Below, one piece after another: positions 1 to 64,000 of a DNA stretch of 64,000 nt (position 1 is the stretch's first letter; each line of letters opens with the position of its first letter). Below the pieces are notes generated by a model. That model saw only the letters and a list, made by a program, of their open reading frames with translations. It did no database searches and was not told the DNA's origin. The DNA comes from Rhodospirillales bacterium (GTDB taxonomy: Bacteria > Pseudomonadota > Alphaproteobacteria > ATCC43930 > CGMCC-115725): assembly GCA_947473305.1 (NCBI GenBank), contig CANJCB010000010.1, forward strand, positions 25,967 through 89,966, written 5' to 3'. Position numbers and translations under genes: made by a program.

Positions 1-963
1 CGGCCAGCGGGATTCGAAATCGACGATATCCAGCGATAGCTGCCAGGCTTCGCCGATGGCTTTCTCAACCTCGGCGATCCCTTCGTCCTGCTTTGCGGAC
101 AGGACGGTGACGCCCTTTTCCCGCAATTCCTCGATCGCTTCCTCGAAGACCTCCCGGGCATGAGGGCTGGTGACGGCCCAGCCGCCTGTATCGAGCCGCG
201 CGAGGCGCAGGGGCTTCTTGGCCGCGGGCAAGGTCTCGCTGCCGAGGATGCCGGGTGCCCCTGGATCACCGCCCGCCCGGCGCACGATCGCCTGGGCGAC
301 GCCCCAGGTGTCGGAAAGGCTCGCCGCGATCACGCCGATGCAACTCTGGCTCTGGTAGTCGTGGCTGCCGCCCCGGTTGATCCCGCCGAAGGTGGGTTTA
401 TAGCCCACAGCGCCGCAGTAGCTCGCGGGGCGGAGCACCGATCCCAGGACCTGCGTGCCGAGCGCTGCCGGAAGAATCCCGGCTCCCACGGCCGCCGCCG
501 ATCCGCTGCTCGATCCGCCGGGGGTCCGGGAAGCGTCATGGGGATTGCGGGTGTCGGTGGGATAAGTTGAGGCATATTCGGTCGTCTTCGTTTTGCCGAA
601 GATGATGGCGCCCGCCTCACGCAGCGCGAAAACCGAAGCGGCGTCGCGCCCCGACTGCCAGCCGTCGAAGGTGGGCGAGCCCAATTGCGTCGGCATGTCG
701 GCGGTCTCGATGACATCCTTGATGCCGATGGGCATGCCGTCGATCGGGGAGAGGGGCTTGCCGGCCTGCCAGCGTTCCGTGGCGGCATCTGCGGCGATCC
801 GCGCGCGGGGAAGGCTCATGGTCACGAAGGCCCGGAGCTCAGGCTCGCGCGCTTCCAGGCGCTCGATGGCGCGTTCGAGGAAGTCGCGCGGACTGTCCGT
901 TCCATCCCGGAATGCACCGGTCTGCGAGAGATAGGGGGTGAGGGCGGAATTCTGTGCAGGCAT
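1..963 (-). CDS. amidase (amidase-signature family); 3' end runs off the window
   Basis: Absent from the ORF track because it is open at the window edge. My minus-strand translation from the ATG (revcomp of cat at ~961-963) reads MPAQNSALTPYLSQTGAFRDG... It contains the in-frame amidase-signature motif GGSSSGSAAAVGAG (~478-519). It starts 5 nt after the GntR-like gene stop. Confidence 0.8.
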   Translation of the reverse strand, partial: MPAQNSALTPYLSQTGAFRDGTDSPRDFLERAIERLEAREPELRAFVTMSLPRARIAADAATERWQAGKPLSPIDGMPIGIKDVIETADMPTQLGSPTFDGWQSGRDAASVFALREAGAIIFGKTKTTEYASTYPTDTRNPHDASRTPGGSSSGSAAAVGAGILPAALGTQVLGSVLRPASYCGAVGYKPTFGGINRGGSHDYQSQSCIGVIAASLSDTWGVAQAIVRRAGGDPGAPGILGSETLPAAKKPLRLARLDTGGWAVTSPHAREVFEEAIEELREKGVTVLSAKQDEGIAEVEKAIGEAWQLSLDIVDFESRWP

Positions 964-968
964 CCTGA

Positions 969-1733
969 TCAATCTCTCTTCGGTCCAAGGTCCAGTACCA
1001 TGCTTTCCGGCAGATCTTCCGCTAAGCCCTTGGCATGAAGGACCCGAACGAAATTGAGCGCCGTCCGCTCGCAATGGGCGCGGCACAGACGCCCCACCGT
1101 GGTCGCGTCCCCTGCCTTGAAGGCAGCGAAAATCGCCCGGTGGTCCACCTGTATCTCTTCGAGGTCCTGTCCCATGGCGAGTTCGATGCGGATATAGGCC
1201 TCGGCTTTTGCGCGGAGGTTGTCCACCACGCGGGTCAACTGCTTGCGCCCGCTGGACGTCACCAGGGTCTCGTGGAATTTCCGGTTCAGAGCCGACCAAC
1301 GTTCGCGCTGGGTGGCGTTAAGCTCTCCGGCGACGATCTTGTCCATGGCCTTGAGGCAGGCTTCGACCGCCCTGACGTCCCGGTCGGTGCGGGTAAGCGT
1401 CGCGACATAACCCGCATGCTCCTCAATCACCACGCGCAGCTGGAAGATTTCCAGCAATTCGCCTGAATCGAGCGAGGTGACCGCATAGCCCCGGCGGGGC
1501 CTCAGCGTGACGAGGCCCTCTGCCTCCAGATGGTTGAGCGCCTCTCGCAGGGGAACGCGGCTGGCCTTGAAGCGCGCGGCGAGTTCTTCCTGGCGCAGAA
1601 CCTGGCCCGGGCGCAGCTTGCCGGCGAGGATCGCCTCCCGCAGCCATTGGTGAATAACCTTCGAGAGCGGCGAATGGCTGATCTCGTCGGAGGACGGTTT
1701 GCCGGGAAGCGCGGCGCTCTGGAGTTCGGTCAT
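969..1733 (-). CDS. GntR-family transcriptional regulator (FCD-type C-terminal domain)
   Basis: ORF 969..1856. wHTH-like segment LRQEELAARFKASRVPLREALNHLEAEGLV followed by a helical FCD-like domain. Start moved to ATG 1733 (MTELQS...) because the upstream 41 codons look non-coding. Confidence 0.85.
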   Translation of the reverse strand: MTELQSAALPGKPSSDEISHSPLSKVIHQWLREAILAGKLRPGQVLRQEELAARFKASRVPLREALNHLEAEGLVTLRPRRGYAVTSLDSGELLEIFQLRVVIEEHAGYVATLTRTDRDVRAVEACLKAMDKIVAGELNATQRERWSALNRKFHETLVTSSGRKQLTRVVDNLRAKAEAYIRIELAMGQDLEEIQVDHRAIFAAFKAGDATTVGRLCRAHCERTALNFVRVLHAKGLAEDLPESMVLDLGPKRD

Positions 1734-1894
1734 GGGGAGCGGTGCCTGGTAATCGCAGCGGCATTTCGTGGAATAGCCGGAAGTTACACCAGCGCGGAAA
1801 GGAATGCCAATGCACGCTTGGCTTCGGGGAGGCGCCTGGATTAGTCTGCGAGCCAATCCTGTATACAGGTTACAATTCGCGAGGACGTCACGTC

Positions 1895-2881
1895 ATGGAA
1901 ATGCACTCCGGCCTGATCAATCATCCTGGCGCCTGGACGGCGAAGTCGCTTGGCGGCAAGGAAGGCATCACCCTTCGCTTCAGCGATCGCCAGCTTGCGG
2001 CGCTCGACGAGCTTCTCGCCAAGACCCCGCATCTGAAGCCGCAGCAGCCGAGCCGCGCCCAATTCGATCATCCCGACCTCAACGATTTCCTGGCGACGAT
2101 GCGCAAGGATCTCCTCGACGGGAAGGGGGCGGCCCTCCTCGTCGGCATCACCCGCGAGCGCTATTCCGAAGAGGATTTCGAGCGCATCCTCTGGGGCTTC
2201 GGGCTTCATTGGGGCGATGCTGTCATGCAGAGCGATCTCGGCGACCGGATCGGTCATGTCCGCTTCGAGCCCAATCTCACGAAGGTGCGCGGCTATCGAA
2301 GCCAGCGCGAACTCAAGGTCCATACCGACGTCAACGAGATCGTCTCGCTGATGAGCGTCCAGAAGTCGGAAGTCGGCGGTATGAGCCGCCTCGTCAGCGG
2401 CCTCGCCCTCCACAACGAGATCTGGCGCACCAAGCCCAACCTGATGCGGGCGCTTTATGAGGGTTATCCCCGCTGGATCTTCGAGAAGCTCGAAGTGACG
2501 AAATATCCGGTGCCGATCCTGTCCTGCGTCAAGGGCAAGGTCTCGGCCTCACTCTACGGCATCGAAGAGGCCATGGAGGCTATAAAGACCCCTCCGCCGG
2601 CTGATTTCGTGGAAGGCTTCAACCTTTTCAGAGAGCTTTCCGTCCGTGACGACATCTGCCTGAGCTTCGTGCTGGAGCCGGGCGAGATCATGGTCTGGAG
2701 CAACTTCACCTGCCTCCATGCCCGCACGGCCTTTGAGGACACGCCCGAGCAGCGCCGCCATCTTCTGCGCCTGTGGCTCGACTGCGCCGATGGCCGGCCG
2801 ATCCATCCCGCCTACACCAAGCTCGCGGCGGAGTACCGTAACGTGAACGAGACTGTTCCGCTTCGTCCCGCGCTCGTCTAA
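1895..2881 (+). CDS. TauD/TfdA-family Fe(II)/2-oxoglutarate dioxygenase (paralog 1)
   Basis: ORF 1742..2881, start moved to ATG 1895 (MEMHSGLINHPG...). HTD facial-triad motif (KVHTDVNE), distal His (CLHART) and C-terminal RHLLRLWL shared with the gene at 30453..31568. Confidence 0.8.
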   Translation: MEMHSGLINHPGAWTAKSLGGKEGITLRFSDRQLAALDELLAKTPHLKPQQPSRAQFDHPDLNDFLATMRKDLLDGKGAALLVGITRERYSEEDFERILWGFGLHWGDAVMQSDLGDRIGHVRFEPNLTKVRGYRSQRELKVHTDVNEIVSLMSVQKSEVGGMSRLVSGLALHNEIWRTKPNLMRALYEGYPRWIFEKLEVTKYPVPILSCVKGKVSASLYGIEEAMEAIKTPPPADFVEGFNLFRELSVRDDICLSFVLEPGEIMVWSNFTCLHARTAFEDTPEQRRHLLRLWLDCADGRPIHPAYTKLAAEYRNVNETVPLRPALV

Positions 2882-2895
2882 GGGGGCGGGCCCAG

Positions 2896-4068
2896 GTGTT
2901 CAAGGCGACCAAGGACCTCGTCCTTCCGACCACCGTCACCGGCAGCCTGCCCCGCCCGGTCTGGTACACCCAGAACCTGGAGGGGCGGGCGCTGTCGCAT
3001 GCGATGACCGACATCGTCTTCCGCGAGCAATATACCGACACGCTCGCAACCATGATTTCGGACCAGCAGCGCGCGGGTCTCGATATCCTGGTGGATGGCG
3101 ATGCCCGTTTCGACATGGATGTCGCGGGCCGGTCCTGGTTTGCCTATGTGGGCGAGCGGCTGAAGGGGCTGTCGCCGGGCGAGATCAAGCGGCAGCCCTA
3201 TGCCTCGGGACGCAACCGCCAGCCCGGCGACCTGCTCTACGAGGTGGTGGAAACCCGCCTCTCGCCGACCGTCGTCGGCAAGGTCGAACGAGGGCCGCTG
3301 GAATATGCCCGTCTCTGGAAGCTCGCCCAGCGTTGCACCTGCCATCCGGTGAAGCTGGGCGGCATCTCGGCGCAGGAATACGCCAAGGTGCTGATCGACG
3401 ACCATTACCATGATCGGAAGAAGCTGATCATGGACCTCTCGGTCGAGATGAACCTCGAATATCACGAATTGGCGGATGCCGGCTGTCCCATCATCCAGGT
3501 CGAGGAGCCCTCGATCCACGAGTCGATCGGCATCGTCGACATGAAGGAACTGACCGCCAACTTCCTGGTCGAGGCGTTCAACCGCGAGGTCCAGGGTCTG
3601 CGCGCCAAGACCGAGGTCTGGTGTCATACCTGCTGGGGTAGTCCTGCCGCCCAACGCGTCGAGACGGACCGCCACAGCTATATGCGCGCGCTGCCCTATC
3701 TCGACCAGCTCGACGTGGATGTGCTGACCTTCGAGACCGCCGACAACGGCGGGCAGGACCTGGAGATCATCGGCAAGGGCGTCTCCAAGGACAAGAAGAT
3801 CTGCATCGGCGTGGTCAGCCACCGGCAGCTTTCGGTGGAACGACCGGAAGAGGTTGCGGCGCTCATCCGTCGCGCGCTGGAGTTCATCGAGCCGGAACGC
3901 CTCATCCTCAGCTCTGACTGCGGCTTCGGTCGCCAGGGCATGAGCCGGATGCACGCCTTCTACAAGATGGTCGCCATCGTCCGGGGGGCCAATATCGTGC
4001 GCAAGGAACTGGGCTTGCCCGAAGTGGCGATCCCGGCGACCGATCCGAAACTCGCACTTCTGTCCTGA
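2896..4068 (+). CDS. cobalamin-independent methionine synthase (MetE C-terminal / UROD-like) family protein
   Basis: 390 aa, GTG start 14 nt after the previous stop. N-terminal LPTTVTGSLPRP, Zn-ligand-like WCHTCWG and SSDCGFG motifs typical of the Meth_synt_2 family. Confidence 0.75.
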   Translation: MFKATKDLVLPTTVTGSLPRPVWYTQNLEGRALSHAMTDIVFREQYTDTLATMISDQQRAGLDILVDGDARFDMDVAGRSWFAYVGERLKGLSPGEIKRQPYASGRNRQPGDLLYEVVETRLSPTVVGKVERGPLEYARLWKLAQRCTCHPVKLGGISAQEYAKVLIDDHYHDRKKLIMDLSVEMNLEYHELADAGCPIIQVEEPSIHESIGIVDMKELTANFLVEAFNREVQGLRAKTEVWCHTCWGSPAAQRVETDRHSYMRALPYLDQLDVDVLTFETADNGGQDLEIIGKGVSKDKKICIGVVSHRQLSVERPEEVAALIRRALEFIEPERLILSSDCGFGRQGMSRMHAFYKMVAIVRGANIVRKELGLPEVAIPATDPKLALLS

Positions 4069-4078
4069 GGAAAGTCCC

Positions 4079-4543
4079 ATGGCCGAGGAAACCGGGATCG
4101 ATCGAAGCCGATTGCTGATCCCGGGCCTCGGCGGGCTTTACGGCAGCCTGTCGCCGCTGAGCTATGCGATCATGCGGTTCAGCGCGGGCGCGATCATGGT
4201 GCCCCACGGTGTCCAGAAACTGCTGTACGGCTCGATCGCCCGATCCGCCGAGGGGATTGCCGCCAAGGGCATTCCTTTCGCCACTTTCCTCGCGGGCGCC
4301 ACCGTTTTCACCGAGTTGGTAGCCGCCATCTGTCTCGCCATTGGGCTCTTCACCCGCGCGGCGGCGGTGATGATCTGGATCGAAATGACCGTCATCATCC
4401 TCTTCTTCAACTGGCAGTTCGGCTATTTCTGGACCAATCGCGGGATCGAATTCGCTCTCCTTTGGTGGCTGCTGTGTTTCGCCATCTTTTTCCGGGGCGG
4501 TGGGCGCTATTCCCTGGACCGGTTTCTCGGCAAGGAAATCTGA
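4079..4543 (+). CDS. DoxX-family membrane protein
   Basis: 154 aa with four hydrophobic segments. MRFSAGAIMVPHGVQKL is typical of DoxX. Confidence 0.7.
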   Translation: MAEETGIDRSRLLIPGLGGLYGSLSPLSYAIMRFSAGAIMVPHGVQKLLYGSIARSAEGIAAKGIPFATFLAGATVFTELVAAICLAIGLFTRAAAVMIWIEMTVIILFFNWQFGYFWTNRGIEFALLWWLLCFAIFFRGGGRYSLDRFLGKEI

Positions 4544-4631
4544 TGCGGCCTCGCCTCTTGATGGAAAGACGCTAGCGCACTTCCCCCATATCGCAGGCTT
4601 TCCGAATCCGATACATTGACCGGAATGGTCA

Positions 4632-4654
4632 GATTGTAGGATTCTTCTACAATC
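4632..4654. promoter_or_regulatory. inverted repeat GATTGTAG-N7-CTACAATC, candidate operator
   Basis: Perfect 8-bp arms read directly from the sequence, ~25 nt upstream of the SBP gene start at 4680. Confidence 0.3.
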
Positions 4655-4679
4655 GAATTGGAGAACCTTCGGGGGAGTC

Positions 4680-6284
4680 GTGTCGATGGGGCTTGGCCGT
4701 GTGATCTTGAGCTTGGCTCCCGCTTTGCTGGCTTTTCTTCTGGCGACTCAGAGCCGCGCACAGGAGCCGAACCCGCCGAAAGAACCCCAGCGCGGCGGCA
4801 CGGCGATCATCACCTATCCGCAGGATCCGACGACGGTCAATCCGCTGATCTCGACCTCCGTGCCGGACCAGACCATCGGCTGCATGATCTATCAGGGGTT
4901 GATCGACGTCGGGCTCGATTATCGGCCTAAGCCGGTGCTCGCCAAGTCCTGGTCGATCTCGCCGGACGGGAAGACCTATACCTTCGATCTCATCAAGGTG
5001 AATTGGCAGGACGGCAAGCCCCTGACATCAGACGACGTGAAGTTCACGCTTCTGGAAATCAGCTCGAAATATGCGACGACCTTTCGCCCCGCCGCCGAGC
5101 GGATCCAGAGCATAGACACGCCGACGCCGGATCGCGTCGTCATCAACCTGAAAGAGTCCTTCGGTCCCATGATGATCTCGCTGGCCTGTGATCGCGGCGG
5201 CGCGATCATGCCGGCGCATATCTATCGCGGCACGGATGCAAGGGCCAATCCGGCGACGGCGGAGAAGCCGGTCGGCACGGGTCCCTTCAAGCTCGCCGAA
5301 CGCAAGCATGGCGACTATCTCCGGCTGGTGAAGAACAAGGATTACTGGGAACCGGGCAAGCCCTATCTCGACGAGATCGTCGTCAAGATCATCACCCAGG
5401 CAACCTCTCGCGTGCAGGCGCTCCAGGCCGAAGAGGTCGATCTGGTGCCGGGCTTCCCCTATAGCAGCAAGGCGGCAATCCTCGCCAATCCCAAACTTAA
5501 GATCGTCGAGAGCGACACGACTTCCTCCAACATCTTGTTCTTCAACACGGCGCGCAAGCCCTTGGATAACAAGAAAGTTCGGCAGGCGCTCTATATGGCG
5601 ATCGATCGTAATTACATCTTGAAGAACGCGTTCTTCGACGTGGGCAAGGTGTCGAAGAATCCGATGACGACTGAGATCGGCTGGATCAACAATCCGAAGG
5701 TTGATCTCGATGCGATGTACCCCTTCGATCCCGCCAAGGCGAACGCCCTGCTCGACGAGGCGGGGGTGAAGCGTGGGGCGGACGGAAAGCGCTTCCCGCT
5801 CAAGATCGTCGAATTCGCCAACGAATATCCGGAACTCATCCAGGTCGCGCAGATCCTGAAGACCATGTGGGGGGCGGTTGGCGTCGATGTCACGATCGAG
5901 CTTCGCGAGAATGCGACGATCATCAAGCAGATCTTCACCGACCGGGACTTCGACGTTCATATGAACGCCTATGGAACCTATTCCGACCCGGCGCTCGGCA
6001 TCGCGCGTAGCTATGTGACGACGCTCGGCAATATGGTGAACGGCAATCCTTCCGGCTATTCGAACCCTGAGGTCGACGAACTTTTCCTGAAGGGCGAACG
6101 CGCGACGGCGATCGAGGATCGCGCGCCTCATTACCAGAAGGTCCAGGAGATCATTGCCGAGGATGTGCCGGCGATCACGCTCCGACAATATACGACGCTC
6201 AATGCCTTTGCCGCGCGGCTCTGGAGCGTTCATCGACACGCCCAGGGCAATGGGCGGTGGGGCGGCGCCTGGCTCGACAAATAA
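4680..6284 (+). CDS. ABC-transporter periplasmic solute-binding protein, family 5 (DppA/OppA-like), paralog 1
   Basis: 534 aa. Sec signal peptide (LLAFLLATQSRAQEP). Family-5 blocks PQRGGT, DQTIGCMIYQGL, WQDGKPLTSDDVKF, GTGPFKL. Confidence 0.9.
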   Translation: MSMGLGRVILSLAPALLAFLLATQSRAQEPNPPKEPQRGGTAIITYPQDPTTVNPLISTSVPDQTIGCMIYQGLIDVGLDYRPKPVLAKSWSISPDGKTYTFDLIKVNWQDGKPLTSDDVKFTLLEISSKYATTFRPAAERIQSIDTPTPDRVVINLKESFGPMMISLACDRGGAIMPAHIYRGTDARANPATAEKPVGTGPFKLAERKHGDYLRLVKNKDYWEPGKPYLDEIVVKIITQATSRVQALQAEEVDLVPGFPYSSKAAILANPKLKIVESDTTSSNILFFNTARKPLDNKKVRQALYMAIDRNYILKNAFFDVGKVSKNPMTTEIGWINNPKVDLDAMYPFDPAKANALLDEAGVKRGADGKRFPLKIVEFANEYPELIQVAQILKTMWGAVGVDVTIELRENATIIKQIFTDRDFDVHMNAYGTYSDPALGIARSYVTTLGNMVNGNPSGYSNPEVDELFLKGERATAIEDRAPHYQKVQEIIAEDVPAITLRQYTTLNAFAARLWSVHRHAQGNGRWGGAWLDK

Positions 6285-6347
6285 GAGCCAACGCCGATGT
6301 AACGGGGTTAACCCCCGCTACAGAATTCAAAAATAACAGGGAGTTAT

Positions 6348-7958
6348 ATGATGTCGTTACGTTTCAGCTTTGCTCTATCTCTTGGAATATCCGCTGCCGC
6401 GATGGCTCTGTCGGTCGCGAGCGGCGCGCAGGCGCAGCCGACGCCCGCGGGGGTGACCCCGCAGCGTGGCGGCACCCTCATTATGATCTACCCGCAGGAT
6501 CCGACCGCGATCAATCCAGCGCTATCCACCATCCCGGTGGACCAGACCATCGGCTGCATGATCTACCAGGGCCTGGTTCAGGTCGATCTCGACTATAAGA
6601 CCCAGCCACAGCTTGCGAAATCCTGGACGGTCTCGCCGGACGGCAAGACCTACAGTTTCGATCTTCGCAAGGCCAATTGGCAGGACGGCAAGCCCTTCAC
6701 CTCGGAAGACGTCAAGTATTCGCTGCTGGAGGTCAATGCCAAGTTCTCCAGCGTTTATCGCGCGGCGGCCGAACGGATCGAGAGCGTCGAGACACCGGCG
6801 CCTGACAAGGTGGTGATCAAGCTGAAGGAGGCTTTCGGGCCGCTGATGATCTCGCTCACCTGCGACCGGGGTGGGGCGATCATGCCGGCGCATATCTATC
6901 GCGGCACAGATGTGCGCGCCAATCCTGCCACCACCGATACACCGGTCGGCACCGGCGCCTTCAAGCTCGTCGAGCGCAAGCGCAACGACTATGTCCGCCT
7001 GAGGAAAAACCCAGATTATTGGCTGGAGGGCCGGCCCTATCTCGACGAGATCGTGGTCAAGTCCGTGACCAATGCAACTTCCCGGGTGCAGGCAGTGCAG
7101 TCGGGCGAGGCCGACGAGGTCCCGGGTTTCCCGGTTTCGAGCCGCGCTGCGATCCTGGCTAATCCCAAGGTGAAGATCGTCGAGAGCGACACGGATTCGA
7201 TGAACATCCTGTTTTTCAACATCACGCGTAAGCCCTTGGACAACAAGAAGGTGCGCCAGGCGCTCGCCATGGCGACCGACCGCGAATATTTCATGAAAAA
7301 CGCGTTCTTCGACGTCGGCTCGGTGCCGAAGAATCCCATGACAACCGAAATCGGCTGGCTAGAGAATCCGAAGGTCGATCTCAACAAGATGTACCCCTTC
7401 AATATGGCCAAGGCGAATGCCTTGCTCGATGAGGCAGGGGTCAAGCGCGGACCTGACGGGAAGCGGTTCGCACTCAAGATCGTGGCTTATTCCAATGCCT
7501 ATCCGGAGTTGTTGCAGATCGCCTCGGCGCTCAAGAGCATGTGGGGCGAGGTCGGCGTCGACGTGACCACTCAACCGGTCGAGACCGCGGCTCTCACGAA
7601 GCAGGTTTTCGAAGACCGCGACTTCGACGTTCACATGAATGCCTATGGCAGTTATTCGGATCCGGCACTGGGTATCGCGCGGGACTACATCACGACGAAA
7701 ACCTACGTGCCGAACGGGAATCCCAGCGGCTATTCCAACCCGGAAGTGGATGAGCTTTTCCGCAAGGGAGAACTCGGTACCAATGTCGCGGATCGGGCGC
7801 CACATTATCAGCGGATCCAGGAGATCATCGCCGAGGACATGCCCGCGATCTCGCTGCGTCAGTACAAGACGCTCGACGTCATGACGACCAAGCTGTGGAA
7901 CGTCCATGGCATCGCCCAGGGCACCGGGCGTTATGACGAAGCCTGGCTGGAGAAGTAG
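6348..7958 (+). CDS. ABC-transporter periplasmic solute-binding protein, family 5, paralog 2 (tandem duplicate)
   Basis: 536 aa with a signal peptide. Alignable with 4680..6284 along the full length (same PQRGGT / DQTIGCMIYQGL / ANWQDGKPFTSEDVKY / GGAIMPAHIYRGTD blocks). Confidence 0.9.
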   Translation: MMSLRFSFALSLGISAAAMALSVASGAQAQPTPAGVTPQRGGTLIMIYPQDPTAINPALSTIPVDQTIGCMIYQGLVQVDLDYKTQPQLAKSWTVSPDGKTYSFDLRKANWQDGKPFTSEDVKYSLLEVNAKFSSVYRAAAERIESVETPAPDKVVIKLKEAFGPLMISLTCDRGGAIMPAHIYRGTDVRANPATTDTPVGTGAFKLVERKRNDYVRLRKNPDYWLEGRPYLDEIVVKSVTNATSRVQAVQSGEADEVPGFPVSSRAAILANPKVKIVESDTDSMNILFFNITRKPLDNKKVRQALAMATDREYFMKNAFFDVGSVPKNPMTTEIGWLENPKVDLNKMYPFNMAKANALLDEAGVKRGPDGKRFALKIVAYSNAYPELLQIASALKSMWGEVGVDVTTQPVETAALTKQVFEDRDFDVHMNAYGSYSDPALGIARDYITTKTYVPNGNPSGYSNPEVDELFRKGELGTNVADRAPHYQRIQEIIAEDMPAISLRQYKTLDVMTTKLWNVHGIAQGTGRYDEAWLEK

Positions 7959-7979
7959 TCTCTCCCTGAAACTCACCGT

Positions 7980-8010
7980 CGCCCCCCGGGATTCAACGAT
8001 CCCGGGGGCG
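7980..8010. terminator. GC-rich hairpin between convergent genes (possible bidirectional terminator)
   Basis: cgccccccgggat-tcaacg-atcccgggggcg: 12-bp stem with one bulged C. Lies between the SBP stop (7958) and the enoyl-CoA hydratase stop (8025). No clear U-tract. Confidence 0.45.
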
Positions 8011-8024
8011 ATCTTGGGAAAGGT

Positions 8025-8795
8025 TCAGCTCCGGGCGAATTTGGCCGGGCGCTTTTCCTTGAAGGCGGCGACGCCCTCGTGGTGGTCGTCGGTCTGGAAA
8101 AGCTGGACCTGGGCCAGAAGCTCCAACTCCAGGAACTGGTCTAGGCTGGGTGCGACCGCGAAATTGAACATCCGCTTGGTAAAGGCGTTCGCGGTTGTCG
8201 GGCCGTCCGCGATCTCCTTCGCCAGGGAGAGAGCGGCGCCATCGATCTCAGCGTCGGGCACCACGCGATTGACGAGGCCAAGGGTCAAGGCCTCGGCCGC
8301 CTTGACGAAGCGCGCGGTGAAGGCGAGTTCCTTGGCGCGCGGCAGTCCTACCCGCTGGGCGAGGAAATAGGCCGAGGCTCCGTCAGGCGCGAGGCCGACT
8401 TTCTTGAAAACCTGGGCGAAACGCGCGCTCTCGCCGGCGACGATGAGATCGCAGGCCAGCGCCAGGCTCCAGCCGATGCCCACGGCGGGACCGCGAACCG
8501 CGGCGATGACCGGCTTATCCATATGGTAGAGGGCGCGGATCAGGCGATGGCTCCGTTCCAGGCGCATCCGGCCCGCCATCACGTCACCTTGTTCCATCTT
8601 GCCGACGTCGGCGCCCGAGCAGAAGGCATCGCCAGTGCTGGTCAGGAGAACCGCGCGGATCGATTTGTCGAAGGACAGGCGGAGGAAATGCGCATTCATC
8701 TCGTCGCGCATTTCAAGGGTCAGGGCGTTCTTCCGCTCTGGCCGGTTGATGGTGACGATCCCGACCCCGTCTTCGGCCTTGTATTCGATCTCCAT
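8025..8795 (-). CDS. enoyl-CoA hydratase/isomerase (crotonase) family protein
   Basis: ORF 8025..8855, start moved to ATG 8795 (MEIEYKAEDGVGIVTINRPERKNAL) with GGGAGA upstream. Crotonase blocks FCSGADV and AAVRGPAVGIG. Confidence 0.85.
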   Translation of the reverse strand: MEIEYKAEDGVGIVTINRPERKNALTLEMRDEMNAHFLRLSFDKSIRAVLLTSTGDAFCSGADVGKMEQGDVMAGRMRLERSHRLIRALYHMDKPVIAAVRGPAVGIGWSLALACDLIVAGESARFAQVFKKVGLAPDGASAYFLAQRVGLPRAKELAFTARFVKAAEALTLGLVNRVVPDAEIDGAALSLAKEIADGPTTANAFTKRMFNFAVAPSLDQFLELELLAQVQLFQTDDHHEGVAAFKEKRPAKFARS

Positions 8796-8897
8796 GGTTT
8801 CTCCCGTGATCTTGCGGCCGAGCGTCTTTGCCTTGGCTCCGCATCGGATGGTCAATAGGATGAACTCACCCGTTTCGCAATCCCGAGAGATAAAACA

Positions 8898-10421
8898 ATG
8901 CTCGACATCAGCCGCCCGGACCTTGCTTTCGGCCTCGTCGGCGTGGGCGCCATGGGGAAGGGGATCGCCCAGATCATGGCGGTCGCCGGGATCGAGGTGC
9001 GGATGCTCGACACGCGGCTAGGCGCGGCGGAGGCGGCGCGCGCCGATCTCCTGAAGGTCTTCGACCTCTTGACCGGCAAAGGCCGCATGACCGCCGAGGA
9101 TGCAGGGCAAGCCGCCGGCCGACTGAAGCCCATGGACGGCCTTCAGGATCTTGCCGGCTGCCATATCGTGGTCGAGGCGATCATCGAGGAACTTGGGGCT
9201 AAGCGAGAGCTTTTCGCCGCCTTGGAAGGGGTTGTCGGCGAGGAATGCCTCATCGCGAGCAACACCTCTTCGCTCTCCGTCACCTCGATCGCGGCCGCCT
9301 GCAAGCATCCGGGCCGGATCGGCGGTTTTCATTTCTTCAACCCGGTCCCCTTGATGAAGATCGTCGAGGTGATCGCGGGCGTGCGCACGGAGCCCTGGGT
9401 CTCGGACGTGCTCACCGCGCTCGCCAAACGGGCCGGTCATCAACCGGTGCGGACCGCGGATACGCCGGGCTTCCTGGTCAATCACGCGGGCCGCGGCTTT
9501 ATCACGGAAGGCCTGCGCCTGCTCCAGGAAGGGATCACGACCTTCGACGAGGTCGATCGGATCATGAAAGAGGTCGTGGGTTTCCGCATGGGACCCTTCG
9601 AGCTTCTGGATATGACGGGCCTCGACGTTTCCCATCCGGTCATGGAATCGATCTACGGCCAGTTCTACCAGGAGCCGCGTTTCCGCCCCTCCTATCTTGC
9701 CCGCCAACGCTATGACGCCCGTCTCTTCGGGCGAAAGGTAGGGCAGGGGTTCTATGGCTACCCGGAGGGCAAGCTGCAGCCGGTGGATCCTCCTCGAACG
9801 CCGGAGCTGCAAAGCCGCCCCGTCTGGGTCCATTCGGAAAATCCCGAGTGGCGGGCGGCGCTTGAAGACGTGGTCGCGGAAGCGGGCCTGCCGCTCGATC
9901 GGGCCGCAAAGCCGTCTGCGCAATCGCTTTGCCTGGTGACGCCCCTGGGGCGTGACGCCACGGCCTCGGCGCTTGCCCTGGGGCTCGATGCGACACGGGT
10001 GGTTGCCGTCGATATGCTCTTCGGGCTCGGCCGCCGCAGGGTCTTCATGACGACCCCGGTGACTGCGCCGGATTTCGCCGATACGGCCCATGCTTTGCTC
10101 GCGACGGCTGGAGCCCTGGTGGCGCGACTTCACGACTCTCCGGGTTTCGTCGTCCAGCGCATGGTGGCCACCATCGTCAATATCGCCTGCGATATCGCTC
10201 AGCAACGGATCGCCGTACCGGAGGATATCGACCGGGCCGTTACCCTTGGCCTGGGCTACCCCAAGGGTCCGCTGGCCTTGGGCGACGCGGCGGGCGGGAA
10301 GAATATCCTGGCGATCCTGGACGGCATGCTGGCACTGACCGGCGATCCCCGCTACCGCGCGAGCCTCTGGCTTCGCCGTCGCGCCAGCCTGGGGGTTTCC
10401 CTGCTGACGCCGGAAGCGTGA
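8898..10421 (+). CDS. 3-hydroxyacyl-CoA dehydrogenase (long form with duplicated C-terminal domain)
   Basis: 507 aa. Rossmann GLVGVGAMGKGIAQ, then SNTSSL and GFHFFNPVPLMKIVEV motifs. Confidence 0.85.
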   Translation: MLDISRPDLAFGLVGVGAMGKGIAQIMAVAGIEVRMLDTRLGAAEAARADLLKVFDLLTGKGRMTAEDAGQAAGRLKPMDGLQDLAGCHIVVEAIIEELGAKRELFAALEGVVGEECLIASNTSSLSVTSIAAACKHPGRIGGFHFFNPVPLMKIVEVIAGVRTEPWVSDVLTALAKRAGHQPVRTADTPGFLVNHAGRGFITEGLRLLQEGITTFDEVDRIMKEVVGFRMGPFELLDMTGLDVSHPVMESIYGQFYQEPRFRPSYLARQRYDARLFGRKVGQGFYGYPEGKLQPVDPPRTPELQSRPVWVHSENPEWRAALEDVVAEAGLPLDRAAKPSAQSLCLVTPLGRDATASALALGLDATRVVAVDMLFGLGRRRVFMTTPVTAPDFADTAHALLATAGALVARLHDSPGFVVQRMVATIVNIACDIAQQRIAVPEDIDRAVTLGLGYPKGPLALGDAAGGKNILAILDGMLALTGDPRYRASLWLRRRASLGVSLLTPEA

Positions 10422-10425
10422 ACGG

Positions 10426-11010
10426 CTAGGAGGTGCGGCGGGGCGCCTTGCGCATCTCGCCGGCGGCTTCCATCGCTCCCTCCATGTGGTCGAGCATCAA
10501 GGCGACCATATCCCGGTAAGTCTCGATCTGCCCGGCGGTGACGCCTTCGAAGAGGCGGTCGTTGATCCGGGGCAGATTGGCTGCGATGCGGCGGATCCCG
10601 GCCCGGCCTTTAGGCGTCAGCGTGACGATCACTTCGCGCCTATCCTCGGGATTCACGGATTTCTTGAGGAGACCGCGCTGCTCCATCCCGCTGGTCTCCT
10701 TGGTCACATAGGTCCCGCTGGTCTGAAGGGCCTCCGCGATGGCCTTCACGGTCACGGCGCGGGAATCCTGCAACTCCGCCAGCACCAGGAGAATATGGAA
10801 CTGGTTGCCTGTGAGCCCGAGCGCCGATCCGATCCGATCCCGCAACTTGTCCATGCTGCGGAAGAGCGAATGAAGGTCGTAGATGAACCGGCGAAAGGTG
10901 CGATCCGATCCTCCGACCAGAAGCTCGGGGCGGGTGACAGTGACAGGCAGCACGCCAGTGCCTTTGGGTCTTTGAGAAGGTTCTGGGATGATAAGGCGGG
11001 GTCTGGGCAT
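10426..11010 (-). CDS. MarR-family transcriptional regulator
   Basis: 194 aa. wHTH region LTGNQFHILLVLAEL...VKAIAEALQTSGTYVTKE...GLLKK. Divergent from the TRAP transporter genes. Confidence 0.8.
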   Translation of the reverse strand: MPRPRLIIPEPSQRPKGTGVLPVTVTRPELLVGGSDRTFRRFIYDLHSLFRSMDKLRDRIGSALGLTGNQFHILLVLAELQDSRAVTVKAIAEALQTSGTYVTKETSGMEQRGLLKKSVNPEDRREVIVTLTPKGRAGIRRIAANLPRINDRLFEGVTAGQIETYRDMVALMLDHMEGAMEAAGEMRKAPRRTS

Positions 11011-11168
11011 GGCCCCATTCTAACCATGGCGAACCTGCGACGAAAGCGGCACAATCTTCTGGTGGCTTGACGCTCGCGATTCTTTGCGCGTCTAATTCCG
11101 AAAAGCCGAATATTGTTCGTTAATCTGTCTTCATCCGGCGAGCGCCGGCAAAAAAAGGGAGTGCGGCA

Positions 11169-12185
11169 ATGAACGGTACAGGGTGGAGTGGCGCGCTGCG
11201 CCGCATGGTTGGCGCCGCGTTATTCGCTGCCGCGGGTCTCACCTTGGCGACGGGCGATACACTTGCCGCAGACCCATCCTACCGGATCAAGCTCGCGGGG
11301 ATTTATCCCGCCGATTCCCAGGAGGGCCTGACCACCAAGCTTTTCGTCGATCTCGTCCGCAAGAAGACCAATGGCAAGATCAATATCGCGATTTTCCCGA
11401 ATGCCCAGCTCGGCGACGAACAGGCCTTGCTCCAGACCGCCTTGACCCCCGGCTGGCGCGACATGTCGACCCTGTCGATCACGATTTTCACGACGGTCGA
11501 GCCGAAGGTCGGCGCGACTTTGCTGCCGTTCCTCTTCCGGGACGACAAGCATGTGGCGGCCTTCATGACCAGTTCGGCCTTCGACATGCAGCGCGACATG
11601 CTGATCAAGGCGCGCGGATTGCGCATGCTCGGAGCCTGGGACTACATGCCCAGCAACTTCTATACGAACAAGCCGGTTGCCCAACTCTCCGATCTCAAGG
11701 GCTTGAAGCTGCGCGTGCCGCCGTCGCCGGCCTATGTGAAGCTGGTCCAGGCGCTGGGGGCCAATCCCACGCCGATCCCGCTGACCGAGCTCTACATGAG
11801 CCTGCAGACCGGCGTGGTCGATGGGACCAACGGCATCGACGACCTGATGATCTCGATGAAGCTGTCGGAAGTGGTGAAGAATGTCCTCGACACCCACCAC
11901 CAGATCAATTTCGGCAATCCGACGATTTCGGAACAATTCTACCAGTCGATGCCGCCCGCCTATCAGAAGGCGCTGACCGAAGCGGCGGTGGAGGCCGGCG
12001 CCTGGAACCATAAGCACATCAGGGACAGCATGGCCGAACTCCAGACCTCGCTGGTGAAGGCGGGCATGAAGATCGTCAAGCTCCCGGATTTTCCCAAGTG
12101 GCAGGAAGCCTCGAGCCCGCTCTACGACGATTTCGCCCAGAAGAACGGCTCCGAACTCCTCGATGCCATCAAGAAGGTGCAATAG
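11169..12185 (+). CDS. TRAP transporter substrate-binding protein (DctP family)
   Basis: 338 aa with a signal peptide. DctP-like blocks, including LKGLKLRVPPS with the conserved carboxylate-binding Arg position. Confidence 0.85.
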   Translation: MNGTGWSGALRRMVGAALFAAAGLTLATGDTLAADPSYRIKLAGIYPADSQEGLTTKLFVDLVRKKTNGKINIAIFPNAQLGDEQALLQTALTPGWRDMSTLSITIFTTVEPKVGATLLPFLFRDDKHVAAFMTSSAFDMQRDMLIKARGLRMLGAWDYMPSNFYTNKPVAQLSDLKGLKLRVPPSPAYVKLVQALGANPTPIPLTELYMSLQTGVVDGTNGIDDLMISMKLSEVVKNVLDTHHQINFGNPTISEQFYQSMPPAYQKALTEAAVEAGAWNHKHIRDSMAELQTSLVKAGMKIVKLPDFPKWQEASSPLYDDFAQKNGSELLDAIKKVQ

Positions 12186-12206
12186 GCCAGGGGCGGGGAG
12201 AGCGTC

Positions 12207-14081
12207 ATGACCGCGTCGGCGGTCGTGCAGGGGATCGATGGACCCGAGCCGGATGTGCTCGACCGCTCGATCGACCGCGTGCTGGCGGCGGCCAGCGTAT
12301 TGCTGATCCTGGGATGTTTCCTGACGGTCACGACGGCGGTCTTTTTCCGCTATGTGCTGAACGATTCCCTGGTCTGGGCGGATGAACTGGCGCGCTGGTT
12401 CCTGATGGGCGTCGGCTTTATCGGCGGCGCATTGGCCTATCGCCGCAAAGCGCATATCGGCATGCCCTTCCTGTTGCGCCGGATGCGGCCACTTGTGGCG
12501 CGCTGCGTCGAGGCAGGGACGGCGCTAACCATCGCGGGGTTCTGCGCTCTCTTCTGCTATGTGGAACTCTCGGTCTACCTGCCGTTGCGGATGAGCATCG
12601 TCCTGCCGGGCAGCGGCCTGCCCCAGGGAATGTTTTCCATGCCTGTGCTGATCGGCATGGCGATCGTCGGTTTCAGCGCCTTTCGGGAAAGTTTCCGGGT
12701 GCCGCTCGCCTTCTGGCTGCTGACCGCCCTGGTGGCCTGCGGTGTGGTGGCTGCCTTGTTCTTCAGCGGCCGGATGATGATCGAAGACTATGACCTGGAC
12801 CCATTGATCCTTCCCTGGGTGATTTTCTGCGTTCTTCTGCTGCTGGGTTTTCCCATCGCCTTCGCCATGGGGATCGGCGGGTTCAGTTATCTCGCTTTCG
12901 AGCCGGGGTTCCCGGTCTTCCGGCTCGTGCAACAGATCGAGAACGGGGTCGACAGCTTCTTCCTCCTGACCATCCCGCTCTTCATCCTCACCGGCAAGCT
13001 GCTGGAGGCGACCTCCGTTTCGGACCGGCTGCTCGATCTGGTGAAGATATTTCTCGGCCGGCTGCGGGGTGGAACGGGCCTCGTCGCGGTCGGCGGCATG
13101 TATCTCTTCTCTGGGATCAGCGGGTCGCCCACGGCCGATATCAGCGCGGTCGGCTCCGTCATGGTGCCGGCCCTGAAGAAACAGGGCTTTTCCGAAGGCG
13201 AGGCGGTCGGGATCATTTCCGCCGCTACGGTAATGGGCCATACGATCCCGCCCAGCATCGCGGTCATCGTGTTGGCGCAGATCGCGAGCCTTTCGGCGGG
13301 GACGCTCTTCGTCGCGGGCATCGTTCCGGCCTGTGTCTTGGCTCTGGTGCTGGTGGTCTTCATCCTTTTCAGCGCCTATCGCCAGAAGCTCGAACGCAAT
13401 CCCGCGCTCGACGTCCGGGATCGGTTGAGGCTTTTATGGCGCGGATTGCCCGGCCTCACGGTTCCGCTCGTGCTCTTCGGCGGGCTTTTCACTGGCGTCG
13501 TGACGCCGACGGAGACGGCGGCCCTCGCGGTTCTGGCAAGCCTGATCATCGCGGGACCGGTTCTGCGGGAACTCAACTTCCCGCTGCTGATGAAGGCCTC
13601 CGTGGATTCGGCGACCTTGACCGGCATGGCGCTATTCCTGCTGGCGACCGCGAACCTGCTGGCGTTTTCATCGGTCGATCAGCAATTGCCCCAGGCGATC
13701 ACGGACTGGATCGAGGGCTTCGCGTCCCAGCAATGGGAATTCCTGCTCCTCAGCCTCGTGATCCTGATCATCATGGGCGCGGTCCTGGAATTTCCGGCGC
13801 TGCTGATCTTCGGGCCATTGATGCTTCCGGTGGCGGTAGCACTCGGTTTCAACCCGATCCATTACGCCATCTTCCTCATCAACGCCCTGATCATCGGCGG
13901 CTTCCTGCCGCCCATCGGGGTGCTGTTCTATGTGACCTGCGGCATCGCCGGGACCACCGCCGAGAAGGCGGCCAAGCAGACCCTCATCTATCTGGCGCTC
14001 GTTTCGGCGGGGATGCTGGTGGTGGGGTTCGTGCCTTGGATCACCCTCGGCCTGCCGCATTATTTCGGAATGATCAAATAG
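12207..14081 (+). CDS. TRAP transporter fused small/large permease (DctQ-DctM fusion)
   Basis: 624 aa, polytopic. N-terminal DctQ-like 4-TM part followed by a DctM-like part (GGMYLFSGISGS). Confidence 0.85.
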   Translation: MTASAVVQGIDGPEPDVLDRSIDRVLAAASVLLILGCFLTVTTAVFFRYVLNDSLVWADELARWFLMGVGFIGGALAYRRKAHIGMPFLLRRMRPLVARCVEAGTALTIAGFCALFCYVELSVYLPLRMSIVLPGSGLPQGMFSMPVLIGMAIVGFSAFRESFRVPLAFWLLTALVACGVVAALFFSGRMMIEDYDLDPLILPWVIFCVLLLLGFPIAFAMGIGGFSYLAFEPGFPVFRLVQQIENGVDSFFLLTIPLFILTGKLLEATSVSDRLLDLVKIFLGRLRGGTGLVAVGGMYLFSGISGSPTADISAVGSVMVPALKKQGFSEGEAVGIISAATVMGHTIPPSIAVIVLAQIASLSAGTLFVAGIVPACVLALVLVVFILFSAYRQKLERNPALDVRDRLRLLWRGLPGLTVPLVLFGGLFTGVVTPTETAALAVLASLIIAGPVLRELNFPLLMKASVDSATLTGMALFLLATANLLAFSSVDQQLPQAITDWIEGFASQQWEFLLLSLVILIIMGAVLEFPALLIFGPLMLPVAVALGFNPIHYAIFLINALIIGGFLPPIGVLFYVTCGIAGTTAEKAAKQTLIYLALVSAGMLVVGFVPWITLGLPHYFGMIK

Positions 14082-14091
14082 GAGACCCATC

Positions 14092-14412
14092 ATGACCGCC
14101 AAAATCCCGCCTGAAATCCTGCGCGACGCAGCCCCCGCCGTCGCCGATGGCTTCGAGGCCATGCGCGGCGCCATCATGAAGTCGGGGCCGCTCGACATGA
14201 AGACGGCGGAGCTCGTCATTATCGGCGCCTGCGTCACGGCCGGGCTGGAAACGGGCACCAAGCTTCATGCGGTGAAGCTTTTCAAGATGGGTGTCCCCAA
14301 GGAGGCCATCCAGCAGGCGGTATTGCTGACCTTCTCCGTGACCGCGATTCTCTGGAACGTGTCCCAGGCGCTGCTCTGGATCGACGAGGCCGAAAAGATG
14401 GCCGCCCAATGA
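14092..14412 (+). CDS. carboxymuconolactone decarboxylase (AhpD-like) family protein
   Basis: 106 aa. LDMKTAELVIIGACVTAG is typical of the CMD family. Its stop overlaps the next start (ATGA). Confidence 0.7.
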   Translation: MTAKIPPEILRDAAPAVADGFEAMRGAIMKSGPLDMKTAELVIIGACVTAGLETGTKLHAVKLFKMGVPKEAIQQAVLLTFSVTAILWNVSQALLWIDEAEKMAAQ

Positions 14413-15203
14413 CCATGCTGGAAACCAGGTCCAAGGACGGCGTGACCCTGGCCTACGACAAAAGTGGGAAGGGGCCGCCGCTGCTGCTGATCCATGGCAC
14501 CACGGCGGATCACAACCGCTGGGACCCGATACGCCCCGCGCTGGGAAAGCATTTCACCGTCTATGCCATGGACCGGCGTGGCCGGGGTGGCAGCGGCGAT
14601 GCGCAGGCCTATGACGAGCGGCTGGAATACGCGGATGTGGTGGCCGTGATCGAGGCCATCGGCGGCAAGGTCGCCGTCGTGGGCCATTCCTATGGCGCGA
14701 TCTGTGCGCTGGAAGCGACCCTGCTCACCGACCGGATGAGCCAACTCGTCCTTTACGGGCCGCCGATCCCGGCCGCCGATCCGGTCGACACCAAACCCGA
14801 TCCCGACGCCGAGGCCGTGCAGGCGCTTGTCGATCAGGGTGATCCCGAAGGCGCGCTCGAAACCTTCTATCTGAACGTCGTGCGCTCGCCGAAGGAAGAG
14901 ATCGCGCTCCTGCGCACCATGCCCGATTGGCCCGACCGCGTGGCCTCGGTCCATACCGTCGCTCGGGAAACCCGCATGGTCCGGGCTTATCTCCTGCAGC
15001 CAGAACGCTTCAAGAATATCCCGGTCGAGACCCTGCTGATCGTCGGCGGCGCCAGCCCGCCGCATATCCAGGCGGCGATCGGGCGCGTGGGAAAGGCCCT
15101 TCCCAATACCAGGACCGTGACCTTGGAGGGCCAGCAGAACCAGGCCATCGCCACCGCGCCGGAGCTTTTCGCCAAGACGCTCCTCGATTTCCTCAAACGG
15201 TAG
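14409..15203 (+). CDS. alpha/beta-fold hydrolase
   Basis: 264 aa. LLLIHG oxyanion region and nucleophile elbow GHSYG. Confidence 0.8.
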   Translation: MTMLETRSKDGVTLAYDKSGKGPPLLLIHGTTADHNRWDPIRPALGKHFTVYAMDRRGRGGSGDAQAYDERLEYADVVAVIEAIGGKVAVVGHSYGAICALEATLLTDRMSQLVLYGPPIPAADPVDTKPDPDAEAVQALVDQGDPEGALETFYLNVVRSPKEEIALLRTMPDWPDRVASVHTVARETRMVRAYLLQPERFKNIPVETLLIVGGASPPHIQAAIGRVGKALPNTRTVTLEGQQNQAIATAPELFAKTLLDFLKR

Positions 15204-15208
15204 ACCTG

Positions 15209-16672
15209 ATGACGAAGCCCATGCGGAACGGCGCCGACTATATGGCGTCGATCAAGAATGACGGCCGCGAGATCCATATCGACGGCGAGATCGTTCGCGA
15301 CGTGACGACCCACCCCGCTTTTCGGGGCGCCGTGAAATCAATCGCGCATCTTTGGGACGTGGCGGCGGATCCGGCGAACCGGGACCTGATGACTTTTACC
15401 TCGCCGACCTCCGGCGGGCCGGTGCTGCGCTGCTATCACATTCCGAAGACGAGGGAGGATCTGGCATCCCGGCGCGGAATGATCGAGCGCTGGGCCGAGG
15501 AGACCTTCGGGCTCATGGGGCGCACGCCCGACCATGTGGCGAGCTTTTTCGCGGGCTTCACCGCCAAGAAGAGCGTCTTCGCCGAACTCGCCGGCCCTTC
15601 CTTCGCCGACGCGACGGAACGCTTCTACGAGAAGGCGCGGGACGAGCATCTCTATGTGTCCTATGCCATCGTCCCGCCCCAGATCGACCGTAGCAAGCCC
15701 GCCCATAAGCAATCCGACCCGACGCTGCACGCCGGCGTCGTTAAGGAGCGGGATGACGGCATCGTCCTGAAGGGCGCGCAGCAGCTCGCCACCGGCGCGG
15801 TGCTGTCGGACTACATCTACGTGAGCTGCATCCATCCCTTGCAGCCCGGCGACGAGGCCTATGCCTTCGGCGTGGTCATTCCGGCCAATGCGCCGGGGCT
15901 CAAGATCTATACCCGGCGTTCCTATGCCGCCGGGGCGACCTCCGCCTTCGATTATCCCCTGGCGACGCGCTTCGATGAGACCGATGCGCTGATCGTGCTC
16001 GACAATGTCTTCGTGCCCTGGGAGCAGGTCTTCTTCTATCGCAACTTGGCGCTCTGCCGGGACCAGTGGTGGCGGACCCCGTCCCATTCGCTCGGCAATC
16101 ATCAGGCGCAGATCCGCTGGGCGACAAAGCTCCGCTTCCTGATGGGGCTGACGAAGCGGCTTTGCGAGATCACCGGGTCTGACCCCATGCCGCCCGTCCA
16201 GATCGCGCTCGGCGAGATGGCGGCGCTGTCGACCATCGTCGAGGGAATGGTCCTAGCCCAGGAAGCCATGGCGACGGCGGACGAGGATGTCATCTGGCCG
16301 GCCAAGAAGGCGCTCTATGCGGTCATGGCGCTCCAGTCGGAGATCAATCCGCGCCTCCTCAATGCGGCCCGGGAACTGGCGGGTGGCTCGATGATCATGC
16401 TGCCGTCCTCGGTGAAGGATTTCGAGGATGCGGGCTCCGCCGCCGATTTCGAGCGCTACATCGCCTCGCCGGGCTTCAAGTCGCGCGACCGCGTCGCGGT
16501 GCTCAAGATGGCCTGGGATTTGATCGGCAGCGAATTCGCCGGCCGGCACGAGCAATATGAGAAATTCTACGGCGGCGCGTCGTTCCTCATCAAAACGAAC
16601 ATGTACCGCAACTACGACTTCGCCCGTGCCACGGGGCTCGTCGATGCCGCGCTCAACCTGCCTGAATCCTAG
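15209..16672 (+). CDS. 4-hydroxyphenylacetate 3-hydroxylase (HpaB) family flavin-dependent oxygenase component
   Basis: ORF 14927..16672, start moved to ATG 15209 (MTKPMRNGADYMASIKNDGREI). About 487 aa. HpaB-like blocks GRTPDH, VLDNVFVPWEQVF, EQYEKFYGG. Confidence 0.75.
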   Translation: MTKPMRNGADYMASIKNDGREIHIDGEIVRDVTTHPAFRGAVKSIAHLWDVAADPANRDLMTFTSPTSGGPVLRCYHIPKTREDLASRRGMIERWAEETFGLMGRTPDHVASFFAGFTAKKSVFAELAGPSFADATERFYEKARDEHLYVSYAIVPPQIDRSKPAHKQSDPTLHAGVVKERDDGIVLKGAQQLATGAVLSDYIYVSCIHPLQPGDEAYAFGVVIPANAPGLKIYTRRSYAAGATSAFDYPLATRFDETDALIVLDNVFVPWEQVFFYRNLALCRDQWWRTPSHSLGNHQAQIRWATKLRFLMGLTKRLCEITGSDPMPPVQIALGEMAALSTIVEGMVLAQEAMATADEDVIWPAKKALYAVMALQSEINPRLLNAARELAGGSMIMLPSSVKDFEDAGSAADFERYIASPGFKSRDRVAVLKMAWDLIGSEFAGRHEQYEKFYGGASFLIKTNMYRNYDFARATGLVDAALNLPES

Positions 16673-17283
16673 AGCAGTCCGAGCGTTTCAAGATCCCGTC
16701 GAAGCCTGGGCGGATCGGTGAAGAGGAGCCCCTTGAGCCCTGCCGCTTCGCCGGCTGCCACATTGCGGGGCACATCGTCGATATAGGCCGCGGTGCCAGG
16801 CGCGATCCCGAAGCGATCCGTCATGAGACGAAAGATGCGGGGATCGGGCTTGATCAATCCCTCGCGGCCCGAGACCAGGATATCCTTGAACCAGGTCAGG
16901 AACTCGAAACGCCGCTCGGCGTGATGGAAGGTTTCGGCGGACCAGTTCGTGAGCGCGAAGAGCGGGGTTCCGCGCCCTCTGAGGTCGGCCAGAATATCGA
17001 CGGTGCCCTGGATCGCGCCGCCGAGCATTTCATCCCAGCGCGCGTGATAGGCGCGGATCAGATCGGCCTTCTCGGGATGTAAGGCGATGAGTTCCGCTTC
17101 CGCCTCGTGATAGGGCCTGCCGCCATCCTGGCGTTCGTTCCAGGGCTGCGTGCAGATATGCGCCAGGAAATGCTCCATCCCGGCTTCGTCCTCCGGAAAG
17201 AGTTTCCGGTAGAGATGCCGGGGGTTCCAGTCGATGAGCACGCCGCCGAGATCGAAGACGGCAATGGTCGGGGAGGAAGGCAT
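16669..17283 (-). CDS. HAD-superfamily hydrolase
   Basis: ORF 16669..17355, start moved to ATG 17283. Motif I VFDLGGVL and late DD motif YIDDVPRN. Confidence 0.8.
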   Translation of the reverse strand: MPSSPTIAVFDLGGVLIDWNPRHLYRKLFPEDEAGMEHFLAHICTQPWNERQDGGRPYHEAEAELIALHPEKADLIRAYHARWDEMLGGAIQGTVDILADLRGRGTPLFALTNWSAETFHHAERRFEFLTWFKDILVSGREGLIKPDPRIFRLMTDRFGIAPGTAAYIDDVPRNVAAGEAAGLKGLLFTDPPRLRRDLETLGLL

Positions 17284-17398
17284 GGATTTCCTGTCGCTAT
17301 GCTGTGAGGTCTTTATTGCTAAATCGGGATGACTCTCGACCCCTGAGGATAGCAACCTACCTAGTCAGAACGCCCATCGAAAGATCGAGGAGGACTCC

Positions 17399-18130
17399 AT
17401 GCCCCAACATGCCGTCGTGTCCCAGGAGGAATGGCTTGTCGCCCGGCGGGCTCTGCTCGCCAAGGAGAAGGCGGAGACGCATCTGAGGGATGAGGTCAAC
17501 GCCGCTCGCCTGGCGCTCCCCTGGGTCCGGGTCGAGAAACGCTACGAGTTCGACACGGCCTGGGGTCGAAAGACGCTGGGGGATCTCTTCAACGGGCGCA
17601 GCCAGCTCCTGGCCTATCACTTCATGCTCGGGCCGGGATGGAAGGCGGGATGCCCGGGATGCTCGTTCCTCGCCGATCACTTCGACGGAACCTTGCCGCA
17701 TCTGGAACATCACGACGTCACCCTGACGGCGATCTCCCATGCGTCTTTGCCGGAGATCGAAGCCTATAAGACTCGCATGGGCTGGCGCTTCCCCTGGGTG
17801 TCATCCTTCAACAGCGACTTCAACTTCGACTTCCATGTCTCTTTTACGAAAGAGGATTTGGCGAAGGGTGAGGTCTTCTACAACTTCGAAAAGATACCCT
17901 CCAAGGAGGCCAATGACGAACTGCCGGGCCTGAGCGTCTTCGTCAAGGACGAGGCGGGCGCCATCTTCCATACCTATTCGACCTATGCCCGAGGGCTGGA
18001 ACAGGCCATCGGCACCCTGATGCTTCTCGACCGTGCGCCGAAGGGTCGGAACGAGAAGAGCACCATGGATTTCGTGCGCCGCCACGATGAATACGAAGAC
18101 GCGGGCAAAGGCCCTTCCTGCTGCGATTGA
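17399..18130 (+). CDS. DUF899 (thioredoxin-like) domain protein
   Basis: 243 aa. N-terminal SQEEWLVARRALLAKEKAETHLRDEV and CPGCSF motif are characteristic of DUF899. Confidence 0.7.
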   Translation: MPQHAVVSQEEWLVARRALLAKEKAETHLRDEVNAARLALPWVRVEKRYEFDTAWGRKTLGDLFNGRSQLLAYHFMLGPGWKAGCPGCSFLADHFDGTLPHLEHHDVTLTAISHASLPEIEAYKTRMGWRFPWVSSFNSDFNFDFHVSFTKEDLAKGEVFYNFEKIPSKEANDELPGLSVFVKDEAGAIFHTYSTYARGLEQAIGTLMLLDRAPKGRNEKSTMDFVRRHDEYEDAGKGPSCCD

Positions 18131-18230
18131 TCTCTCCGCGACAAGCCGCGGCTTGACCTTTTCTCCGGGGACGGTCGATCCTGTCCCATGAGAGCCGCCT
18201 CACCCGGGAGGCGCATAAGGAGAGTCCGCG

Positions 18231-19286
18231 ATGTCCTCGACAGTGGTGGGCGGCGCCATGCTGCCCCACGCCCCCCAATTCTTCACGCTTCCCGATACCG
18301 AGGATATGGCCACGGTCGAGAAGGTGCGGGTGCATGGCGCGACCATCGGGAAGGAATTGGCAGCGCTGAAGCCCGATCTCTGGATCATCTTCTCCAACGA
18401 TCACGCCGAGCAGTTCTTCCATCAGGCGGCGCCACCCTTCACGATCCACGTGGGAGCCGAGGCCAGCGGCGATTTCGCGGGCCGTAAATTCCGCTGGGAG
18501 GTCCCGAGCGAGATCGGCTTCGGCCTGGTGAAGCATCTTTATAAGCAGGGCTTCGACCCGGCTTTCTCCAGCACGGCCAAGGCGGATTATGCCATGGGCA
18601 TTCCGCTGACCCATCTGGGTCGCACCGGGCCTGTGCTGCCGATCTTCGTCAACGCCTACCTCCCGCCGCAGCCCAGCATGGAGCGTTGCTACGCCTTCGG
18701 GGAAGCTATAGCGCGCAGCGTCACGCTGATGGGGCTCAGGACGGTGATCCTGGCGAGCGGGGGGATGTCCCATTTTCCCGGAACCGACCGTTACAGCCAA
18801 CCGGCCCTTGAATGGGACCAAAAGGTCCTGGAGCGGATCAAGACCGGCAACTTGAAGTCACTGATCGGCTATGACGAAGCCGAGCTCGACGACATGGGCA
18901 ATATCGAGCTGCGCTGCTGGGCCTGCGCCGCCGGGGCGCTCGGCGAGCGCAAGCCCGACCTGCTTTCGCTGGATCCGAGCTGGCATCACAATTATGCATC
19001 CATCGGCTGGTTCGGCGGGCCACGCGAAGAGCCGGAGCCGCATTATCCGTCGATCAGGCCCGAGCTTGCCGAACTGACCGCCGCGATCCACGGGCTCGCC
19101 CATGAGGCGGATAAGTTCTCGCTCTTTCTCGCCGATCCGGGCGCTTACGCGCAGGGCTTCACCTTACCCGTCGCCCAGCGCGATGCGCTGATCCGTTTCG
19201 ACGCGCCGGCCATGGTCGCCATGGGCTGCCATCCGCTGCTGCCGTTCCTGGTGAACATGAAGCTGCAGAAGCATCGGAAGCCCTGA
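18231..19286 (+). CDS. class III extradiol ring-cleavage dioxygenase, LigB-like domain fused to a LigA-like C-terminal domain
   Basis: 351 aa. N-terminal LigB-type core (MLPHAPQF, FSNDHAEQFF, GGMSHFPG). C-terminal ~90 aa resembles the small LigA subunit (FLADPGAYAQGFTL...ALIRFD). Confidence 0.7.
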   Translation: MSSTVVGGAMLPHAPQFFTLPDTEDMATVEKVRVHGATIGKELAALKPDLWIIFSNDHAEQFFHQAAPPFTIHVGAEASGDFAGRKFRWEVPSEIGFGLVKHLYKQGFDPAFSSTAKADYAMGIPLTHLGRTGPVLPIFVNAYLPPQPSMERCYAFGEAIARSVTLMGLRTVILASGGMSHFPGTDRYSQPALEWDQKVLERIKTGNLKSLIGYDEAELDDMGNIELRCWACAAGALGERKPDLLSLDPSWHHNYASIGWFGGPREEPEPHYPSIRPELAELTAAIHGLAHEADKFSLFLADPGAYAQGFTLPVAQRDALIRFDAPAMVAMGCHPLLPFLVNMKLQKHRKP

Positions 19287-19289
19287 GAG

Positions 19290-20378
19290 TCAGGGAGCCT
19301 TGACGCCTTCGAGGCCCTTCCAGTCGAATTGGATGCCATGCCCCGGTCGCTCGGGGGCCAAGGCCATGCCTTCCTCGATACGGATCGGCTCCGCGATGAA
19401 GCGGTCGAGGCCGAAACCGTGGGATTCAAGATAAGATCGGTTGGGTGCGGCGGCCAGCAGATGAACCGTCACGTCATGGGCGCCATGGGAAGTGACCGGC
19501 AGGTTGAAGGCTTCCGCCAGATGCGCGACCTTCATGAAAACGGTGACGCCGCCGCAGTTGGTGACATCGGGCTCCGGGAAGGTGACGCCTCCCGCCGCGA
19601 TCATCTCCTTGAATTCGTTGAGGGTGTGCAGGTTCTCGCCGGTCGCTATCGGAACGCCTCCGTCGCGCAGGATCCGGACATGGCCCGCGACGTCATCAGG
19701 AATCGTGGGTTCTTCCAGCCAGAGAAGATCGTAGTCCCGGAAAGCACGGGCGGCGCGGATCGCTTCATCGACACTCCAGCGCATGTTGGCGTCGGCCATG
19801 AGCGGGAAGTCCTGGCCCAGATGCTCACGCATTGCCCGGACCCGTTCCGCATCCTCGCGCAGACGGTCGCGACCGACTTTCATCTTGATGGCGCGAAAAC
19901 CCTTGGCGAGATTGTCGTCGGTCTGACGCAGGAGTTTGTCCGTCGGCACCTGAAGATCGACTCCGCCCGCATAGATCGGCACCCGCGCGTCGTAACCTCC
20001 CAGCAGGCGCCAGAGCGGCATGCCGAGACGTTTCGCCTTGAGATCCCAGAGCGCGATATCCACAGCCGAAACCGCGAGGCTGGACTGCCCGCCGCGTCCA
20101 CCGAAATGGAGCGCCCACCACATCTTCCGCCAGAGAGCCTCGATGAGGTCGGCGTCCTGGCTGATCAGATGTTGCTTCAGATCCCGGTCGATCAAGGAAT
20201 GGACCGCGCCGCCGCCGGCCCCAACGGTATAGGTGTAGCCAACGCCCTCGGCCCCATCCTTCGTCCGCAGCCGCACTGTAATGAGCTCGAAATGGCTGAT
20301 GTCGCCATGAGTGCTGTCGGAGAGCACCTGGGGCAGAGGAATGCGATAGTGATCGGTTTCCAGGGATGCGATGGTCAT
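19290..20378 (-). CDS. mandelate racemase / muconate lactonizing enzyme (enolase superfamily) protein
   Basis: ORF 19290..20396, start probably ATG 20378 (MTIASLETDHYRIPL). IKMKVG, ADAN and WLEEP metal-ligand blocks. Confidence 0.8.
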   Translation of the reverse strand: MTIASLETDHYRIPLPQVLSDSTHGDISHFELITVRLRTKDGAEGVGYTYTVGAGGGAVHSLIDRDLKQHLISQDADLIEALWRKMWWALHFGGRGGQSSLAVSAVDIALWDLKAKRLGMPLWRLLGGYDARVPIYAGGVDLQVPTDKLLRQTDDNLAKGFRAIKMKVGRDRLREDAERVRAMREHLGQDFPLMADANMRWSVDEAIRAARAFRDYDLLWLEEPTIPDDVAGHVRILRDGGVPIATGENLHTLNEFKEMIAAGGVTFPEPDVTNCGGVTVFMKVAHLAEAFNLPVTSHGAHDVTVHLLAAAPNRSYLESHGFGLDRFIAEPIRIEEGMALAPERPGHGIQFDWKGLEGVKAP

Positions 20379-20476
20379 GGCAATGCTCCGCTTCACCTTT
20401 CAGATCGTAGCCTGGACGGCGAAGCGGGATATAGTCTAGACAAACTGTGACCGGGCGAACCGGCAAGGGGAGAAAA

Positions 20477-21295
20477 ATGGCCGAAGACGTATGTTTGTAT
20501 GAAGTGGACGACAAGCTCAGCATCATCACCATGAACCGTCCGGACAAGCTCAACGCCTTGAGCGAGGACCTGAAGGAGGCGCTCGAAGCGGCTTTTGCCC
20601 GCGCCGACGAGGATCCCGCCACCAGCGTCGTTGTGCTGCGCTCCAACGGGCGGAGCTTCTGCGCCGGCTATGACCTGAGTGGCACCGACACCTCATGGGC
20701 GCAGCATCGCCAGAATCCCTTGAAGTGGCACGAGCGGCTGACCCATGAACTCGGCATGGAGATGACGCCCTGGTATATGCGCAAGCCGGTGATCTGCTCG
20801 GTCCAAGGCCATGCTCTGGGCGGCGGCTGCGAGCTGACCATGTTCTGCGACATGACCATCGCGGGGGACAACGCCCTTTTCGGCGAGCCCGAGGGCCGGT
20901 TTTCCGGCACGGGGCCGGGTTTCATCATGCCTTGGCTCATAGGCTACAAGAAAGCGCGCGAACTCCTCTATCTCGGCGACATGATCGGCGCCGAGGAAGC
21001 CCTGGCGCTCGGCATGATCAACAAGATCGTGCCCGTCGCGGAGCTTCGCGAAGCCACGATCAAATACGCCAAGCGCCTGTCGCTCATCGCGCCCGAGGCG
21101 CTTGTGATGACCAAGCTCGCGATCAATCGGGGCGCCGATGCTTCGGGTTTCCGCAACGCCATGCAGGCCGGTATCGACGTGGTTTCGCCGCTCTATGCCG
21201 CGCAGACCGAGGTGGGCGTCGAGTTCCGGGAACGGGTCAAGACCGACGGGCTTCCCGCCGCCTTGAAGTGGCGGCGCGCGCAGTTCGACCAATAG
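20477..21295 (+). CDS. enoyl-CoA hydratase/isomerase (crotonase) family protein
   Basis: ORF 20447..21295, start moved to ATG 20477 (MAEDVCLYEVDDKLSIITMNRPDKLNAL) with AAGGGGAGA upstream. FCAGYDL and VQGHALGGGCEL blocks. Confidence 0.85.
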   Translation: MAEDVCLYEVDDKLSIITMNRPDKLNALSEDLKEALEAAFARADEDPATSVVVLRSNGRSFCAGYDLSGTDTSWAQHRQNPLKWHERLTHELGMEMTPWYMRKPVICSVQGHALGGGCELTMFCDMTIAGDNALFGEPEGRFSGTGPGFIMPWLIGYKKARELLYLGDMIGAEEALALGMINKIVPVAELREATIKYAKRLSLIAPEALVMTKLAINRGADASGFRNAMQAGIDVVSPLYAAQTEVGVEFRERVKTDGLPAALKWRRAQFDQ

Positions 21296-21338
21296 GCGAA
21301 AATTCCGGCTCGGTTATCGTGATCGGGCCGGTTCTCCT

Positions 21339-22298
21339 TTAGGTCGCCGCCGATTGCCGGTAGCGGTCGATCCGGGGATCCATGATGCGTCGCCAGAGCG
21401 GCGGGACGAGTGCCGCTGCGATGGAGCCGCCAAAGCCGAAAGGCAGCTCCGGCGCATCCGGGACGGCGCGGAGATCCTGATAGGGCAGGGCGGCCGCGCC
21501 ATGGTGATGGCTGTGGCGCCCGCCGTTGAAGAGCGCCCAATTATTGAAGCGGCGGACCGTGTTCCAGGAATGGGCCGCGGTCAGAGGCAGCGGTCTGCCC
21601 TCGACGACTTCCCGCTCCAGCCCGTAATGGGCGACATAGTTGAAAAGCTCCAGGATCAAGATGGCGACGAGGCTCGTCAGCAGGAGATAGGCGAAGGCCG
21701 ACCCGCCCAATAACAGGAAAGCTCCGATATAGATCCCCCCGCTCGCAAGGCTGTAGCCGAAAACCCGTCCCGGCGCGCGCTGCCAGGCGAAACGCCATTG
21801 CCCGGCAATCGATCTAGCCAGGAAACGATAGGCGCTTTCCCCGCGCCGCGCGGTCGCGGCGTCATCGCGCGTCGCGGCGAGGCGGTGATGGCCCTGAAGA
21901 TGGGAGATGCGGAAATGGCCGTAGCCCAAGGCGATCAGCATGGCGAGGCCTAGAGAACGCTCCCAGCCCTTGCGGCTGTGGATCAGCTCATGGGCGGTCA
22001 GCATGCCGAAAACCCCGGCCACGGTGCCGGTCGAAAGAGCCGAGGGGATGAGACCTTCGCCGGCATGGATCGCGCCGAAAGCCATCGCGGCAAATTGGAG
22101 CGGAATATAAAGCCAGAGGAGAAGCCGGTGCATGAACGGGCTGCCCGTTGTCGGAACCGAGCTTCCGAACAAGCCGTCCAGCCCCACGAAGGAAACGAGC
22201 AGGACGAGCGGCACAAAATAAGGAAATGGCGCCCCCAGATAGACCGCCCCATGGGCGAGGGCCAGGAAGAGATAGGGAAAGGTGTGGTGCAGGGGCAT
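21339..22298 (-). CDS. AlkB-like membrane di-iron hydroxylase / fatty-acid desaturase family protein (short form)
   Basis: 319 aa, polytopic. His boxes HELIHS, HLQGHH, NYVAHYGL and RHSHHH match the alkane-1-monooxygenase pattern. Confidence 0.75.
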   Translation of the reverse strand: MPLHHTFPYLFLALAHGAVYLGAPFPYFVPLVLLVSFVGLDGLFGSSVPTTGSPFMHRLLLWLYIPLQFAAMAFGAIHAGEGLIPSALSTGTVAGVFGMLTAHELIHSRKGWERSLGLAMLIALGYGHFRISHLQGHHRLAATRDDAATARRGESAYRFLARSIAGQWRFAWQRAPGRVFGYSLASGGIYIGAFLLLGGSAFAYLLLTSLVAILILELFNYVAHYGLEREVVEGRPLPLTAAHSWNTVRRFNNWALFNGGRHSHHHGAAALPYQDLRAVPDAPELPFGFGGSIAAALVPPLWRRIMDPRIDRYRQSAAT

Positions 22299-22347
22299 TT
22301 GAAAGCTCTGGTTACCAGTCTATCCTAGTAACGGATGGGCCCGGGGG

Positions 22348-23253
22348 ATGCGAATGACATTCGGTAGAGAATTGATTTTATTGGCCCTCTTTCTCGGATT
22401 GGCGGGCTGCCTCGACACCGGTCGCGCGACACCGCATCCCTCGCGACCGGCGGATGCGCGGCGTGGCGAATATCTCGTTCGGGCCGCCAATTGCGCGGGC
22501 TGCCATACCGACAAGGAGCATGGCGGCGCGAAGTTCGCGGGTGGCGGTTCCGTGCCGACGCCCTTCGGCAGCTATTTCAGCCGCAATATCACACCGGATC
22601 CGGTTCATGGGATCGGGGCCTGGAGCGACGCCGACTTCCTGACGGCGATGCGCAAGGGAATAGCTCCCGATGGCTCCCGTTATTTCCCGGCTTTTCCCTT
22701 TACCTCCTTCTCCGGGATGGCCGACCAGGACGTCCTCGACATGAAGGCCTATCTCTTCACCCAGGCGCCCGAGGCTGCGGTCAACAAGCCCCATGACGTC
22801 ATGTTTCCCTTCGATGTGCGGGCAAACCTGGGGATTTGGCGGTCGCTCTATTTCATCGAGGGGCCGATGCTGCCCATCCCGAACAAGAGCGCCGATTGGA
22901 ACCGTGGCGCCTATCTCGTGGAGGCGGTCGCCCATTGCGGGGAATGCCATACGCCGCGCAACATGATGGGAGCGCGGGACCAGGACAAGGCCTTCTCAGG
23001 CGCCAGGCTCGTCGGCCAGAAAACGCCGATCGCGCCCAATATCACCCAGGATGCCCATGACGGGATCGGCAAGTGGAGCGTCGAGGAGATCGCGGATTTC
23101 CTCAAGACCGGCTTGACGCCCGAGGGCGATATCGCCGGCGCACCCATGTCCGAGGTCGTGGACGAGGGAACCTCGCATCTCAGCGACGGCGACCGGCGGG
23201 CGATGGCAATCTATCTGAAATCGGTCCCGGCCTTGGCCGGGAACCCGAAATAG
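22348..23253 (+). CDS. diheme c-type cytochrome, probable lipoprotein
   Basis: 301 aa. Lipobox LAGC after a hydrophobic leader. Two heme-binding motifs, CAGCH and CGECH. Confidence 0.85.
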   Translation: MRMTFGRELILLALFLGLAGCLDTGRATPHPSRPADARRGEYLVRAANCAGCHTDKEHGGAKFAGGGSVPTPFGSYFSRNITPDPVHGIGAWSDADFLTAMRKGIAPDGSRYFPAFPFTSFSGMADQDVLDMKAYLFTQAPEAAVNKPHDVMFPFDVRANLGIWRSLYFIEGPMLPIPNKSADWNRGAYLVEAVAHCGECHTPRNMMGARDQDKAFSGARLVGQKTPIAPNITQDAHDGIGKWSVEEIADFLKTGLTPEGDIAGAPMSEVVDEGTSHLSDGDRRAMAIYLKSVPALAGNPK

Positions 23254-23257
23254 CGAG

Positions 23258-23956
23258 CTATTCCGCCGCGTTTCTGGCGGGTTGCTGCCGGCGCCATTCG
23301 CCGAGCAGGTCGGATGAATCGGCAACCACGGCCATGTGGAGCGACATCATCTTGAGCGCAGCCTCCTCCATCTCCGGATTAGTTCCCCGGACGAGATCGC
23401 GCAGCACAGTGACGCGGTAACCGAGATTGCTGCCCTCGAAGGCCGCGTTCAGCACGCAGCAATCGGTGAAGCCGCCGTTCAGCACGAGGGTACGGCTGCC
23501 GAGGTTCCGCAGCAGGAAATCCAGGTCGGTCGGATAAAAGACCGACAGCCGCTTCTTGGTCTGGACGATCATGTCGCCGGGCTCGACCCGGGTCACGAAC
23601 TCGGTCCAGCGGCTGCCTTCGATGGCGGCCTCGGCCGCATTGGGAATCGGGCCAACGTGGAGCGGGAAAGTCAGGCGCCAGGTGGCCGGTTGGCCCTTCA
23701 CGTCGTCCACACCGTCTTTCCGGAGGATCGTGCGGCAATGGATGATCGGCACGCCCAGCTTGCGGGCCTCGTCATGGAAGCGGTCGATGGGATCGACGAT
23801 CTCCCGGGCGCGAGGAGCCGGGCAGGGGCAGTCCGGCGTGTCGGCCAGATGCCCCTGGTGCATGTCGATCGAGATGATCGCCGTCTTCGCCCGATCCGAG
23901 AACGCCTCGAAACCGGCAGGCAGCACCTTCCGCTCGCCATAGACGAAAGCCTGCAT
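23258..23956 (-). CDS. isochorismatase-family cysteine hydrolase
   Basis: 232 aa. D (SIDMH), K (TKKR) and C (FTDCCV) catalytic-triad context. Confidence 0.8.
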   Translation of the reverse strand: MQAFVYGERKVLPAGFEAFSDRAKTAIISIDMHQGHLADTPDCPCPAPRAREIVDPIDRFHDEARKLGVPIIHCRTILRKDGVDDVKGQPATWRLTFPLHVGPIPNAAEAAIEGSRWTEFVTRVEPGDMIVQTKKRLSVFYPTDLDFLLRNLGSRTLVLNGGFTDCCVLNAAFEGSNLGYRVTVLRDLVRGTNPEMEEAALKMMSLHMAVVADSSDLLGEWRRQQPARNAAE

Positions 23957-23960
23957 AGAA

Positions 23961-25739
23961 TTACTCTCCGCGTTTCAAGGGCGGGCTTGCGTAGCCCGGC
24001 GTGACATGGGCATCGATGAGATAGGGACGCCCCGCCTCGACGGCTTTGAGGCCCCGCTCGATGGCGCGTTCCAGGTCGGGCACATTCTCGATCGGTCCTT
24101 CGGCCTCGATACCCTGCGCACGAGCCATGCCGGCATGATCGATGGCCGGATCGTCCATGCGCTGGCCGATCCAGCGGTTCTCGACCGGACGGTTGCGGAC
24201 CTTGGCAACGGTCTCCTGGTGGATCTCGTCGTTGAAGTTCGACCGGTTGTTGGAAATTATGAAGAGAGCCGGGATCTTGTAATGGGCTGCCGTCCAGAGC
24301 GCGGTGACACCCTGCATGAAGTCGCCGTCGCCCAGCACGGAGACGACAAGGCGGCCCTTGTCCTTCAGCGCCAGCGCGGCGCCCACGACGATGCCCGGTC
24401 CCGCGCCGAGACCCGCGCCGCCGTCATGACCCAGGTAATCCAAGGGATCGTGGAACTGATAAACGTCCGCCGCCCAGCCGATGGTCGCATGGGCGAGCGA
24501 GAGCTTGCGGCTTCCGCGCAGTTTCTGGAGAGCGACCTCCACATCGCGCGGGGCGATCTTGGTCGCGGCGTCGGCGCTATATTCGGCTGCCTTCCGCTCA
24601 TAACGGCTTTTGCCGTCCCAGAGCTTGCGGCTCCCGAGCTTCTTTTCGAGGGCAGGGATCAGCTGTGCCACAAAGGCGTCGGCCCCGGCGGTCACCGGCA
24701 CATCGACCGGCGTCAGGCCAAAGTGATCCATGCTCCAGCCGTTGTGCAGCCGGCTGTCCAGCGAGACATGGACGATCTTGGCGGAGAGGTCCTCGGTCTT
24801 GCGCTGGACCTGCTGGAAGGTGCCGTTGAGATCGACCCAATCGAGGCTGAGGATGAGATCCGCGCTTTTGACGAGATCCTTCGCCTTGGGCGTCAGGAAT
24901 CCCAGGGGCGGGGAGGCCATCAGCGGGTGATCGGTCGGGAAGATCGACCTTTCTCGGATCGAGGTCAGCACCGAGGCGCCGCAGAGTTCGGCAAAACGAA
25001 TACGGCGATCCCAGTCACCCTGATCCCGCGAGCCCCGCCCGAACAAAAACACCGGGTTCTTCGCGGAGGCGATCAGATCAACGACCTGCTCCACCACCTC
25101 TTCGGAAGCCGAGGGCGGGGGCGCCGGCCGGAAACGGGCGAGATCGGGGATCTCGATGTCCTTCTCGAGCTTCGTCTCCTGAAGACCCGCGTCGAGGCAG
25201 ACATAGACCGGCGCGCTCGGCGCTTCCACGGTAACCTTGGCAGCGCGCAGCATGCCGTCCACGATGCCCTGGGGCGAGCGCGGTTCGTCGTCCCATTTCG
25301 TATAGTTGCGCAGCAAGGCGCCCTGATCCTTGGCGGTATGGATCCAGTCGATCCAGGGACGCCGGATCTCCAACTGCACCGGGCCGGTAGCGCCAAGCAC
25401 CATCATCGGAACGCGGTCGCACCAGGCGTTATAGATGCCCATCAGCCCATGCAGCAGGCCGACATTGCTGTGCAACACAGCCGCCATGGGCTTGTCGGTC
25501 GCCTTGGCATAGCCGTGAGCGATCGATATCACATGGTCCTCGTTGAGGCAGAGCAGCATCTTCGGCGTCACATTGCCGAGATAATTCACGAGGCTGTCAT
25601 GGAGCCCGCGATAGCTCGCCCCCGGATTGAGTGCCACGTATTCGATATTGAGGGCGCGCAGCACGGCGGCGGCGATGTCGCTCGCCCATTCGATCTTGCC
25701 GTTGCTGGAGGGAAGGTGAGGACGTTCGATTTCGTTCAT
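23961..25739 (-). CDS. thiamine-diphosphate-dependent enzyme (benzoylformate decarboxylase / acetolactate synthase-like)
   Basis: ORF 23961..26048, start moved to ATG 25739 (MNEIERPHLPSS...), 592 aa. N-terminal Pyr domain (NPGASYRGLHDS) and the TPP-binding GDGDF...NN motif near the C-terminus. Confidence 0.85.
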   Translation of the reverse strand: MNEIERPHLPSSNGKIEWASDIAAAVLRALNIEYVALNPGASYRGLHDSLVNYLGNVTPKMLLCLNEDHVISIAHGYAKATDKPMAAVLHSNVGLLHGLMGIYNAWCDRVPMMVLGATGPVQLEIRRPWIDWIHTAKDQGALLRNYTKWDDEPRSPQGIVDGMLRAAKVTVEAPSAPVYVCLDAGLQETKLEKDIEIPDLARFRPAPPPSASEEVVEQVVDLIASAKNPVFLFGRGSRDQGDWDRRIRFAELCGASVLTSIRERSIFPTDHPLMASPPLGFLTPKAKDLVKSADLILSLDWVDLNGTFQQVQRKTEDLSAKIVHVSLDSRLHNGWSMDHFGLTPVDVPVTAGADAFVAQLIPALEKKLGSRKLWDGKSRYERKAAEYSADAATKIAPRDVEVALQKLRGSRKLSLAHATIGWAADVYQFHDPLDYLGHDGGAGLGAGPGIVVGAALALKDKGRLVVSVLGDGDFMQGVTALWTAAHYKIPALFIISNNRSNFNDEIHQETVAKVRNRPVENRWIGQRMDDPAIDHAGMARAQGIEAEGPIENVPDLERAIERGLKAVEAGRPYLIDAHVTPGYASPPLKRGE

Positions 25740-25753
25740 CGGGGCTGGGGCTT

Positions 25754-26575
25754 TCAGAGGAGATCGCGGATGGCTTTGAGGTGGTCTTTGCTGCGGTGAT
25801 AAGGCATCACCATGATGTCGTCGAAGCCCATTTCCTGGAAGCGGAGGAGACGCTTCCGCGCCTCGGCCGGTGGGCAGACAAGCTTGATATTGGCATGGGC
25901 GCCCAGGGTCAAATCCGGCTCGTCGCGCAGGTCGATCACCACATTGGTGACGATGGCGCGCTTGCCGCCGGCCTTGCGATAGAGCTCGATGCCATGCTCC
26001 AGGCCTTCCATGGTCCCGTGGAGACCCGAGGCTATCCAGCCCTGGCATTCCTTGGCCGCGTAATCGATCCAGCGCTCGCTATGCCAGGAGCCGAGGATCA
26101 GGGGCGGACCGCTTTCGCGACCGGGCCAAGGGGTGGGCGGCTTCGCATAGACCGCCTCGCCCCGCCAGGCGCGCTTCATCTGATCGACGAGCTTCGGAAA
26201 GGTCTCGAACCGTTGATCGTAGTCGGCGTCCATGACCTCGAAATCGGTGCGGGTCGAACCGGTGCCGATGCCGAAACGGAACCGGCCGCAGGAAAGGACG
26301 CTGAGCGATTGCGCGCGATGGGCGAGATCGACGGGCTCTCTCAGGGGCACCTGCACGACCCCGGTGCCGACTTCGATCCGGCTGGTGACGGCGGCAAGCG
26401 TGCCAAGGAATTGAAGAGGGTCGAGCGTCGGACGGCCGCGTCCCAGGGAATCCCCGGCCCAAACGCCACTGAAACCCAGTTCCTCGGCATTTTGGGCCAG
26501 TTCGACGCCCCGCGTCAGGACGGTGCTGTCGTCCACGTCATTCGCGTCGAAGGGGATCGCTATGCCAAGCTTCAT
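25754..26575 (-). CDS. luciferase-like (LLM class) flavin/F420-dependent oxidoreductase
   Basis: 273 aa. MKLGIAIPF...AEELGFSGVWAGDSL...FRFGIGTGS are typical LLM blocks. Confidence 0.75.
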   Translation of the reverse strand: MKLGIAIPFDANDVDDSTVLTRGVELAQNAEELGFSGVWAGDSLGRGRPTLDPLQFLGTLAAVTSRIEVGTGVVQVPLREPVDLAHRAQSLSVLSCGRFRFGIGTGSTRTDFEVMDADYDQRFETFPKLVDQMKRAWRGEAVYAKPPTPWPGRESGPPLILGSWHSERWIDYAAKECQGWIASGLHGTMEGLEHGIELYRKAGGKRAIVTNVVIDLRDEPDLTLGAHANIKLVCPPAEARKRLLRFQEMGFDDIMVMPYHRSKDHLKAIRDLL

Positions 26576-26670
26576 GGATCCTCCTCAAACGCTGTTTCTC
26601 GTGGGGCTTCCGGTCGAAGCGGTGCCTTCCGTCCGGACTATAAAGGCAGGACCGGGCCTTTCGCGACGCC

Positions 26671-27630
26671 TTATTGCGGATAGATGCGGTGATATTTCTC
26701 GAAGAGGAATTTGCCGCTCTCATAGGGCTCTTCCGCATCGTCGCCGCTGACCGCCTTGATGACGGCCGAAAAGTCCGGATTCATGAAGAGCGGTATGGAG
26801 TAACGCTCGTTGCCGCTGACGTTCACGACGCGATGCTGGGTCGATATGAATCGGTTGCCGCTCCAGCGTTGCATCATGTCGCCGATATTGATGACGAAAG
26901 TGCCGTCGATCGGCGGAACGCCCACCCAGTCGCCGTTCTTGTTGAGGATTTCCAGGCCGCCCTGGTCGTCCTGCCAGAGGATGGTAAAGCCGCCGCCGTC
27001 GGTATGACCCTTGACGCCGATCTTCTGCGCGCTGGTGAGGGGCGGCTGCGGCGGATAGTGGTTGAGCTTCAGCATCAGGGTCGGCCGGGTGTAATAGGCG
27101 TCGAAGAAATCGGGCTTCTGTCCCAAGGTCAGCGAAAAAGCCTTCAGCATCTGATGGCCGAAAGCCGTGATCGCCTTGTCATAGGCGAGCATCGCGGGCT
27201 TGAGACTCGGCAGCGCGTCGGGCCACTGGTTGGGACCGTCGAGCGGATTTTTCTCACCCACCGGCCGGTCGGGCATGATGATGAAGGCTTCCTGGAGATT
27301 GGGGCCTTTCTTGTCCTTGCCGCCCGCGCGGGTCCCGCCGTATTCGAGCGGCAGGAAGCCCCGGAATTGCGGGGATTTTTCCACGGCCACGGACATCTTC
27401 TCTTCATGGGGCAGGTCGAAGAAGAGTTTGGTCTCGCGCACCAGCGCATCGAGCACGGCACGCGGCACGCCGTGGTTCTTCACATAGACGAAGCCAATGT
27501 TCTCGCAGGCGTCCGCCAGCGCCTCGACCGCCTCCGCCCTGTGTCTTTCGTCACCCGTGACGAAAGAAGCGACATCGACCACCGGGATTTCGGTGAAATC
27601 GAGCTTTCGGATGGCCGGGATGATATTCAT
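26671..27630 (-). CDS. 2OG-Fe(II) oxygenase (isopenicillin N synthase-like family)
   Basis: ORF 26671..27696, start moved to ATG 27630 (MNIIPAIRKLDF...). HTD...H facial triad (GHTDGGGFTILWQD, STQHRVVN). Confidence 0.8.
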   Translation of the reverse strand: MNIIPAIRKLDFTEIPVVDVASFVTGDERHRAEAVEALADACENIGFVYVKNHGVPRAVLDALVRETKLFFDLPHEEKMSVAVEKSPQFRGFLPLEYGGTRAGGKDKKGPNLQEAFIIMPDRPVGEKNPLDGPNQWPDALPSLKPAMLAYDKAITAFGHQMLKAFSLTLGQKPDFFDAYYTRPTLMLKLNHYPPQPPLTSAQKIGVKGHTDGGGFTILWQDDQGGLEILNKNGDWVGVPPIDGTFVINIGDMMQRWSGNRFISTQHRVVNVSGNERYSIPLFMNPDFSAVIKAVSGDDAEEPYESGKFLFEKYHRIYPQ

Positions 27631-27712
27631 GACAGGCGCTCTCGAGTTAAGGGCGTTCGGAGAGCGAATTATCCTGCGGCCCGACATTGTATGCAACGAG
27701 GCTTAATGTTTC

Positions 27713-29302
27713 TCATTTCATGAACCAGGCTTCGCCATATCGTCCGTCGCCCCGCGCGTCGCCCCACATGTTCTGGAGCTTCTTGGAGGCGGCATCGATC
27801 TGCGAGTAGTCGCGGATGATGAAGGCCGGAAGGTCGTCGGCGAGGATGGTTTGGGCCTCCCGATAGAACCTGGCGCGTTCATCCTGGGTGGTCGCCTTCT
27901 CGCCCAGGTCGAAAAGCTCGTCCACCTTCGGGTTCGAGTAGTTGGTGGGATTGCCATAGAGCTGGCCGATGCTGGAGGTCACATAGGCCCGCGAGATGCC
28001 CAGGGCGGGATCGGAGAAGGTCGTATAACCCACCATGGTAATGTCGAAATCGCGGTCGACGAAGACCCGTTTGGTCAGCGCGGCGCTTTCCAAGGCCTCG
28101 ATATTCACGTCCACGCCGACGTTCGACCACATGCTCTTGAGCGCGACGGCGGCCTGGGTCAATTCGATATATTCCGTCTGGAAAACGACCATCTTCACGG
28201 TGAAGCGCTTGCCATCCGAGCCCCGCTTCAAGCCGGCCGCGTCAAGCAAGGCGTTCGCCTTGGCGACGTCGAAGGGATAGGTCTTGCGATAGTCGACATC
28301 GGTGTTGAGGGGCCAGGTCACCCAGCTGTTGAAGGGCCGGAGCCCCTGTTCGCCGTGATTGAAAAAAACGTTCTTGATAAGGAAGTCGCGATCCGTCGCC
28401 ATCAGAAGCGCATGCCGGACGCGCTTGTCGTCGTAGGGCTTGTTCTTGATGTTATACATGAGGAAGTTCGATGCGGGCGGATACTCGCCCGGCTCGATCT
28501 TCAACTTCGGATCGGATTTGACCAGATCGATACTGGAGGCGGGGAAGGTCGAGACGAGATCGACTTCACCGGCCTGAAGCGCCTGCATGCGGGCGGCAGG
28601 CTGCGTGATCACCTTGGCGATGATCTCGTCGAGATAAGGCCGATCTTTCTCGTAATAGGTCGGATTGCGAACCAGCTTCAGATAATTGCCCCGTTTCCAT
28701 TCGGCGAGCTTGAACGGCCCGGTACCTACAGGGTCGGTAAGTGTGGTGGCGTTACGTACTGGGTCCGTGCCGCGATAGAGATGGGAGGGCAGGATGGCAC
28801 CGCCCTGTTCGCAGGCCATGGAAAGCATGAAGGGGCCGAATGGCTGCTTCAGCTTGATGATGACCTTGTCCTTGGCGGGTGTTTCGATGCTCTCCATGGC
28901 GCGGCCGCCGGCGGCAAAGACGGAGGAGTATTTGGCGCTGACTTCCTGCAGGGTGTATTTCACGTCTTCGGAGGTGAAGGGCTTGCCGTCCTGCCAATTC
29001 GCCTCGATGAGGTCGAAGCTATAGGTGAGACCGTCGGGCGAAATGCTCCAGGTCTTAGCAAGCCGGGGTTTCGCCTTGTAGCCGCCGCCGATGTCGACCA
29101 TTCCCTGGTAGATCATGCAGCTCATGAGCTTGTCCGGCACCCCATTGGTGACATTGGGATTGATCGTCGGCGGGTCCTGGCTCAGGACCATCACCAGAGT
29201 GCCGCCCCGCTGCGGGGTCAGCGTCTGAGCATGCGCGCTGCTCATTGATGCGGCAAATGCAAGTGAGGCGAGAACGCTTAGGCCAATGGCCACCTTCGTC
29301 AT
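27713..29302 (-). CDS. ABC-transporter periplasmic solute-binding protein, family 5, paralog 3
   Basis: 529 aa with a signal peptide (ASMSSAHAQT). Same conserved blocks as 4680 and 6348 (PQRGGT, MSCMIYQGM, ANWQDGKPFTSEDVKY, GTGPFKL). Confidence 0.9.
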   Translation of the reverse strand: MTKVAIGLSVLASLAFAASMSSAHAQTLTPQRGGTLVMVLSQDPPTINPNVTNGVPDKLMSCMIYQGMVDIGGGYKAKPRLAKTWSISPDGLTYSFDLIEANWQDGKPFTSEDVKYTLQEVSAKYSSVFAAGGRAMESIETPAKDKVIIKLKQPFGPFMLSMACEQGGAILPSHLYRGTDPVRNATTLTDPVGTGPFKLAEWKRGNYLKLVRNPTYYEKDRPYLDEIIAKVITQPAARMQALQAGEVDLVSTFPASSIDLVKSDPKLKIEPGEYPPASNFLMYNIKNKPYDDKRVRHALLMATDRDFLIKNVFFNHGEQGLRPFNSWVTWPLNTDVDYRKTYPFDVAKANALLDAAGLKRGSDGKRFTVKMVVFQTEYIELTQAAVALKSMWSNVGVDVNIEALESAALTKRVFVDRDFDITMVGYTTFSDPALGISRAYVTSSIGQLYGNPTNYSNPKVDELFDLGEKATTQDERARFYREAQTILADDLPAFIIRDYSQIDAASKKLQNMWGDARGDGRYGEAWFMK

Positions 29303-29436
29303 GTCGAGAACCCTCCGAGGGCGGGGGCCGGCGCTTGCTCTCTAACGGCAGCGATTAAGGTCCACCCACTTCCTGAAAATGAGGATATGAGTCGCTGCCT
29401 CCGGTGTCGAGCGACGGATTGTCGACGATCGGCTAT

Positions 29437-29457
29437 CCTGATCGGAAAGTGATCAGG
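29437..29457. promoter_or_regulatory. inverted repeat CCTGATC-N7-GATCAGG, candidate operator or 5' hairpin
   Basis: Perfect 7-bp arms read from the sequence, ~20 nt upstream of the aldo/keto reductase GTG start, just before the GGGAGGAGG SD. Confidence 0.25.
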
Positions 29458-29477
29458 TCTGTCGGGAGGAGGGGCTT

Positions 29478-30449
29478 GTGGACTACGTCAATCTGGGCAA
29501 GGCCGGGGTCAAGGTTTCACGCATCTGCTTCGGTTGCATGACCATCGGGACGACGAAGTGGCGCAACTGGGTCAAGGACGAGGAAGACGCGCGGGCCCTG
29601 ATCCGCCGCGCCCTCGATCTCGGGATCAATTACTTCGACACGGCCAATGCCTATTCGGATGGGGTGAGCGAAGAGGTCCTGGGCCGCGCGCTCCGCGATT
29701 TCGGGCCGGGCAGGGACCGCGTGATTGTGGCGACGAAGGTCTTCTTCGGGCTCGGCGACGATCCGAACCAGAAGGGGCTGTCGCGGAAGAACATATTCCA
29801 TTCGGTGGACGCCAGCCTGAAACGGCTCGGCATGGATTACGTCGATCTCCTGCAGATCCACCGCTTCGATCCCACCGTGCCGATCGAGGAAACCCTCGAT
29901 GCGCTCGACCACCTGATCCGCGTCGGCAAGGCCCGCTATATCGGCGCCAGCAGCATGTATGCCTGGCAGTTCCAGCGAATGCTGCATGCCTCGGACAGGC
30001 TGGGGCTCGCCCGCTTCGTGACCATGCAGAACCACTACAACCTCGTCTATCGCGAGGAAGAACGGGAGATGAATCCCCTCTGCCGCGCCGAGGGGATCGG
30101 CCTGATCCCCTGGTCGCCTTTGGCGCGCGGGCTTCTGGCGGACAATCGCCGGGTGGGAACGTTGCGGGCGAACAACGATCATCTCGCCAAGGCCTTCTAT
30201 ACCCGCGAGGCGGACGAGCGGGTCGTGGACCGGACGCTGGAAATTGCCAAGGCCCGGGGCGTGAAGCCGACCCAGGTGGCGCTCGCCTGGCTCCAGTCGA
30301 AGCCGGAAATGGTAGCTCCCATCCTGGGCGCCACCAGCCTCCATCATATCGATGAGGCTGTAGCGGCCCTCGACCTCAGGCTATCTCCCGAAGAGATCGC
30401 GGCGCTGGAAGCGCCCTACGAGCCCCATCCGATCATCGGCCATACCTGA
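29478..30449 (+). CDS. aldo/keto reductase
   Basis: 323 aa, GTG start with a strong SD. AKR blocks GINYFDTANAYS, and LQIHRFD. Confidence 0.85.
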   Translation: MDYVNLGKAGVKVSRICFGCMTIGTTKWRNWVKDEEDARALIRRALDLGINYFDTANAYSDGVSEEVLGRALRDFGPGRDRVIVATKVFFGLGDDPNQKGLSRKNIFHSVDASLKRLGMDYVDLLQIHRFDPTVPIEETLDALDHLIRVGKARYIGASSMYAWQFQRMLHASDRLGLARFVTMQNHYNLVYREEEREMNPLCRAEGIGLIPWSPLARGLLADNRRVGTLRANNDHLAKAFYTREADERVVDRTLEIAKARGVKPTQVALAWLQSKPEMVAPILGATSLHHIDEAVAALDLRLSPEEIAALEAPYEPHPIIGHT

Positions 30450-30452
30450 ACC

Positions 30453-31568
30453 TCAGACATCGAGCGTGGCGACCTCGCGCATGCCGGGGACATAGACGCC
30501 GCCCCGGCGCCCGGCCGTGTAGAAATCGTGGATCCAGTCCGACAGAGGCCGCGCCTCCGGCGTTACCAGCCAGAGCCGCAGCAGATGCCGCTTGCGCTCC
30601 GGCTCCGGAAAATCCTCCCAGGCGGTGCGGGTGTGGAGGGTGACGTGGTTGTTGATGAACTGCACGTCGCCCTTTTCGAGCTGCATCGGCAGATTGATCC
30701 CCGGCTCGTTCGCGACAGCGTTCATGAAGTCCATGGCCTCGCGCTGCTTGTCGGTGAGGCGCGGAGCTTCCGGGATGCGCTCGGCATTGCGGACGAAGCC
30801 CGGGAGGGAATGGGTGGTCAGGCGGCCTTCGACCCAATGGAAGACGGGCATCGGATAGTAAGGTTTGGTCCCCGCCGGGAGTTCCTCCATCCGGCTCGTC
30901 CACAAGGGCTGATAGAGGACTTCCAGGAGATCCGGCCGCCGCTTCATGATTTCGTTATGGATAGTGACCGAACTCGCGATCATGCTGAGCCCGCCCGACA
31001 TGGCGGGATGCAGGCAGAAAAGCCCGACGATATCGCAGAGATCGACGTGGAAATTGAGCTGGCTTCGGCTGTTGTAGACGTCGAGCGCCCGGCGTTCCCC
31101 TTGGTTCTCGGAACCTTGCTTCTTCAAGCTTTCGCCTTTGTCCAGCCCGACGACATGGCCCAAAAGATGCCCGCGGCCGTTCTGCGAGACGGGATAGCCG
31201 AAATAAAGCCCGATCCCCCAATAGAGGACGGCCAGATCGTCCCTCGAATAGTCGTCGACCGGCAGGCCGCGCAGGAGGATGAAGCCCCGCCCGTCCGTCA
31301 CCTCATGGCGTAGGGCGGTGAGCCTACCGCTCAGGGTGGGAAGCGGAAAATTGGCCCGGTCCACCTCGATAAGCGGGATGTTGGATTTACGGACATGGGA
31401 AACCGCCGCGCCGAGTTCGGCGAGTTCGGCCGCGTCGAAACGGTATTGCCAGACACTCGGATCCGGGAAATCGCCAGGGACCCAGGCAGCGGTATCGACG
31501 ACCGGTCCAGCGGGCATCGCGATATCCGGAGTGGTCGAATAGGGGGCTCTCTGAATCGCCTTCATCAC
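30453..31568 (-). CDS. TauD/TfdA-family Fe(II)/2-oxoglutarate dioxygenase (paralog 2)
   Basis: 371 aa. HVD facial-triad motif (NFHVDLCD), distal His (VTLHTRT), C-terminal RKRHLLRLWL. Confidence 0.8.
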   Translation of the reverse strand: MMKAIQRAPYSTTPDIAMPAGPVVDTAAWVPGDFPDPSVWQYRFDAAELAELGAAVSHVRKSNIPLIEVDRANFPLPTLSGRLTALRHEVTDGRGFILLRGLPVDDYSRDDLAVLYWGIGLYFGYPVSQNGRGHLLGHVVGLDKGESLKKQGSENQGERRALDVYNSRSQLNFHVDLCDIVGLFCLHPAMSGGLSMIASSVTIHNEIMKRRPDLLEVLYQPLWTSRMEELPAGTKPYYPMPVFHWVEGRLTTHSLPGFVRNAERIPEAPRLTDKQREAMDFMNAVANEPGINLPMQLEKGDVQFINNHVTLHTRTAWEDFPEPERKRHLLRLWLVTPEARPLSDWIHDFYTAGRRGGVYVPGMREVATLDV

Positions 31569-31628
31569 CTGTCTCCCTTGCCAGTAATTGAGCCGAGCTT
31601 AGCGGGAAACGGGTGAGATGGAAAAGCC

Positions 31629-32198
31629 CTAGGGATGCCCCTCGAGCCAGGCCATCACATCCTCGGCGTTCCGGTCCGGCGGGAAGACAGGGTAGAAAAC
31701 ATGCGTGACGACGCCGTCGTCGATAATCAAAGTGATGCGTTTCAAGAGGGTCATGCCGCTCACCGTGAAGAGAGGCAGGCGGATGGCCTTGGCGAGCGCG
31801 AGGGTTTCGTCGGAGAGGATGGGGAAAGGGAGGTGCAGGCGTTCCGCCGCCTCCTTCTGATAGGCTGGCTCCTGCGTCGAGAGCCCGTAGAGCTGGGCGA
31901 CGCCCAAACGCTTCAACTCGGCGAAATGATCGCGAAATGAGCAGGACTGGGGCGTGCAGCCGCGCGCACCGGGAATAAGATCCCAACCCTCCGGGTTCGA
32001 TACGCCGGGCTGGCCGGTCCGGGGATAGGCATAGACGACCGTGCGCCCCTGGAGGGCGGCAAGATTGACCTCGCTGCCCACCGTGGCGCATAGCTTGAGT
32101 GAGGGCAGGCGCATGCCCTGGAGATGCCGCGCCGCGCCATCGTCCTCGGGCGCCGGAATGCTCGACCAATCCGGCGTCCCGATGGTGTTGCCGCTCAT
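31629..32198 (-). CDS. peroxiredoxin (Bcp/PrxQ-like, AhpC/TSA family)
   Basis: 189 aa. GCTPQSC motif matches the Bcp GCTxQxC active site. 4-nt overlap with the upstream amidohydrolase gene. Confidence 0.75.
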   Translation of the reverse strand: MSGNTIGTPDWSSIPAPEDDGAARHLQGMRLPSLKLCATVGSEVNLAALQGRTVVYAYPRTGQPGVSNPEGWDLIPGARGCTPQSCSFRDHFAELKRLGVAQLYGLSTQEPAYQKEAAERLHLPFPILSDETLALAKAIRLPLFTVSGMTLLKRITLIIDDGVVTHVFYPVFPPDRNAEDVMAWLEGHP

Positions 32199-33565
32199 TG
32201 AGCGGCGGCGCGCTGCCGTTGTGGCGTGAGGCCCAGGTCCGCGACGCGGTTCTGGGTATAGAGATCAGCCCAATTGGTCATGGCGAGGTCGGTGACCTTA
32301 TAGGGATCGTAGGCCCGGGACGGGATGTTGATCGCCTTGCCGTCGATATGGACGGCCTTGATGCGGCTCTTGTCCTGGAGGATGCCGACATCGGCCAGCG
32401 GCGAGCCCTCGACCGCGATGAAGTCGGCGGCGCGTCCCTTGACCAGGGTCCCGATCTTGTCCTCGTCGACGAGGAATTTCGACGAGGTCTCGGTCGCGGC
32501 GCGCAGGGCCTGGGCCGGGGTGTAACCCAATTCTTCCACGAAAATTTCGATCTCGCGGGCGTGCCATTCGCCATAGGGCGTGACGGCGAAACCTGAATCG
32601 GTGCCGGTCATCATGGTGACGCCGGCCTTCCGCGCGCGGCTCAGGTTCTCGCAGGCGATGTCGTATTCCCGCTTCACGTCGTCGATCCGGCCCTTGCGGT
32701 AGGCAGGATCGTTCGGCTGGGTGAAGTCGATGATGTTGCGGGGGAAGGTGAGGGTGGGGCCGATGGCGCTGCCCGTCTTGAGCATTGCCTCGATGCATTC
32801 GTCGTCAAGATAATAAGCGTGGAAGATGAGGTCCGCGCCCGCCTTAGCGGAATAAAGCGTCGCCTCGCGACCCCGGGCATGGATGACCGACTTCTTGCCC
32901 TGGCGCCGGATCTCCTCGACCATGACAGTGGTCTCTTCCTGATTGAAGGCGGCCACGAATTCGCCGTTCGGCCGGCGCTGAATGCCATCCATCGCGATCT
33001 TCACGCAGTCGACGCCGTTCTTGGCCTGGAAGCGGATTTCCTCCACCGCCTCGTCCTTGTTCTGGACGAGCTTGCCGATCGAGGTCTCCGGCACGCCGAT
33101 CCAGGTGGGATACCAGTCGGTGAGGCCCTGGCGGCTGGTAAGATAGCGGCCGGCGGCGCTGACGCGGGGACCGTCGAAGAGATTGGCCCGGACGGCATTG
33201 CGGACGGACAGGCTGATCTGCCCGGCATCGCCCGGCGCGCAGATCGCGGTATAGCCGGCGGCGATCACCTGCTGGGCGAAGAACATCCCGCGCAGGGTCC
33301 GGAACTCCAGCGGCTGATAGAGATCGATATCCTCCTCGCTCTTGGCGTTGCCGTAGGCGAGGTGGGTATGGACGTCCACGAGACCCGGCATGACGAAGAG
33401 ATGCGAGTAATCGACGAGCTCTTCGCCCGGGTTGCGCTTGGGCGCGCCGGCGGTCGGACCCGCATAGAGAAGCTTGCCGTCATCGGACACCACGAGGGTG
33501 CCATCGGTTAGGGCCTGATCCTCGGCGGCCGTGAAAAGGGTGCCGCACAGCGCATGCTTCGTCAT
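32195..33565 (-). CDS. metal-dependent amidohydrolase family protein
   Basis: 456 aa. GLVDVHTHL (HxH metal motif) and later H/D blocks typical of the amidohydrolase superfamily. Confidence 0.8.
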   Translation of the reverse strand: MTKHALCGTLFTAAEDQALTDGTLVVSDDGKLLYAGPTAGAPKRNPGEELVDYSHLFVMPGLVDVHTHLAYGNAKSEEDIDLYQPLEFRTLRGMFFAQQVIAAGYTAICAPGDAGQISLSVRNAVRANLFDGPRVSAAGRYLTSRQGLTDWYPTWIGVPETSIGKLVQNKDEAVEEIRFQAKNGVDCVKIAMDGIQRRPNGEFVAAFNQEETTVMVEEIRRQGKKSVIHARGREATLYSAKAGADLIFHAYYLDDECIEAMLKTGSAIGPTLTFPRNIIDFTQPNDPAYRKGRIDDVKREYDIACENLSRARKAGVTMMTGTDSGFAVTPYGEWHAREIEIFVEELGYTPAQALRAATETSSKFLVDEDKIGTLVKGRAADFIAVEGSPLADVGILQDKSRIKAVHIDGKAINIPSRAYDPYKVTDLAMTNWADLYTQNRVADLGLTPQRQRAAAQ

Positions 33566-33793
33566 CCTTGAACTCCCTTGCGGCCGCGTGGCCAGTTTCG
33601 ATTCTGGATACAGTTTACCATATGCGCTTGCGCGATGTGCTGAAAAAACGAGCGTTTCTTTGTGAAGATCTCAGGGTGGGAACCCTTGCGACCCTCGCAG
33701 GCCGGGTCTATACCGGAACTGCACCTTTCATGAATTTAAACGCGTCCGCTGCCGCGGCATAGAGCCCCGTGACAGGATGCCGTTCGGAGCTAG

Positions 33794-35242
33794 ATGAAGA
33801 CCGTCGGATTGTCCGCTGCGACCTCGTCGATCGTCCCCTTTATCATCGGGTCGGCGAGCTTCATGCAGCAACTCGATTCGACCGTGATCGCGACCGCTCT
33901 CCCATCGATTGCGGAATCGATGAACGACGATCCGATCCGCCTCAACCTCGCGATCACATCTTACCTGCTGGCGGTCGCAATCTTCATTCCGATCAGCGGC
34001 TGGATGGCGGATAAATTCGGGGCGCGGCTCATATTCCACAGCGCCATCCTGATTTTCACGCTGAGTTCCGTGCTTTGCGGACTTTCCGAATCGCTGCCCA
34101 TGTTGGTGGCGGCCCGGATGCTTCAAGGGGTCGGTGGGGCGATGATGGTGCCGGTGGGACGCCTCGTCATCCTGAAGACCGTGCCGAAGGCGGACCTTGT
34201 CCGGGCGATGACCTATCTGACGGTTCCAGCCGTGATCGGCCCCATCCTGGGCCCGCCGGTCGGGGGTTTCATCGTCACCTACAGTTCCTGGCGCTGGATC
34301 TTCTTCATCAATGTGCCGATCGGAATCCTCGGGATCGTCCTGGTCAGCCTGCTGATGCGGGAAGTGAAGGAAGACGATGTGCCGCCCCTTGATTTCTGGG
34401 GCTTTGCGCTCGCGGGCATCGGGCTTGCGAGCGTTGTCTTCGGGCTGGAGACCCTCGGCAAGGGCGTCATTCCCAACGAGGCGATCGCCGCGATGATCCT
34501 CGGCGGTGCGGGGCTTATGGCGCTCTATTTCCGGCATGTCCGCGATATCGACCGTCCCATCGTCGATTTGCAGGTCTTTAGGTTTCCGACCTTTTATGCG
34601 TCCGTGGTGGGCGGAATTCTCAGCCGCATCGGGATGGGGGCGCTGCCCTTTCTTCTCGCGATGCTGCTGCAATTGGGTTTCGGGCTTGACGCGTTCACGG
34701 CGGGTCTTATCACCTTTGCGAGCGCGGCGGGCTCGCTGACCATGAAATTCACCGTGCGGCCGATCATCAGAAAGTTCGGTTTCAGGCGGGTCCTGATCTG
34801 GAACGTGGTCATCGTCTCAGGCTTTTTCGCAAGCTATGCGGCCTTCAGGGACACTACCCCGCATGGGCTTATCATCCTGGGGCTTCTGTTGGGCGGGTTC
34901 TTCCGCTCCCTCCAATTCACGAGCCTCAATACCTTGATGTATGCCGACGTGCCTCAACCGCTCATGAGCCGCGCCAGCACCGTCGCGAGCATGATCCAGC
35001 AGCTGACGCAAAGCATCGGCATCGGGCTCGCCGGGCTGCTGCTTCACTTCAGCATCTATCTGCGTGGCGGAACTTCGATAGAGCAGGGGGACGTTTCGCC
35101 GGTCTTTCTGGTCATCGCCGCCATCTCCCTGCTATCGCTCTTCTTTTTCTTACCGCTGTCGCCGAATGCGGGCGCCGAGGTCAGTGGCAGGCGGATACAA
35201 CCCCTCCAGCCGAAAGAGCAAAACGGGACGGGCGGCGCATGA
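33794..35242 (+). CDS. MFS transporter, DHA2 (EmrB/QacA-like, 14-TMS type)
   Basis: 482 aa, polytopic. MFS motif A-like GWMADKFGARL and motif C-like region. Confidence 0.85.
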   Translation: MKTVGLSAATSSIVPFIIGSASFMQQLDSTVIATALPSIAESMNDDPIRLNLAITSYLLAVAIFIPISGWMADKFGARLIFHSAILIFTLSSVLCGLSESLPMLVAARMLQGVGGAMMVPVGRLVILKTVPKADLVRAMTYLTVPAVIGPILGPPVGGFIVTYSSWRWIFFINVPIGILGIVLVSLLMREVKEDDVPPLDFWGFALAGIGLASVVFGLETLGKGVIPNEAIAAMILGGAGLMALYFRHVRDIDRPIVDLQVFRFPTFYASVVGGILSRIGMGALPFLLAMLLQLGFGLDAFTAGLITFASAAGSLTMKFTVRPIIRKFGFRRVLIWNVVIVSGFFASYAAFRDTTPHGLIILGLLLGGFFRSLQFTSLNTLMYADVPQPLMSRASTVASMIQQLTQSIGIGLAGLLLHFSIYLRGGTSIEQGDVSPVFLVIAAISLLSLFFFLPLSPNAGAEVSGRRIQPLQPKEQNGTGGA

Positions 35243-36807
35243 CGGAAGCGGCCTCCCAACCGGCGGTCTCCTTCACCCATCGGGAGATCATGGTGATCCT
35301 CGCCGGGCTGATGCTCGGCATGTTCCTGGCGGCGCTCGACCAGACGATCCTGGGCGCGGCCTTGCCCCGGATCGGATCGGACCTGGGCGGTGCGCAGGAA
35401 ATTTCCTGGGTCATTTCCGCCTATTTGCTATCCTCGACGGCGGTAACGCCGATCTACGGCAAGCTCAGCGATCTCTACGGCCGGCGGCTGATGCTGCAAT
35501 CGGCGATCCTGATTTTCATCACGGCCTCGCTGCTTTGCGGCCTTGCGACCTCAATGCAGATGCTCATCGGCTTCCGGGCGCTCCAAGGCCTCGGCGGCGG
35601 CGGTTTGATGGTGCTCGCCCAGGCGACGCTGGCCGATGTGGTCTCGCCCCGCAATCGCGGAAAATACCAGGGCTATTTCGCGGCCATGTGGCTGATCGCC
35701 AGCATGATCGGACCAACCCTCGGCGGCTTCTTCGCCGATTATCTGACCTGGCGATGGGCGTTCTGGATCAACATACCCCTGGGCCTGATCGCCCTGTTCG
35801 TGGCGCAAAGCAGCCTCAGGGCTCTGGTGGTGAAGCGGATCCGCCATCGGATCGACTATCTGGGCGGATTGCTGATCGTCGGCGCGGTCACTTGCCTTCT
35901 GCTGGTTACCACCCTGGGCGGGGCGGATATGCCCTGGAGTTCGCCCCTGATCCTGGGACTCATCGGGGCGGCCCTCGTGCTGCTTGCGCTCGCGGTCATC
36001 CAGGAACACCGCGCCGCCGAACCTATCCTTCCGCCGAGGCTCTTTCGGAACAGGGCTTTCGTGATCGCCAATTCGACCTGCGTCTTCTACTCGATGGCGA
36101 TCGTCGGTTCGGTTGTCTTCATGCCGAGCTTTCTCCAGATGGCTTATCAGTTGGACGCGAGCCAGTCCGGCATGGTCATGATCCCCTTTCTGATCGCCAC
36201 GCCTCTCGCGGTCATCGTCGGTGGGCGCATCGTCGCCTATACGGGGCGCTACAAGATCCTGCCGATCGTAGGGCTCTCGGTCATGATGGTGGGTATGGGC
36301 GCCATGTGTTTCGTGAGTGCGGCGACACCGCTTGTCCTGTCGATGGCGATCATGACGGTCTTCGGCTTGGGAGTGGGTTTCCTCGGGCCGATCCTGATCG
36401 TCAGCATGCAGAATTCCATCGATTGGCGAGACATGGGATCGGGGACCGCGGCCTTCAATTTCTTCCGCAACATGGGCGGCTCCTTCGGCGTGACGCTTTT
36501 CGGTGCGGTGCTGCTGGCGCGGCTTGAAGGCCTCGTTTCGCGATTGCCGGTGCCCCCGTTGCCGGGCGATGCGGAGCCGGGTGTCACCCTATTGCATCTG
36601 GGCGGCAAGGCGTTGTCCTCGATGCCCGATGCCGCCCGGGATGGCGTCGCCCGGGCGATAGAGGGAGCCTTCAACGACATGTTCCTCTGCGGCCTGATTG
36701 TCTCTGCCATTGGCCTTCTGATCGTCCTTTTCATGAAGGAAGAGCCGCTGAAGACCGTGACGGCCGCTGCGGAACGGGCCGAGGCGCAGCAGCATTCGGT
36801 CGATTGA
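35239..36807 (+). CDS. MFS transporter, DHA2 (EmrB/QacA-like)
   Basis: 522 aa, polytopic. GKLSDLYGRR motif A. Start overlaps the upstream MFS stop by 4 nt. Confidence 0.85.
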   Translation: MTEAASQPAVSFTHREIMVILAGLMLGMFLAALDQTILGAALPRIGSDLGGAQEISWVISAYLLSSTAVTPIYGKLSDLYGRRLMLQSAILIFITASLLCGLATSMQMLIGFRALQGLGGGGLMVLAQATLADVVSPRNRGKYQGYFAAMWLIASMIGPTLGGFFADYLTWRWAFWINIPLGLIALFVAQSSLRALVVKRIRHRIDYLGGLLIVGAVTCLLLVTTLGGADMPWSSPLILGLIGAALVLLALAVIQEHRAAEPILPPRLFRNRAFVIANSTCVFYSMAIVGSVVFMPSFLQMAYQLDASQSGMVMIPFLIATPLAVIVGGRIVAYTGRYKILPIVGLSVMMVGMGAMCFVSAATPLVLSMAIMTVFGLGVGFLGPILIVSMQNSIDWRDMGSGTAAFNFFRNMGGSFGVTLFGAVLLARLEGLVSRLPVPPLPGDAEPGVTLLHLGGKALSSMPDAARDGVARAIEGAFNDMFLCGLIVSAIGLLIVLFMKEEPLKTVTAAAERAEAQQHSVD

Positions 36808-36870
36808 GGGCCAAGAACCTTGCCTCTCGCGGCGAGGCGGCCCAGATTTCTCTCGAAGAGGAGAGGTGCC

Positions 36871-37236
36871 ATGCCAGGAAATCCGGGACCGGGATATGCG
36901 AAGAAACCCGACCATAAAGTCGTTCTGGAACGGGAGCCTCGGCGCGTCCAGGTCCGTCGCGGCGGCGAGGTCCTGGTCGACAGCGACGCGGCGCTCGTCA
37001 TGCAGGAAACCGGGCATGGACCCACCTATTATCTTCCGCGCCGCCATGCCCGGATGGAAAAGTTCCGGCGCACCGACCATTCGAGCTATTGCCCCTTCAA
37101 GGGGACGGCCTCCTATTTCTCGCTGGAGGACGCGGAAAACGCGGTCTGGAGCTATGAGACGCCTTACGATGAGATGGCCGGGATCCAGGAATATCTCGCC
37201 TTCTATCCCGACAAGGTCGAGATCACCCTGCTCTGA
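36871..37236 (+). CDS. DUF427 domain protein
   Basis: ORF 36820..37236, start moved to ATG 36871 (GAGGAGAGG SD upstream). YYLPRRH...CPFKGTASYFSL...AVWSYETPY is the DUF427 signature. Confidence 0.7.
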   Translation: MPGNPGPGYAKKPDHKVVLEREPRRVQVRRGGEVLVDSDAALVMQETGHGPTYYLPRRHARMEKFRRTDHSSYCPFKGTASYFSLEDAENAVWSYETPYDEMAGIQEYLAFYPDKVEITLL

Positions 37237-37328
37237 GAGAGACGCTGTCGGTTTGAGTCCGGGATAAGCGAAGGCGCCACCCTGAAGCCCTGGGCGAGGC
37301 TGGACACAGGCTTCGCCGCTGTGTCAAC

Positions 37329-37357
37329 CTGCCGTCATCTTTCAGAAAAATGACGGC
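37329..37357. promoter_or_regulatory. inverted repeat TGCCGTCAT-N11-ATGACGGCA upstream of the MAL-like gene
   Basis: Perfect 9-bp arms read from the sequence. Ends ~12 nt before ATG 37370 and abuts the SD. Confidence 0.3.
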
Positions 37358-37369
37358 AAGGGGCTCGGC

Positions 37370-38608
37370 ATGAAGGTTCAGCAGGTGATCTGTGCGGCCG
37401 GGCGATCCGGCTACATGCACCGCGACCTCATGGCGATCAAAGCGGGCGCAAAACCCAACGGCTATCTCTTCGAGGGAAAGCCCATAACACCGGGTTTTCG
37501 CAAGATCGCCGAGGCCGCGACCATCGTTTCCATCATGCTCGTTCTGGAGGACGGGCAGATCGCTTTCGGCGATTGCGCCGATGTGATCTTGGCGGGTGCT
37601 GCCGGCCGGGATCCTGCGTTTCATGCGGAAGACCACATCGATTACATCCAGGGCGAGGTGGCGGAAGCGCTACAGGGCCGGGATGTCTCCGCTTTCCGTG
37701 CCCATGCGGAGGAAATGGAAGGCTTCCAGCACAAGGGGAAACCGCTTCACACCGCGATCCGCTACGGGGTGAGCCAGGCGCTCGTCCATGCCTCGGCTCT
37801 GGCGGGCAGGCTCACCATGGCCGAGGTGATCGCGCGGGACTACGGCAGCACGATCTCCAAGACCTCGATCCCGATCCTGGCCTCCTGCCAGACCGACGAT
37901 CCGATGCAGCTCGACCGGGTGATTTTGAAACGCCCGGAACTGCTGCCCCATGCCTCTTTCACGGTGGTGAAGGACCATGTGGGGCTACGGGGCGAGAAGC
38001 TGCACGCCTATGCCTTGAAGGTGGCGAACCGGATCAAGGAGATCGGCGACAAGGACTATCACCCGCGCATCCATCTCGATATCTATGGCACACTCGGCGA
38101 GCTTTTCGAGATGAACCTCGATCGCATCGCGGATTACATCGGCACGTTAAGCGAGGCGGTCAGCCCTTTCTTCTTCCTTCTGGAATCGCCGATCATCGCG
38201 AAGACGCAGGCAGCTCAGGTCGAGAGCTACAGTAAGCTCGGCGCGATGCTTCGCCAGAAGGGCATTCCGGTAAAGCTGGTCCTCGACGAATGGTGCAATA
38301 CGGTCGAGGATGTGAAGCTCTTCACCGATGCCAAGTCGGGCGATTTCCTCCAGATCAAGACGCCGGATCTGGGCGGCATCGGCAATACGATCGAAGCGGT
38401 CCTCTATTGCAAGGCCAACGGCATGGGCGCCAGCCTCGGCGGCACCGCGAACGAGACCGACCAATCCGCGCGGGTGACGGCCCATATCGGCCTCGCCTGC
38501 CAGCCGGATTTCGTGATGTCGAAACCGGGGCTTGGGGCCGACGAGGCGCTCATGATCCAGACCAACGAGATGGCCCGCACGCTGGCGATCCTGCAGGCAA
38601 GGCGATAA
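37370..38608 (+). CDS. mal: methylaspartate ammonia-lyase (3-methylaspartase) family protein
   Basis: 412 aa, collinear with clostridial MAL as I recall it. Shared blocks: LVLEDGQIAFGDC, GRDP, LHTAIRYG, LLPHA, HLDIYGT, DEWCNTVEDVK, QIKTPDLGG, YCKANGMGA, ANET. Confidence 0.85.
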   Translation: MKVQQVICAAGRSGYMHRDLMAIKAGAKPNGYLFEGKPITPGFRKIAEAATIVSIMLVLEDGQIAFGDCADVILAGAAGRDPAFHAEDHIDYIQGEVAEALQGRDVSAFRAHAEEMEGFQHKGKPLHTAIRYGVSQALVHASALAGRLTMAEVIARDYGSTISKTSIPILASCQTDDPMQLDRVILKRPELLPHASFTVVKDHVGLRGEKLHAYALKVANRIKEIGDKDYHPRIHLDIYGTLGELFEMNLDRIADYIGTLSEAVSPFFFLLESPIIAKTQAAQVESYSKLGAMLRQKGIPVKLVLDEWCNTVEDVKLFTDAKSGDFLQIKTPDLGGIGNTIEAVLYCKANGMGASLGGTANETDQSARVTAHIGLACQPDFVMSKPGLGADEALMIQTNEMARTLAILQARR

Positions 38609-38630
38609 CCGACGGAAAGAGAGAACCTTA

Positions 38631-40235
38631 ATGATGCAATCGTCCGAAGTGAGACGGCAGGGTGCGGCGTGGCTCGGCGCGGTTCTGGCCATGGCGCTGC
38701 CGGTTGCGGCTTTTGCTGCCGATGAGACGCCCCGCATGGGCGGGACGGCCATCGCGGTGCTCGCCTCGGATCCCGCGGTGCTCAATCCCGATGTCAGCGT
38801 CGGCGTGCCCGATATCTTCGCGGGCTGCATCCTGCATGACGCCCTGATTCGCTTCGGCGAAGGCTTCAAGATCGTCCCCTCGCTTGCGAAATCCTGGGAG
38901 ATCGCGCCGGATGCGCTGACCTATACCTTCCATTTGGGAGACGCGAGCTTCTCGGACGGGAAGCCGATGACCTCCGAGGACGTCAAATTCACCCTGACGG
39001 AGATCAGCTCCAAATACGGCGCCAAGTTCAGCACGCCGGGCAAGGCGATCAAGGACATCGAGACGCCCGACCCCAAGACAGTGGTCATCCACCTGTCGCG
39101 CCCCTTCGGTCCCTTTCTCTTTTCGATGGCCTGCGAGCAGAACGCCGCGATCATGCCGGCCCATATCTATCGGGGTACGGAGATTCTGAAGAATCCCGCC
39201 TCGCTGACCACGCCGGTCGGCGTCGGACCGTTCCTGCTCAAGGACTGGCAGCGCGGCAACAAGATGACCTTCACCCGGAACCCGAACTACTGGAACAAGG
39301 GCAAGCCCTATCTCGACGAGATCATCATCCGGATGATGCCGGAATCGTCCTCGCGCATCCTGGCGCTCCAGGCGGGCGAGATCGACTACATCAACGAATA
39401 TTATTTCCCGCTCAGCTCCTACCAGATGTTCAAGAACGACCCCCGCTTCCAGGTGGAGGACGTGAGTTATCCGGGCGACGATCTCATCATCTTCAACACG
39501 CGGAAAGCCCCGCTCGACAAGCGCGAGGTGCGCCAGGCGCTGCTGACCGCTTTGGACCGGGCCTATATCCACAAGAACGTCTTCTACGACGTGGGCGGGA
39601 CCGCGGTCAGCGCCATCGATACACGGCTTGAGTGGGCCTATAACCCCGCCGTCAACTACGACAAGATGTATGCCTATGACCCCAAGCGCGCGGCGAAGAT
39701 GCTGGATGACGCCGGCGTGAAGCCCGGGGCGGACGGCGTGCGCTTCACCCTGCGGGTGACCTATGACACGGCGCGGCCGGAATATACCGCTTGGATCCAG
39801 ACCATTCAGCAGAACTGGGGCGCCATCGGGGTCAAGGTCATCTCGGAAGGGGCCGAGCGGCCGGTAGTCCTCAAAAAGGTCTATTCGGACTACGACTTCG
39901 ACGCGACGTTGCAGAACTACACGACCGCGGGCGATCCGGCGCTCGGCGTCTCGCGGATCTATACGACCGAATCGATCCTGAAGGGCGCGAACTTCAACAA
40001 TGCCTCGGGCTATTCCAATCCTGAAGTGGACGAACTCTTCAATCTCGGCCGCGACGCGCCGAACCAGGCGGAGCGCGCCAAGCATTACTTCAAGATGCAG
40101 GAGATCATCGCCCGCGATCTGCCGACCATAACGGCCCATCAGCAGGCCGAGATCGACGCCACGACGATCAAGCTGCGCGACGTCTGGAAGGCGGCGAATT
40201 ATCTCTGGTGGGACCAGATCTGGTTGAAGGAATAG
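38631..40235 (+). CDS. ABC-transporter periplasmic solute-binding protein, family 5, paralog 4 (most divergent)
   Basis: 534 aa with a signal peptide (ALPVAAFAADE). Family-5 blocks (SFSDGKPMTSEDVKFTL, GVGPFLLKDW). Starts 22 nt after the MAL-like stop. Confidence 0.9.
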   Translation: MMQSSEVRRQGAAWLGAVLAMALPVAAFAADETPRMGGTAIAVLASDPAVLNPDVSVGVPDIFAGCILHDALIRFGEGFKIVPSLAKSWEIAPDALTYTFHLGDASFSDGKPMTSEDVKFTLTEISSKYGAKFSTPGKAIKDIETPDPKTVVIHLSRPFGPFLFSMACEQNAAIMPAHIYRGTEILKNPASLTTPVGVGPFLLKDWQRGNKMTFTRNPNYWNKGKPYLDEIIIRMMPESSSRILALQAGEIDYINEYYFPLSSYQMFKNDPRFQVEDVSYPGDDLIIFNTRKAPLDKREVRQALLTALDRAYIHKNVFYDVGGTAVSAIDTRLEWAYNPAVNYDKMYAYDPKRAAKMLDDAGVKPGADGVRFTLRVTYDTARPEYTAWIQTIQQNWGAIGVKVISEGAERPVVLKKVYSDYDFDATLQNYTTAGDPALGVSRIYTTESILKGANFNNASGYSNPEVDELFNLGRDAPNQAERAKHYFKMQEIIARDLPTITAHQQAEIDATTIKLRDVWKAANYLWWDQIWLKE

Positions 40236-40318
40236 GTGGGCGGATAATTGGCGTCCTTTCCGCGCTTCGGAGCGGAGAGGGAGATTCTTGAACATTTGCG
40301 GACAGGGGAACCGGGGGA

Positions 40319-41479
40319 ATGAGGCTCGAAAAAGCGGTCAATATCGAAGACCTTCACAAGATGTCGAAGCGGTATCTGCCGCGCGCGGTCTTCGATTTCG
40401 TGGAGGGGGGCTGCGAAGACGAGATCGGGATCGCCCATAATGAGACCGCCTTTGCCGCGTATCGGCTGATCCCGCGCTATCTGGTGGATATCCGGGAGCG
40501 TTCCCACGAGACCTCGCTTTTCGGGCGGACCTATTCCCTGCCGTTCGGCATAGCGCCGACCGGTGGGGTGGGGCTCGCTCGGCGGGGCATGGAATGCATG
40601 CAGGCGGCCGAGGCCGCCGCGGCGAATATCCCCTTCATTCTCTCCGGCGCCAGCAATAGCTCCATCGAAGAGACCTTCAAGCATGCGCCCCAGCATATGT
40701 GGTACCAGCTCTACGCCTCCAAGGAACTCAAGGACTCGGAGGATATGATCCGCCGCGCTAAGGATGTCGGCGTCGGCACCCTGGTGATCACGGTGGATAC
40801 GCCGCTGCGCTCACGGCGCGAGCGAAATATTCGCAACGGCTTCACCTCGCCCCGGTCGATGGGCCTCGGCACCATGCTGGAGGCGGCTACTCATCCCGGC
40901 TGGCTCCTGGAATATCTCCGCTGCGGTGGCGAGCCCTATCACGAGACCTGGCGCGCCTATGTGAAGGCGGGAGCCAGCGCCTATGAGGTCTCGACCTATG
41001 TGTCGCAGCATCTTCTCCCGCCCCAATCCTGGGACGAGATCCACCGGCTGCGCCAGCAATGGCCGGGCAAATTCGTAATCAAGGGCATCATGAGTCCAGC
41101 TGATGCCCTGAAGGCGATCGAGATCGGCACGGACGGGATCGTCATCTCCAACCACGGCGGGCGTCAACTCGACCGGGCCCCGTCTTCCATCGAAATGCTG
41201 CCGATCATCAAGGCCGCAGTCGGCGACCGGCTGACACTCATGCTCGACAGCGGCGTGCGGCGTGGCTCGGATATCGTTATCGCCCTCTGCCTGGGCGCAG
41301 AATATGTGTTCACGGGCCGGGCAACGCTCTATGGGGGTATCGCCGGCGGCCGGCCGGGGGTGAAGAAGGCCATCGATATCCTGCGAGCGGAACTCGATGC
41401 CGTGATGGGCCAGATCGGCGCGCCGACCATCGCCAGCCTGGGACCGGACTTCGTTCGATCGCCGTCTTCAGGCCAATAG
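40319..41479 (+). CDS. FMN-dependent alpha-hydroxy-acid dehydrogenase/oxidase (L-lactate / mandelate / glycolate oxidase family)
   Basis: 386 aa. AVFDFVEGGCEDE, WYQLY, VITVDTP, ISNHGGRQLD and DSGVRRGSD motifs. Confidence 0.85.
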   Translation: MRLEKAVNIEDLHKMSKRYLPRAVFDFVEGGCEDEIGIAHNETAFAAYRLIPRYLVDIRERSHETSLFGRTYSLPFGIAPTGGVGLARRGMECMQAAEAAAANIPFILSGASNSSIEETFKHAPQHMWYQLYASKELKDSEDMIRRAKDVGVGTLVITVDTPLRSRRERNIRNGFTSPRSMGLGTMLEAATHPGWLLEYLRCGGEPYHETWRAYVKAGASAYEVSTYVSQHLLPPQSWDEIHRLRQQWPGKFVIKGIMSPADALKAIEIGTDGIVISNHGGRQLDRAPSSIEMLPIIKAAVGDRLTLMLDSGVRRGSDIVIALCLGAEYVFTGRATLYGGIAGGRPGVKKAIDILRAELDAVMGQIGAPTIASLGPDFVRSPSSGQ

Positions 41480-41485
41480 GCATCC

Positions 41486-42088
41486 TTGTCGGGAAACTGG
41501 CGCGACTATTACGAGGCTACGGCCGGACGACCTCCGCGCCGCACCACTCTCGCGGCTTTGGCGGGTTTTTCCCAAGGCGGCGGGGGGCGTTCAGCGGTTG
41601 ATCTCGGTTGTGGCGATGGACGCGACGCCGTGGAGATGCTGCGGCAGGGCTGGACGGTTCTCGCCATCGATGCGGAGCCTGCCGCCATCGAGCGCTTGAG
41701 CGGCCGTTCCGATCTGCCTGGCACAGGCAAGCTCGATCTGTCCTGTGCGCGTTTCGAAGAGATCGACTGGCCTCCCGTCGACCTGGTGAACGCAAGCTTC
41801 TCGCTTCCGCTTTGTCCCCCTTCGGCATTCCCGCGTCTCTGGCGGCGACTCTGTCGGTCATTGAAGCCGGGCGGTCGTTTTTCCGGACAGCTTTATGGCT
41901 TTCGAGACGAATGGGCTGGGTCGTCAGGAACAACTCATCACCATAGGACCGAGGTGGAAAGACTGCTCTCAGGCTTCGATCTCGAATTGTTCGAGGAGGA
42001 GGAGAGCGATGCTTTGACGCCCAGAGGAAAGACGAAGCATTGGCATATCTTCCATATCGTCGGAAGAAAACGCTCTAATATATTCTAA
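41486..42088 (+). CDS. class I SAM-dependent methyltransferase
   Basis: 200 aa, TTG start per the ORF track. Motif I VDLGCGDGRD. The last codons lie in an AT-rich tract. Confidence 0.7.
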   Translation: MSGNWRDYYEATAGRPPRRTTLAALAGFSQGGGGRSAVDLGCGDGRDAVEMLRQGWTVLAIDAEPAAIERLSGRSDLPGTGKLDLSCARFEEIDWPPVDLVNASFSLPLCPPSAFPRLWRRLCRSLKPGGRFSGQLYGFRDEWAGSSGTTHHHRTEVERLLSGFDLELFEEEESDALTPRGKTKHWHIFHIVGRKRSNIF

Positions 42089-42110
42089 TATAAATATTAT
42101 TTATGATTTT
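42075..42110. other. extreme AT-rich tract with repeated TCTAATATA
   Basis: ctaatatattctaatataaatattatttatgatttt read directly. It overlaps the methyltransferase stop codon and starts a 350-bp convergent spacer. Confidence 0.6.
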
Positions 42111-42214
42111 AGGGCTTTGTCGGTCTCGACTCTACAAAATCTGCGATTCACCGAAGATCGAAGGTCGCCGCGCGCTTGGCGGATGACGAGACGTTCCAAA
42201 CCAGGACCGCGCGG

Positions 42215-42249
42215 TTATCCCCGATTTCTGTGGATAACTCTGTGGAAAG
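42215..42249. promoter_or_regulatory. cluster of DnaA-box-like 9-mers
   Basis: TTATCCCCG (42215-42223), TGTGGATAA (42229-42237, perfect complement of TTATCCACA), TGTGGAAAG (42241-42249). A further TGTGGATGA lies at ~42418-42426. Confidence 0.35.
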
Positions 42250-42439
42250 AAGACCGGCCCTATTGGGTGGCCCTTGAGGTCGCGCTGATGATTAAATTCT
42301 AGGCATATCCTGCAAGTCTTTGTTTTTCTTGAGTAGTTGCCAGATTTTTGTGAAGACGATGTAACTGAGCTGTTAAGTTCCTATGACAACTGAATGATCG
42401 GTCCGTTCCCGGTGCGCTGTGGATGAGGGCGCCACAGAC

Positions 42440-44800
42440 TCAGGCTTTCCTGGCCTTTTCGATCGCCCGCCAGATCGCCTGGGGCGTGGCGGGCATGTCG
42501 ATATGGGTGATCCCATAATCGGAAAGCGCATCGACCAAAGCATTCATCACCGCGGGCAGCGACCCCGCGCAGCCCGCCTCGCCGGCGCCTTTTGCGCCCA
42601 GCACATTGGTCGTCGCGGGAACGGGATGGCTTTCGAAGGCGAACATCGGCGCATCGGTGGCGCGGGGCAGCGCGTAGTCCATAAAGGAACCGGTCAGGAA
42701 CTGGCCGTCCGCATCATAGACGGTCCTCTCCATCAAGGCCTGGCCAATGCCTTGGACAATGCCACCATGGGCCTGGCCTTCCACAAGCATGGGATTAACC
42801 AGTGTCCCGAAATCATTGACCATGCTGTATTTCACCACCGAGGTGACGCCGGTTGCCGGATCGACCTCGACTTCGGCGACATGGCAGCCGTTGGGAAAGG
42901 CCGAGGGAACCCCGTCGATCGTCAGCTTGACGTCGAGACTCGCAGGCACATCGGCCGGCAGGGGGAAACCGGCGCGGATCTTGTCCGCCATCTCCATGAT
43001 GCCGAGGCTCCGGTCGGTGCCCGCGATGACGAAGCGGCCCTGGGAAAACTCGATATCCGCCACAGCGGCTTCCAGCATAGCGCCGGCGATGCGCTTGCCT
43101 TGCTCGATCACCTGATCGCTGGCCTTCACGATCGCGGCGCCACTGGTCATGATCGATTTGGACCCGCCGGTGCCGCCTCCCATGATGAGTTCGGCGCTGT
43201 CGCCCTGGAGCAGGCGGATGCGGCCGAAGGGGATCCCCAGCCGCGCGGTCAAGACCTGGGCGAAGGGGGCCGCGTGACCCTGGCCGTAATCGAGGGTGCC
43301 GGTGATGATCGTTACCGTCCCATCCGGCTCGAAGCGGATGCCCCCCATTTCCTTGCCGGGCGGGGCCGTCACCTCCAGGTAGTTGCCGATCCCCCGTCCC
43401 CGCAAGAGGCCGCGTTTCTGGCTTTCGGCCTTGCGGGCGGCAAAGCCGTCCCAATCGCTCGAGATCAAAGCCTTGTCGAGGATGCGGGTGAATTCGCCGC
43501 TGTCGTATGTCATTTCCGAAGCGGCCTTATAAGGCATGGCTTCCGCGGGGATATGATTGCGTCGGCGCAGTTCGATCTGATCGATCCCCATCTCGCGGGC
43601 GGCCTTGTCCACCAGCCGTTCCATGTAGAAATTGCCCTCGGGCCTGCCGGCGCCGCGATAGGCGGCGACCGGCGTGGTGTTGGTGACGACGCAACGGGTG
43701 GAAACCTCGACGAGGGGGGTCCGATAGACGCCGACCACATTCTTGACGGCATTGGCGGTCGAGGGCACCGGCGAGGCCTGGCGAGGATAGGCCCCCAGAT
43801 TGCCGAAGCCCGTCAATCGGACAGCCAGGAACCGTCCCTCGGCGTCGAGGGCCAGTTCGCCGTCCATGTCGTGGTCGCGGCCGTGCGTATCGGACAGGAA
43901 ACTCTCCGAGCGCTCGTCGGTCCATTTCACCGGGCGGCCAAGCGTGCGGGCCGCATGGAAAAGACAGGCGTATTCCGGGAACACAGCCCCCTTCATGCCG
44001 AAGGAGCCGCCGACATTATGGGTTTGCAGCCTGACCTTGTCGGCCGCGATCCCCAGGACTTCCTTGGCCAGATTGTTGCGCAGGCCGAAGACGCCCTGGC
44101 TTCCCGTATGAATTATCCAGCTGTCGTTGGCGGCGTCATGGGAAACGATCGTCGAGCGCGGCTCCATGGCACAGATCACGACGCGGTTGTTGATCAGCCG
44201 CAGGCGTGTGACATGCGCGGCCTTGGCAAAGGCGGCCGCCACCAGCCCGGCATCGCCGAAATGGAAATCCAGGATCGTATTCCCGGGAACATCATCATAA
44301 AGCTGCGGCGCATCCGGAAGAACCGCGGCCCTTGCGTCGGTGACGGCGGGCAAGGAGTCCACATCGACGACGACGGCCTCGGCCGCCTCACGCGCTTCAT
44401 CGATCGTCCTACCGACGACGAAAGCCACGGGCTCCCCAACATAACGGACGCGATCCGAAGCGAGCACGGTCTGCGCGGGCTTCAGCATCGGCGAGCCGTC
44501 GCGGTTGACGGCCCCGCCGCCCGCCGGCATCTGACCTAGCCCCGCGGCGACCAGGTCCGCCGACGTATAGACGCCGAGCACGCCCGGCATGCCCTGCGCC
44601 TCCGTGCTGTCGATCCCCCGAAGGACGCCATGGGCGTGGCGGCTCCGAACCACGACGCCGTAAACCTGTCCCGCCAGATTGATGTCGTCGGTGTAGGTTC
44701 CTTCGCCGCGCAGGAGTTTCGGGTCCTCCGTCCGGGGGACCGGTTGGCCGACGCCGTATTTCTCGATTGGGAAGTCGGCTAAGTCGCTGCGGTTATCCAT
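42440..44800 (-). CDS. xanthine dehydrogenase / CO dehydrogenase family molybdopterin-binding large subunit (form-II CoxL-like)
   Basis: 786 aa. N-terminal GQPVPRTEDPKLLRGEGTYTDD, active-site loop AAYRGAGRPEG (form-II type AYRGAGR), C-terminal GAKGAGEAG. Confidence 0.9.
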   Translation of the reverse strand: MDNRSDLADFPIEKYGVGQPVPRTEDPKLLRGEGTYTDDINLAGQVYGVVVRSRHAHGVLRGIDSTEAQGMPGVLGVYTSADLVAAGLGQMPAGGGAVNRDGSPMLKPAQTVLASDRVRYVGEPVAFVVGRTIDEAREAAEAVVVDVDSLPAVTDARAAVLPDAPQLYDDVPGNTILDFHFGDAGLVAAAFAKAAHVTRLRLINNRVVICAMEPRSTIVSHDAANDSWIIHTGSQGVFGLRNNLAKEVLGIAADKVRLQTHNVGGSFGMKGAVFPEYACLFHAARTLGRPVKWTDERSESFLSDTHGRDHDMDGELALDAEGRFLAVRLTGFGNLGAYPRQASPVPSTANAVKNVVGVYRTPLVEVSTRCVVTNTTPVAAYRGAGRPEGNFYMERLVDKAAREMGIDQIELRRRNHIPAEAMPYKAASEMTYDSGEFTRILDKALISSDWDGFAARKAESQKRGLLRGRGIGNYLEVTAPPGKEMGGIRFEPDGTVTIITGTLDYGQGHAAPFAQVLTARLGIPFGRIRLLQGDSAELIMGGGTGGSKSIMTSGAAIVKASDQVIEQGKRIAGAMLEAAVADIEFSQGRFVIAGTDRSLGIMEMADKIRAGFPLPADVPASLDVKLTIDGVPSAFPNGCHVAEVEVDPATGVTSVVKYSMVNDFGTLVNPMLVEGQAHGGIVQGIGQALMERTVYDADGQFLTGSFMDYALPRATDAPMFAFESHPVPATTNVLGAKGAGEAGCAGSLPAVMNALVDALSDYGITHIDMPATPQAIWRAIEKARKA

Positions 44801-44887
44801 GCTTCCTCATCGTATTAGGTTCTTTGGACAATAGCGGTGTCGGCCTAGGCGCGACAACTGCTTGCTCCGCAAAGGAGGTCCGCGCAG

Positions 44888-46660
44888 TTGAGTAAAACGA
44901 TTGCCGATCGCCGCCATGGCGTCGGCAGCGGAAATTTGGTTTACTCGCCGCGACGATGGGTTCGCCCTGGAGAGCGGTATGGCGCAGGCAAGCGGGGGCG
45001 GAGTGCAGTGATTCCGAGCGAAGGCGCCGAGCGGTCGGCTGAGTTCTCGGAGGGGCCTGCGGATGGCGCCCATGATGAATTCGTGGCGCTGGCTTTCACC
45101 GCGGCCGATCTCCTGGTGGAAATCGAGCGGACCGGGCGAATAACTTTCCTGGCGGGGCCATCTCTCGGATTGGGAGGGACGACGACCGACCAGCTGCTGG
45201 GCCATTCCTTTCCCGATCTGGTGGCGAAAGTCGACCGGGGGACAGTTGAAAACCTCCTATCCCGCATCGAGCAGGGAGAGGCGATCAAGCCGGTAGGGGT
45301 CGGTCTTCATCGCGGCGGCGGGTCGGCCACGGTATTCGGCGGCTGCCGGCTGCCCAATGGCCGTCTTATCCTGTTCCTGGCGTTGTCGGGAAAGGAACGC
45401 CCCCAGGGTGCGCCGGTTCAGGAAATCGCCGCCGGACTGATGCCACGCGGGGAATTTCAGAAAATCGCGATGGACCGCCTGCGGGAAAGTTCCGCGGGAG
45501 TCCATCGGCTGACTTTCATCGCCATCGAAGGTCTGGCCGCCTTTCGCCAGCGCATCGGTGTCGCCGGCGGTCGGACGCTGTTGGCGGCGGTCGCACGGCA
45601 GGTCGTTGTCAACGGCGAAGGGGTGGAGGCGGCTGGTGAGATCGGGGAGGGGCGCTATGGCCTTCTTCATACCGGCCCGGTCGATACCGGGAGTCTGCGC
45701 GGGGCCGTGAAGGCATTGGCCCGGGCGCTCGATCCCGAGGGGCCGGATCTGAGGCTCAGCACGGCGACCATCGATCTGGACCGAGGCGAATTGAGCGACG
45801 GAGACGCGGCGCGCGCGGTGCTCTATGCCGTCGATCAGTTCGCGGGTCAGGGGAGCGGCGTCCCACCCTTGGCGGGGGCCGGGGTAGGCGGCGATCTCTC
45901 CGGGGACGATTTGCTGGGTGGGTTCTTCGCCGCGGCCGCCATTCGCGTGTCCAGGCTTCGGAATACCTTGCAAATGGGCGCCTTCGATGTCGCCTTCCAG
46001 CCGATCGTCGATCTGGCAACCCGGCAGGTGAAGCACAGCGAGGCGCTCGCGCGGTTCCCTGGCACCACTTCGCCGATCGAAACCATCTCCTTCGCCGAGG
46101 ATGTCGGCCTTATTGCTGAATTCGACCTCGCGGTTTGTACCCGGGTGATCCGCCATCTGGCGGCCGCGGCGCCCGAGCATCCGCCTGTAGCGGTTAATTT
46201 GTCAGGCCGTTCGCTCGAAAACCCCCGTTTCGTCGCTGCTTTGACCAGGCTCCTGGCGCCTCATGGGGATCTTGCGGGCCAGTTGCTGTTCGAGCTTACG
46301 GAATCGGCGATCATCACCCAGATGAATGCGGTTGACGATGCGATCCAGGGCTTGCGTCTCAAGGGCTATAAATTTTGCCTGGACGATTTCGGAGCGGGAG
46401 GTAACTCCTTCCATTACTTGAGAAGCTTCGCGGTCGACTTCGTTAAGATCGACGGCTATTTCGGCCACGCGGCCTTGAACAATCAGAGGGACCGTTCCTT
46501 CCTTCGTTACGTGTCCGGTTTTTGCAGGGAGAACGGCGTGATCACCATCGCGGAAATGATCGAAACGGAGGAGCATGCCGAGAGTTTCCGCGCTCTCGAT
46601 ATCGATTTCGGGCAAGGCTATCTCTTCGGCGAGCCTCGTATTGAATTGTCAAGATCATAA
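44888..46660 (+). CDS. EAL-domain c-di-GMP phosphodiesterase with a PAS-like N-terminus and a degenerate GGDEF-like middle domain
   Basis: 590 aa. TTG start preceded by AAGGAGG at 9-nt spacing (a GTG at 45008 is the alternative). EAL motifs SEALARF, FELTES, CLDDFGAGGNS, VKIDG, EMIETEE, GQGYLFG. The GGDEF position reads GEGRY. Confidence 0.8.
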   Translation: MSKTIADRRHGVGSGNLVYSPRRWVRPGERYGAGKRGRSAVIPSEGAERSAEFSEGPADGAHDEFVALAFTAADLLVEIERTGRITFLAGPSLGLGGTTTDQLLGHSFPDLVAKVDRGTVENLLSRIEQGEAIKPVGVGLHRGGGSATVFGGCRLPNGRLILFLALSGKERPQGAPVQEIAAGLMPRGEFQKIAMDRLRESSAGVHRLTFIAIEGLAAFRQRIGVAGGRTLLAAVARQVVVNGEGVEAAGEIGEGRYGLLHTGPVDTGSLRGAVKALARALDPEGPDLRLSTATIDLDRGELSDGDAARAVLYAVDQFAGQGSGVPPLAGAGVGGDLSGDDLLGGFFAAAAIRVSRLRNTLQMGAFDVAFQPIVDLATRQVKHSEALARFPGTTSPIETISFAEDVGLIAEFDLAVCTRVIRHLAAAAPEHPPVAVNLSGRSLENPRFVAALTRLLAPHGDLAGQLLFELTESAIITQMNAVDDAIQGLRLKGYKFCLDDFGAGGNSFHYLRSFAVDFVKIDGYFGHAALNNQRDRSFLRYVSGFCRENGVITIAEMIETEEHAESFRALDIDFGQGYLFGEPRIELSRS

Positions 46661-47008
46661 GATAACTCATTATAAATTAATGAAAATTCCTACTTACGAT
46701 TGATATTCGAATAATTGAATCAAATCTTTTCATACCGCACTGCAAAACCGTCTTGCCATCATGTAACTGACTCGTTACGTTCGCTCTTGGGAGTGAGAAG
46801 CGAAGGGTAGAAGGATCGTCAGGTCTAGCCCCCTAGGGCTATGTGGCACGGAAGGCAGTTCCGCGCCGCTATAAAGACCGGTATCCTTGGAGCTTTCATT
46901 TCTGCAGGGTGTCCCCCAGGGGGCCGCGAAGATAGCCGGTGCGCTTGGCTCGATCGAGCAAGCCGGAGTGTGGAAACTTTTGGACGCGGAGGGGCATTGA
47001 TCGAGCAA

Positions 47009-48310
47009 ATGAGAAAGATCGGGGACAGATTGTTCCCCGAGCGTCAGATTTTGGTGCGCTCACGGGGACAAGTCTCCTGCTGGACGATCTCTCAGGGATT
47101 GCAATGCACGGTAGCGACCTCCCTGGTCGTGCTCACGCTCACGGTGGGCTATCTTGCCGTGGGCTACGTCCGCGTCGGCCATGTGGCGCGCGTCAAGGTT
47201 GCGGAGATCGCCCAGGTCGAAACCTCGAATTCGAATCTTCGCGATGCGATCCAGCGGCTTGAGCGGAAGCTCGGCCTTGCCCAGGCGACGACCGATCTCA
47301 AATCGACCGATCTGGCGTTGCTTTCGGACAGCCTTGAGACCAGCCACAACGAATTGGTGCGCAGCCAGGCTCAGCGTACAATTCTACAGGCGCGGCTCGA
47401 TCAGCTAGAGGCGGAGCTGAAGACCCAAACCGGCAAATTCAAATCGAATCTCGATACGGCCGAACGCAAGGCGAAAGATCTCGTCGGCGAGCGTGACAAG
47501 GCCTTGGCCGAACGCGAAAGGCACAATGCCGAGCGTGAAAAGCTCACCGGCCGGATCGCCGAGCTCGAAACCAAGCTGAAACAGACCCTAGCGCTCGCCC
47601 AGAAGGCGCAGCAGCAGGCGAAGAACGAGCCCGCGGCTCAGCCCGCGCCGGAGCAACAGGCCCAGGCGAAGACCCCTCTGACATCCAAGCAGGCTTCTTC
47701 CGGAGGCTGGGGGCTTGGCGATATCGAGCATATGCTCGTGACGGCCGGGGTCGACATGGACAAGCTCCTCGACAAGATGAGCCTGCCCGCCGGTCAAGGC
47801 GGTCCCTTCGTGGCGCTCGGCAAGAACGCCAAGTTGGGACCCACTGCTTCCGATGCGGAGCGTGCGGATACCCTGCAGAAGCTGATCAAGGTCCTGCCTC
47901 TGTCGGCGCCCGTGCCGCATTATCAGTTCGAGAGCTCTTTCGGGACGCGGACCGATCCGATCAATCACAAGCAATCCTATCATAGTGGCGTTGACCTCTC
48001 GGCTCCCTTCAAGTCGCCGATCTACAACACCGCGCCCGGGACCGTGACCTTCACCGGGATGAAGGACGCCTATGGTCGTGTCGTCGAGATCGACCACGGC
48101 ATGGGCATCGTGACGCGTTATGCCCATCTTCACCGCATCATGGTGGTGCGTGGTCAGAAGTTGAGCGCTCATCAGCAGATCGCCCAGCTTGGCAGCAGCG
48201 GGCGCAGCACCGGCCCTCATGTGCACTACGAGATCCTGCTGAACGGCACGGCGGTCGATCCCGAAAAGTTTCTTGAGGCCGGCAAGAGTGTTCAAGTCAG
48301 CGTCAAGTAA
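47009..48310 (+). CDS. M23 (LytM-type) metallopeptidase with N-terminal membrane anchor and coiled coil
   Basis: ORF 46841..48310, start moved to ATG 47009 (MRKIGDRLF...). TM segment VATSLVVLTLTVGYLAVGYV, a long heptad-rich region, and catalytic HSGVD (HxxxD) and HVHYEI (HxH). Confidence 0.85.
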   Translation: MRKIGDRLFPERQILVRSRGQVSCWTISQGLQCTVATSLVVLTLTVGYLAVGYVRVGHVARVKVAEIAQVETSNSNLRDAIQRLERKLGLAQATTDLKSTDLALLSDSLETSHNELVRSQAQRTILQARLDQLEAELKTQTGKFKSNLDTAERKAKDLVGERDKALAERERHNAEREKLTGRIAELETKLKQTLALAQKAQQQAKNEPAAQPAPEQQAQAKTPLTSKQASSGGWGLGDIEHMLVTAGVDMDKLLDKMSLPAGQGGPFVALGKNAKLGPTASDAERADTLQKLIKVLPLSAPVPHYQFESSFGTRTDPINHKQSYHSGVDLSAPFKSPIYNTAPGTVTFTGMKDAYGRVVEIDHGMGIVTRYAHLHRIMVVRGQKLSAHQQIAQLGSSGRSTGPHVHYEILLNGTAVDPEKFLEAGKSVQVSVK

Positions 48311-48713
48311 GTCCGCCGCGAAAGCCCCCACCATCCTCAGCGAGGGGGTGACGGTCACCGGTGAGATCATCAGTGATGGCGAAGTCCTGATAACCGGCAT
48401 CGTCAACGGGGATATCAGCGCCAAGAGCCTGACCATCGGGCTGGGCGGATCGGTAGACGGCACCGTCACCGCCGAAGTCATTACGGTCGCGGGTTCGTTG
48501 AGCGGCCGCCTGATGGGCGGGGCCGTAACGCTGACGCCCACGGCCAAGGTGACCGCGGAAGTTATCCAGGATTCCCTGACGATCGAGCCCGGCGCTCACT
48601 TGGAAGGCGCCTCCCGCCGGCCCGAGCCCGCGACGGACCAACTGCTGCTCGGCGGCTCCGGATCCGACGACGGCGTTCTGCTGCTCGAAAAGAGCCAGCG
48701 CCGGCCGCGTTAG
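48288..48713 (+). CDS. bactofilin-family cytoskeletal protein
   Basis: ORF 48273..48713. A GTG at 48288 with GAGG 9 nt upstream gives MFKSASSKS... A beta-helical repeat core follows (GEIISDGEVLITGIVNGDISAKSLTIGLGGSVDGTVTAEVITVAG...). Overlaps the M23 gene 3' end by ~23 nt. Confidence 0.8.
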   Translation: MFKSASSKSAAKAPTILSEGVTVTGEIISDGEVLITGIVNGDISAKSLTIGLGGSVDGTVTAEVITVAGSLSGRLMGGAVTLTPTAKVTAEVIQDSLTIEPGAHLEGASRRPEPATDQLLLGGSGSDDGVLLLEKSQRRPR

Positions 48714-48801
48714 CATCGGCATTTCTCCCGCATTGTTTGAACGCGCCCGCACGCCTATCATCTTGGCCCCGCGCCCCTAGCGATTCTCGAAAGGTCCTGC
48801 C

Positions 48802-50661
48802 ATGCCCGCCTATCGTTCCCGCACCAGCACCCATGGCCGCAACATGGCCGGCGCCCGCGGCCTCTGGCGCGCCACCGGCATGACGGACCAGGATTTCGGC
48901 AAGCCGATCATCGCGATCGCGAATTCCTTCACCCAATTCGTGCCAGGCCATGTGCATCTGAAGGACCTGGGCCAGCTCGTCGCGCGGGAAATCGAGCAGG
49001 CGGGCGGCGTCGCCAAGGAATTCAATACCATCGCCATCGACGACGGCATCGCCATGGGCCATGGCGGAATGCTTTATAGCCTGCCGTCCCGCGAGCTTAT
49101 CGCCGACGCGGTCGAATATATGGTCAACGGCCATTGTGCCGACGCCCTGGTCTGCATCTCCAATTGCGACAAGATCACGCCCGGCATGCTGATGGCGGCG
49201 ATGCGGCTCAACATCCCGGTGGTTTTCGTCTCCGGCGGCCCGATGGAGGCCGGCAAGATCGTCAAGGGCAACACGATCCGCGCCGTCGATCTGATCGACG
49301 CCATGGTGGCTGCTGGCGATAGCCGGGTCAGCGACGAAGAAGCCCTGGAAATGGAGCGGTCGTCCTGTCCGACCTGCGGATCCTGCTCCGGCATGTTCAC
49401 CGCTAATTCGATGAACTGCCTGACGGAGGCCCTGGGGCTCTCGCTTCCCGGGAATGGCACGGTCGTGGCAACCCATTCCGACCGGCGGCGGCTTTTCGTC
49501 GAGGCGGGCTGGCTCGTCGTCGATCTCGCCAAGCGCTGGTACGAACAGGACGATGCGAGCGTGCTGCCGCGCAGCATCGCGAATTTCGCCGCCTTCGAGA
49601 ATGCCATGACCCTCGATATCGCCATGGGCGGATCGACGAATACGGTGCTGCATCTCCTGGCCGCAGCCCAGGAAGGCGAAGTCGATTTCACCATGAAGGA
49701 CATCGACAGGCTGTCCCGCAAGGTGCCGAACCTCTGCAAGGTCGCGCCCGCCGTGCCGGACGTTCATGTGGAGGACATCCATAGGGCCGGTGGCGTGATG
49801 CGGATCCTTGGCGAACTCGACCGGGCCGGGCTTATTCACAAGTCGGTCAGCACGGTTCATGCGGCCACCCTCGGCGACGCGCTCGCGCGCTGGGACGTGA
49901 CCCGGGTCGGTGACGACAGCAAGGTCAAGACCTTCTTCATGGCGGCCCCCGGCGGTGTCCGCACCATCGAGGCGTTCAGCCAGTCCAACCGTTACGAAAG
50001 CCTCGATATCGATCCCGCGCGCGGCGTCGTTCGCGATATCGGGCATGCCTTCAGCCAGGACGGGGGCCTCGCGGTTCTCTACGGCAATATCGCGCTTGAG
50101 GGCTGCATCGTGAAAACCGCCGGCGTCGATGCCTCGAACCTCGTTTTCAGCGGTCCTGCCCGGATCTTCGAGAGCCAGGATTCCGCCGTGGATGCCATCC
50201 TCGGCGATCAGATCAAGGCCGGCGACGTGGTCCTGATCCGCTACGAAGGTCCCAAGGGGGGGCCCGGCATGCAAGAAATGCTCTATCCGACGAGCTATCT
50301 CAAATCGAAGGAATTGGGCAAGGTTTGCGCCCTGATCACCGACGGGCGCTTCTCGGGCGGCACTTCGGGCCTCTCGATCGGTCATGCCTCGCCCGAGGCG
50401 GCGGAGGGCGGGGCGATCGGGCTCGTTGAGGAAGGGGACACGATCGAAATCGATATCCCGAACCGCTCGATCCGGGTCGCTTTGAGCGATGAGGAACTCG
50501 CGCATCGCCGGGCCAAGATGGAGGCCAAGGGCGCCGATGCCTGGTTGCCCCTGAACCGGGATCGCGTGGTCTCGCCGGCGCTCCAGGCTTATGCCGCGCT
50601 GACAACCAGCGCCGCCCGGGGCGCGGTCCGCGACGTGACCCAGGTGCAAAAGCGCCGCTAG
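48802..50661 (+). CDS. ilvD: dihydroxy-acid dehydratase
   Basis: 619 aa. [37 protein letters not shown], and a C-terminal SGGTSG block. Confidence 0.95.
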
Positions 50662-50687
50662 AGCGATTTCCATCTTGATGGAAACGC
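50658..50687. repeat. palindromic REP-like unit, copy A (CTAGAGCGATTTCCATC-TT-GATGGAAACGC)
   Basis: Imperfect hairpin that starts on the ilvD stop codon. Shares the CTAGAGCGATT(T)CCA core with 50729..50779. Confidence 0.55.
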
Positions 50688-50728
50688 GACAGCCGAAGCG
50701 GCGCTTGAGCGGCCGGAGGCCCTATTAC

Positions 50729-50779
50729 CTAGAGCGATTCCACGTGAGTGGAAATCGCTGTGAGTGGAAATCGCTCTAG
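50729..50779. repeat. palindromic REP-like unit, copy B, with internal direct repeat
   Basis: CTAGAGCGATTCCAC GTGAG TGGAAATCGCT GTGAG TGGAAATCGCTCTAG. The outer arms are complementary and GTGAGTGGAAATCGCT is duplicated. Ends 4 nt before the convergent dehydratase stop. Confidence 0.6.
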
Positions 50780-50782
50780 GAC

Positions 50783-51775
50783 CTAGGTCGCGCTCTTAAG
50801 GGCGGTGATGAAGGTCTCCGGATCGACGTTGCCGCCCGAAGCCAGCACGCAGACAACCCGGCCTGTCACGGGAAGCTGCCCGTTCAGAACGCAGGCAAGG
50901 GCGACCGCCCCGCCGGGTTCCACCACCAGCTTATATTCCTGGAAGGCGAAGGCCATGGCGCGGCGCACTTCGTCGTCTGTCGCCACAAGACCGCCCGCGA
51001 GAAGCCGCTTGTTGACGGCGAAGGTCAGCACGCCCGGCGTCGCCGCGAGAAGGGCGTCGCAGATCGAATATTTTCCGGGTTCGTTGCTGACGCGCTCGCC
51101 CGCAGCCAGGGATCGGCTCATATCCTCGAAACCGGCGGGTTCGGCGGTATAGACCTGGGTTTCGGGCGAGACGGCTTCGAGTGCCAGTGCGCTGCCGGCC
51201 GCCAATCCGCCGCCGCTGCAATTGACGGCGAAGGCATCGAAATGGACACCGATGGCAGCGGCCTGCCTTGCGGCTTCCAGCGCCGCAGTGCCTTGGCCGG
51301 CCATCACCCGCGGATCGTCATAGGGCGGGATCACATGGAGGCCGCGCTCGCCTGCGATCTTGGCGCTGACGGCCTCGCGATCCTCCTTGTAACGGTCATA
51401 GAGGACGACCTCCGCGCCATAGGCCCGGGTATTGGCGACCTTCAGCGCCGGCGCATCGGCGGGCATCACGATCGTCGCCGGAATGCCGAGAAGCTCAGCC
51501 GCATGGGCCACGCCCTGGGCGTGATTGCCGGAGGAGAAAGCGACGACGCCCCGGCGTCGCGTTTCGGCATCGAGCTGAGACAAGGCGTTATAAGCGCCTC
51601 GGAATTTGAAGGAGCCGGTGCGCTGTAAGGCCTCCGCTTTGATAAAAAGGCGGCCGCCAAGTTTCCGGTTCGCGAGAGGCGATTCCAGAAGAGGCGTCAC
51701 CACCGCGTGACCCTGAAGACGCGCCGCCGCGGCTTCGACCGCCTTGAAGTCGGGGAGGGGAAGGGTATCCGCCAT
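50783..51775 (-). CDS. PLP-dependent threonine/serine dehydratase (threonine ammonia-lyase, short form without regulatory domain)
   Basis: ORF 50783..51967, start moved to MADTLPLPDF... by residue counting. Lys motif GSFKFRGA and glycine loop SSGNHAQG. Confidence 0.85.
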   Translation of the reverse strand: MADTLPLPDFKAVEAAAARLQGHAVVTPLLESPLANRKLGGRLFIKAEALQRTGSFKFRGAYNALSQLDAETRRRGVVAFSSGNHAQGVAHAAELLGIPATIVMPADAPALKVANTRAYGAEVVLYDRYKEDREAVSAKIAGERGLHVIPPYDDPRVMAGQGTAALEAARQAAAIGVHFDAFAVNCSGGGLAAGSALALEAVSPETQVYTAEPAGFEDMSRSLAAGERVSNEPGKYSICDALLAATPGVLTFAVNKRLLAGGLVATDDEVRRAMAFAFQEYKLVVEPGGAVALACVLNGQLPVTGRVVCVLASGGNVDPETFITALKSAT

Positions 51776-51783
51776 GTCGGCCT

Positions 51784-53730
51784 CTAGCGCTTCAAGTCGC
51801 TCGGCAGGGAAAACGCCAATTTGTGGTCGCCGAGGCGCAGCCGGTAGACCTGCAGGTTTTCCAGCACCCTCTGCACATAGTTCCGGGTCTCGCCGAAGGG
51901 AATGTTCTCGACCCAATCGACCACATCCACGCCCTTGGTTCGGGGATCGCCGAAGTCGCGCACCCATTGGCGGACACGGGCGGGGCCTGCGTTATAGGCC
52001 GCGACCGACAGGACATAAGAGCCCGAGAAACTGTCGAGAAGACCACCGAGATAGGCCTTGCCGAGAGTCAGATTATAGTGCGCATCGCTGAGCAGGCGGC
52101 TCGCCGAATAGGGGACTTGGATTTCGCGGGCCACCTGGCTTGCGGTGCCGGGCATCAATTGCATCATCCCCATGGCACCGGCCTTGCTGACGGCCTCTCG
52201 GTCGAAGGCACTCTCCTGGCGGGTCATCGCAAGGACGAGCGGACGTTCGACGGGGCCACCCTCCGGCACCTCAGTGAGCGGATATCCCGCCGCCAGCAGG
52301 GTCACACCGTCGTAGCTCGCCCGCTTGGCGGCCGAAACCGCCAAGTCAAAACGGTCGAGCGAGGTGGCGAGCGAAGCGGTGAGCATATGCTCCGCAGGGG
52401 TCTTCGACTTCTCGCTGACCCGATCGACGAAGAGCTTGAGAAGGTCCTTCGCGCCGATCTCATTCAGGTCGCGGACGACGCGGACCAGCTCCTGCTTGTT
52501 GAAGGCGGCGATCTCGTCGGGCCGGGGCTTGGGTTCGGCGGGGCGGACAAGGGGGCTGCTCAATTGCTCGGAGGCGAGTTGCCCGTAATAGGTCGTCGTG
52601 TTCTCCGCCGCCTTCGAAAACCAGGTTTGGGCAAGCGCCTGCTTGTTCATCTGGGTCGCGGCGCGTCCTGCCCAATAGGCGCCGCGCGCGACGCTTACGG
52701 GGAATTTCACACCTTCATGAAGTCGGACGAAGTGATCGTAGGCGGTTGCGGGATCGTTCAGGAACCGCAGGGCGATCCAACCGGCGAGGAACTCGGCATC
52801 CGCGTAGCTCTGCCCCTCTTTCAGCCCGTGGCGGGCGACGAGCTTATAGGCAAGCGCCGCCTTGTTATCCGCGAGAACCCGCCTGGCAATGATCTGGCGC
52901 TCGTTCCACCAGGCAGCTGGCCGGACGAGATCGGCGGGCGCGTTCTGCAGGATTTCCAGCGCGCCCTCATAGGCTTCCTTGTGACGCCGCCAGCGCAGGC
53001 GCTCGTAAAGGAGTCCGGGATCGTTCTGGAGATTGCCGGGCACCTTTGCGACGAGTTTTTCGACGCCTGGCGCGGAATGGGCGAGTTTTACCCGGGCATC
53101 CGCCAGGAGGCGGTAATCGGGCGCCACGCGCGCCAGCATGCGCTTGATCGCTTCGCCTTGATCGTCCCAGACCACACGATCTAGGCGCCGCACGTGATCG
53201 GCGCTGCGGATCACCGAGCCGAAGCGCTGGAGAAAGGTCTTTTCCTCATAGGCGCTGAAATCGGTGTTCACCCAGACGTCGCGGATGAGGGTGTAGCCCT
53301 CCTCCTGCCTGCCGGCGTTCATGGCAAGTTCGGCTTTGCGCAGCTTGCCCCAGGCGCTGACCGCGCTGTGCTCGGCGAACCAAGCGGCGAGTTGCGCGTC
53401 GGGAACACCCGCGCTCGCTTCCTCGGCCCGTTGGCGCAGGAGTTTCTGGCGCGGCCAGTCGGGATTTGCCTGCACGAAGGCGGCGATATCGGCGAATTTT
53501 CCCCCCGTACCCGCACGGGTGAAGTCGAGCCAGCGCAGGACTTTCTGGGGCAGGGGGTCGCGCGCCTGGAGGGCGTTCTGCCAGGCAGCATCCCAATTCC
53601 CAGATTTCGCCGCGGCGAAAGCGTCGCGATAGAGACGACGGTCGTTGTCCGAAAGCTGCTGCGCCTGAAGCGGCGAGAAGCTCAAGAGAAGAAGCGGGAA
53701 AAAAAGTACAAGCCAGAAGAAACGCTTCAC
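51784..53730 (-). CDS. slt: soluble lytic murein transglycosylase (Slt70-like)
   Basis: 648 aa. Signal peptide, a long superhelical repeat region, and a C-terminal SLT domain with RQESAFD and MGMMQLMP. Confidence 0.9.
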   Translation of the reverse strand: MKRFFWLVLFFPLLLLSFSPLQAQQLSDNDRRLYRDAFAAAKSGNWDAAWQNALQARDPLPQKVLRWLDFTRAGTGGKFADIAAFVQANPDWPRQKLLRQRAEEASAGVPDAQLAAWFAEHSAVSAWGKLRKAELAMNAGRQEEGYTLIRDVWVNTDFSAYEEKTFLQRFGSVIRSADHVRRLDRVVWDDQGEAIKRMLARVAPDYRLLADARVKLAHSAPGVEKLVAKVPGNLQNDPGLLYERLRWRRHKEAYEGALEILQNAPADLVRPAAWWNERQIIARRVLADNKAALAYKLVARHGLKEGQSYADAEFLAGWIALRFLNDPATAYDHFVRLHEGVKFPVSVARGAYWAGRAATQMNKQALAQTWFSKAAENTTTYYGQLASEQLSSPLVRPAEPKPRPDEIAAFNKQELVRVVRDLNEIGAKDLLKLFVDRVSEKSKTPAEHMLTASLATSLDRFDLAVSAAKRASYDGVTLLAAGYPLTEVPEGGPVERPLVLAMTRQESAFDREAVSKAGAMGMMQLMPGTASQVAREIQVPYSASRLLSDAHYNLTLGKAYLGGLLDSFSGSYVLSVAAYNAGPARVRQWVRDFGDPRTKGVDVVDWVENIPFGETRNYVQRVLENLQVYRLRLGDHKLAFSLPSDLKR

Positions 53731-53938
53731 GCCGTCGACCCCCCAGGACTAAAACCCGGTCTTCGAACCATTCAACGACTATTTCTTACGATGGGTTGGT
53801 TCCCAAGACAAGGCGAACTACCATATTTAGAGAAATCGTCAGGTCGCGACTCGGATCTGCAGCTCTGTTGCCGCATCAGGGCGATCAGTTTATGGTCCGG
53901 ACTTTAAAGGTTGGCTGAAGCCAACTCGGGAGGCGAAT

Positions 53939-54814
53939 ATGTTCAAAGGCTCGCTCGTCGCACTGATCACGCCGTTTCGCGACGGCACCCTCGACGAGAA
54001 AGCGTTCCAGGAATTCGTCGAATGGCAGATCGGCGAAGGGACCCAGGGCCTCATTCCCTGCGGTACGACCGGCGAATCCCCGACCTTGAGCCATGCCGAG
54101 CACAAACGGGTCGTAGAGCTTTGCGTCGAAGCCGCGCGCGGGCGGGTGTCCATCATCGCGGGGACCGGCTCCAATTCCACCGCCGAGGCGATCGAACTCA
54201 CCAAACATGCGAAAGAGGCCGGCGCCGACGCGGCCCTGGTGGTCTGCCCCTATTACAACAAGCCGACGCAGGAAGGCCTTTATCAGCATTACAAGGCGAT
54301 CAACGACGCCGTCGATCTGCCTGTCATCATCTATAATATCCCCGGCCGGAGCGTCGTCGACATGAGCGTGGCCACCATGGCTCGCTTGGCGCAGCTCGAC
54401 CACATCGTGGGCGTCAAGGACGCGACCAACGATCTCGTGCGTCCGCTTCGCACAAAGGCCGCCATCGGCAAGGGTTTCTGCCAACTTTCCGGCGAGGATG
54501 CGACGGCAGTGGCTTTCCTTGCCCAGGGTGGGGATGGCTGTATCTCCGTGACGGCGAATGTGGCGCCCAAGGCCTGCGCGGAGATGCATGCGGCCTGGCA
54601 GCGTGGCGACGTCGAGACGACCATGGCGATCAACGAGCGTCTGCTGCCGCTGCATGACGCGCTTTTCACCGAAACGAGTCCCGCGCCAGTGAAATACGCG
54701 GCGTCGCTGCTCGGCAAGTCGATGTCGACGGTCCGCCTGCCGCTCTGCGCCATCGCGCCGGAGACCGAGGCCAAGGTCCAATCGGCGATGCGGTTCGCCG
54801 GCATCCTCAACTAA
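53939..54814 (+). CDS. dapA: 4-hydroxy-tetrahydrodipicolinate synthase
   Basis: 291 aa. [22 protein letters not shown], and GVKDA with the catalytic Lys. Confidence 0.95.
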
Positions 54815-54818
54815 TCGC

Positions 54819-55289
54819 ATGGCCCCGCGCGCGACCGACCGCTTCGCGGCGCAGAACAGGCGCGCGCGGCATGACTACAGCATCGAAGAGACCATGGAAG
54901 CCGGCATCGTGCTCCAGGGCAGCGAAGTCAAGGTGCTGCGCCAGGGGCTTGCCAGCATCAATGAGTCCTATGCGACGGACCAGGACGGGGAGCTCTTCCT
55001 GGTCAATGCCCATTTCCCCGAATACAAATCCGCCACCCGCTACAATCACGAGCCGAAGCGGGCGCGAAAACTGCTGCTTCACAAGAAGCAGATCAGCAAG
55101 CTCCTCGGCGCGATCCGTCGGGAAGGCATCACGCTGGTTCCCTTGTCGATCTATTTCAACGACAAGGGGCGCGCGAAGATCGAGCTTGGCCTCGCCAAAG
55201 GCAAGCGCAAGGCCGACAAGCGGGAGTCGGAAAAGGCGCGGGATTGGCAGCGCGAAAAGGGCCGCCTCATGAGAGGGAAGGACCTCTAA
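54819..55289 (+). CDS. smpB: SsrA-binding protein
   Basis: 156 aa. [22 protein letters not shown] and a basic C-terminal tail. Confidence 0.95.
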
Positions 55290-55918
55290 CGGTCCAGTCG
55301 GCGGCGCAATTCGGCGAAAACCGCCTCGAACATCTCAACCGTCAGCCGCCCTGTATTCGTGTTGTAGCGCGAGCAATGATAGCTGTCGGCCAGCAGCATG
55401 CCGCCCGGCAGCTCGTGCATCGCGCCATGAGCGAAGCGATAGGCCGCAATCCGCTGCCCCAAAGTACGCAGCGCCGATTCATGGGCGACCGACCCCAGGG
55501 CCAGGATTGCGCGGACATTCTTGAGACTCGCGATTTCGTCCACCAGGAAGGGACGGCAGGCGGCGATCTCGGCGGGCAGCGGCTTGTTTTCCGGTGGCAC
55601 GCAACGCGCCGCATTGGTGATGCGGCAATCGATCAGGGTAAGTCCGTCTCCCGGATTACTCCCATATTCTCCCGTCGCGAACCCATATTTCGGGAGCGTC
55701 GCGAAGAGAAGGTCCCCGGCGTAATCCCCCGTAAAAGGTCGTCCCGTCCGATTGGCCCCCCGCAGTCCCGGCGCAAGCCCGACAATCAGCAGACGCCCCT
55801 CCGTCCCGCCAAAAGACGGGACGGGGGCATTGTGCCAATCGGGATGCTCGTTACGCTGCCGCTCGCGGAAGGCCTCTAGCCTGGGGCAAAGCGGGCAGTC
55901 GCGGGATGGCTCGATCAA
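55286..55918 (-). CDS. uracil-DNA glycosylase superfamily protein (family 4/5, UdgB-like)
   Basis: 210 aa. [26 protein letters not shown], and HCSRYN near the C-terminus. Confidence 0.8.
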
Positions 55919-56490
55919 GCGTCCTCGTAGAGCTGCGTGCCGGGCCGGGCGCCATCCTCCCGGTGATGGGCGCGCATGATGCTGGGCGCAAGATCCTGAA
56001 GCTCGACGAAAGTGTCGGCCTGCCGGCGCAGCTCGTCCGCGACCATGGGCGGGGAGGAGCGGGTGGTCGAAACGACGGTGACCCGCACGCCCTTGCGCTG
56101 CACGGCCTCGACCAGCCGCCGGAAGTCGCCGTCGCCGGAAAAGAGGACGATGTGGTCGAGGTGCGGCGACATCTCCATGACGTCGATGGCAAGCTCGATG
56201 TCCATATTGCCCTTGATCTTACGGCGGCCCGTGGCGTCGGTGTATTCCTTGGTCGGTTTGGTGACCATGGTGAAACCGTTGTAGTCGAGCCAGTCGACGA
56301 GGGGACGTATGGGCGAGTATTCCTGGTCCTCGATCAGCGCCGTGTAATAGAAGGAACGGATGAGCCGGCCCTTGGATCCGAAGAGATCGAGCAGACGCTT
56401 ATAGTCGATGTCGAAACCCAAAGCGCGCGCCGCTGCGTATAGATTGGCGCCGTCAATGAACAAACCAATGCGTTCTTGTGGATAAAACAT
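55915..56490 (-). CDS. NYN (LabA/DUF88) domain protein
   Basis: ORF 55915..56538, start moved to ATG 56490 (MFYPQERIGLFIDGANLY). FSGDGDF motif. 4-nt overlap with the UDG gene. Confidence 0.8.
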   Translation of the reverse strand: MFYPQERIGLFIDGANLYAAARALGFDIDYKRLLDLFGSKGRLIRSFYYTALIEDQEYSPIRPLVDWLDYNGFTMVTKPTKEYTDATGRRKIKGNMDIELAIDVMEMSPHLDHIVLFSGDGDFRRLVEAVQRKGVRVTVVSTTRSSPPMVADELRRQADTFVELQDLAPSIMRAHHREDGARPGTQLYEDA

Positions 56491-56634
56491 AACCAATATG
56501 ACTCCTCGGCCGAAACGGCATAAAAAATTCCAAATCAATAAGTCACATTTGCGACGAACAAGCTTTCCCCGTCAAGGGAGTCGATGCCGCCTTTTCTGTT
56601 CTTCATATCACTGTCTGCAAGATGGACACCGAAG

Positions 56635-57126
56635 ATGATTTTAATAGCTCTCGGCGGAAACTTGGTCAGTGCTCAAGGAGACCCTCCGCGCGCCACTCTC
56701 TACCTTGCGTTGACAGCTCTGCGGGATGCCGGAGTAACGGTGCTTGACCGGTCCCGCTGGTTCGAGACCCGGCCTGTGCCGGTTTCCGATCAACCGAATT
56801 TCATCAATGCGGCGGCCTCGCTTGCGACCTCCCTGTCCCCGAAAGCTCTGCTCGAAACCCTGCACGACATCGAAGCCCGCTTCGGCCGCCTGAGGGGTGA
56901 ACGCAACGCCGCCCGGCCGCTCGACTTGGATCTCCTGGCCTATCACGAGGTTCTGAGCGAGGCCGCGCCGATCTTGCCCCACCCCAGGCTGCACGAAAGG
57001 GCCTTTGTCCTGTTTCCGTTGCGAGACGTGGCCCCCGACTGGCGCCACCCGCGCTTGCAAAAATCGGTTTCGGAGATGATCGCGGCCTTGCCGCCCGGCC
57101 AGGACGTCCACCCTCTAGGCGATTAA
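56635..57126 (+). CDS. folK: 2-amino-4-hydroxy-6-hydroxymethyldihydropteridine diphosphokinase
   Basis: ORF 56584..57126, start moved to ATG 56635 (MILIALGGNL). RPLDLDLL and PHPRLHERAFVL motifs. Confidence 0.9.
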   Translation: MILIALGGNLVSAQGDPPRATLYLALTALRDAGVTVLDRSRWFETRPVPVSDQPNFINAAASLATSLSPKALLETLHDIEARFGRLRGERNAARPLDLDLLAYHEVLSEAAPILPHPRLHERAFVLFPLRDVAPDWRHPRLQKSVSEMIAALPPGQDVHPLGD

Positions 57127-57244
57127 ACCCCGGAACTGCGACGAATTTGCCCGGAATCCCCTGCTTTCCGGCCGAATCGGGAGTTGCGGCAAGGCTCCTC
57201 TGCGCCTATATTCACTGACTCTCATATGACCGGAGACTTGCTGG

Positions 57245-57700
57245 ATGGCGCGCGTAACCGTCGAAGATTGCGTTTTGAAGATCCCGAACCGGTTCGAATT
57301 GGTTCTGCTCGCCGCGCAGCGGGCGCGCGATATCGCTTCTGGCAATGCGGCCACGCTCGACCGCGACAACGACAAGAACCCTGTCGTGGCCCTGCGTGAG
57401 ATCGCTGCCGAGTCCATCAGCCTCGACCAGGTACAGAACGCGCTCATCAAGGGCATGCAGAAGCATGTCGAGATCGACGAGCCCGAAGAAGACCGCGAGC
57501 TGGAAGTGGGCGAGCGGATCTGGCCCTCGGATGTCGGCGGATCGGTCCGCACGTCCTCCGACGATTTGGGCGAAGACGAGCCCGCCGCTGGCGAGGAAAT
57601 GCAGGAAGACATGCTGCATGTCGCCGAAGAAGAGATCGAACTCGGCGAAGACGGCGACCTTGCGGTCGGCGCCGACGAGGAACCTCAGGAAGAGCGCTGA
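57245..57700 (+). CDS. rpoZ: DNA-directed RNA polymerase subunit omega (with long acidic C-terminal extension)
   Basis: [30 protein letters not shown], followed by an acidic tail. Confidence 0.95.
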
Positions 57701-57782
57701 GGTCAATGGCGGGCGGCTGTTTCTCGATCCAGTCAGCCGCCGCCCGCAAGCTTGATCTGAAGCTGCGGCGGAGCGATCCGCC

Positions 57783-59921
57783 ATGATGCGGCAATTCGAA
57801 TTGGTCGAGCGGGTCAAATCCTATGACTCCTCCGCCGATGAAAGCGCCCTGAACCGCGCCTATGTCTTCTCCATGAAGGCGCATGGCACCCAGAAGCGCG
57901 CTTCCGGCGATCCTTATTTCTCGCATCCCGTGGAAGTGGCCGGCATCCTTGCCGAGATGAAGCTCGACACGGCGTCGATTGTCACGGGCCTGCTTCACGA
58001 TACGGTCGAAGATACAGTCGCAACCCTCGACGATATCGAGAAGATGTTTGGCCCGGACATCGCGAAGCTGGTCGATGGCGTGACCAAGCTCTCGCGGTTG
58101 GAACTCCAATCCGACCAGACCAAGCAGGCGGAGAACTTCCGTAAGCTGGTGCTGGCGATGTCCCAGGACATCCGCGTGCTGCTGGTGAAGCTGGCGGACC
58201 GGCTCCACAACATGAAAACCCTCCATTACATCCAGGATGCCGGCAAACGTCGCCGCATCGCCCGGGAAACGATGGAGATCTACGCGCCCTTGTCCGAGCG
58301 TCTGGGCATGCGCGAGATGCAGGACGAACTCGAAGACCTCGCCTTTGCCGAGCTTCATCCGGAAGCGCGAGAGAGCATCAACACACGCCTCGCCTTCCTG
58401 CGGGAGAAGGGCGGCAACCTGGTCGACCGGGTGCTCGATGAGCTTAATGCGACCCTGACCGAGGGCGGCGTCACGGCGGCGATCTCGGGCCGGGAGAAAA
58501 GCCCTTATTCCATCTGGCACAAGATGGAACGCAAGAACGTCGGCTTCGAACAGCTTTCCGACATCATGGCGTTCCGGATCGTGGTGGAAAATATCGGCGA
58601 GTGCTATCACGCCCTGGGCGTCATCCACAGCCGCTATCCGGTCGTGCCGGGCCGCTTCAAGGATTACATTTCGACGCCGAAGCCCAATGGCTATCAGTCG
58701 CTTCATACCGCTGTGATCGGACCCGAGCGCCAGCGCATCGAGGTGCAGATCCGCACCAAGGAAATGCATGAGGTCGCGGAATTGGGCGTCGCCGCCCATT
58801 GGACCTATAAGCAGGATTCAGCCCGCACGGAAGGCACCCAATACCGCTGGCTGCGCGAGCTTCTCGACATCCTGGAGCATGCCTCGGGGCCTGAGGAGTT
58901 CCTTGAGCACACCAAGCTCGAGATGTTCCAGGATCAGGTTTTCTGCTTCACGCCCAAGGGCGATCTGATCGCCCTGCCCCGGGGCGCCACGCCCATCGAC
59001 TTTGCCTATGCGGTCCATTCCCAGATCGGCGATACCTGCGTCGGCGCCAAGATCAACGGGCGACTGGCGCCCTTGCGCACGGTGCTCGCCAATGGCGACC
59101 AGGTCGATATCGTCACCTCCAAGGCGCAGACGCCGTCGCCCACCTGGGAGCGGTTTGCCGTCACCGGCAAGGCGAGGGCGCGCATCCGGCGTTTCGTCAG
59201 GACCCAACAGCGCCAGCAATACGGTGACCTGGGCAAGGCGATCCTGCAGAAGGCCTTTCGCCACGACGGCCACGATTTTTCCGAAGCATCCCTCAGCCCC
59301 GTCCTGCGGCAGTTCGATTGCGACGAGGCCGAGGATCTCTATGTGGCCGTGGGCGAAGGCCATTATACCGGCCGCGAAGTCGTCCATGCGCTCTTCCCCC
59401 ACAAGATCGAGACGCGCAGCGCCAAGGTCGTGCCGCTCACCCAGGCGCGCAGCCGGAAGGCCCAGGACAATGCGGTTCCGATCCGCGGCCTCATCCCGGG
59501 CATGGCGGTTCATTTCGCCGGCTGCTGCCATCCGCTGCCGGGCGACCGGATCGTCGGCATCGTGACGACCGGGAAGGGCGTCACGGTCCATACGATCGAC
59601 TGCGAAACCCTGGAGAATTACGGCGATTCGCCGGAGCGCTGGCTCGACGTGTCCTGGAACAGCGCCGGCGACGGCGAGGCGAGCCATACCGGCCGCATCC
59701 ATGTGACTATCGGCAACGAACCGGGGTCGCTCGGCAGCCTGACAACCGTCATCGGCAAGAGCGGCGGGAATATCTCGAACCTCAAGATCACGAACCGTTC
59801 GGCCGACTTCTTCGAGATCCTCGTCGATATCGAGGTCGAAGACGTGAAACATCTTACCAATATCATCGCCGCCTTGCGCGCGACGCCGGTCATCAATTCG
59901 GTCGACCGGGCGCGCGGATAG
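57783..59921 (+). CDS. rsh: bifunctional (p)ppGpp synthetase/hydrolase (RelA/SpoT homolog)
   Basis: 712 aa. HD hydrolase region ([17 protein letters not shown]), synthetase region (YQSLHT), and TGS and ACT-like C-terminal domains. Confidence 0.95.
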
Positions 59922-59937
59922 AAGGAAGCCCCGAAAG

Positions 59938-60702
59938 ATGGCTCATACCGGACGCAGCCTCCGTCTCGGCGTCAATATCGACCATGTGGCGACCATCCGG
60001 AACGCGCGCGGTGGCCGGCATCCGGACCCTGTCCGTGCGGCCCGGCTCGCGGCGCAGGCCGGAGCGGACGGGATCACAGCTCATCTGCGCGAGGACCGCC
60101 GGCATATTTCCGACGAGGATATCAGGCGCCTTTCGACGGAGATCGACCTGCCGCTGAACCTCGAAATGGCGGCGACGGCCGAGATGCTGGCCGTCGCGCT
60201 GCGGCACAAGCCTCACGCCGCCTGCCTCGTTCCGGAAAAGCGCGCCGAGGTGACGACCGAAGGCGGGCTCGACGTGATCGGCGGGGAAAGTCATCTCCAG
60301 CCCTTCGTGACACGCTTGAATGACGCCGGCATCCGGGTCTCGCTTTTTATCGATCCGGACCTGGGGCAACTCGATGCAGCCGTCCGCATCGGCGCGCCCG
60401 TCGTGGAACTCCATACCGGCTCCTATTGCGAGGCCGAAGGCCGCAAGCGCGACACGGAACTGCGGCGCCTCGTCGAAGCCGCGGCCCATGCGGAGGCCCT
60501 GGGCCTCGAATGCCATGCGGGCCATGGCTTGAGCTATGAGACCGTGGCTCCGGTCGCGGCGATCCCGACAATCTTGGAACTCAACATCGGGCATTTCCTT
60601 GTCGGCGAGGCGATCTTCAGCGGGCTCGACAGCGCGATTAAGCGGATGCGGGCGCTGATGGACAAGGCGCGCGCGGAAAGCCACGGCGAGAAGAGCGCCT
60701 GA
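59938..60702 (+). CDS. pdxJ: pyridoxine 5'-phosphate synthase
   Basis: 254 aa. [34 protein letters not shown]. Confidence 0.95.
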
Positions 60703-60709
60703 GCCGTCC

Positions 60710-61108
60710 ATGATCCTCGGCATCGGCAGCGATCTCATCGACATCACGCGCATCGAGAAGACCATCGCGCGCTTCGGCGACAAGTTTCTCGACCGGGTCT
60801 TCACGCCTGTGGAGCGGGCGAAGTCGGACCGTCGAGCCAACCGGGCAGCGAGTTACGCCAAGCGTTACGCCGCGAAGGAGGCCTGCTCCAAGGCTCTGGG
60901 CACGGGGTTCCGCAGGGGCGTCTTCTGGCGGGATCTGGGCGTGACCAATCTCGCCACGGGTCAACCCACTCTGACCCTTACCAACGGGGCGCTGGAACGC
61001 CTCAAAGCCATCACACCTGCCGGTATGAAGGCCGAAATCCACCTCACTTTGACGGATGAGCCTCCCATGGCGCAGGCCTTCGTCATCATTATGGCGGTTC
61101 CCGCTTAG
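60710..61108 (+). CDS. acpS: holo-[acyl-carrier-protein] synthase
   Basis: 132 aa. [21 protein letters not shown]-type [11 protein letters not shown]. Confidence 0.9.
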
Positions 61109-61195
61109 CAGTTTCCTTGACTTCCCCCTGGCGCCTTGGCTTGATCCTGCCGCCTTGTCGCGCCAGTCCCGCTCGCGCCTCCCCAAGACGGATGG

Positions 61196-61918
61196 ATGAT
61201 GAAAGCGAAATCGCCCAACAGCACGACCGAACTGATCAAGACGGTCGTCTACGCTGTGCTCATCGCGGTACTGGTCCGCACCTTTGCCTATGAGCCCTTC
61301 AATATTCCTTCGGGATCGATGAAGCCGACGCTCTTGATCGGCGATTATCTCTTCGTCTCGAAATTCTCCTATGGCTACAGCCGCTATTCCCTGCCGTTCG
61401 GTCTGCCGCTGTTCAAAGGCCGGATCTGGTCTGGGCAGCCCGAGCGGGGCGATGTCGCTGTCTTCAAGTATCCGGTCGACAATTCGACCGATTTCATCAA
61501 GCGGATCGTCGGGCTGCCGGGCGACCGGATCCAGGTGAAGGCGGGCGTGCTCTATGTCAACGAAGCGCCCGTGAAGCTCCAGCCTATCGGAAATTTCACG
61601 GATTCCGACGGGACCACGCCGATCCTGACCGAGACGCTGCCCAATGGGGTGGTTCACAACATCCTGGAACTCACCACGACCCAGCCCGTCGACAACACCG
61701 GCGTCTTCGTGGTGCCGGCCGGCCATTACTTCGGGATGGGAGATAACCGGGATCGCTCCGACGACAGCCGGCTTTCGGTCGGCTATATCCCGGCCGAGAA
61801 TCTGATCGGAAGGGCCGAATTCCTCTTCTTCTCGACGGAGGGGAACTATCCCTGGTGGCAGTTCTGGATGTGGCCTTTCGAGATCCGCTACAGCCGCCTG
61901 ATGCGAGGTATCCACTAG
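61196..61918 (+). CDS. lepB: signal peptidase I
   Basis: 240 aa. IPSGSMKPTL (catalytic Ser), KRIVGLPGD (Lys), GDNRDRSDDSR. Confidence 0.95.
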   Translation: MMKAKSPNSTTELIKTVVYAVLIAVLVRTFAYEPFNIPSGSMKPTLLIGDYLFVSKFSYGYSRYSLPFGLPLFKGRIWSGQPERGDVAVFKYPVDNSTDFIKRIVGLPGDRIQVKAGVLYVNEAPVKLQPIGNFTDSDGTTPILTETLPNGVVHNILELTTTQPVDNTGVFVVPAGHYFGMGDNRDRSDDSRLSVGYIPAENLIGRAEFLFFSTEGNYPWWQFWMWPFEIRYSRLMRGIH

Positions 61919-61919
61919 C

Positions 61920-62627
61920 ATGAGCGAGGGCCGAGGCGCGGCGCTCGAAGCCCTCGCCGACCGGCTAGGTCATCGGTTTTCGCGCTGGGAACTGCTGGAG
62001 GAATCGCTCACTCACCCGAGCGTCTCCGCCAAGAACCGGTCAGGGGGCGCGAACTACGAGCGGCTTGAATTTCTCGGCGATCGCGTCTTGGGACTGATCG
62101 TTGCCGAGATGTTGTGGCGCCGGTTTCCCAAGGAGACGGAAGGCCCGCTGACTCGCCGCCATGCCCAATTGGCCCGTCGCGAGACCTTGGCGGAGGTGGG
62201 CCGGGAACTCGATCTCGGCGGCTATATCATGCTCCAGGCGGGCGAGGAGGGCGAGGCCTTGCGGGCAAGTGCCGGCCTCAATGCCGACGCCTGCGAGGCG
62301 GTGATCGCGGCGCTCTATCTCGACGGCGGTCTCGATATCGCGCGCCGCTTCGTGGAACGGCATTGGGAAAAGCGGATCGAAGCGGCGACGCGCCCGCCCC
62401 GGGATCCCAAGACGGCGCTGCAGGAATGGGCGCAGGGGCGGGGACTGCCTTTGCCTTCCTATCAGACGATGTCCATGGACGGACCCGATCACCGGCGCAT
62501 CTTCACGGTGGAAGTGACGGTCGAGGGGCTCCCCCCTGCGAGCGGAAAAGGGTCCTCGAAACGGGGAGCCGAGACGGAGGCCGCGAGCCGGCTGCTCGAT
62601 GCGATCGCCACGGAAGGTGGAAAGTAA
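61920..62627 (+). CDS. rnc: ribonuclease III
   Basis: 235 aa. ERLEFLGDRVLGL signature and a C-terminal dsRBD (KTALQEW...GPDH...F). Confidence 0.95.
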   Translation: MSEGRGAALEALADRLGHRFSRWELLEESLTHPSVSAKNRSGGANYERLEFLGDRVLGLIVAEMLWRRFPKETEGPLTRRHAQLARRETLAEVGRELDLGGYIMLQAGEEGEALRASAGLNADACEAVIAALYLDGGLDIARRFVERHWEKRIEAATRPPRDPKTALQEWAQGRGLPLPSYQTMSMDGPDHRRIFTVEVTVEGLPPASGKGSSKRGAETEAASRLLDAIATEGGK

Positions 62628-63538
62628 TGGAAGAAACCCGTTGCGGTTATGTGGCCCTGGTCGGGGCGCCGAATGCCGGAAAATCGACCCTGATGAACCG
62701 GATCGTTGGGGCCAAGCTGTCGATTGTCTCGCCCAAGGTGCAGACGACGCGGAGCCGGGTCCTGGGCATTCTGATTGAAGGAATGTCCCAGATCATCTTC
62801 GTCGACACGCCCGGCATCTTCGAGCCGAAGAAGCGCCTGGAACGGGCCATGGTGGCCGCCGCCTGGGCCGGCGCGCAGGATGCGGACAAGGTCGTGCTCC
62901 TGGTCGATGCGGGGCGCCGAATCGATGAGGATACCCGGCGGATCATCGACGGATTGAAAGGGGCCCGGCGGCAGGCGGTTCTGGCACTGAACAAGATCGA
63001 CCTCGTGGATCCCAAGAAACTGCTCGGATTGACCGAGGAGCTATCCAAGGAAGGCATCTTCGAACGGGTCTTCATGATCTCGGGCCTGACCGGCAGTGGC
63101 GTGGACGACCTGAAGGATTATCTCGCCGTGGCGATGCCGGAAGGTCCCTGGCTCTTTCCGGAAGACCAGCTCACCGACATTCCCCAGCGGTTGCTCGCCT
63201 CGGAGGTAACGCGAGAACAGATGTTCCTGCAACTCCATGACGAGCTGCCCTATGCCTCGACGGTGGAGACCGAGGGCTGGGAAGAAAAGTCCGATGGCAG
63301 TGCTCGCATCACTCAGGTGATCTATGTCCGCCGCGACACCCAGAAAGCGATCGTGCTCGGCCACGGCGGCCAGCAGATCAAGAAGATCGGCGCCCGGGCG
63401 AGGCTGGAGTTGGAAAAACTCCTGGAGCGCCGCATCCATCTGTTCCTCTTCGTGAAAGTGCGCGAAGACTGGCCCGAGGATCGCGAGCGCTACGAGGCCA
63501 TGGGTCTGGAGTTCAATCCCAAAGACTCCGGGGTTTGA
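62627..63538 (+). CDS. era: GTPase Era
   Basis: ORF 62114..63538, start moved to the ATG overlapping the rnc stop (TAATG). G1 GAPNAGKST, G3 DTPG, G4 NKID, and a KH domain at the C-terminus. Confidence 0.95.
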   Translation: MEETRCGYVALVGAPNAGKSTLMNRIVGAKLSIVSPKVQTTRSRVLGILIEGMSQIIFVDTPGIFEPKKRLERAMVAAAWAGAQDADKVVLLVDAGRRIDEDTRRIIDGLKGARRQAVLALNKIDLVDPKKLLGLTEELSKEGIFERVFMISGLTGSGVDDLKDYLAVAMPEGPWLFPEDQLTDIPQRLLASEVTREQMFLQLHDELPYASTVETEGWEEKSDGSARITQVIYVRRDTQKAIVLGHGGQQIKKIGARARLELEKLLERRIHLFLFVKVREDWPEDRERYEAMGLEFNPKDSGV

Positions 63539-63550
63539 CAGGACCCGGCG

Positions 63551-64000
63551 GTGCAATGGAGCGATGATGCGATCGTCCTGGGCGTGCGCCGTCATGGCGA
63601 AGCCGGGCTCGTCGTCCAGCTTCTGACCCGCGATCACGGGCGTCACGCCGGCCTGGTGCGAGGCGGGCAGGGACGTCGCCTGCGCCCGATCTATCAGACC
63701 GGCAATCGCGTCATCGCGACCTGGAAGGCACGCTTGTCCGAGCATCTGGGATCTCTCACCGCCGAGCTTCTGCAAGGCCACGCGGCGCGCCTCATGGAGG
63801 ATCCGGGCCGCCTCGCGACCCTGGCTTCGGCAGCCGCCATGGCGGAGATGGCGGTCCCCGAACGCGAACCCCATGTGGGGCTCTTCGAGGATCTGGCAGC
63901 CTTGCTGGAAGCGCTGGACCGTGACGCGGGCTGGGCGGTTTCCTATGTGATGTGGGAAATGCGGCTCCTCACCGAACTGGGCTTCGGGCTCGATCTCTCG
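63551..64000 (+). CDS. recO: DNA repair protein RecO; 3' end runs off the window
   Basis: Not in the ORF track (open at the edge). A GTG at 63551 gives VQWSDDAIVLGVRRHGEAGLVVQLLTRDHGRHAGLVRGG..., a typical RecO N-terminus in the conserved position after era. Confidence 0.85.
   Translation, partial: MQWSDDAIVLGVRRHGEAGLVVQLLTRDHGRHAGLVRGGQGRRLRPIYQTGNRVIATWKARLSEHLGSLTAELLQGHAARLMEDPGRLATLASAAAMAEMAVPEREPHVGLFEDLAALLEALDRDAGWAVSYVMWEMRLLTELGFGLDLS

Follow-up and report, generated by a model that had tools for sequence, protein, structure and literature searches.

The lyase gene and its neighbours

The window, which is the whole stretch of 64,000 nucleotides that was analysed, contains a gene for a lyase of the methylaspartate ammonia-lyase (MAL) family. 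The gene and its surroundings comprise the following features.

36871..37236, + strand: DUF427 gene (Pfam PF04248), the upstream neighbour of the lyase gene
37330..37358, no strand: palindrome TGCCGTCAT-N11-ATGACGGCA, a 9-bp perfect inverted repeat
37370..38608, + strand: MAL-family (enolase superfamily) lyase, 412 aa, of the D71/I73/S172 variant clade
38631..40235, + strand: periplasmic solute-binding protein (SBP) of family 5 (Pfam SBP_bac_5, 275 bits)
40319..41479, + strand: gene of the FMN-dependent alpha-hydroxy-acid oxidase/dehydrogenase family (Pfam FMN_dh, 409 bits)
41486..42088, + strand: class I SAM-dependent methyltransferase (Pfam Methyltransf_25, _11 and _12)

The initial annotation had described a full-length MAL-family gene with the metal and base motifs of the family, and this is what we find. 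The lyase contains the Pfam domains MAAL_N (200 bits) and MAAL_C (322 bits) and is 45% identical over its full length to the MAL of C. tetanomorphum (CtMAL, PDB 1KCZ). It scores 453 bits against TIGR01502, the NCBI equivalog model for true MAL (cut-off 286), and its close homologues are called methylaspartate ammonia-lyase in every naming source. The AlphaFold model (pLDDT 81.5) matches 1KCZ and 1KKO in Foldseek with a TM score of 0.90, and outside the MAL family its closest folds are those of muconate cycloisomerases and dipeptide epimerases. All motifs that had been listed are present in the translation, and together the motifs are LLPHA, HLDIYGT, LESP, DEWCNT, QIKTPDLGG, CADVILAGAAGRD and GGTANET. 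Despite changes at 17 of the 222 near-invariant columns of its clade, mostly conservative ones (D/E, I/V, L/V, F/Y), the protein looks intact in sequence. The identical protein is recorded on 16 contigs from several samples.

The neighbouring genes, the 22-nt gap between the lyase stop codon and the SBP gene, and the perfect inverted repeat are all in the window as first reported. The SBP has a signal-peptide-like N-terminus, and its best solved relative is AgaA (6HLX, 162 bits). The palindrome ends 11 nt before the lyase ATG, just ahead of a ribosome-binding-like AAGGGG site. Its chance expectation is ~0.03 matches at ≤3 mismatches, and a search ahead of the lyase gene at 49 related loci did not find it. 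It may be an operator restricted to the lineage of the window. A longer open reading frame of the DUF427 gene begins at 36820. Five NCBIfam models match the FMN_dh protein, among them L-lactate dehydrogenase, LldD and MftD, and its score is under the curated cut-off of each; the methyltransferase gene begins 6 nt past the FMN_dh gene.

Active site and substrate pocket

Residues were mapped by alignment to crystallised CtMAL (1KCZ), and CtMAL numbering is used throughout. The alignment contains a single 1-residue gap, after position 226, so the changes Gln73→Ile and Cys361→Ala (GGTCNET to GGTANET), which had been proposed in the initial annotation, are unambiguous. The lyase retains the catalytic bases Lys331 and His194, the metal ligands Asp238, Glu273 and Asp307, the enolate-stabilising Gln329 and the alpha-carboxylate ligand Thr360. 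At the amine-ligand positions, Gln172 is replaced by Ser and Gln73 by Ile. At the methyl-pocket positions, Phe170 is replaced by Leu, Tyr356 by Ser and Leu384 by Met. Further substitutions are A71→D, Y74→L, S75→A, G174→Q, C361→A and M389→L. Polar residues are thereby introduced into the pocket, with Asp at 71 and, at 174, His in the clade and Gln in the window lyase. In this alignment, the pocket is rebuilt around intact catalytic machinery.

In characterised MAL, Gln172 is a direct ligand of the substrate NH3+ group and Gln73 contacts it through a water, and Phe170 and Tyr356 hold the substrate methyl group (PMC7241714, PMC7586795, PMC3310078). Km shifts considerably in the Q172A mutant, and almost no activity is left in Q172N (PMC7241714). 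The altered amine pocket described in the initial annotation is borne out, and it is invariant in the clade; Gln172→Ser, Phe170→Leu, Tyr356→Ser, Leu384→Met and Ala71→Asp had been overlooked. The use of Cys361→Ala as evidence for it does not hold. Cys361 contacts the C1-carboxylate through its backbone NH, and C361A has little kinetic effect (PMC7241714); the residue lies outside the amine pocket, and its replacement is not diagnostic.

A variant clade and its conserved neighbourhood

The lyase nests, in a neighbour-joining tree, inside a monophyletic variant clade from Alpha- and Betaproteobacteria, which by sequence is a large uncharacterised sister clade of canonical MAL. The fixed signature of the clade is D71, I73, L74, L170, S172, H174 and A361, and the pocket changes are seen in 120/120 of the closest homologues. 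By comparison, A71, Q73, Y74, F170, Q172, G174, Y356 and C361 are kept at all 30 canonical loci, a set that ranges from Clostridia to Myxococcota and Dormibacteraeota. Between 49 variant and 30 canonical loci, there are no exceptions at positions 71, 73, 170, 172, 174 and 361, and S172 is present at variant loci L001-L049 as well as in the window lyase. The 22 clade-discriminating positions cluster at 71-78, 170-177, 196-203 and 274-277, plus 361 and 389. Residue 356 is variable and small in the variant clade. The window lyase departs from its clade at two pocket positions (H174Q and L384M), so it may not share the clade substrate.

Gene neighbourhoods were compared at 50 related loci, whose lyases are 52-72% identical to the window lyase; 36 of these are informative for neighbours. 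An SBP gene adjoins the lyase gene at 29 of the 36 informative variant loci, a PrpD-like gene lies within 5 kb at 30, and both are present at 26. ABC permease genes often follow the lyase-SBP-PrpD genes. In 27-28 of the 50 loci, the gene that immediately follows the lyase gene encodes an orthologue of the window SBP (63-77% identical), and the three SBP paralogues in the window are just 41-48% identical to these orthologues. The family 5 SBP (SBP5) is genuinely conserved as a partner of the lyase. A relative with 57% identity (P0121) retains the gene order lyase-SBP5-PrpD, and 9-13 betaproteobacterial loci have TctC-type carboxylate receptors in place of SBP5.

The PrpD-like protein is a conserved partner that the initial annotation had missed, an MmgE/PrpD-family protein closest to iminodisuccinate (IDS) epimerase. 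Among solved structures, its best match is IDS epimerase 2HP0 (E 7e-37, ~30% identity), and the protein retains the motifs of the MmgE/PrpD family. Characterised MmgE/PrpD enzymes all act on C4-1,4-dicarboxylates (PMC12290011). Acyl-CoA synthetase and enoyl-CoA hydratase genes are found near the lyase at five loci, which fits an unsaturated dicarboxylate product. We also observed a GNAT acetyltransferase gene divergently upstream of the lyase at six loci. This neighbour recalls the breakdown of S-(2-succino)cysteine, which includes an acetylation step.

Glutamate mutase flanks 20-23 of the 30 canonical loci versus 0/50 variant loci, and for glutamate mutase and mesaconase the counts are 16-23/30 versus 0/50. 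Searches of the window by tblastn with C. tetanomorphum GlmS, GlmL, GlmE and two mesaconase subunits gave no match. The earlier statements that the usual MAL partners are missing from the window, and that the enzyme is not a MAL of glutamate fermentation, agree with these results. It is worth noting that ChMAL functions as a MAL although no glutamate mutase gene lies beside its own (PMC3310078), and therefore gene context alone cannot exclude MAL activity.

The proposed cluster fares unevenly in relatives. The SBP part stands, but DUF427, FMN_dh and methyltransferase genes are each found beside the lyase in 0/50 related loci, and none of the three is at the P0121 locus. As the DUF427 gene does not accompany the lyase gene in relatives, it is doubtful whether it forms part of the unit. 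The FMN_dh gene occupies the place that the PrpD-like gene has in relatives, and no PrpD-like gene and no ABC permease or ATPase gene was found in the window. The window locus retains only the MAL-SBP5 pair of the conserved neighbourhood.

Predicted function, alternatives and known systems

We consider it reasonably likely that the protein is a cytoplasmic Mg2+-dependent beta-elimination lyase of a distinct MAL-family clade, with a substrate other than 3-methylaspartate. Its most likely role would be the catabolism of an imported substituted aspartate- or succinate-type acid, since the pocket is rebuilt and the gene is usually paired with those for an uptake protein and an epimerase-like enzyme. 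The overall interpretation of the initial annotation is thus partly supported. Acting on a substituted succinate or aspartate skeleton, the lyase would abstract the proton beside a carboxylate and expel the substituent on the adjacent carbon. This substituent would most likely be a bulkier or N-substituted amine, and/or the group at C3 of the substrate would be larger; cleavage would yield an unsaturated dicarboxylate together with an amine or ammonia. With both amine-binding glutamines lost, an N-substituted substrate is plausible. Because the methyl pocket is also remodelled (F170L, Y356 to a small residue), a larger substituent at C3 or a leaving group other than an amine would fit just as well. 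The co-conserved SBP5 would capture the substrate in the periplasm, and an ABC core encoded elsewhere would import it. In most relatives, the PrpD-like protein probably either converts stereoisomers of this dicarboxylate into one another or acts on the product. The window locus would be secondarily reduced, with the lyase and SBP kept, the PrpD-like and ABC genes lost and unrelated neighbours gained. One counterpoint to a new substrate is that the lyase passes the TIGR01502 model, and one to the proposal as a whole is that the window is without the PrpD-like partner, ABC permease or ATPase.

It is unlikely that the clade does not cleave C-N bonds at all and instead consists of hydratases or dehydratases (methylmalate- or citramalate-type), C-S lyases acting on an S-succinyl adduct, or epimerases. 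In favour of this reading, both amine-binding positions are now hydrophobic or small, dehydratases and racemases are common in the enolase superfamily, and the nearest non-MAL folds are cycloisomerases and epimerases. The partners are carboxylate-oriented (TctC receptors and the MmgE/PrpD protein), and the GNAT gene may point the same way through its likeness to S-(2-succino)cysteine breakdown. However, the MAL family offers no precedent, and Asp71 and His174, both new, might just as well serve to bind a cationic substituent. The nearest solved relatives of SBP5 bind nitrogen-containing ligands (peptides, opines and nickel chelates), and the succino-lyases that we checked (2SL, argininosuccinate and adenylosuccinate lyases) are of lyase class I, not of the MAL family (PMC9706529).

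An ordinary 3-methylaspartate ammonia-lyase (EC 4.3.1.2), serving aerobic methylaspartate/mesaconate assimilation without glutamate mutase, would explain the TIGR01502 score, the database names and the intact catalytic and metal residues, and ChMAL provides a precedent. We find this quite unlikely: the direct amine ligand Gln172, whose mutation impairs the enzyme, is Ser, Gln73, Phe170 and Tyr356 are replaced too, and these pocket residues are kept in 30/30 canonical sequences. ChMAL itself retains 9/10 active-site residues (PMC3310078), and the conserved neighbourhoods of the two clades are entirely different.

A functional cluster of all five genes for an N-substituted aspartate, as first proposed, is very improbable. 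The genes lie on one strand with short gaps (133, 22, 83 and 6 nt), the Q73A variant sets an engineering precedent with N-alkyl amines (PMC7586795), and the same layout occurs at the six places listed for contigs with the identical protein, as far as each contig extends. These contigs represent one species-level lineage, however, so they give no independent support. As the gene nests in a clade with an ancestral lyase-SBP-PrpD arrangement from which the other three genes are absent, the window neighbours are most simply a secondary juxtaposition. That the window copy is a decaying remnant of a lyase-SBP-PrpD-ABC operon with no physiological role left is hardly credible: the PrpD-like and ABC genes are lost and, of 120 sequences compared, the lyase is the most changed at clade-invariant columns, but these changes are mostly conservative, the 412-codon frame is unbroken with all catalytic and metal residues kept, the SBP gene is intact too, with 64-77% identity to its orthologues, and the identical protein recurs on contigs from several samples.

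We compare the favoured beta-elimination lyase with known systems. Canonical MAL and the window lyase share a two-domain architecture and fold, are 42-46% identical along their whole length and have identical metal ligands and bases, plus Q329 and T360, so the same enolate-forming beta-elimination chemistry is expected. Canonical MAL differs in that the pocket changes are fixed in the variant clade, save positions 174 and 384 in the window lyase and the variable 356, and in that variant genes pair with SBP and the PrpD-like protein, never with glutamate mutase or mesaconase. Engineered CtMAL provides a second comparison. In Q73A, the amine pocket is opened by the loss of the Gln73 side chain, and in L384A, the alkyl pocket is enlarged and a wider range of C3 substituents is accepted (3ZVH/3ZVI variants, PMC7586795). 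The natural clade is likewise altered in both pockets, but it also loses Gln172, gains Asp71 and His174, and keeps Leu384 (Met in the window), shrinking residue 356 instead.

The succino lyases of lyase class I (aspartase/fumarase superfamily), which also include EDDS lyase, carry out the same type of reaction as that proposed for the variant lyase, but with an unrelated fold and no metal-dependent enolate mechanism. Among them, argininosuccinate lyase, adenylosuccinate lyase and the S-(2-succino) lyase 2SL cleave N- or S-substituted succinyl compounds with release of fumarate (PMC9706529). No description of a natural MAL-type enzyme for N- or S-succino cleavage was found in the searchable literature. 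Degradation of iminodisuccinate in Agrobacterium tumefaciens BY6 combines IDS epimerase (2HP0) with a stereoselective C-N lyase. Similarly, the MmgE/PrpD protein nearest to IDS epimerase is encoded beside a lyase whose predicted substrate is a substituted aspartate. The BY6 lyase probably belongs to the aspartase/fumarase superfamily, not to the MAL family, the PrpD-like partner is just ~30% identical to IDS epimerase, and a PrpD-like gene is missing from the window. With an epimerase and a stereospecific lyase acting together, every stereoisomer of a substituted succinate could be used.

The MAL-like lyase and its active site

The lyase gene of the window, which encodes a 412-residue protein of the methylaspartate ammonia-lyase (MAL) family, lies in a row of five genes on one strand:

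36871-37236 (+), DUF427 gene, with a longer ORF from 36820
37370-38608 (+), MAL-family gene, Pfam PF05034 and PF07476
38631-40235 (+), family-5 periplasmic solute-binding protein (SBP5) gene, starting 22 nt past the MAL stop codon
40319-41479 (+), FMN-dependent alpha-hydroxy-acid oxidase family (FMN_dh) gene
41486-42088 (+), SAM methyltransferase gene

The lyase has the MAL architecture of an N-terminal capping domain and a C-terminal TIM-barrel domain, with full-length Pfam matches to MAAL_N (residues 1-159 against profile positions 1-159 of 159) and MAAL_C (residues 162-409 against 2-248 of 249). The AlphaFold model (pLDDT 81.5, pTM 0.84) matches the MAL structures 1KCZ, 1KKO, 3ZVH and 3ZVI with TM scores of 0.90-0.91 in Foldseek, and the next-best folds, MLE and dipeptide epimerase, reach only ~0.6. 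Two loops, residues 37-49 and 194-199, are modelled with a confidence below 50. His194, a catalytic residue, lies in the latter together with the clade-specific changes L196S and I197F, and the low confidence there may reflect a mobile active-site lid.

Aligned along its full length, the lyase is 45% identical to the crystallised Clostridium tetanomorphum MAL (CtMAL, 1KCZ), and because there is a single one-residue gap, after position 226, the residue mapping is unambiguous (CtMAL numbering is used here). The Mg2+ ligands Asp238, Glu273 and Asp307 are present, as are the catalytic residues Lys331, His194 and Gln329 and the carboxylate ligand Thr360, and every motif quoted in the initial annotation was found in the translation. 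The amine-binding pair Gln172 and Gln73 is not kept and reads Ser172 and Ile73; the Gln73 to Ile change had been proposed earlier and is borne out by this alignment. The methyl pocket is not kept either (Phe170 to Leu, Tyr356 to Ser, which is Ser355 of the lyase, and Leu384 to Met, which is Met383). Further changes are Ala71 to Asp, Tyr74 to Leu, Ser75 to Ala and Gly174 to Gln, and in the C1-carboxylate site Thr360 is followed by Ala361.

In CtMAL, Gln172 forms a direct hydrogen bond to the substrate amine and Gln73 contacts it only via water; Q172A considerably changes Km, and with Q172N almost no activity is left; the methyl pocket is made up of Phe170, Tyr356 and Leu384; and it is the backbone NH of Cys361 that contacts the C1-carboxylate, the effect of C361A being small (PMC7241714). 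Given these roles, we place weight on Gln172 to Ser and on the methyl-pocket changes, and none on Cys361 to Ala, because a residue that acts through its backbone NH and whose replacement has a modest effect is not discriminating. The Cys361 to Ala change claimed in the initial annotation is thus real as a substitution but loses its value as evidence. The Q73A engineering precedent it invoked is confirmed by a review, which likewise confirms L384A engineering and the roles of Lys331 and His194 (PMC7586795). By residue comparison, the MAL catalytic apparatus of the lyase is complete, and its binding site is remodelled for the leaving amine and the C3 substituent.

A variant clade within the MAL family

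The remodelled pocket is shared by a large group of sequences. The 119 closest database clusters are 66-72% identical to the lyase and come from metagenome-assembled genomes (MAGs) of Hyphomicrobiales, Stellaceae, Rhodospirillaceae, Burkholderiales and others. Residues D71, I73, L74, A75, L170, S172, L357 and A361 occur in every one of these sequences, as do H174 and S385 with one exception, and position 356 is occupied by Cys, Ser or Gly. The full variant signature is D71, I73, L74, A/T75, L170, S172, H174, a small residue at 356, L357, A361 and S385. The window lyase carries it except for H174, which is Gln, and has Met at the clade-conserved L384.

We compared 80 loci from reference genomes, 30 with canonical MAL (Clostridia, Ruegeria, Myxococcota and Dormibacteraeota) and 50 of the variant type (L001-L050). 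Positions 71, 73, 170, 172, 174 and 361 split the two groups absolutely. All 30 canonical sequences have A71, Q73, Y74, S75, F170, Q172, G174, Y356 and C361, and also Leu384 of the methyl pocket. The variant signature is found in L001-L049; L050 (52% identity) shares D71, I73, L170 and A361 and has Met172, Pro174 and Tyr356 instead. The catalytic set is kept in both groups, and the six metal and catalytic residues are conserved across the variant clade, with the exception of L008, which has Asn at metal ligand 238. In an unbiased comparison, 22 positions are fixed in each group and different between them, and 86 more are fixed and identical. Most of the 22 fall in segments 71-78, 170-177, 196-203 and 274-277, flanking pocket or catalytic residues, and two others are pocket residues 361 and 389.

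A distance-based neighbour-joining tree, built without bootstrap, places the variant clade as a monophyletic group apart from canonical MAL, with the window lyase nested in its core (L001-L046). Of 222 near-invariant columns, 17 are changed in the window lyase, more than in any other sequence of the set; these changes are mostly conservative and compatible with a functional protein. The window matches MAG contigs including GCA_947480555.1, and the nearest other sequence is only 72% identical.

Some individual loci have peculiarities. L008 (MAL gene at 10001-11233) has extra ORFs between the lyase and SBP genes, and L015 carries two lyase gene copies in opposite orientation. The MAG titles of L009, L011, L019, L020 and L029 (uncultured Enterobacteriaceae, Bordetella parapertussis, Streptomycetaceae) are improbable for soil or lake bins, and the organism labels of these records are not trustworthy.

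The whole family, taken as 186 representatives at 50% identity (E <= 1e-30), contains at least one further non-canonical pocket type, with S73, S172, H329 and L356. It is worth noting that position 73 may be Ser or Ala in this type and that His194 is often Ala or Gln, while the metal ligands and Lys331 are retained; the carriers are P0166, P0169, P0171-P0173, P0182, P0187, P0189, P0198, P0200, P0205, P0210 and P0231.

Gene neighbourhoods of canonical and variant lyases

When true GlmS, GlmL and GlmE and the mesaconase subunits of the C. tetanomorphum locus were used as tblastn probes, glutamate mutase was found to adjoin 20-23 of the 30 canonical genes and mesaconase 16 of them. In the window and at all 50 variant loci tblastn found neither of them, in agreement with the earlier remark that the window lacks these partners. 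Such a context is common for 3-methylaspartate ammonia-lyase (EC 4.3.1.2), which reversibly deaminates L-threo-3-methylaspartate to mesaconate, but is no requirement.

Variant neighbourhoods were clustered with a GC3 filter against the long antisense ORFs of high-GC DNA, and PrpD calls were corrected by tblastn. The initial annotation had treated the five genes as one cluster and had proposed its recurrence in relatives as a test; DUF427, FMN_dh and methyltransferase genes occur in none of the 50 related loci, and the five-gene cluster is not upheld. The P0121 locus lacks them too; P0121 is a relative at 57% identity that has Gln174 and Met384, as the window lyase does. The conserved partners are a periplasmic binding protein directly downstream of the lyase, either SBP5 or, in many Betaproteobacteria, a TctC/Bug carboxylate receptor; an MmgE/PrpD-family protein of ~475 residues (PrpD-like); and often DppBCDF-like permeases and ATPases after the PrpD-like gene. 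Of the 36 variant loci that were informative, having 4.5 kb or more of sequence downstream, 29 encode the binding protein, 30 have a PrpD-like gene on the same strand within 5 kb, and 26 have both. Some variant loci additionally contain an ADP-forming acyl-CoA synthetase and an enoyl-CoA hydratase, and others a ThDP enzyme and an aldehyde dehydrogenase.

The coupling of the lyase to the SBP, also claimed earlier, is well founded; the SBP5 encoded directly downstream is 63-77% identical to the clade's SBP5. The window contains four paralogous family-5 SBP genes:

4680-6284 (+), family-5 SBP gene
6348-7958 (+), family-5 SBP gene
27713-29302 (-), family-5 SBP gene
38631-40235 (+), family-5 SBP gene, adjacent to the lyase gene

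Only the lyase-adjacent gene is orthologous to the clade's SBP, with 64-77% identity to that protein against 41-48% for the others. Each of the four has a different catabolic enzyme as its neighbour (a TauD-like/MetE-like pair, a 2OG oxygenase or the MAL-like lyase). Genes for an ABC permease or ATPase are absent from the 64-kb window, and the presence of four SBP5 genes without them suggests that several receptors feed one transporter encoded elsewhere. The genes at ~24-27.7 kb, beside SBP5 27713-29302, were considered as the missing ABC parts and proved to encode a ThDP enzyme, a luciferase-like monooxygenase and a 2OG oxygenase. A PrpD-like homologue is likewise absent from the whole window (best tblastn E value 1.1). 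The window locus appears to be a reduced two-gene remnant of the lyase-SBP-PrpD-ABC operon, and because the lyase is nested in a clade with the common order lyase-SBP-PrpD, the genes that flank it today are best explained by a secondary juxtaposition.

Several other features of the window were noted. The 9-bp perfect inverted repeat described earlier is real (TGCCGTCAT-N11-ATGACGGCA, 37330-37358) and ends 11 nt ahead of the lyase start codon; even with three mismatches permitted, ~0.03 chance matches are expected. Searches of the rest of the window and of the sequence preceding the gene in relatives showed it to be lineage-specific. A promoter and terminator scan of 36.5-42.5 kb gave nothing above shuffles. 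A 555-codon ORF antisense to the SBP5 gene (38628-40295, -) is a high-GC artefact and no gene. Directly upstream of the DUF427 gene are two MFS transporter genes overlapping by 4 nt (33794-35242 and 35239-36807, both +); 11 related loci have divergent MFS genes upstream of the lyase, which belong to a different cluster from those of the window. A second enolase-superfamily gene, of the MR/MLE type and unrelated to the MAL-like gene (19290-20396, -), lies between a LigB-like extradiol dioxygenase gene (18231-19286) and an enoyl-CoA hydratase gene (20447-21295). The TauD-family dioxygenase encoded at 30453-31568 (-) has 40-42% identical homologues in the betaproteobacterial loci L006, L024, L025, L031 and L034, where they precede the lyase operon by a few kb; in three of these five loci they adjoin a TctC receptor gene. 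Either coincidence or a weak functional link to the lyase operon could account for this.

Possible function and comparison with known systems

The lyase scores 453 bits against a cut-off of 286 for TIGR01502, the NCBI equivalog model for methylaspartate ammonia-lyase, which evidently fails to separate the canonical and variant clades. The MAL subgroup is a single family in SFLD (tabulated in PMC5368075). No paper on a MAL-MmgE/PrpD link or characterising a divergent MAL clade was found in a literature search whose coverage excluded most subscription journals. Given the clean split in residues and neighbourhoods, this large proteobacterial clade is probably functionally distinct and misannotated. 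The initial annotation is right about a non-canonical MAL coupled to an SBP and wrong about the five-gene cluster and Cys361.

In the mechanism that we propose, the substrate would be imported through the SBP, and the lyase would act on a substituted succinate or aspartate, forming a Mg2+-stabilised enolate beside one of its carboxylates and then expelling the neighbouring substituent. In most genomes the PrpD-like enzyme would epimerise the substrate or process the product. The substituent could be an N-alkyl or N-carboxyalkyl amine, as suggested earlier, ammonia from a molecule that bears a larger C3 group, or a leaving group without nitrogen. On a further reading, which we estimate as rather unlikely, the clade would be a natural amine lyase of the MAL type, with no earlier example in the enolase superfamily, and would catabolise stereoisomeric N-substituted aspartates in concert with an epimerase of the MmgE/PrpD type and a dedicated importer. 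Candidate substrates under the amine-lyase reading are natural aminopolycarboxylate chelators, opine-like compounds and non-enzymatic fumarate-amine adducts. If it were true, the MAL subgroup, treated as isofunctional, would hold several unrecognised activities, and thousands of entries named methylaspartate ammonia-lyase would be misannotated.

We consider the findings of moderate interest for enzymology and biocatalysis. Engineered MAL variants serve in making N- and C3-substituted aspartates, and an obvious place to look for new C-N lyases is a natural clade in which both pockets are remodelled. The recurrence of the lyase-SBP-PrpD-ABC operon points to a catabolic pathway, so far unrecognised, by which soil and freshwater bacteria use a dicarboxylic amino acid from their environment. 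The operon also provides a functional lead for an uncharacterised MmgE/PrpD branch. For the window itself, with its two-gene remnant, the finding is more modest.

Among known systems, S-(2-succino)cysteine lyase was rejected as the function, the known enzyme being of lyase class I, and S-(2-succino)cysteine is kept only as a speculative substrate class. EDDS lyase belongs to the same superfamily as the lyase class I succino-lyases. Unlike the lyase described here, 2SL and the argininosuccinate and adenylosuccinate lyases are lyase class I enzymes, not members of the MAL family (PMC9706529). ChMAL is a functional MAL without the usual gene context and keeps 9 of 10 active-site residues (PMC3310078). 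A succinamopine Ti-plasmid mmgE lead turned out to be an unrelated annotation.

The PrpD-like partner scores far under the true-PrpD cut-offs and keeps the conserved motifs of its family. Its best PDB match is iminodisuccinate (IDS) epimerase 2HP0 (E 7e-37, 130 bits, ~30% identity), with cis-aconitate decarboxylase a close second (111 bits). C4-1,4-dicarboxylates are the substrates of all characterised MmgE/PrpD members, which are dehydratases, decarboxylases, epimerases or isomerases (PMC12290011). A search for literature on the family of the iminodisuccinate lyase returned nothing relevant. The window itself is without a PrpD-like partner. The PrpD-like enzyme and lyase of its relatives may, by analogy, follow the same logic as IDS degradation, in which an epimerase is paired with a stereospecific lyase.
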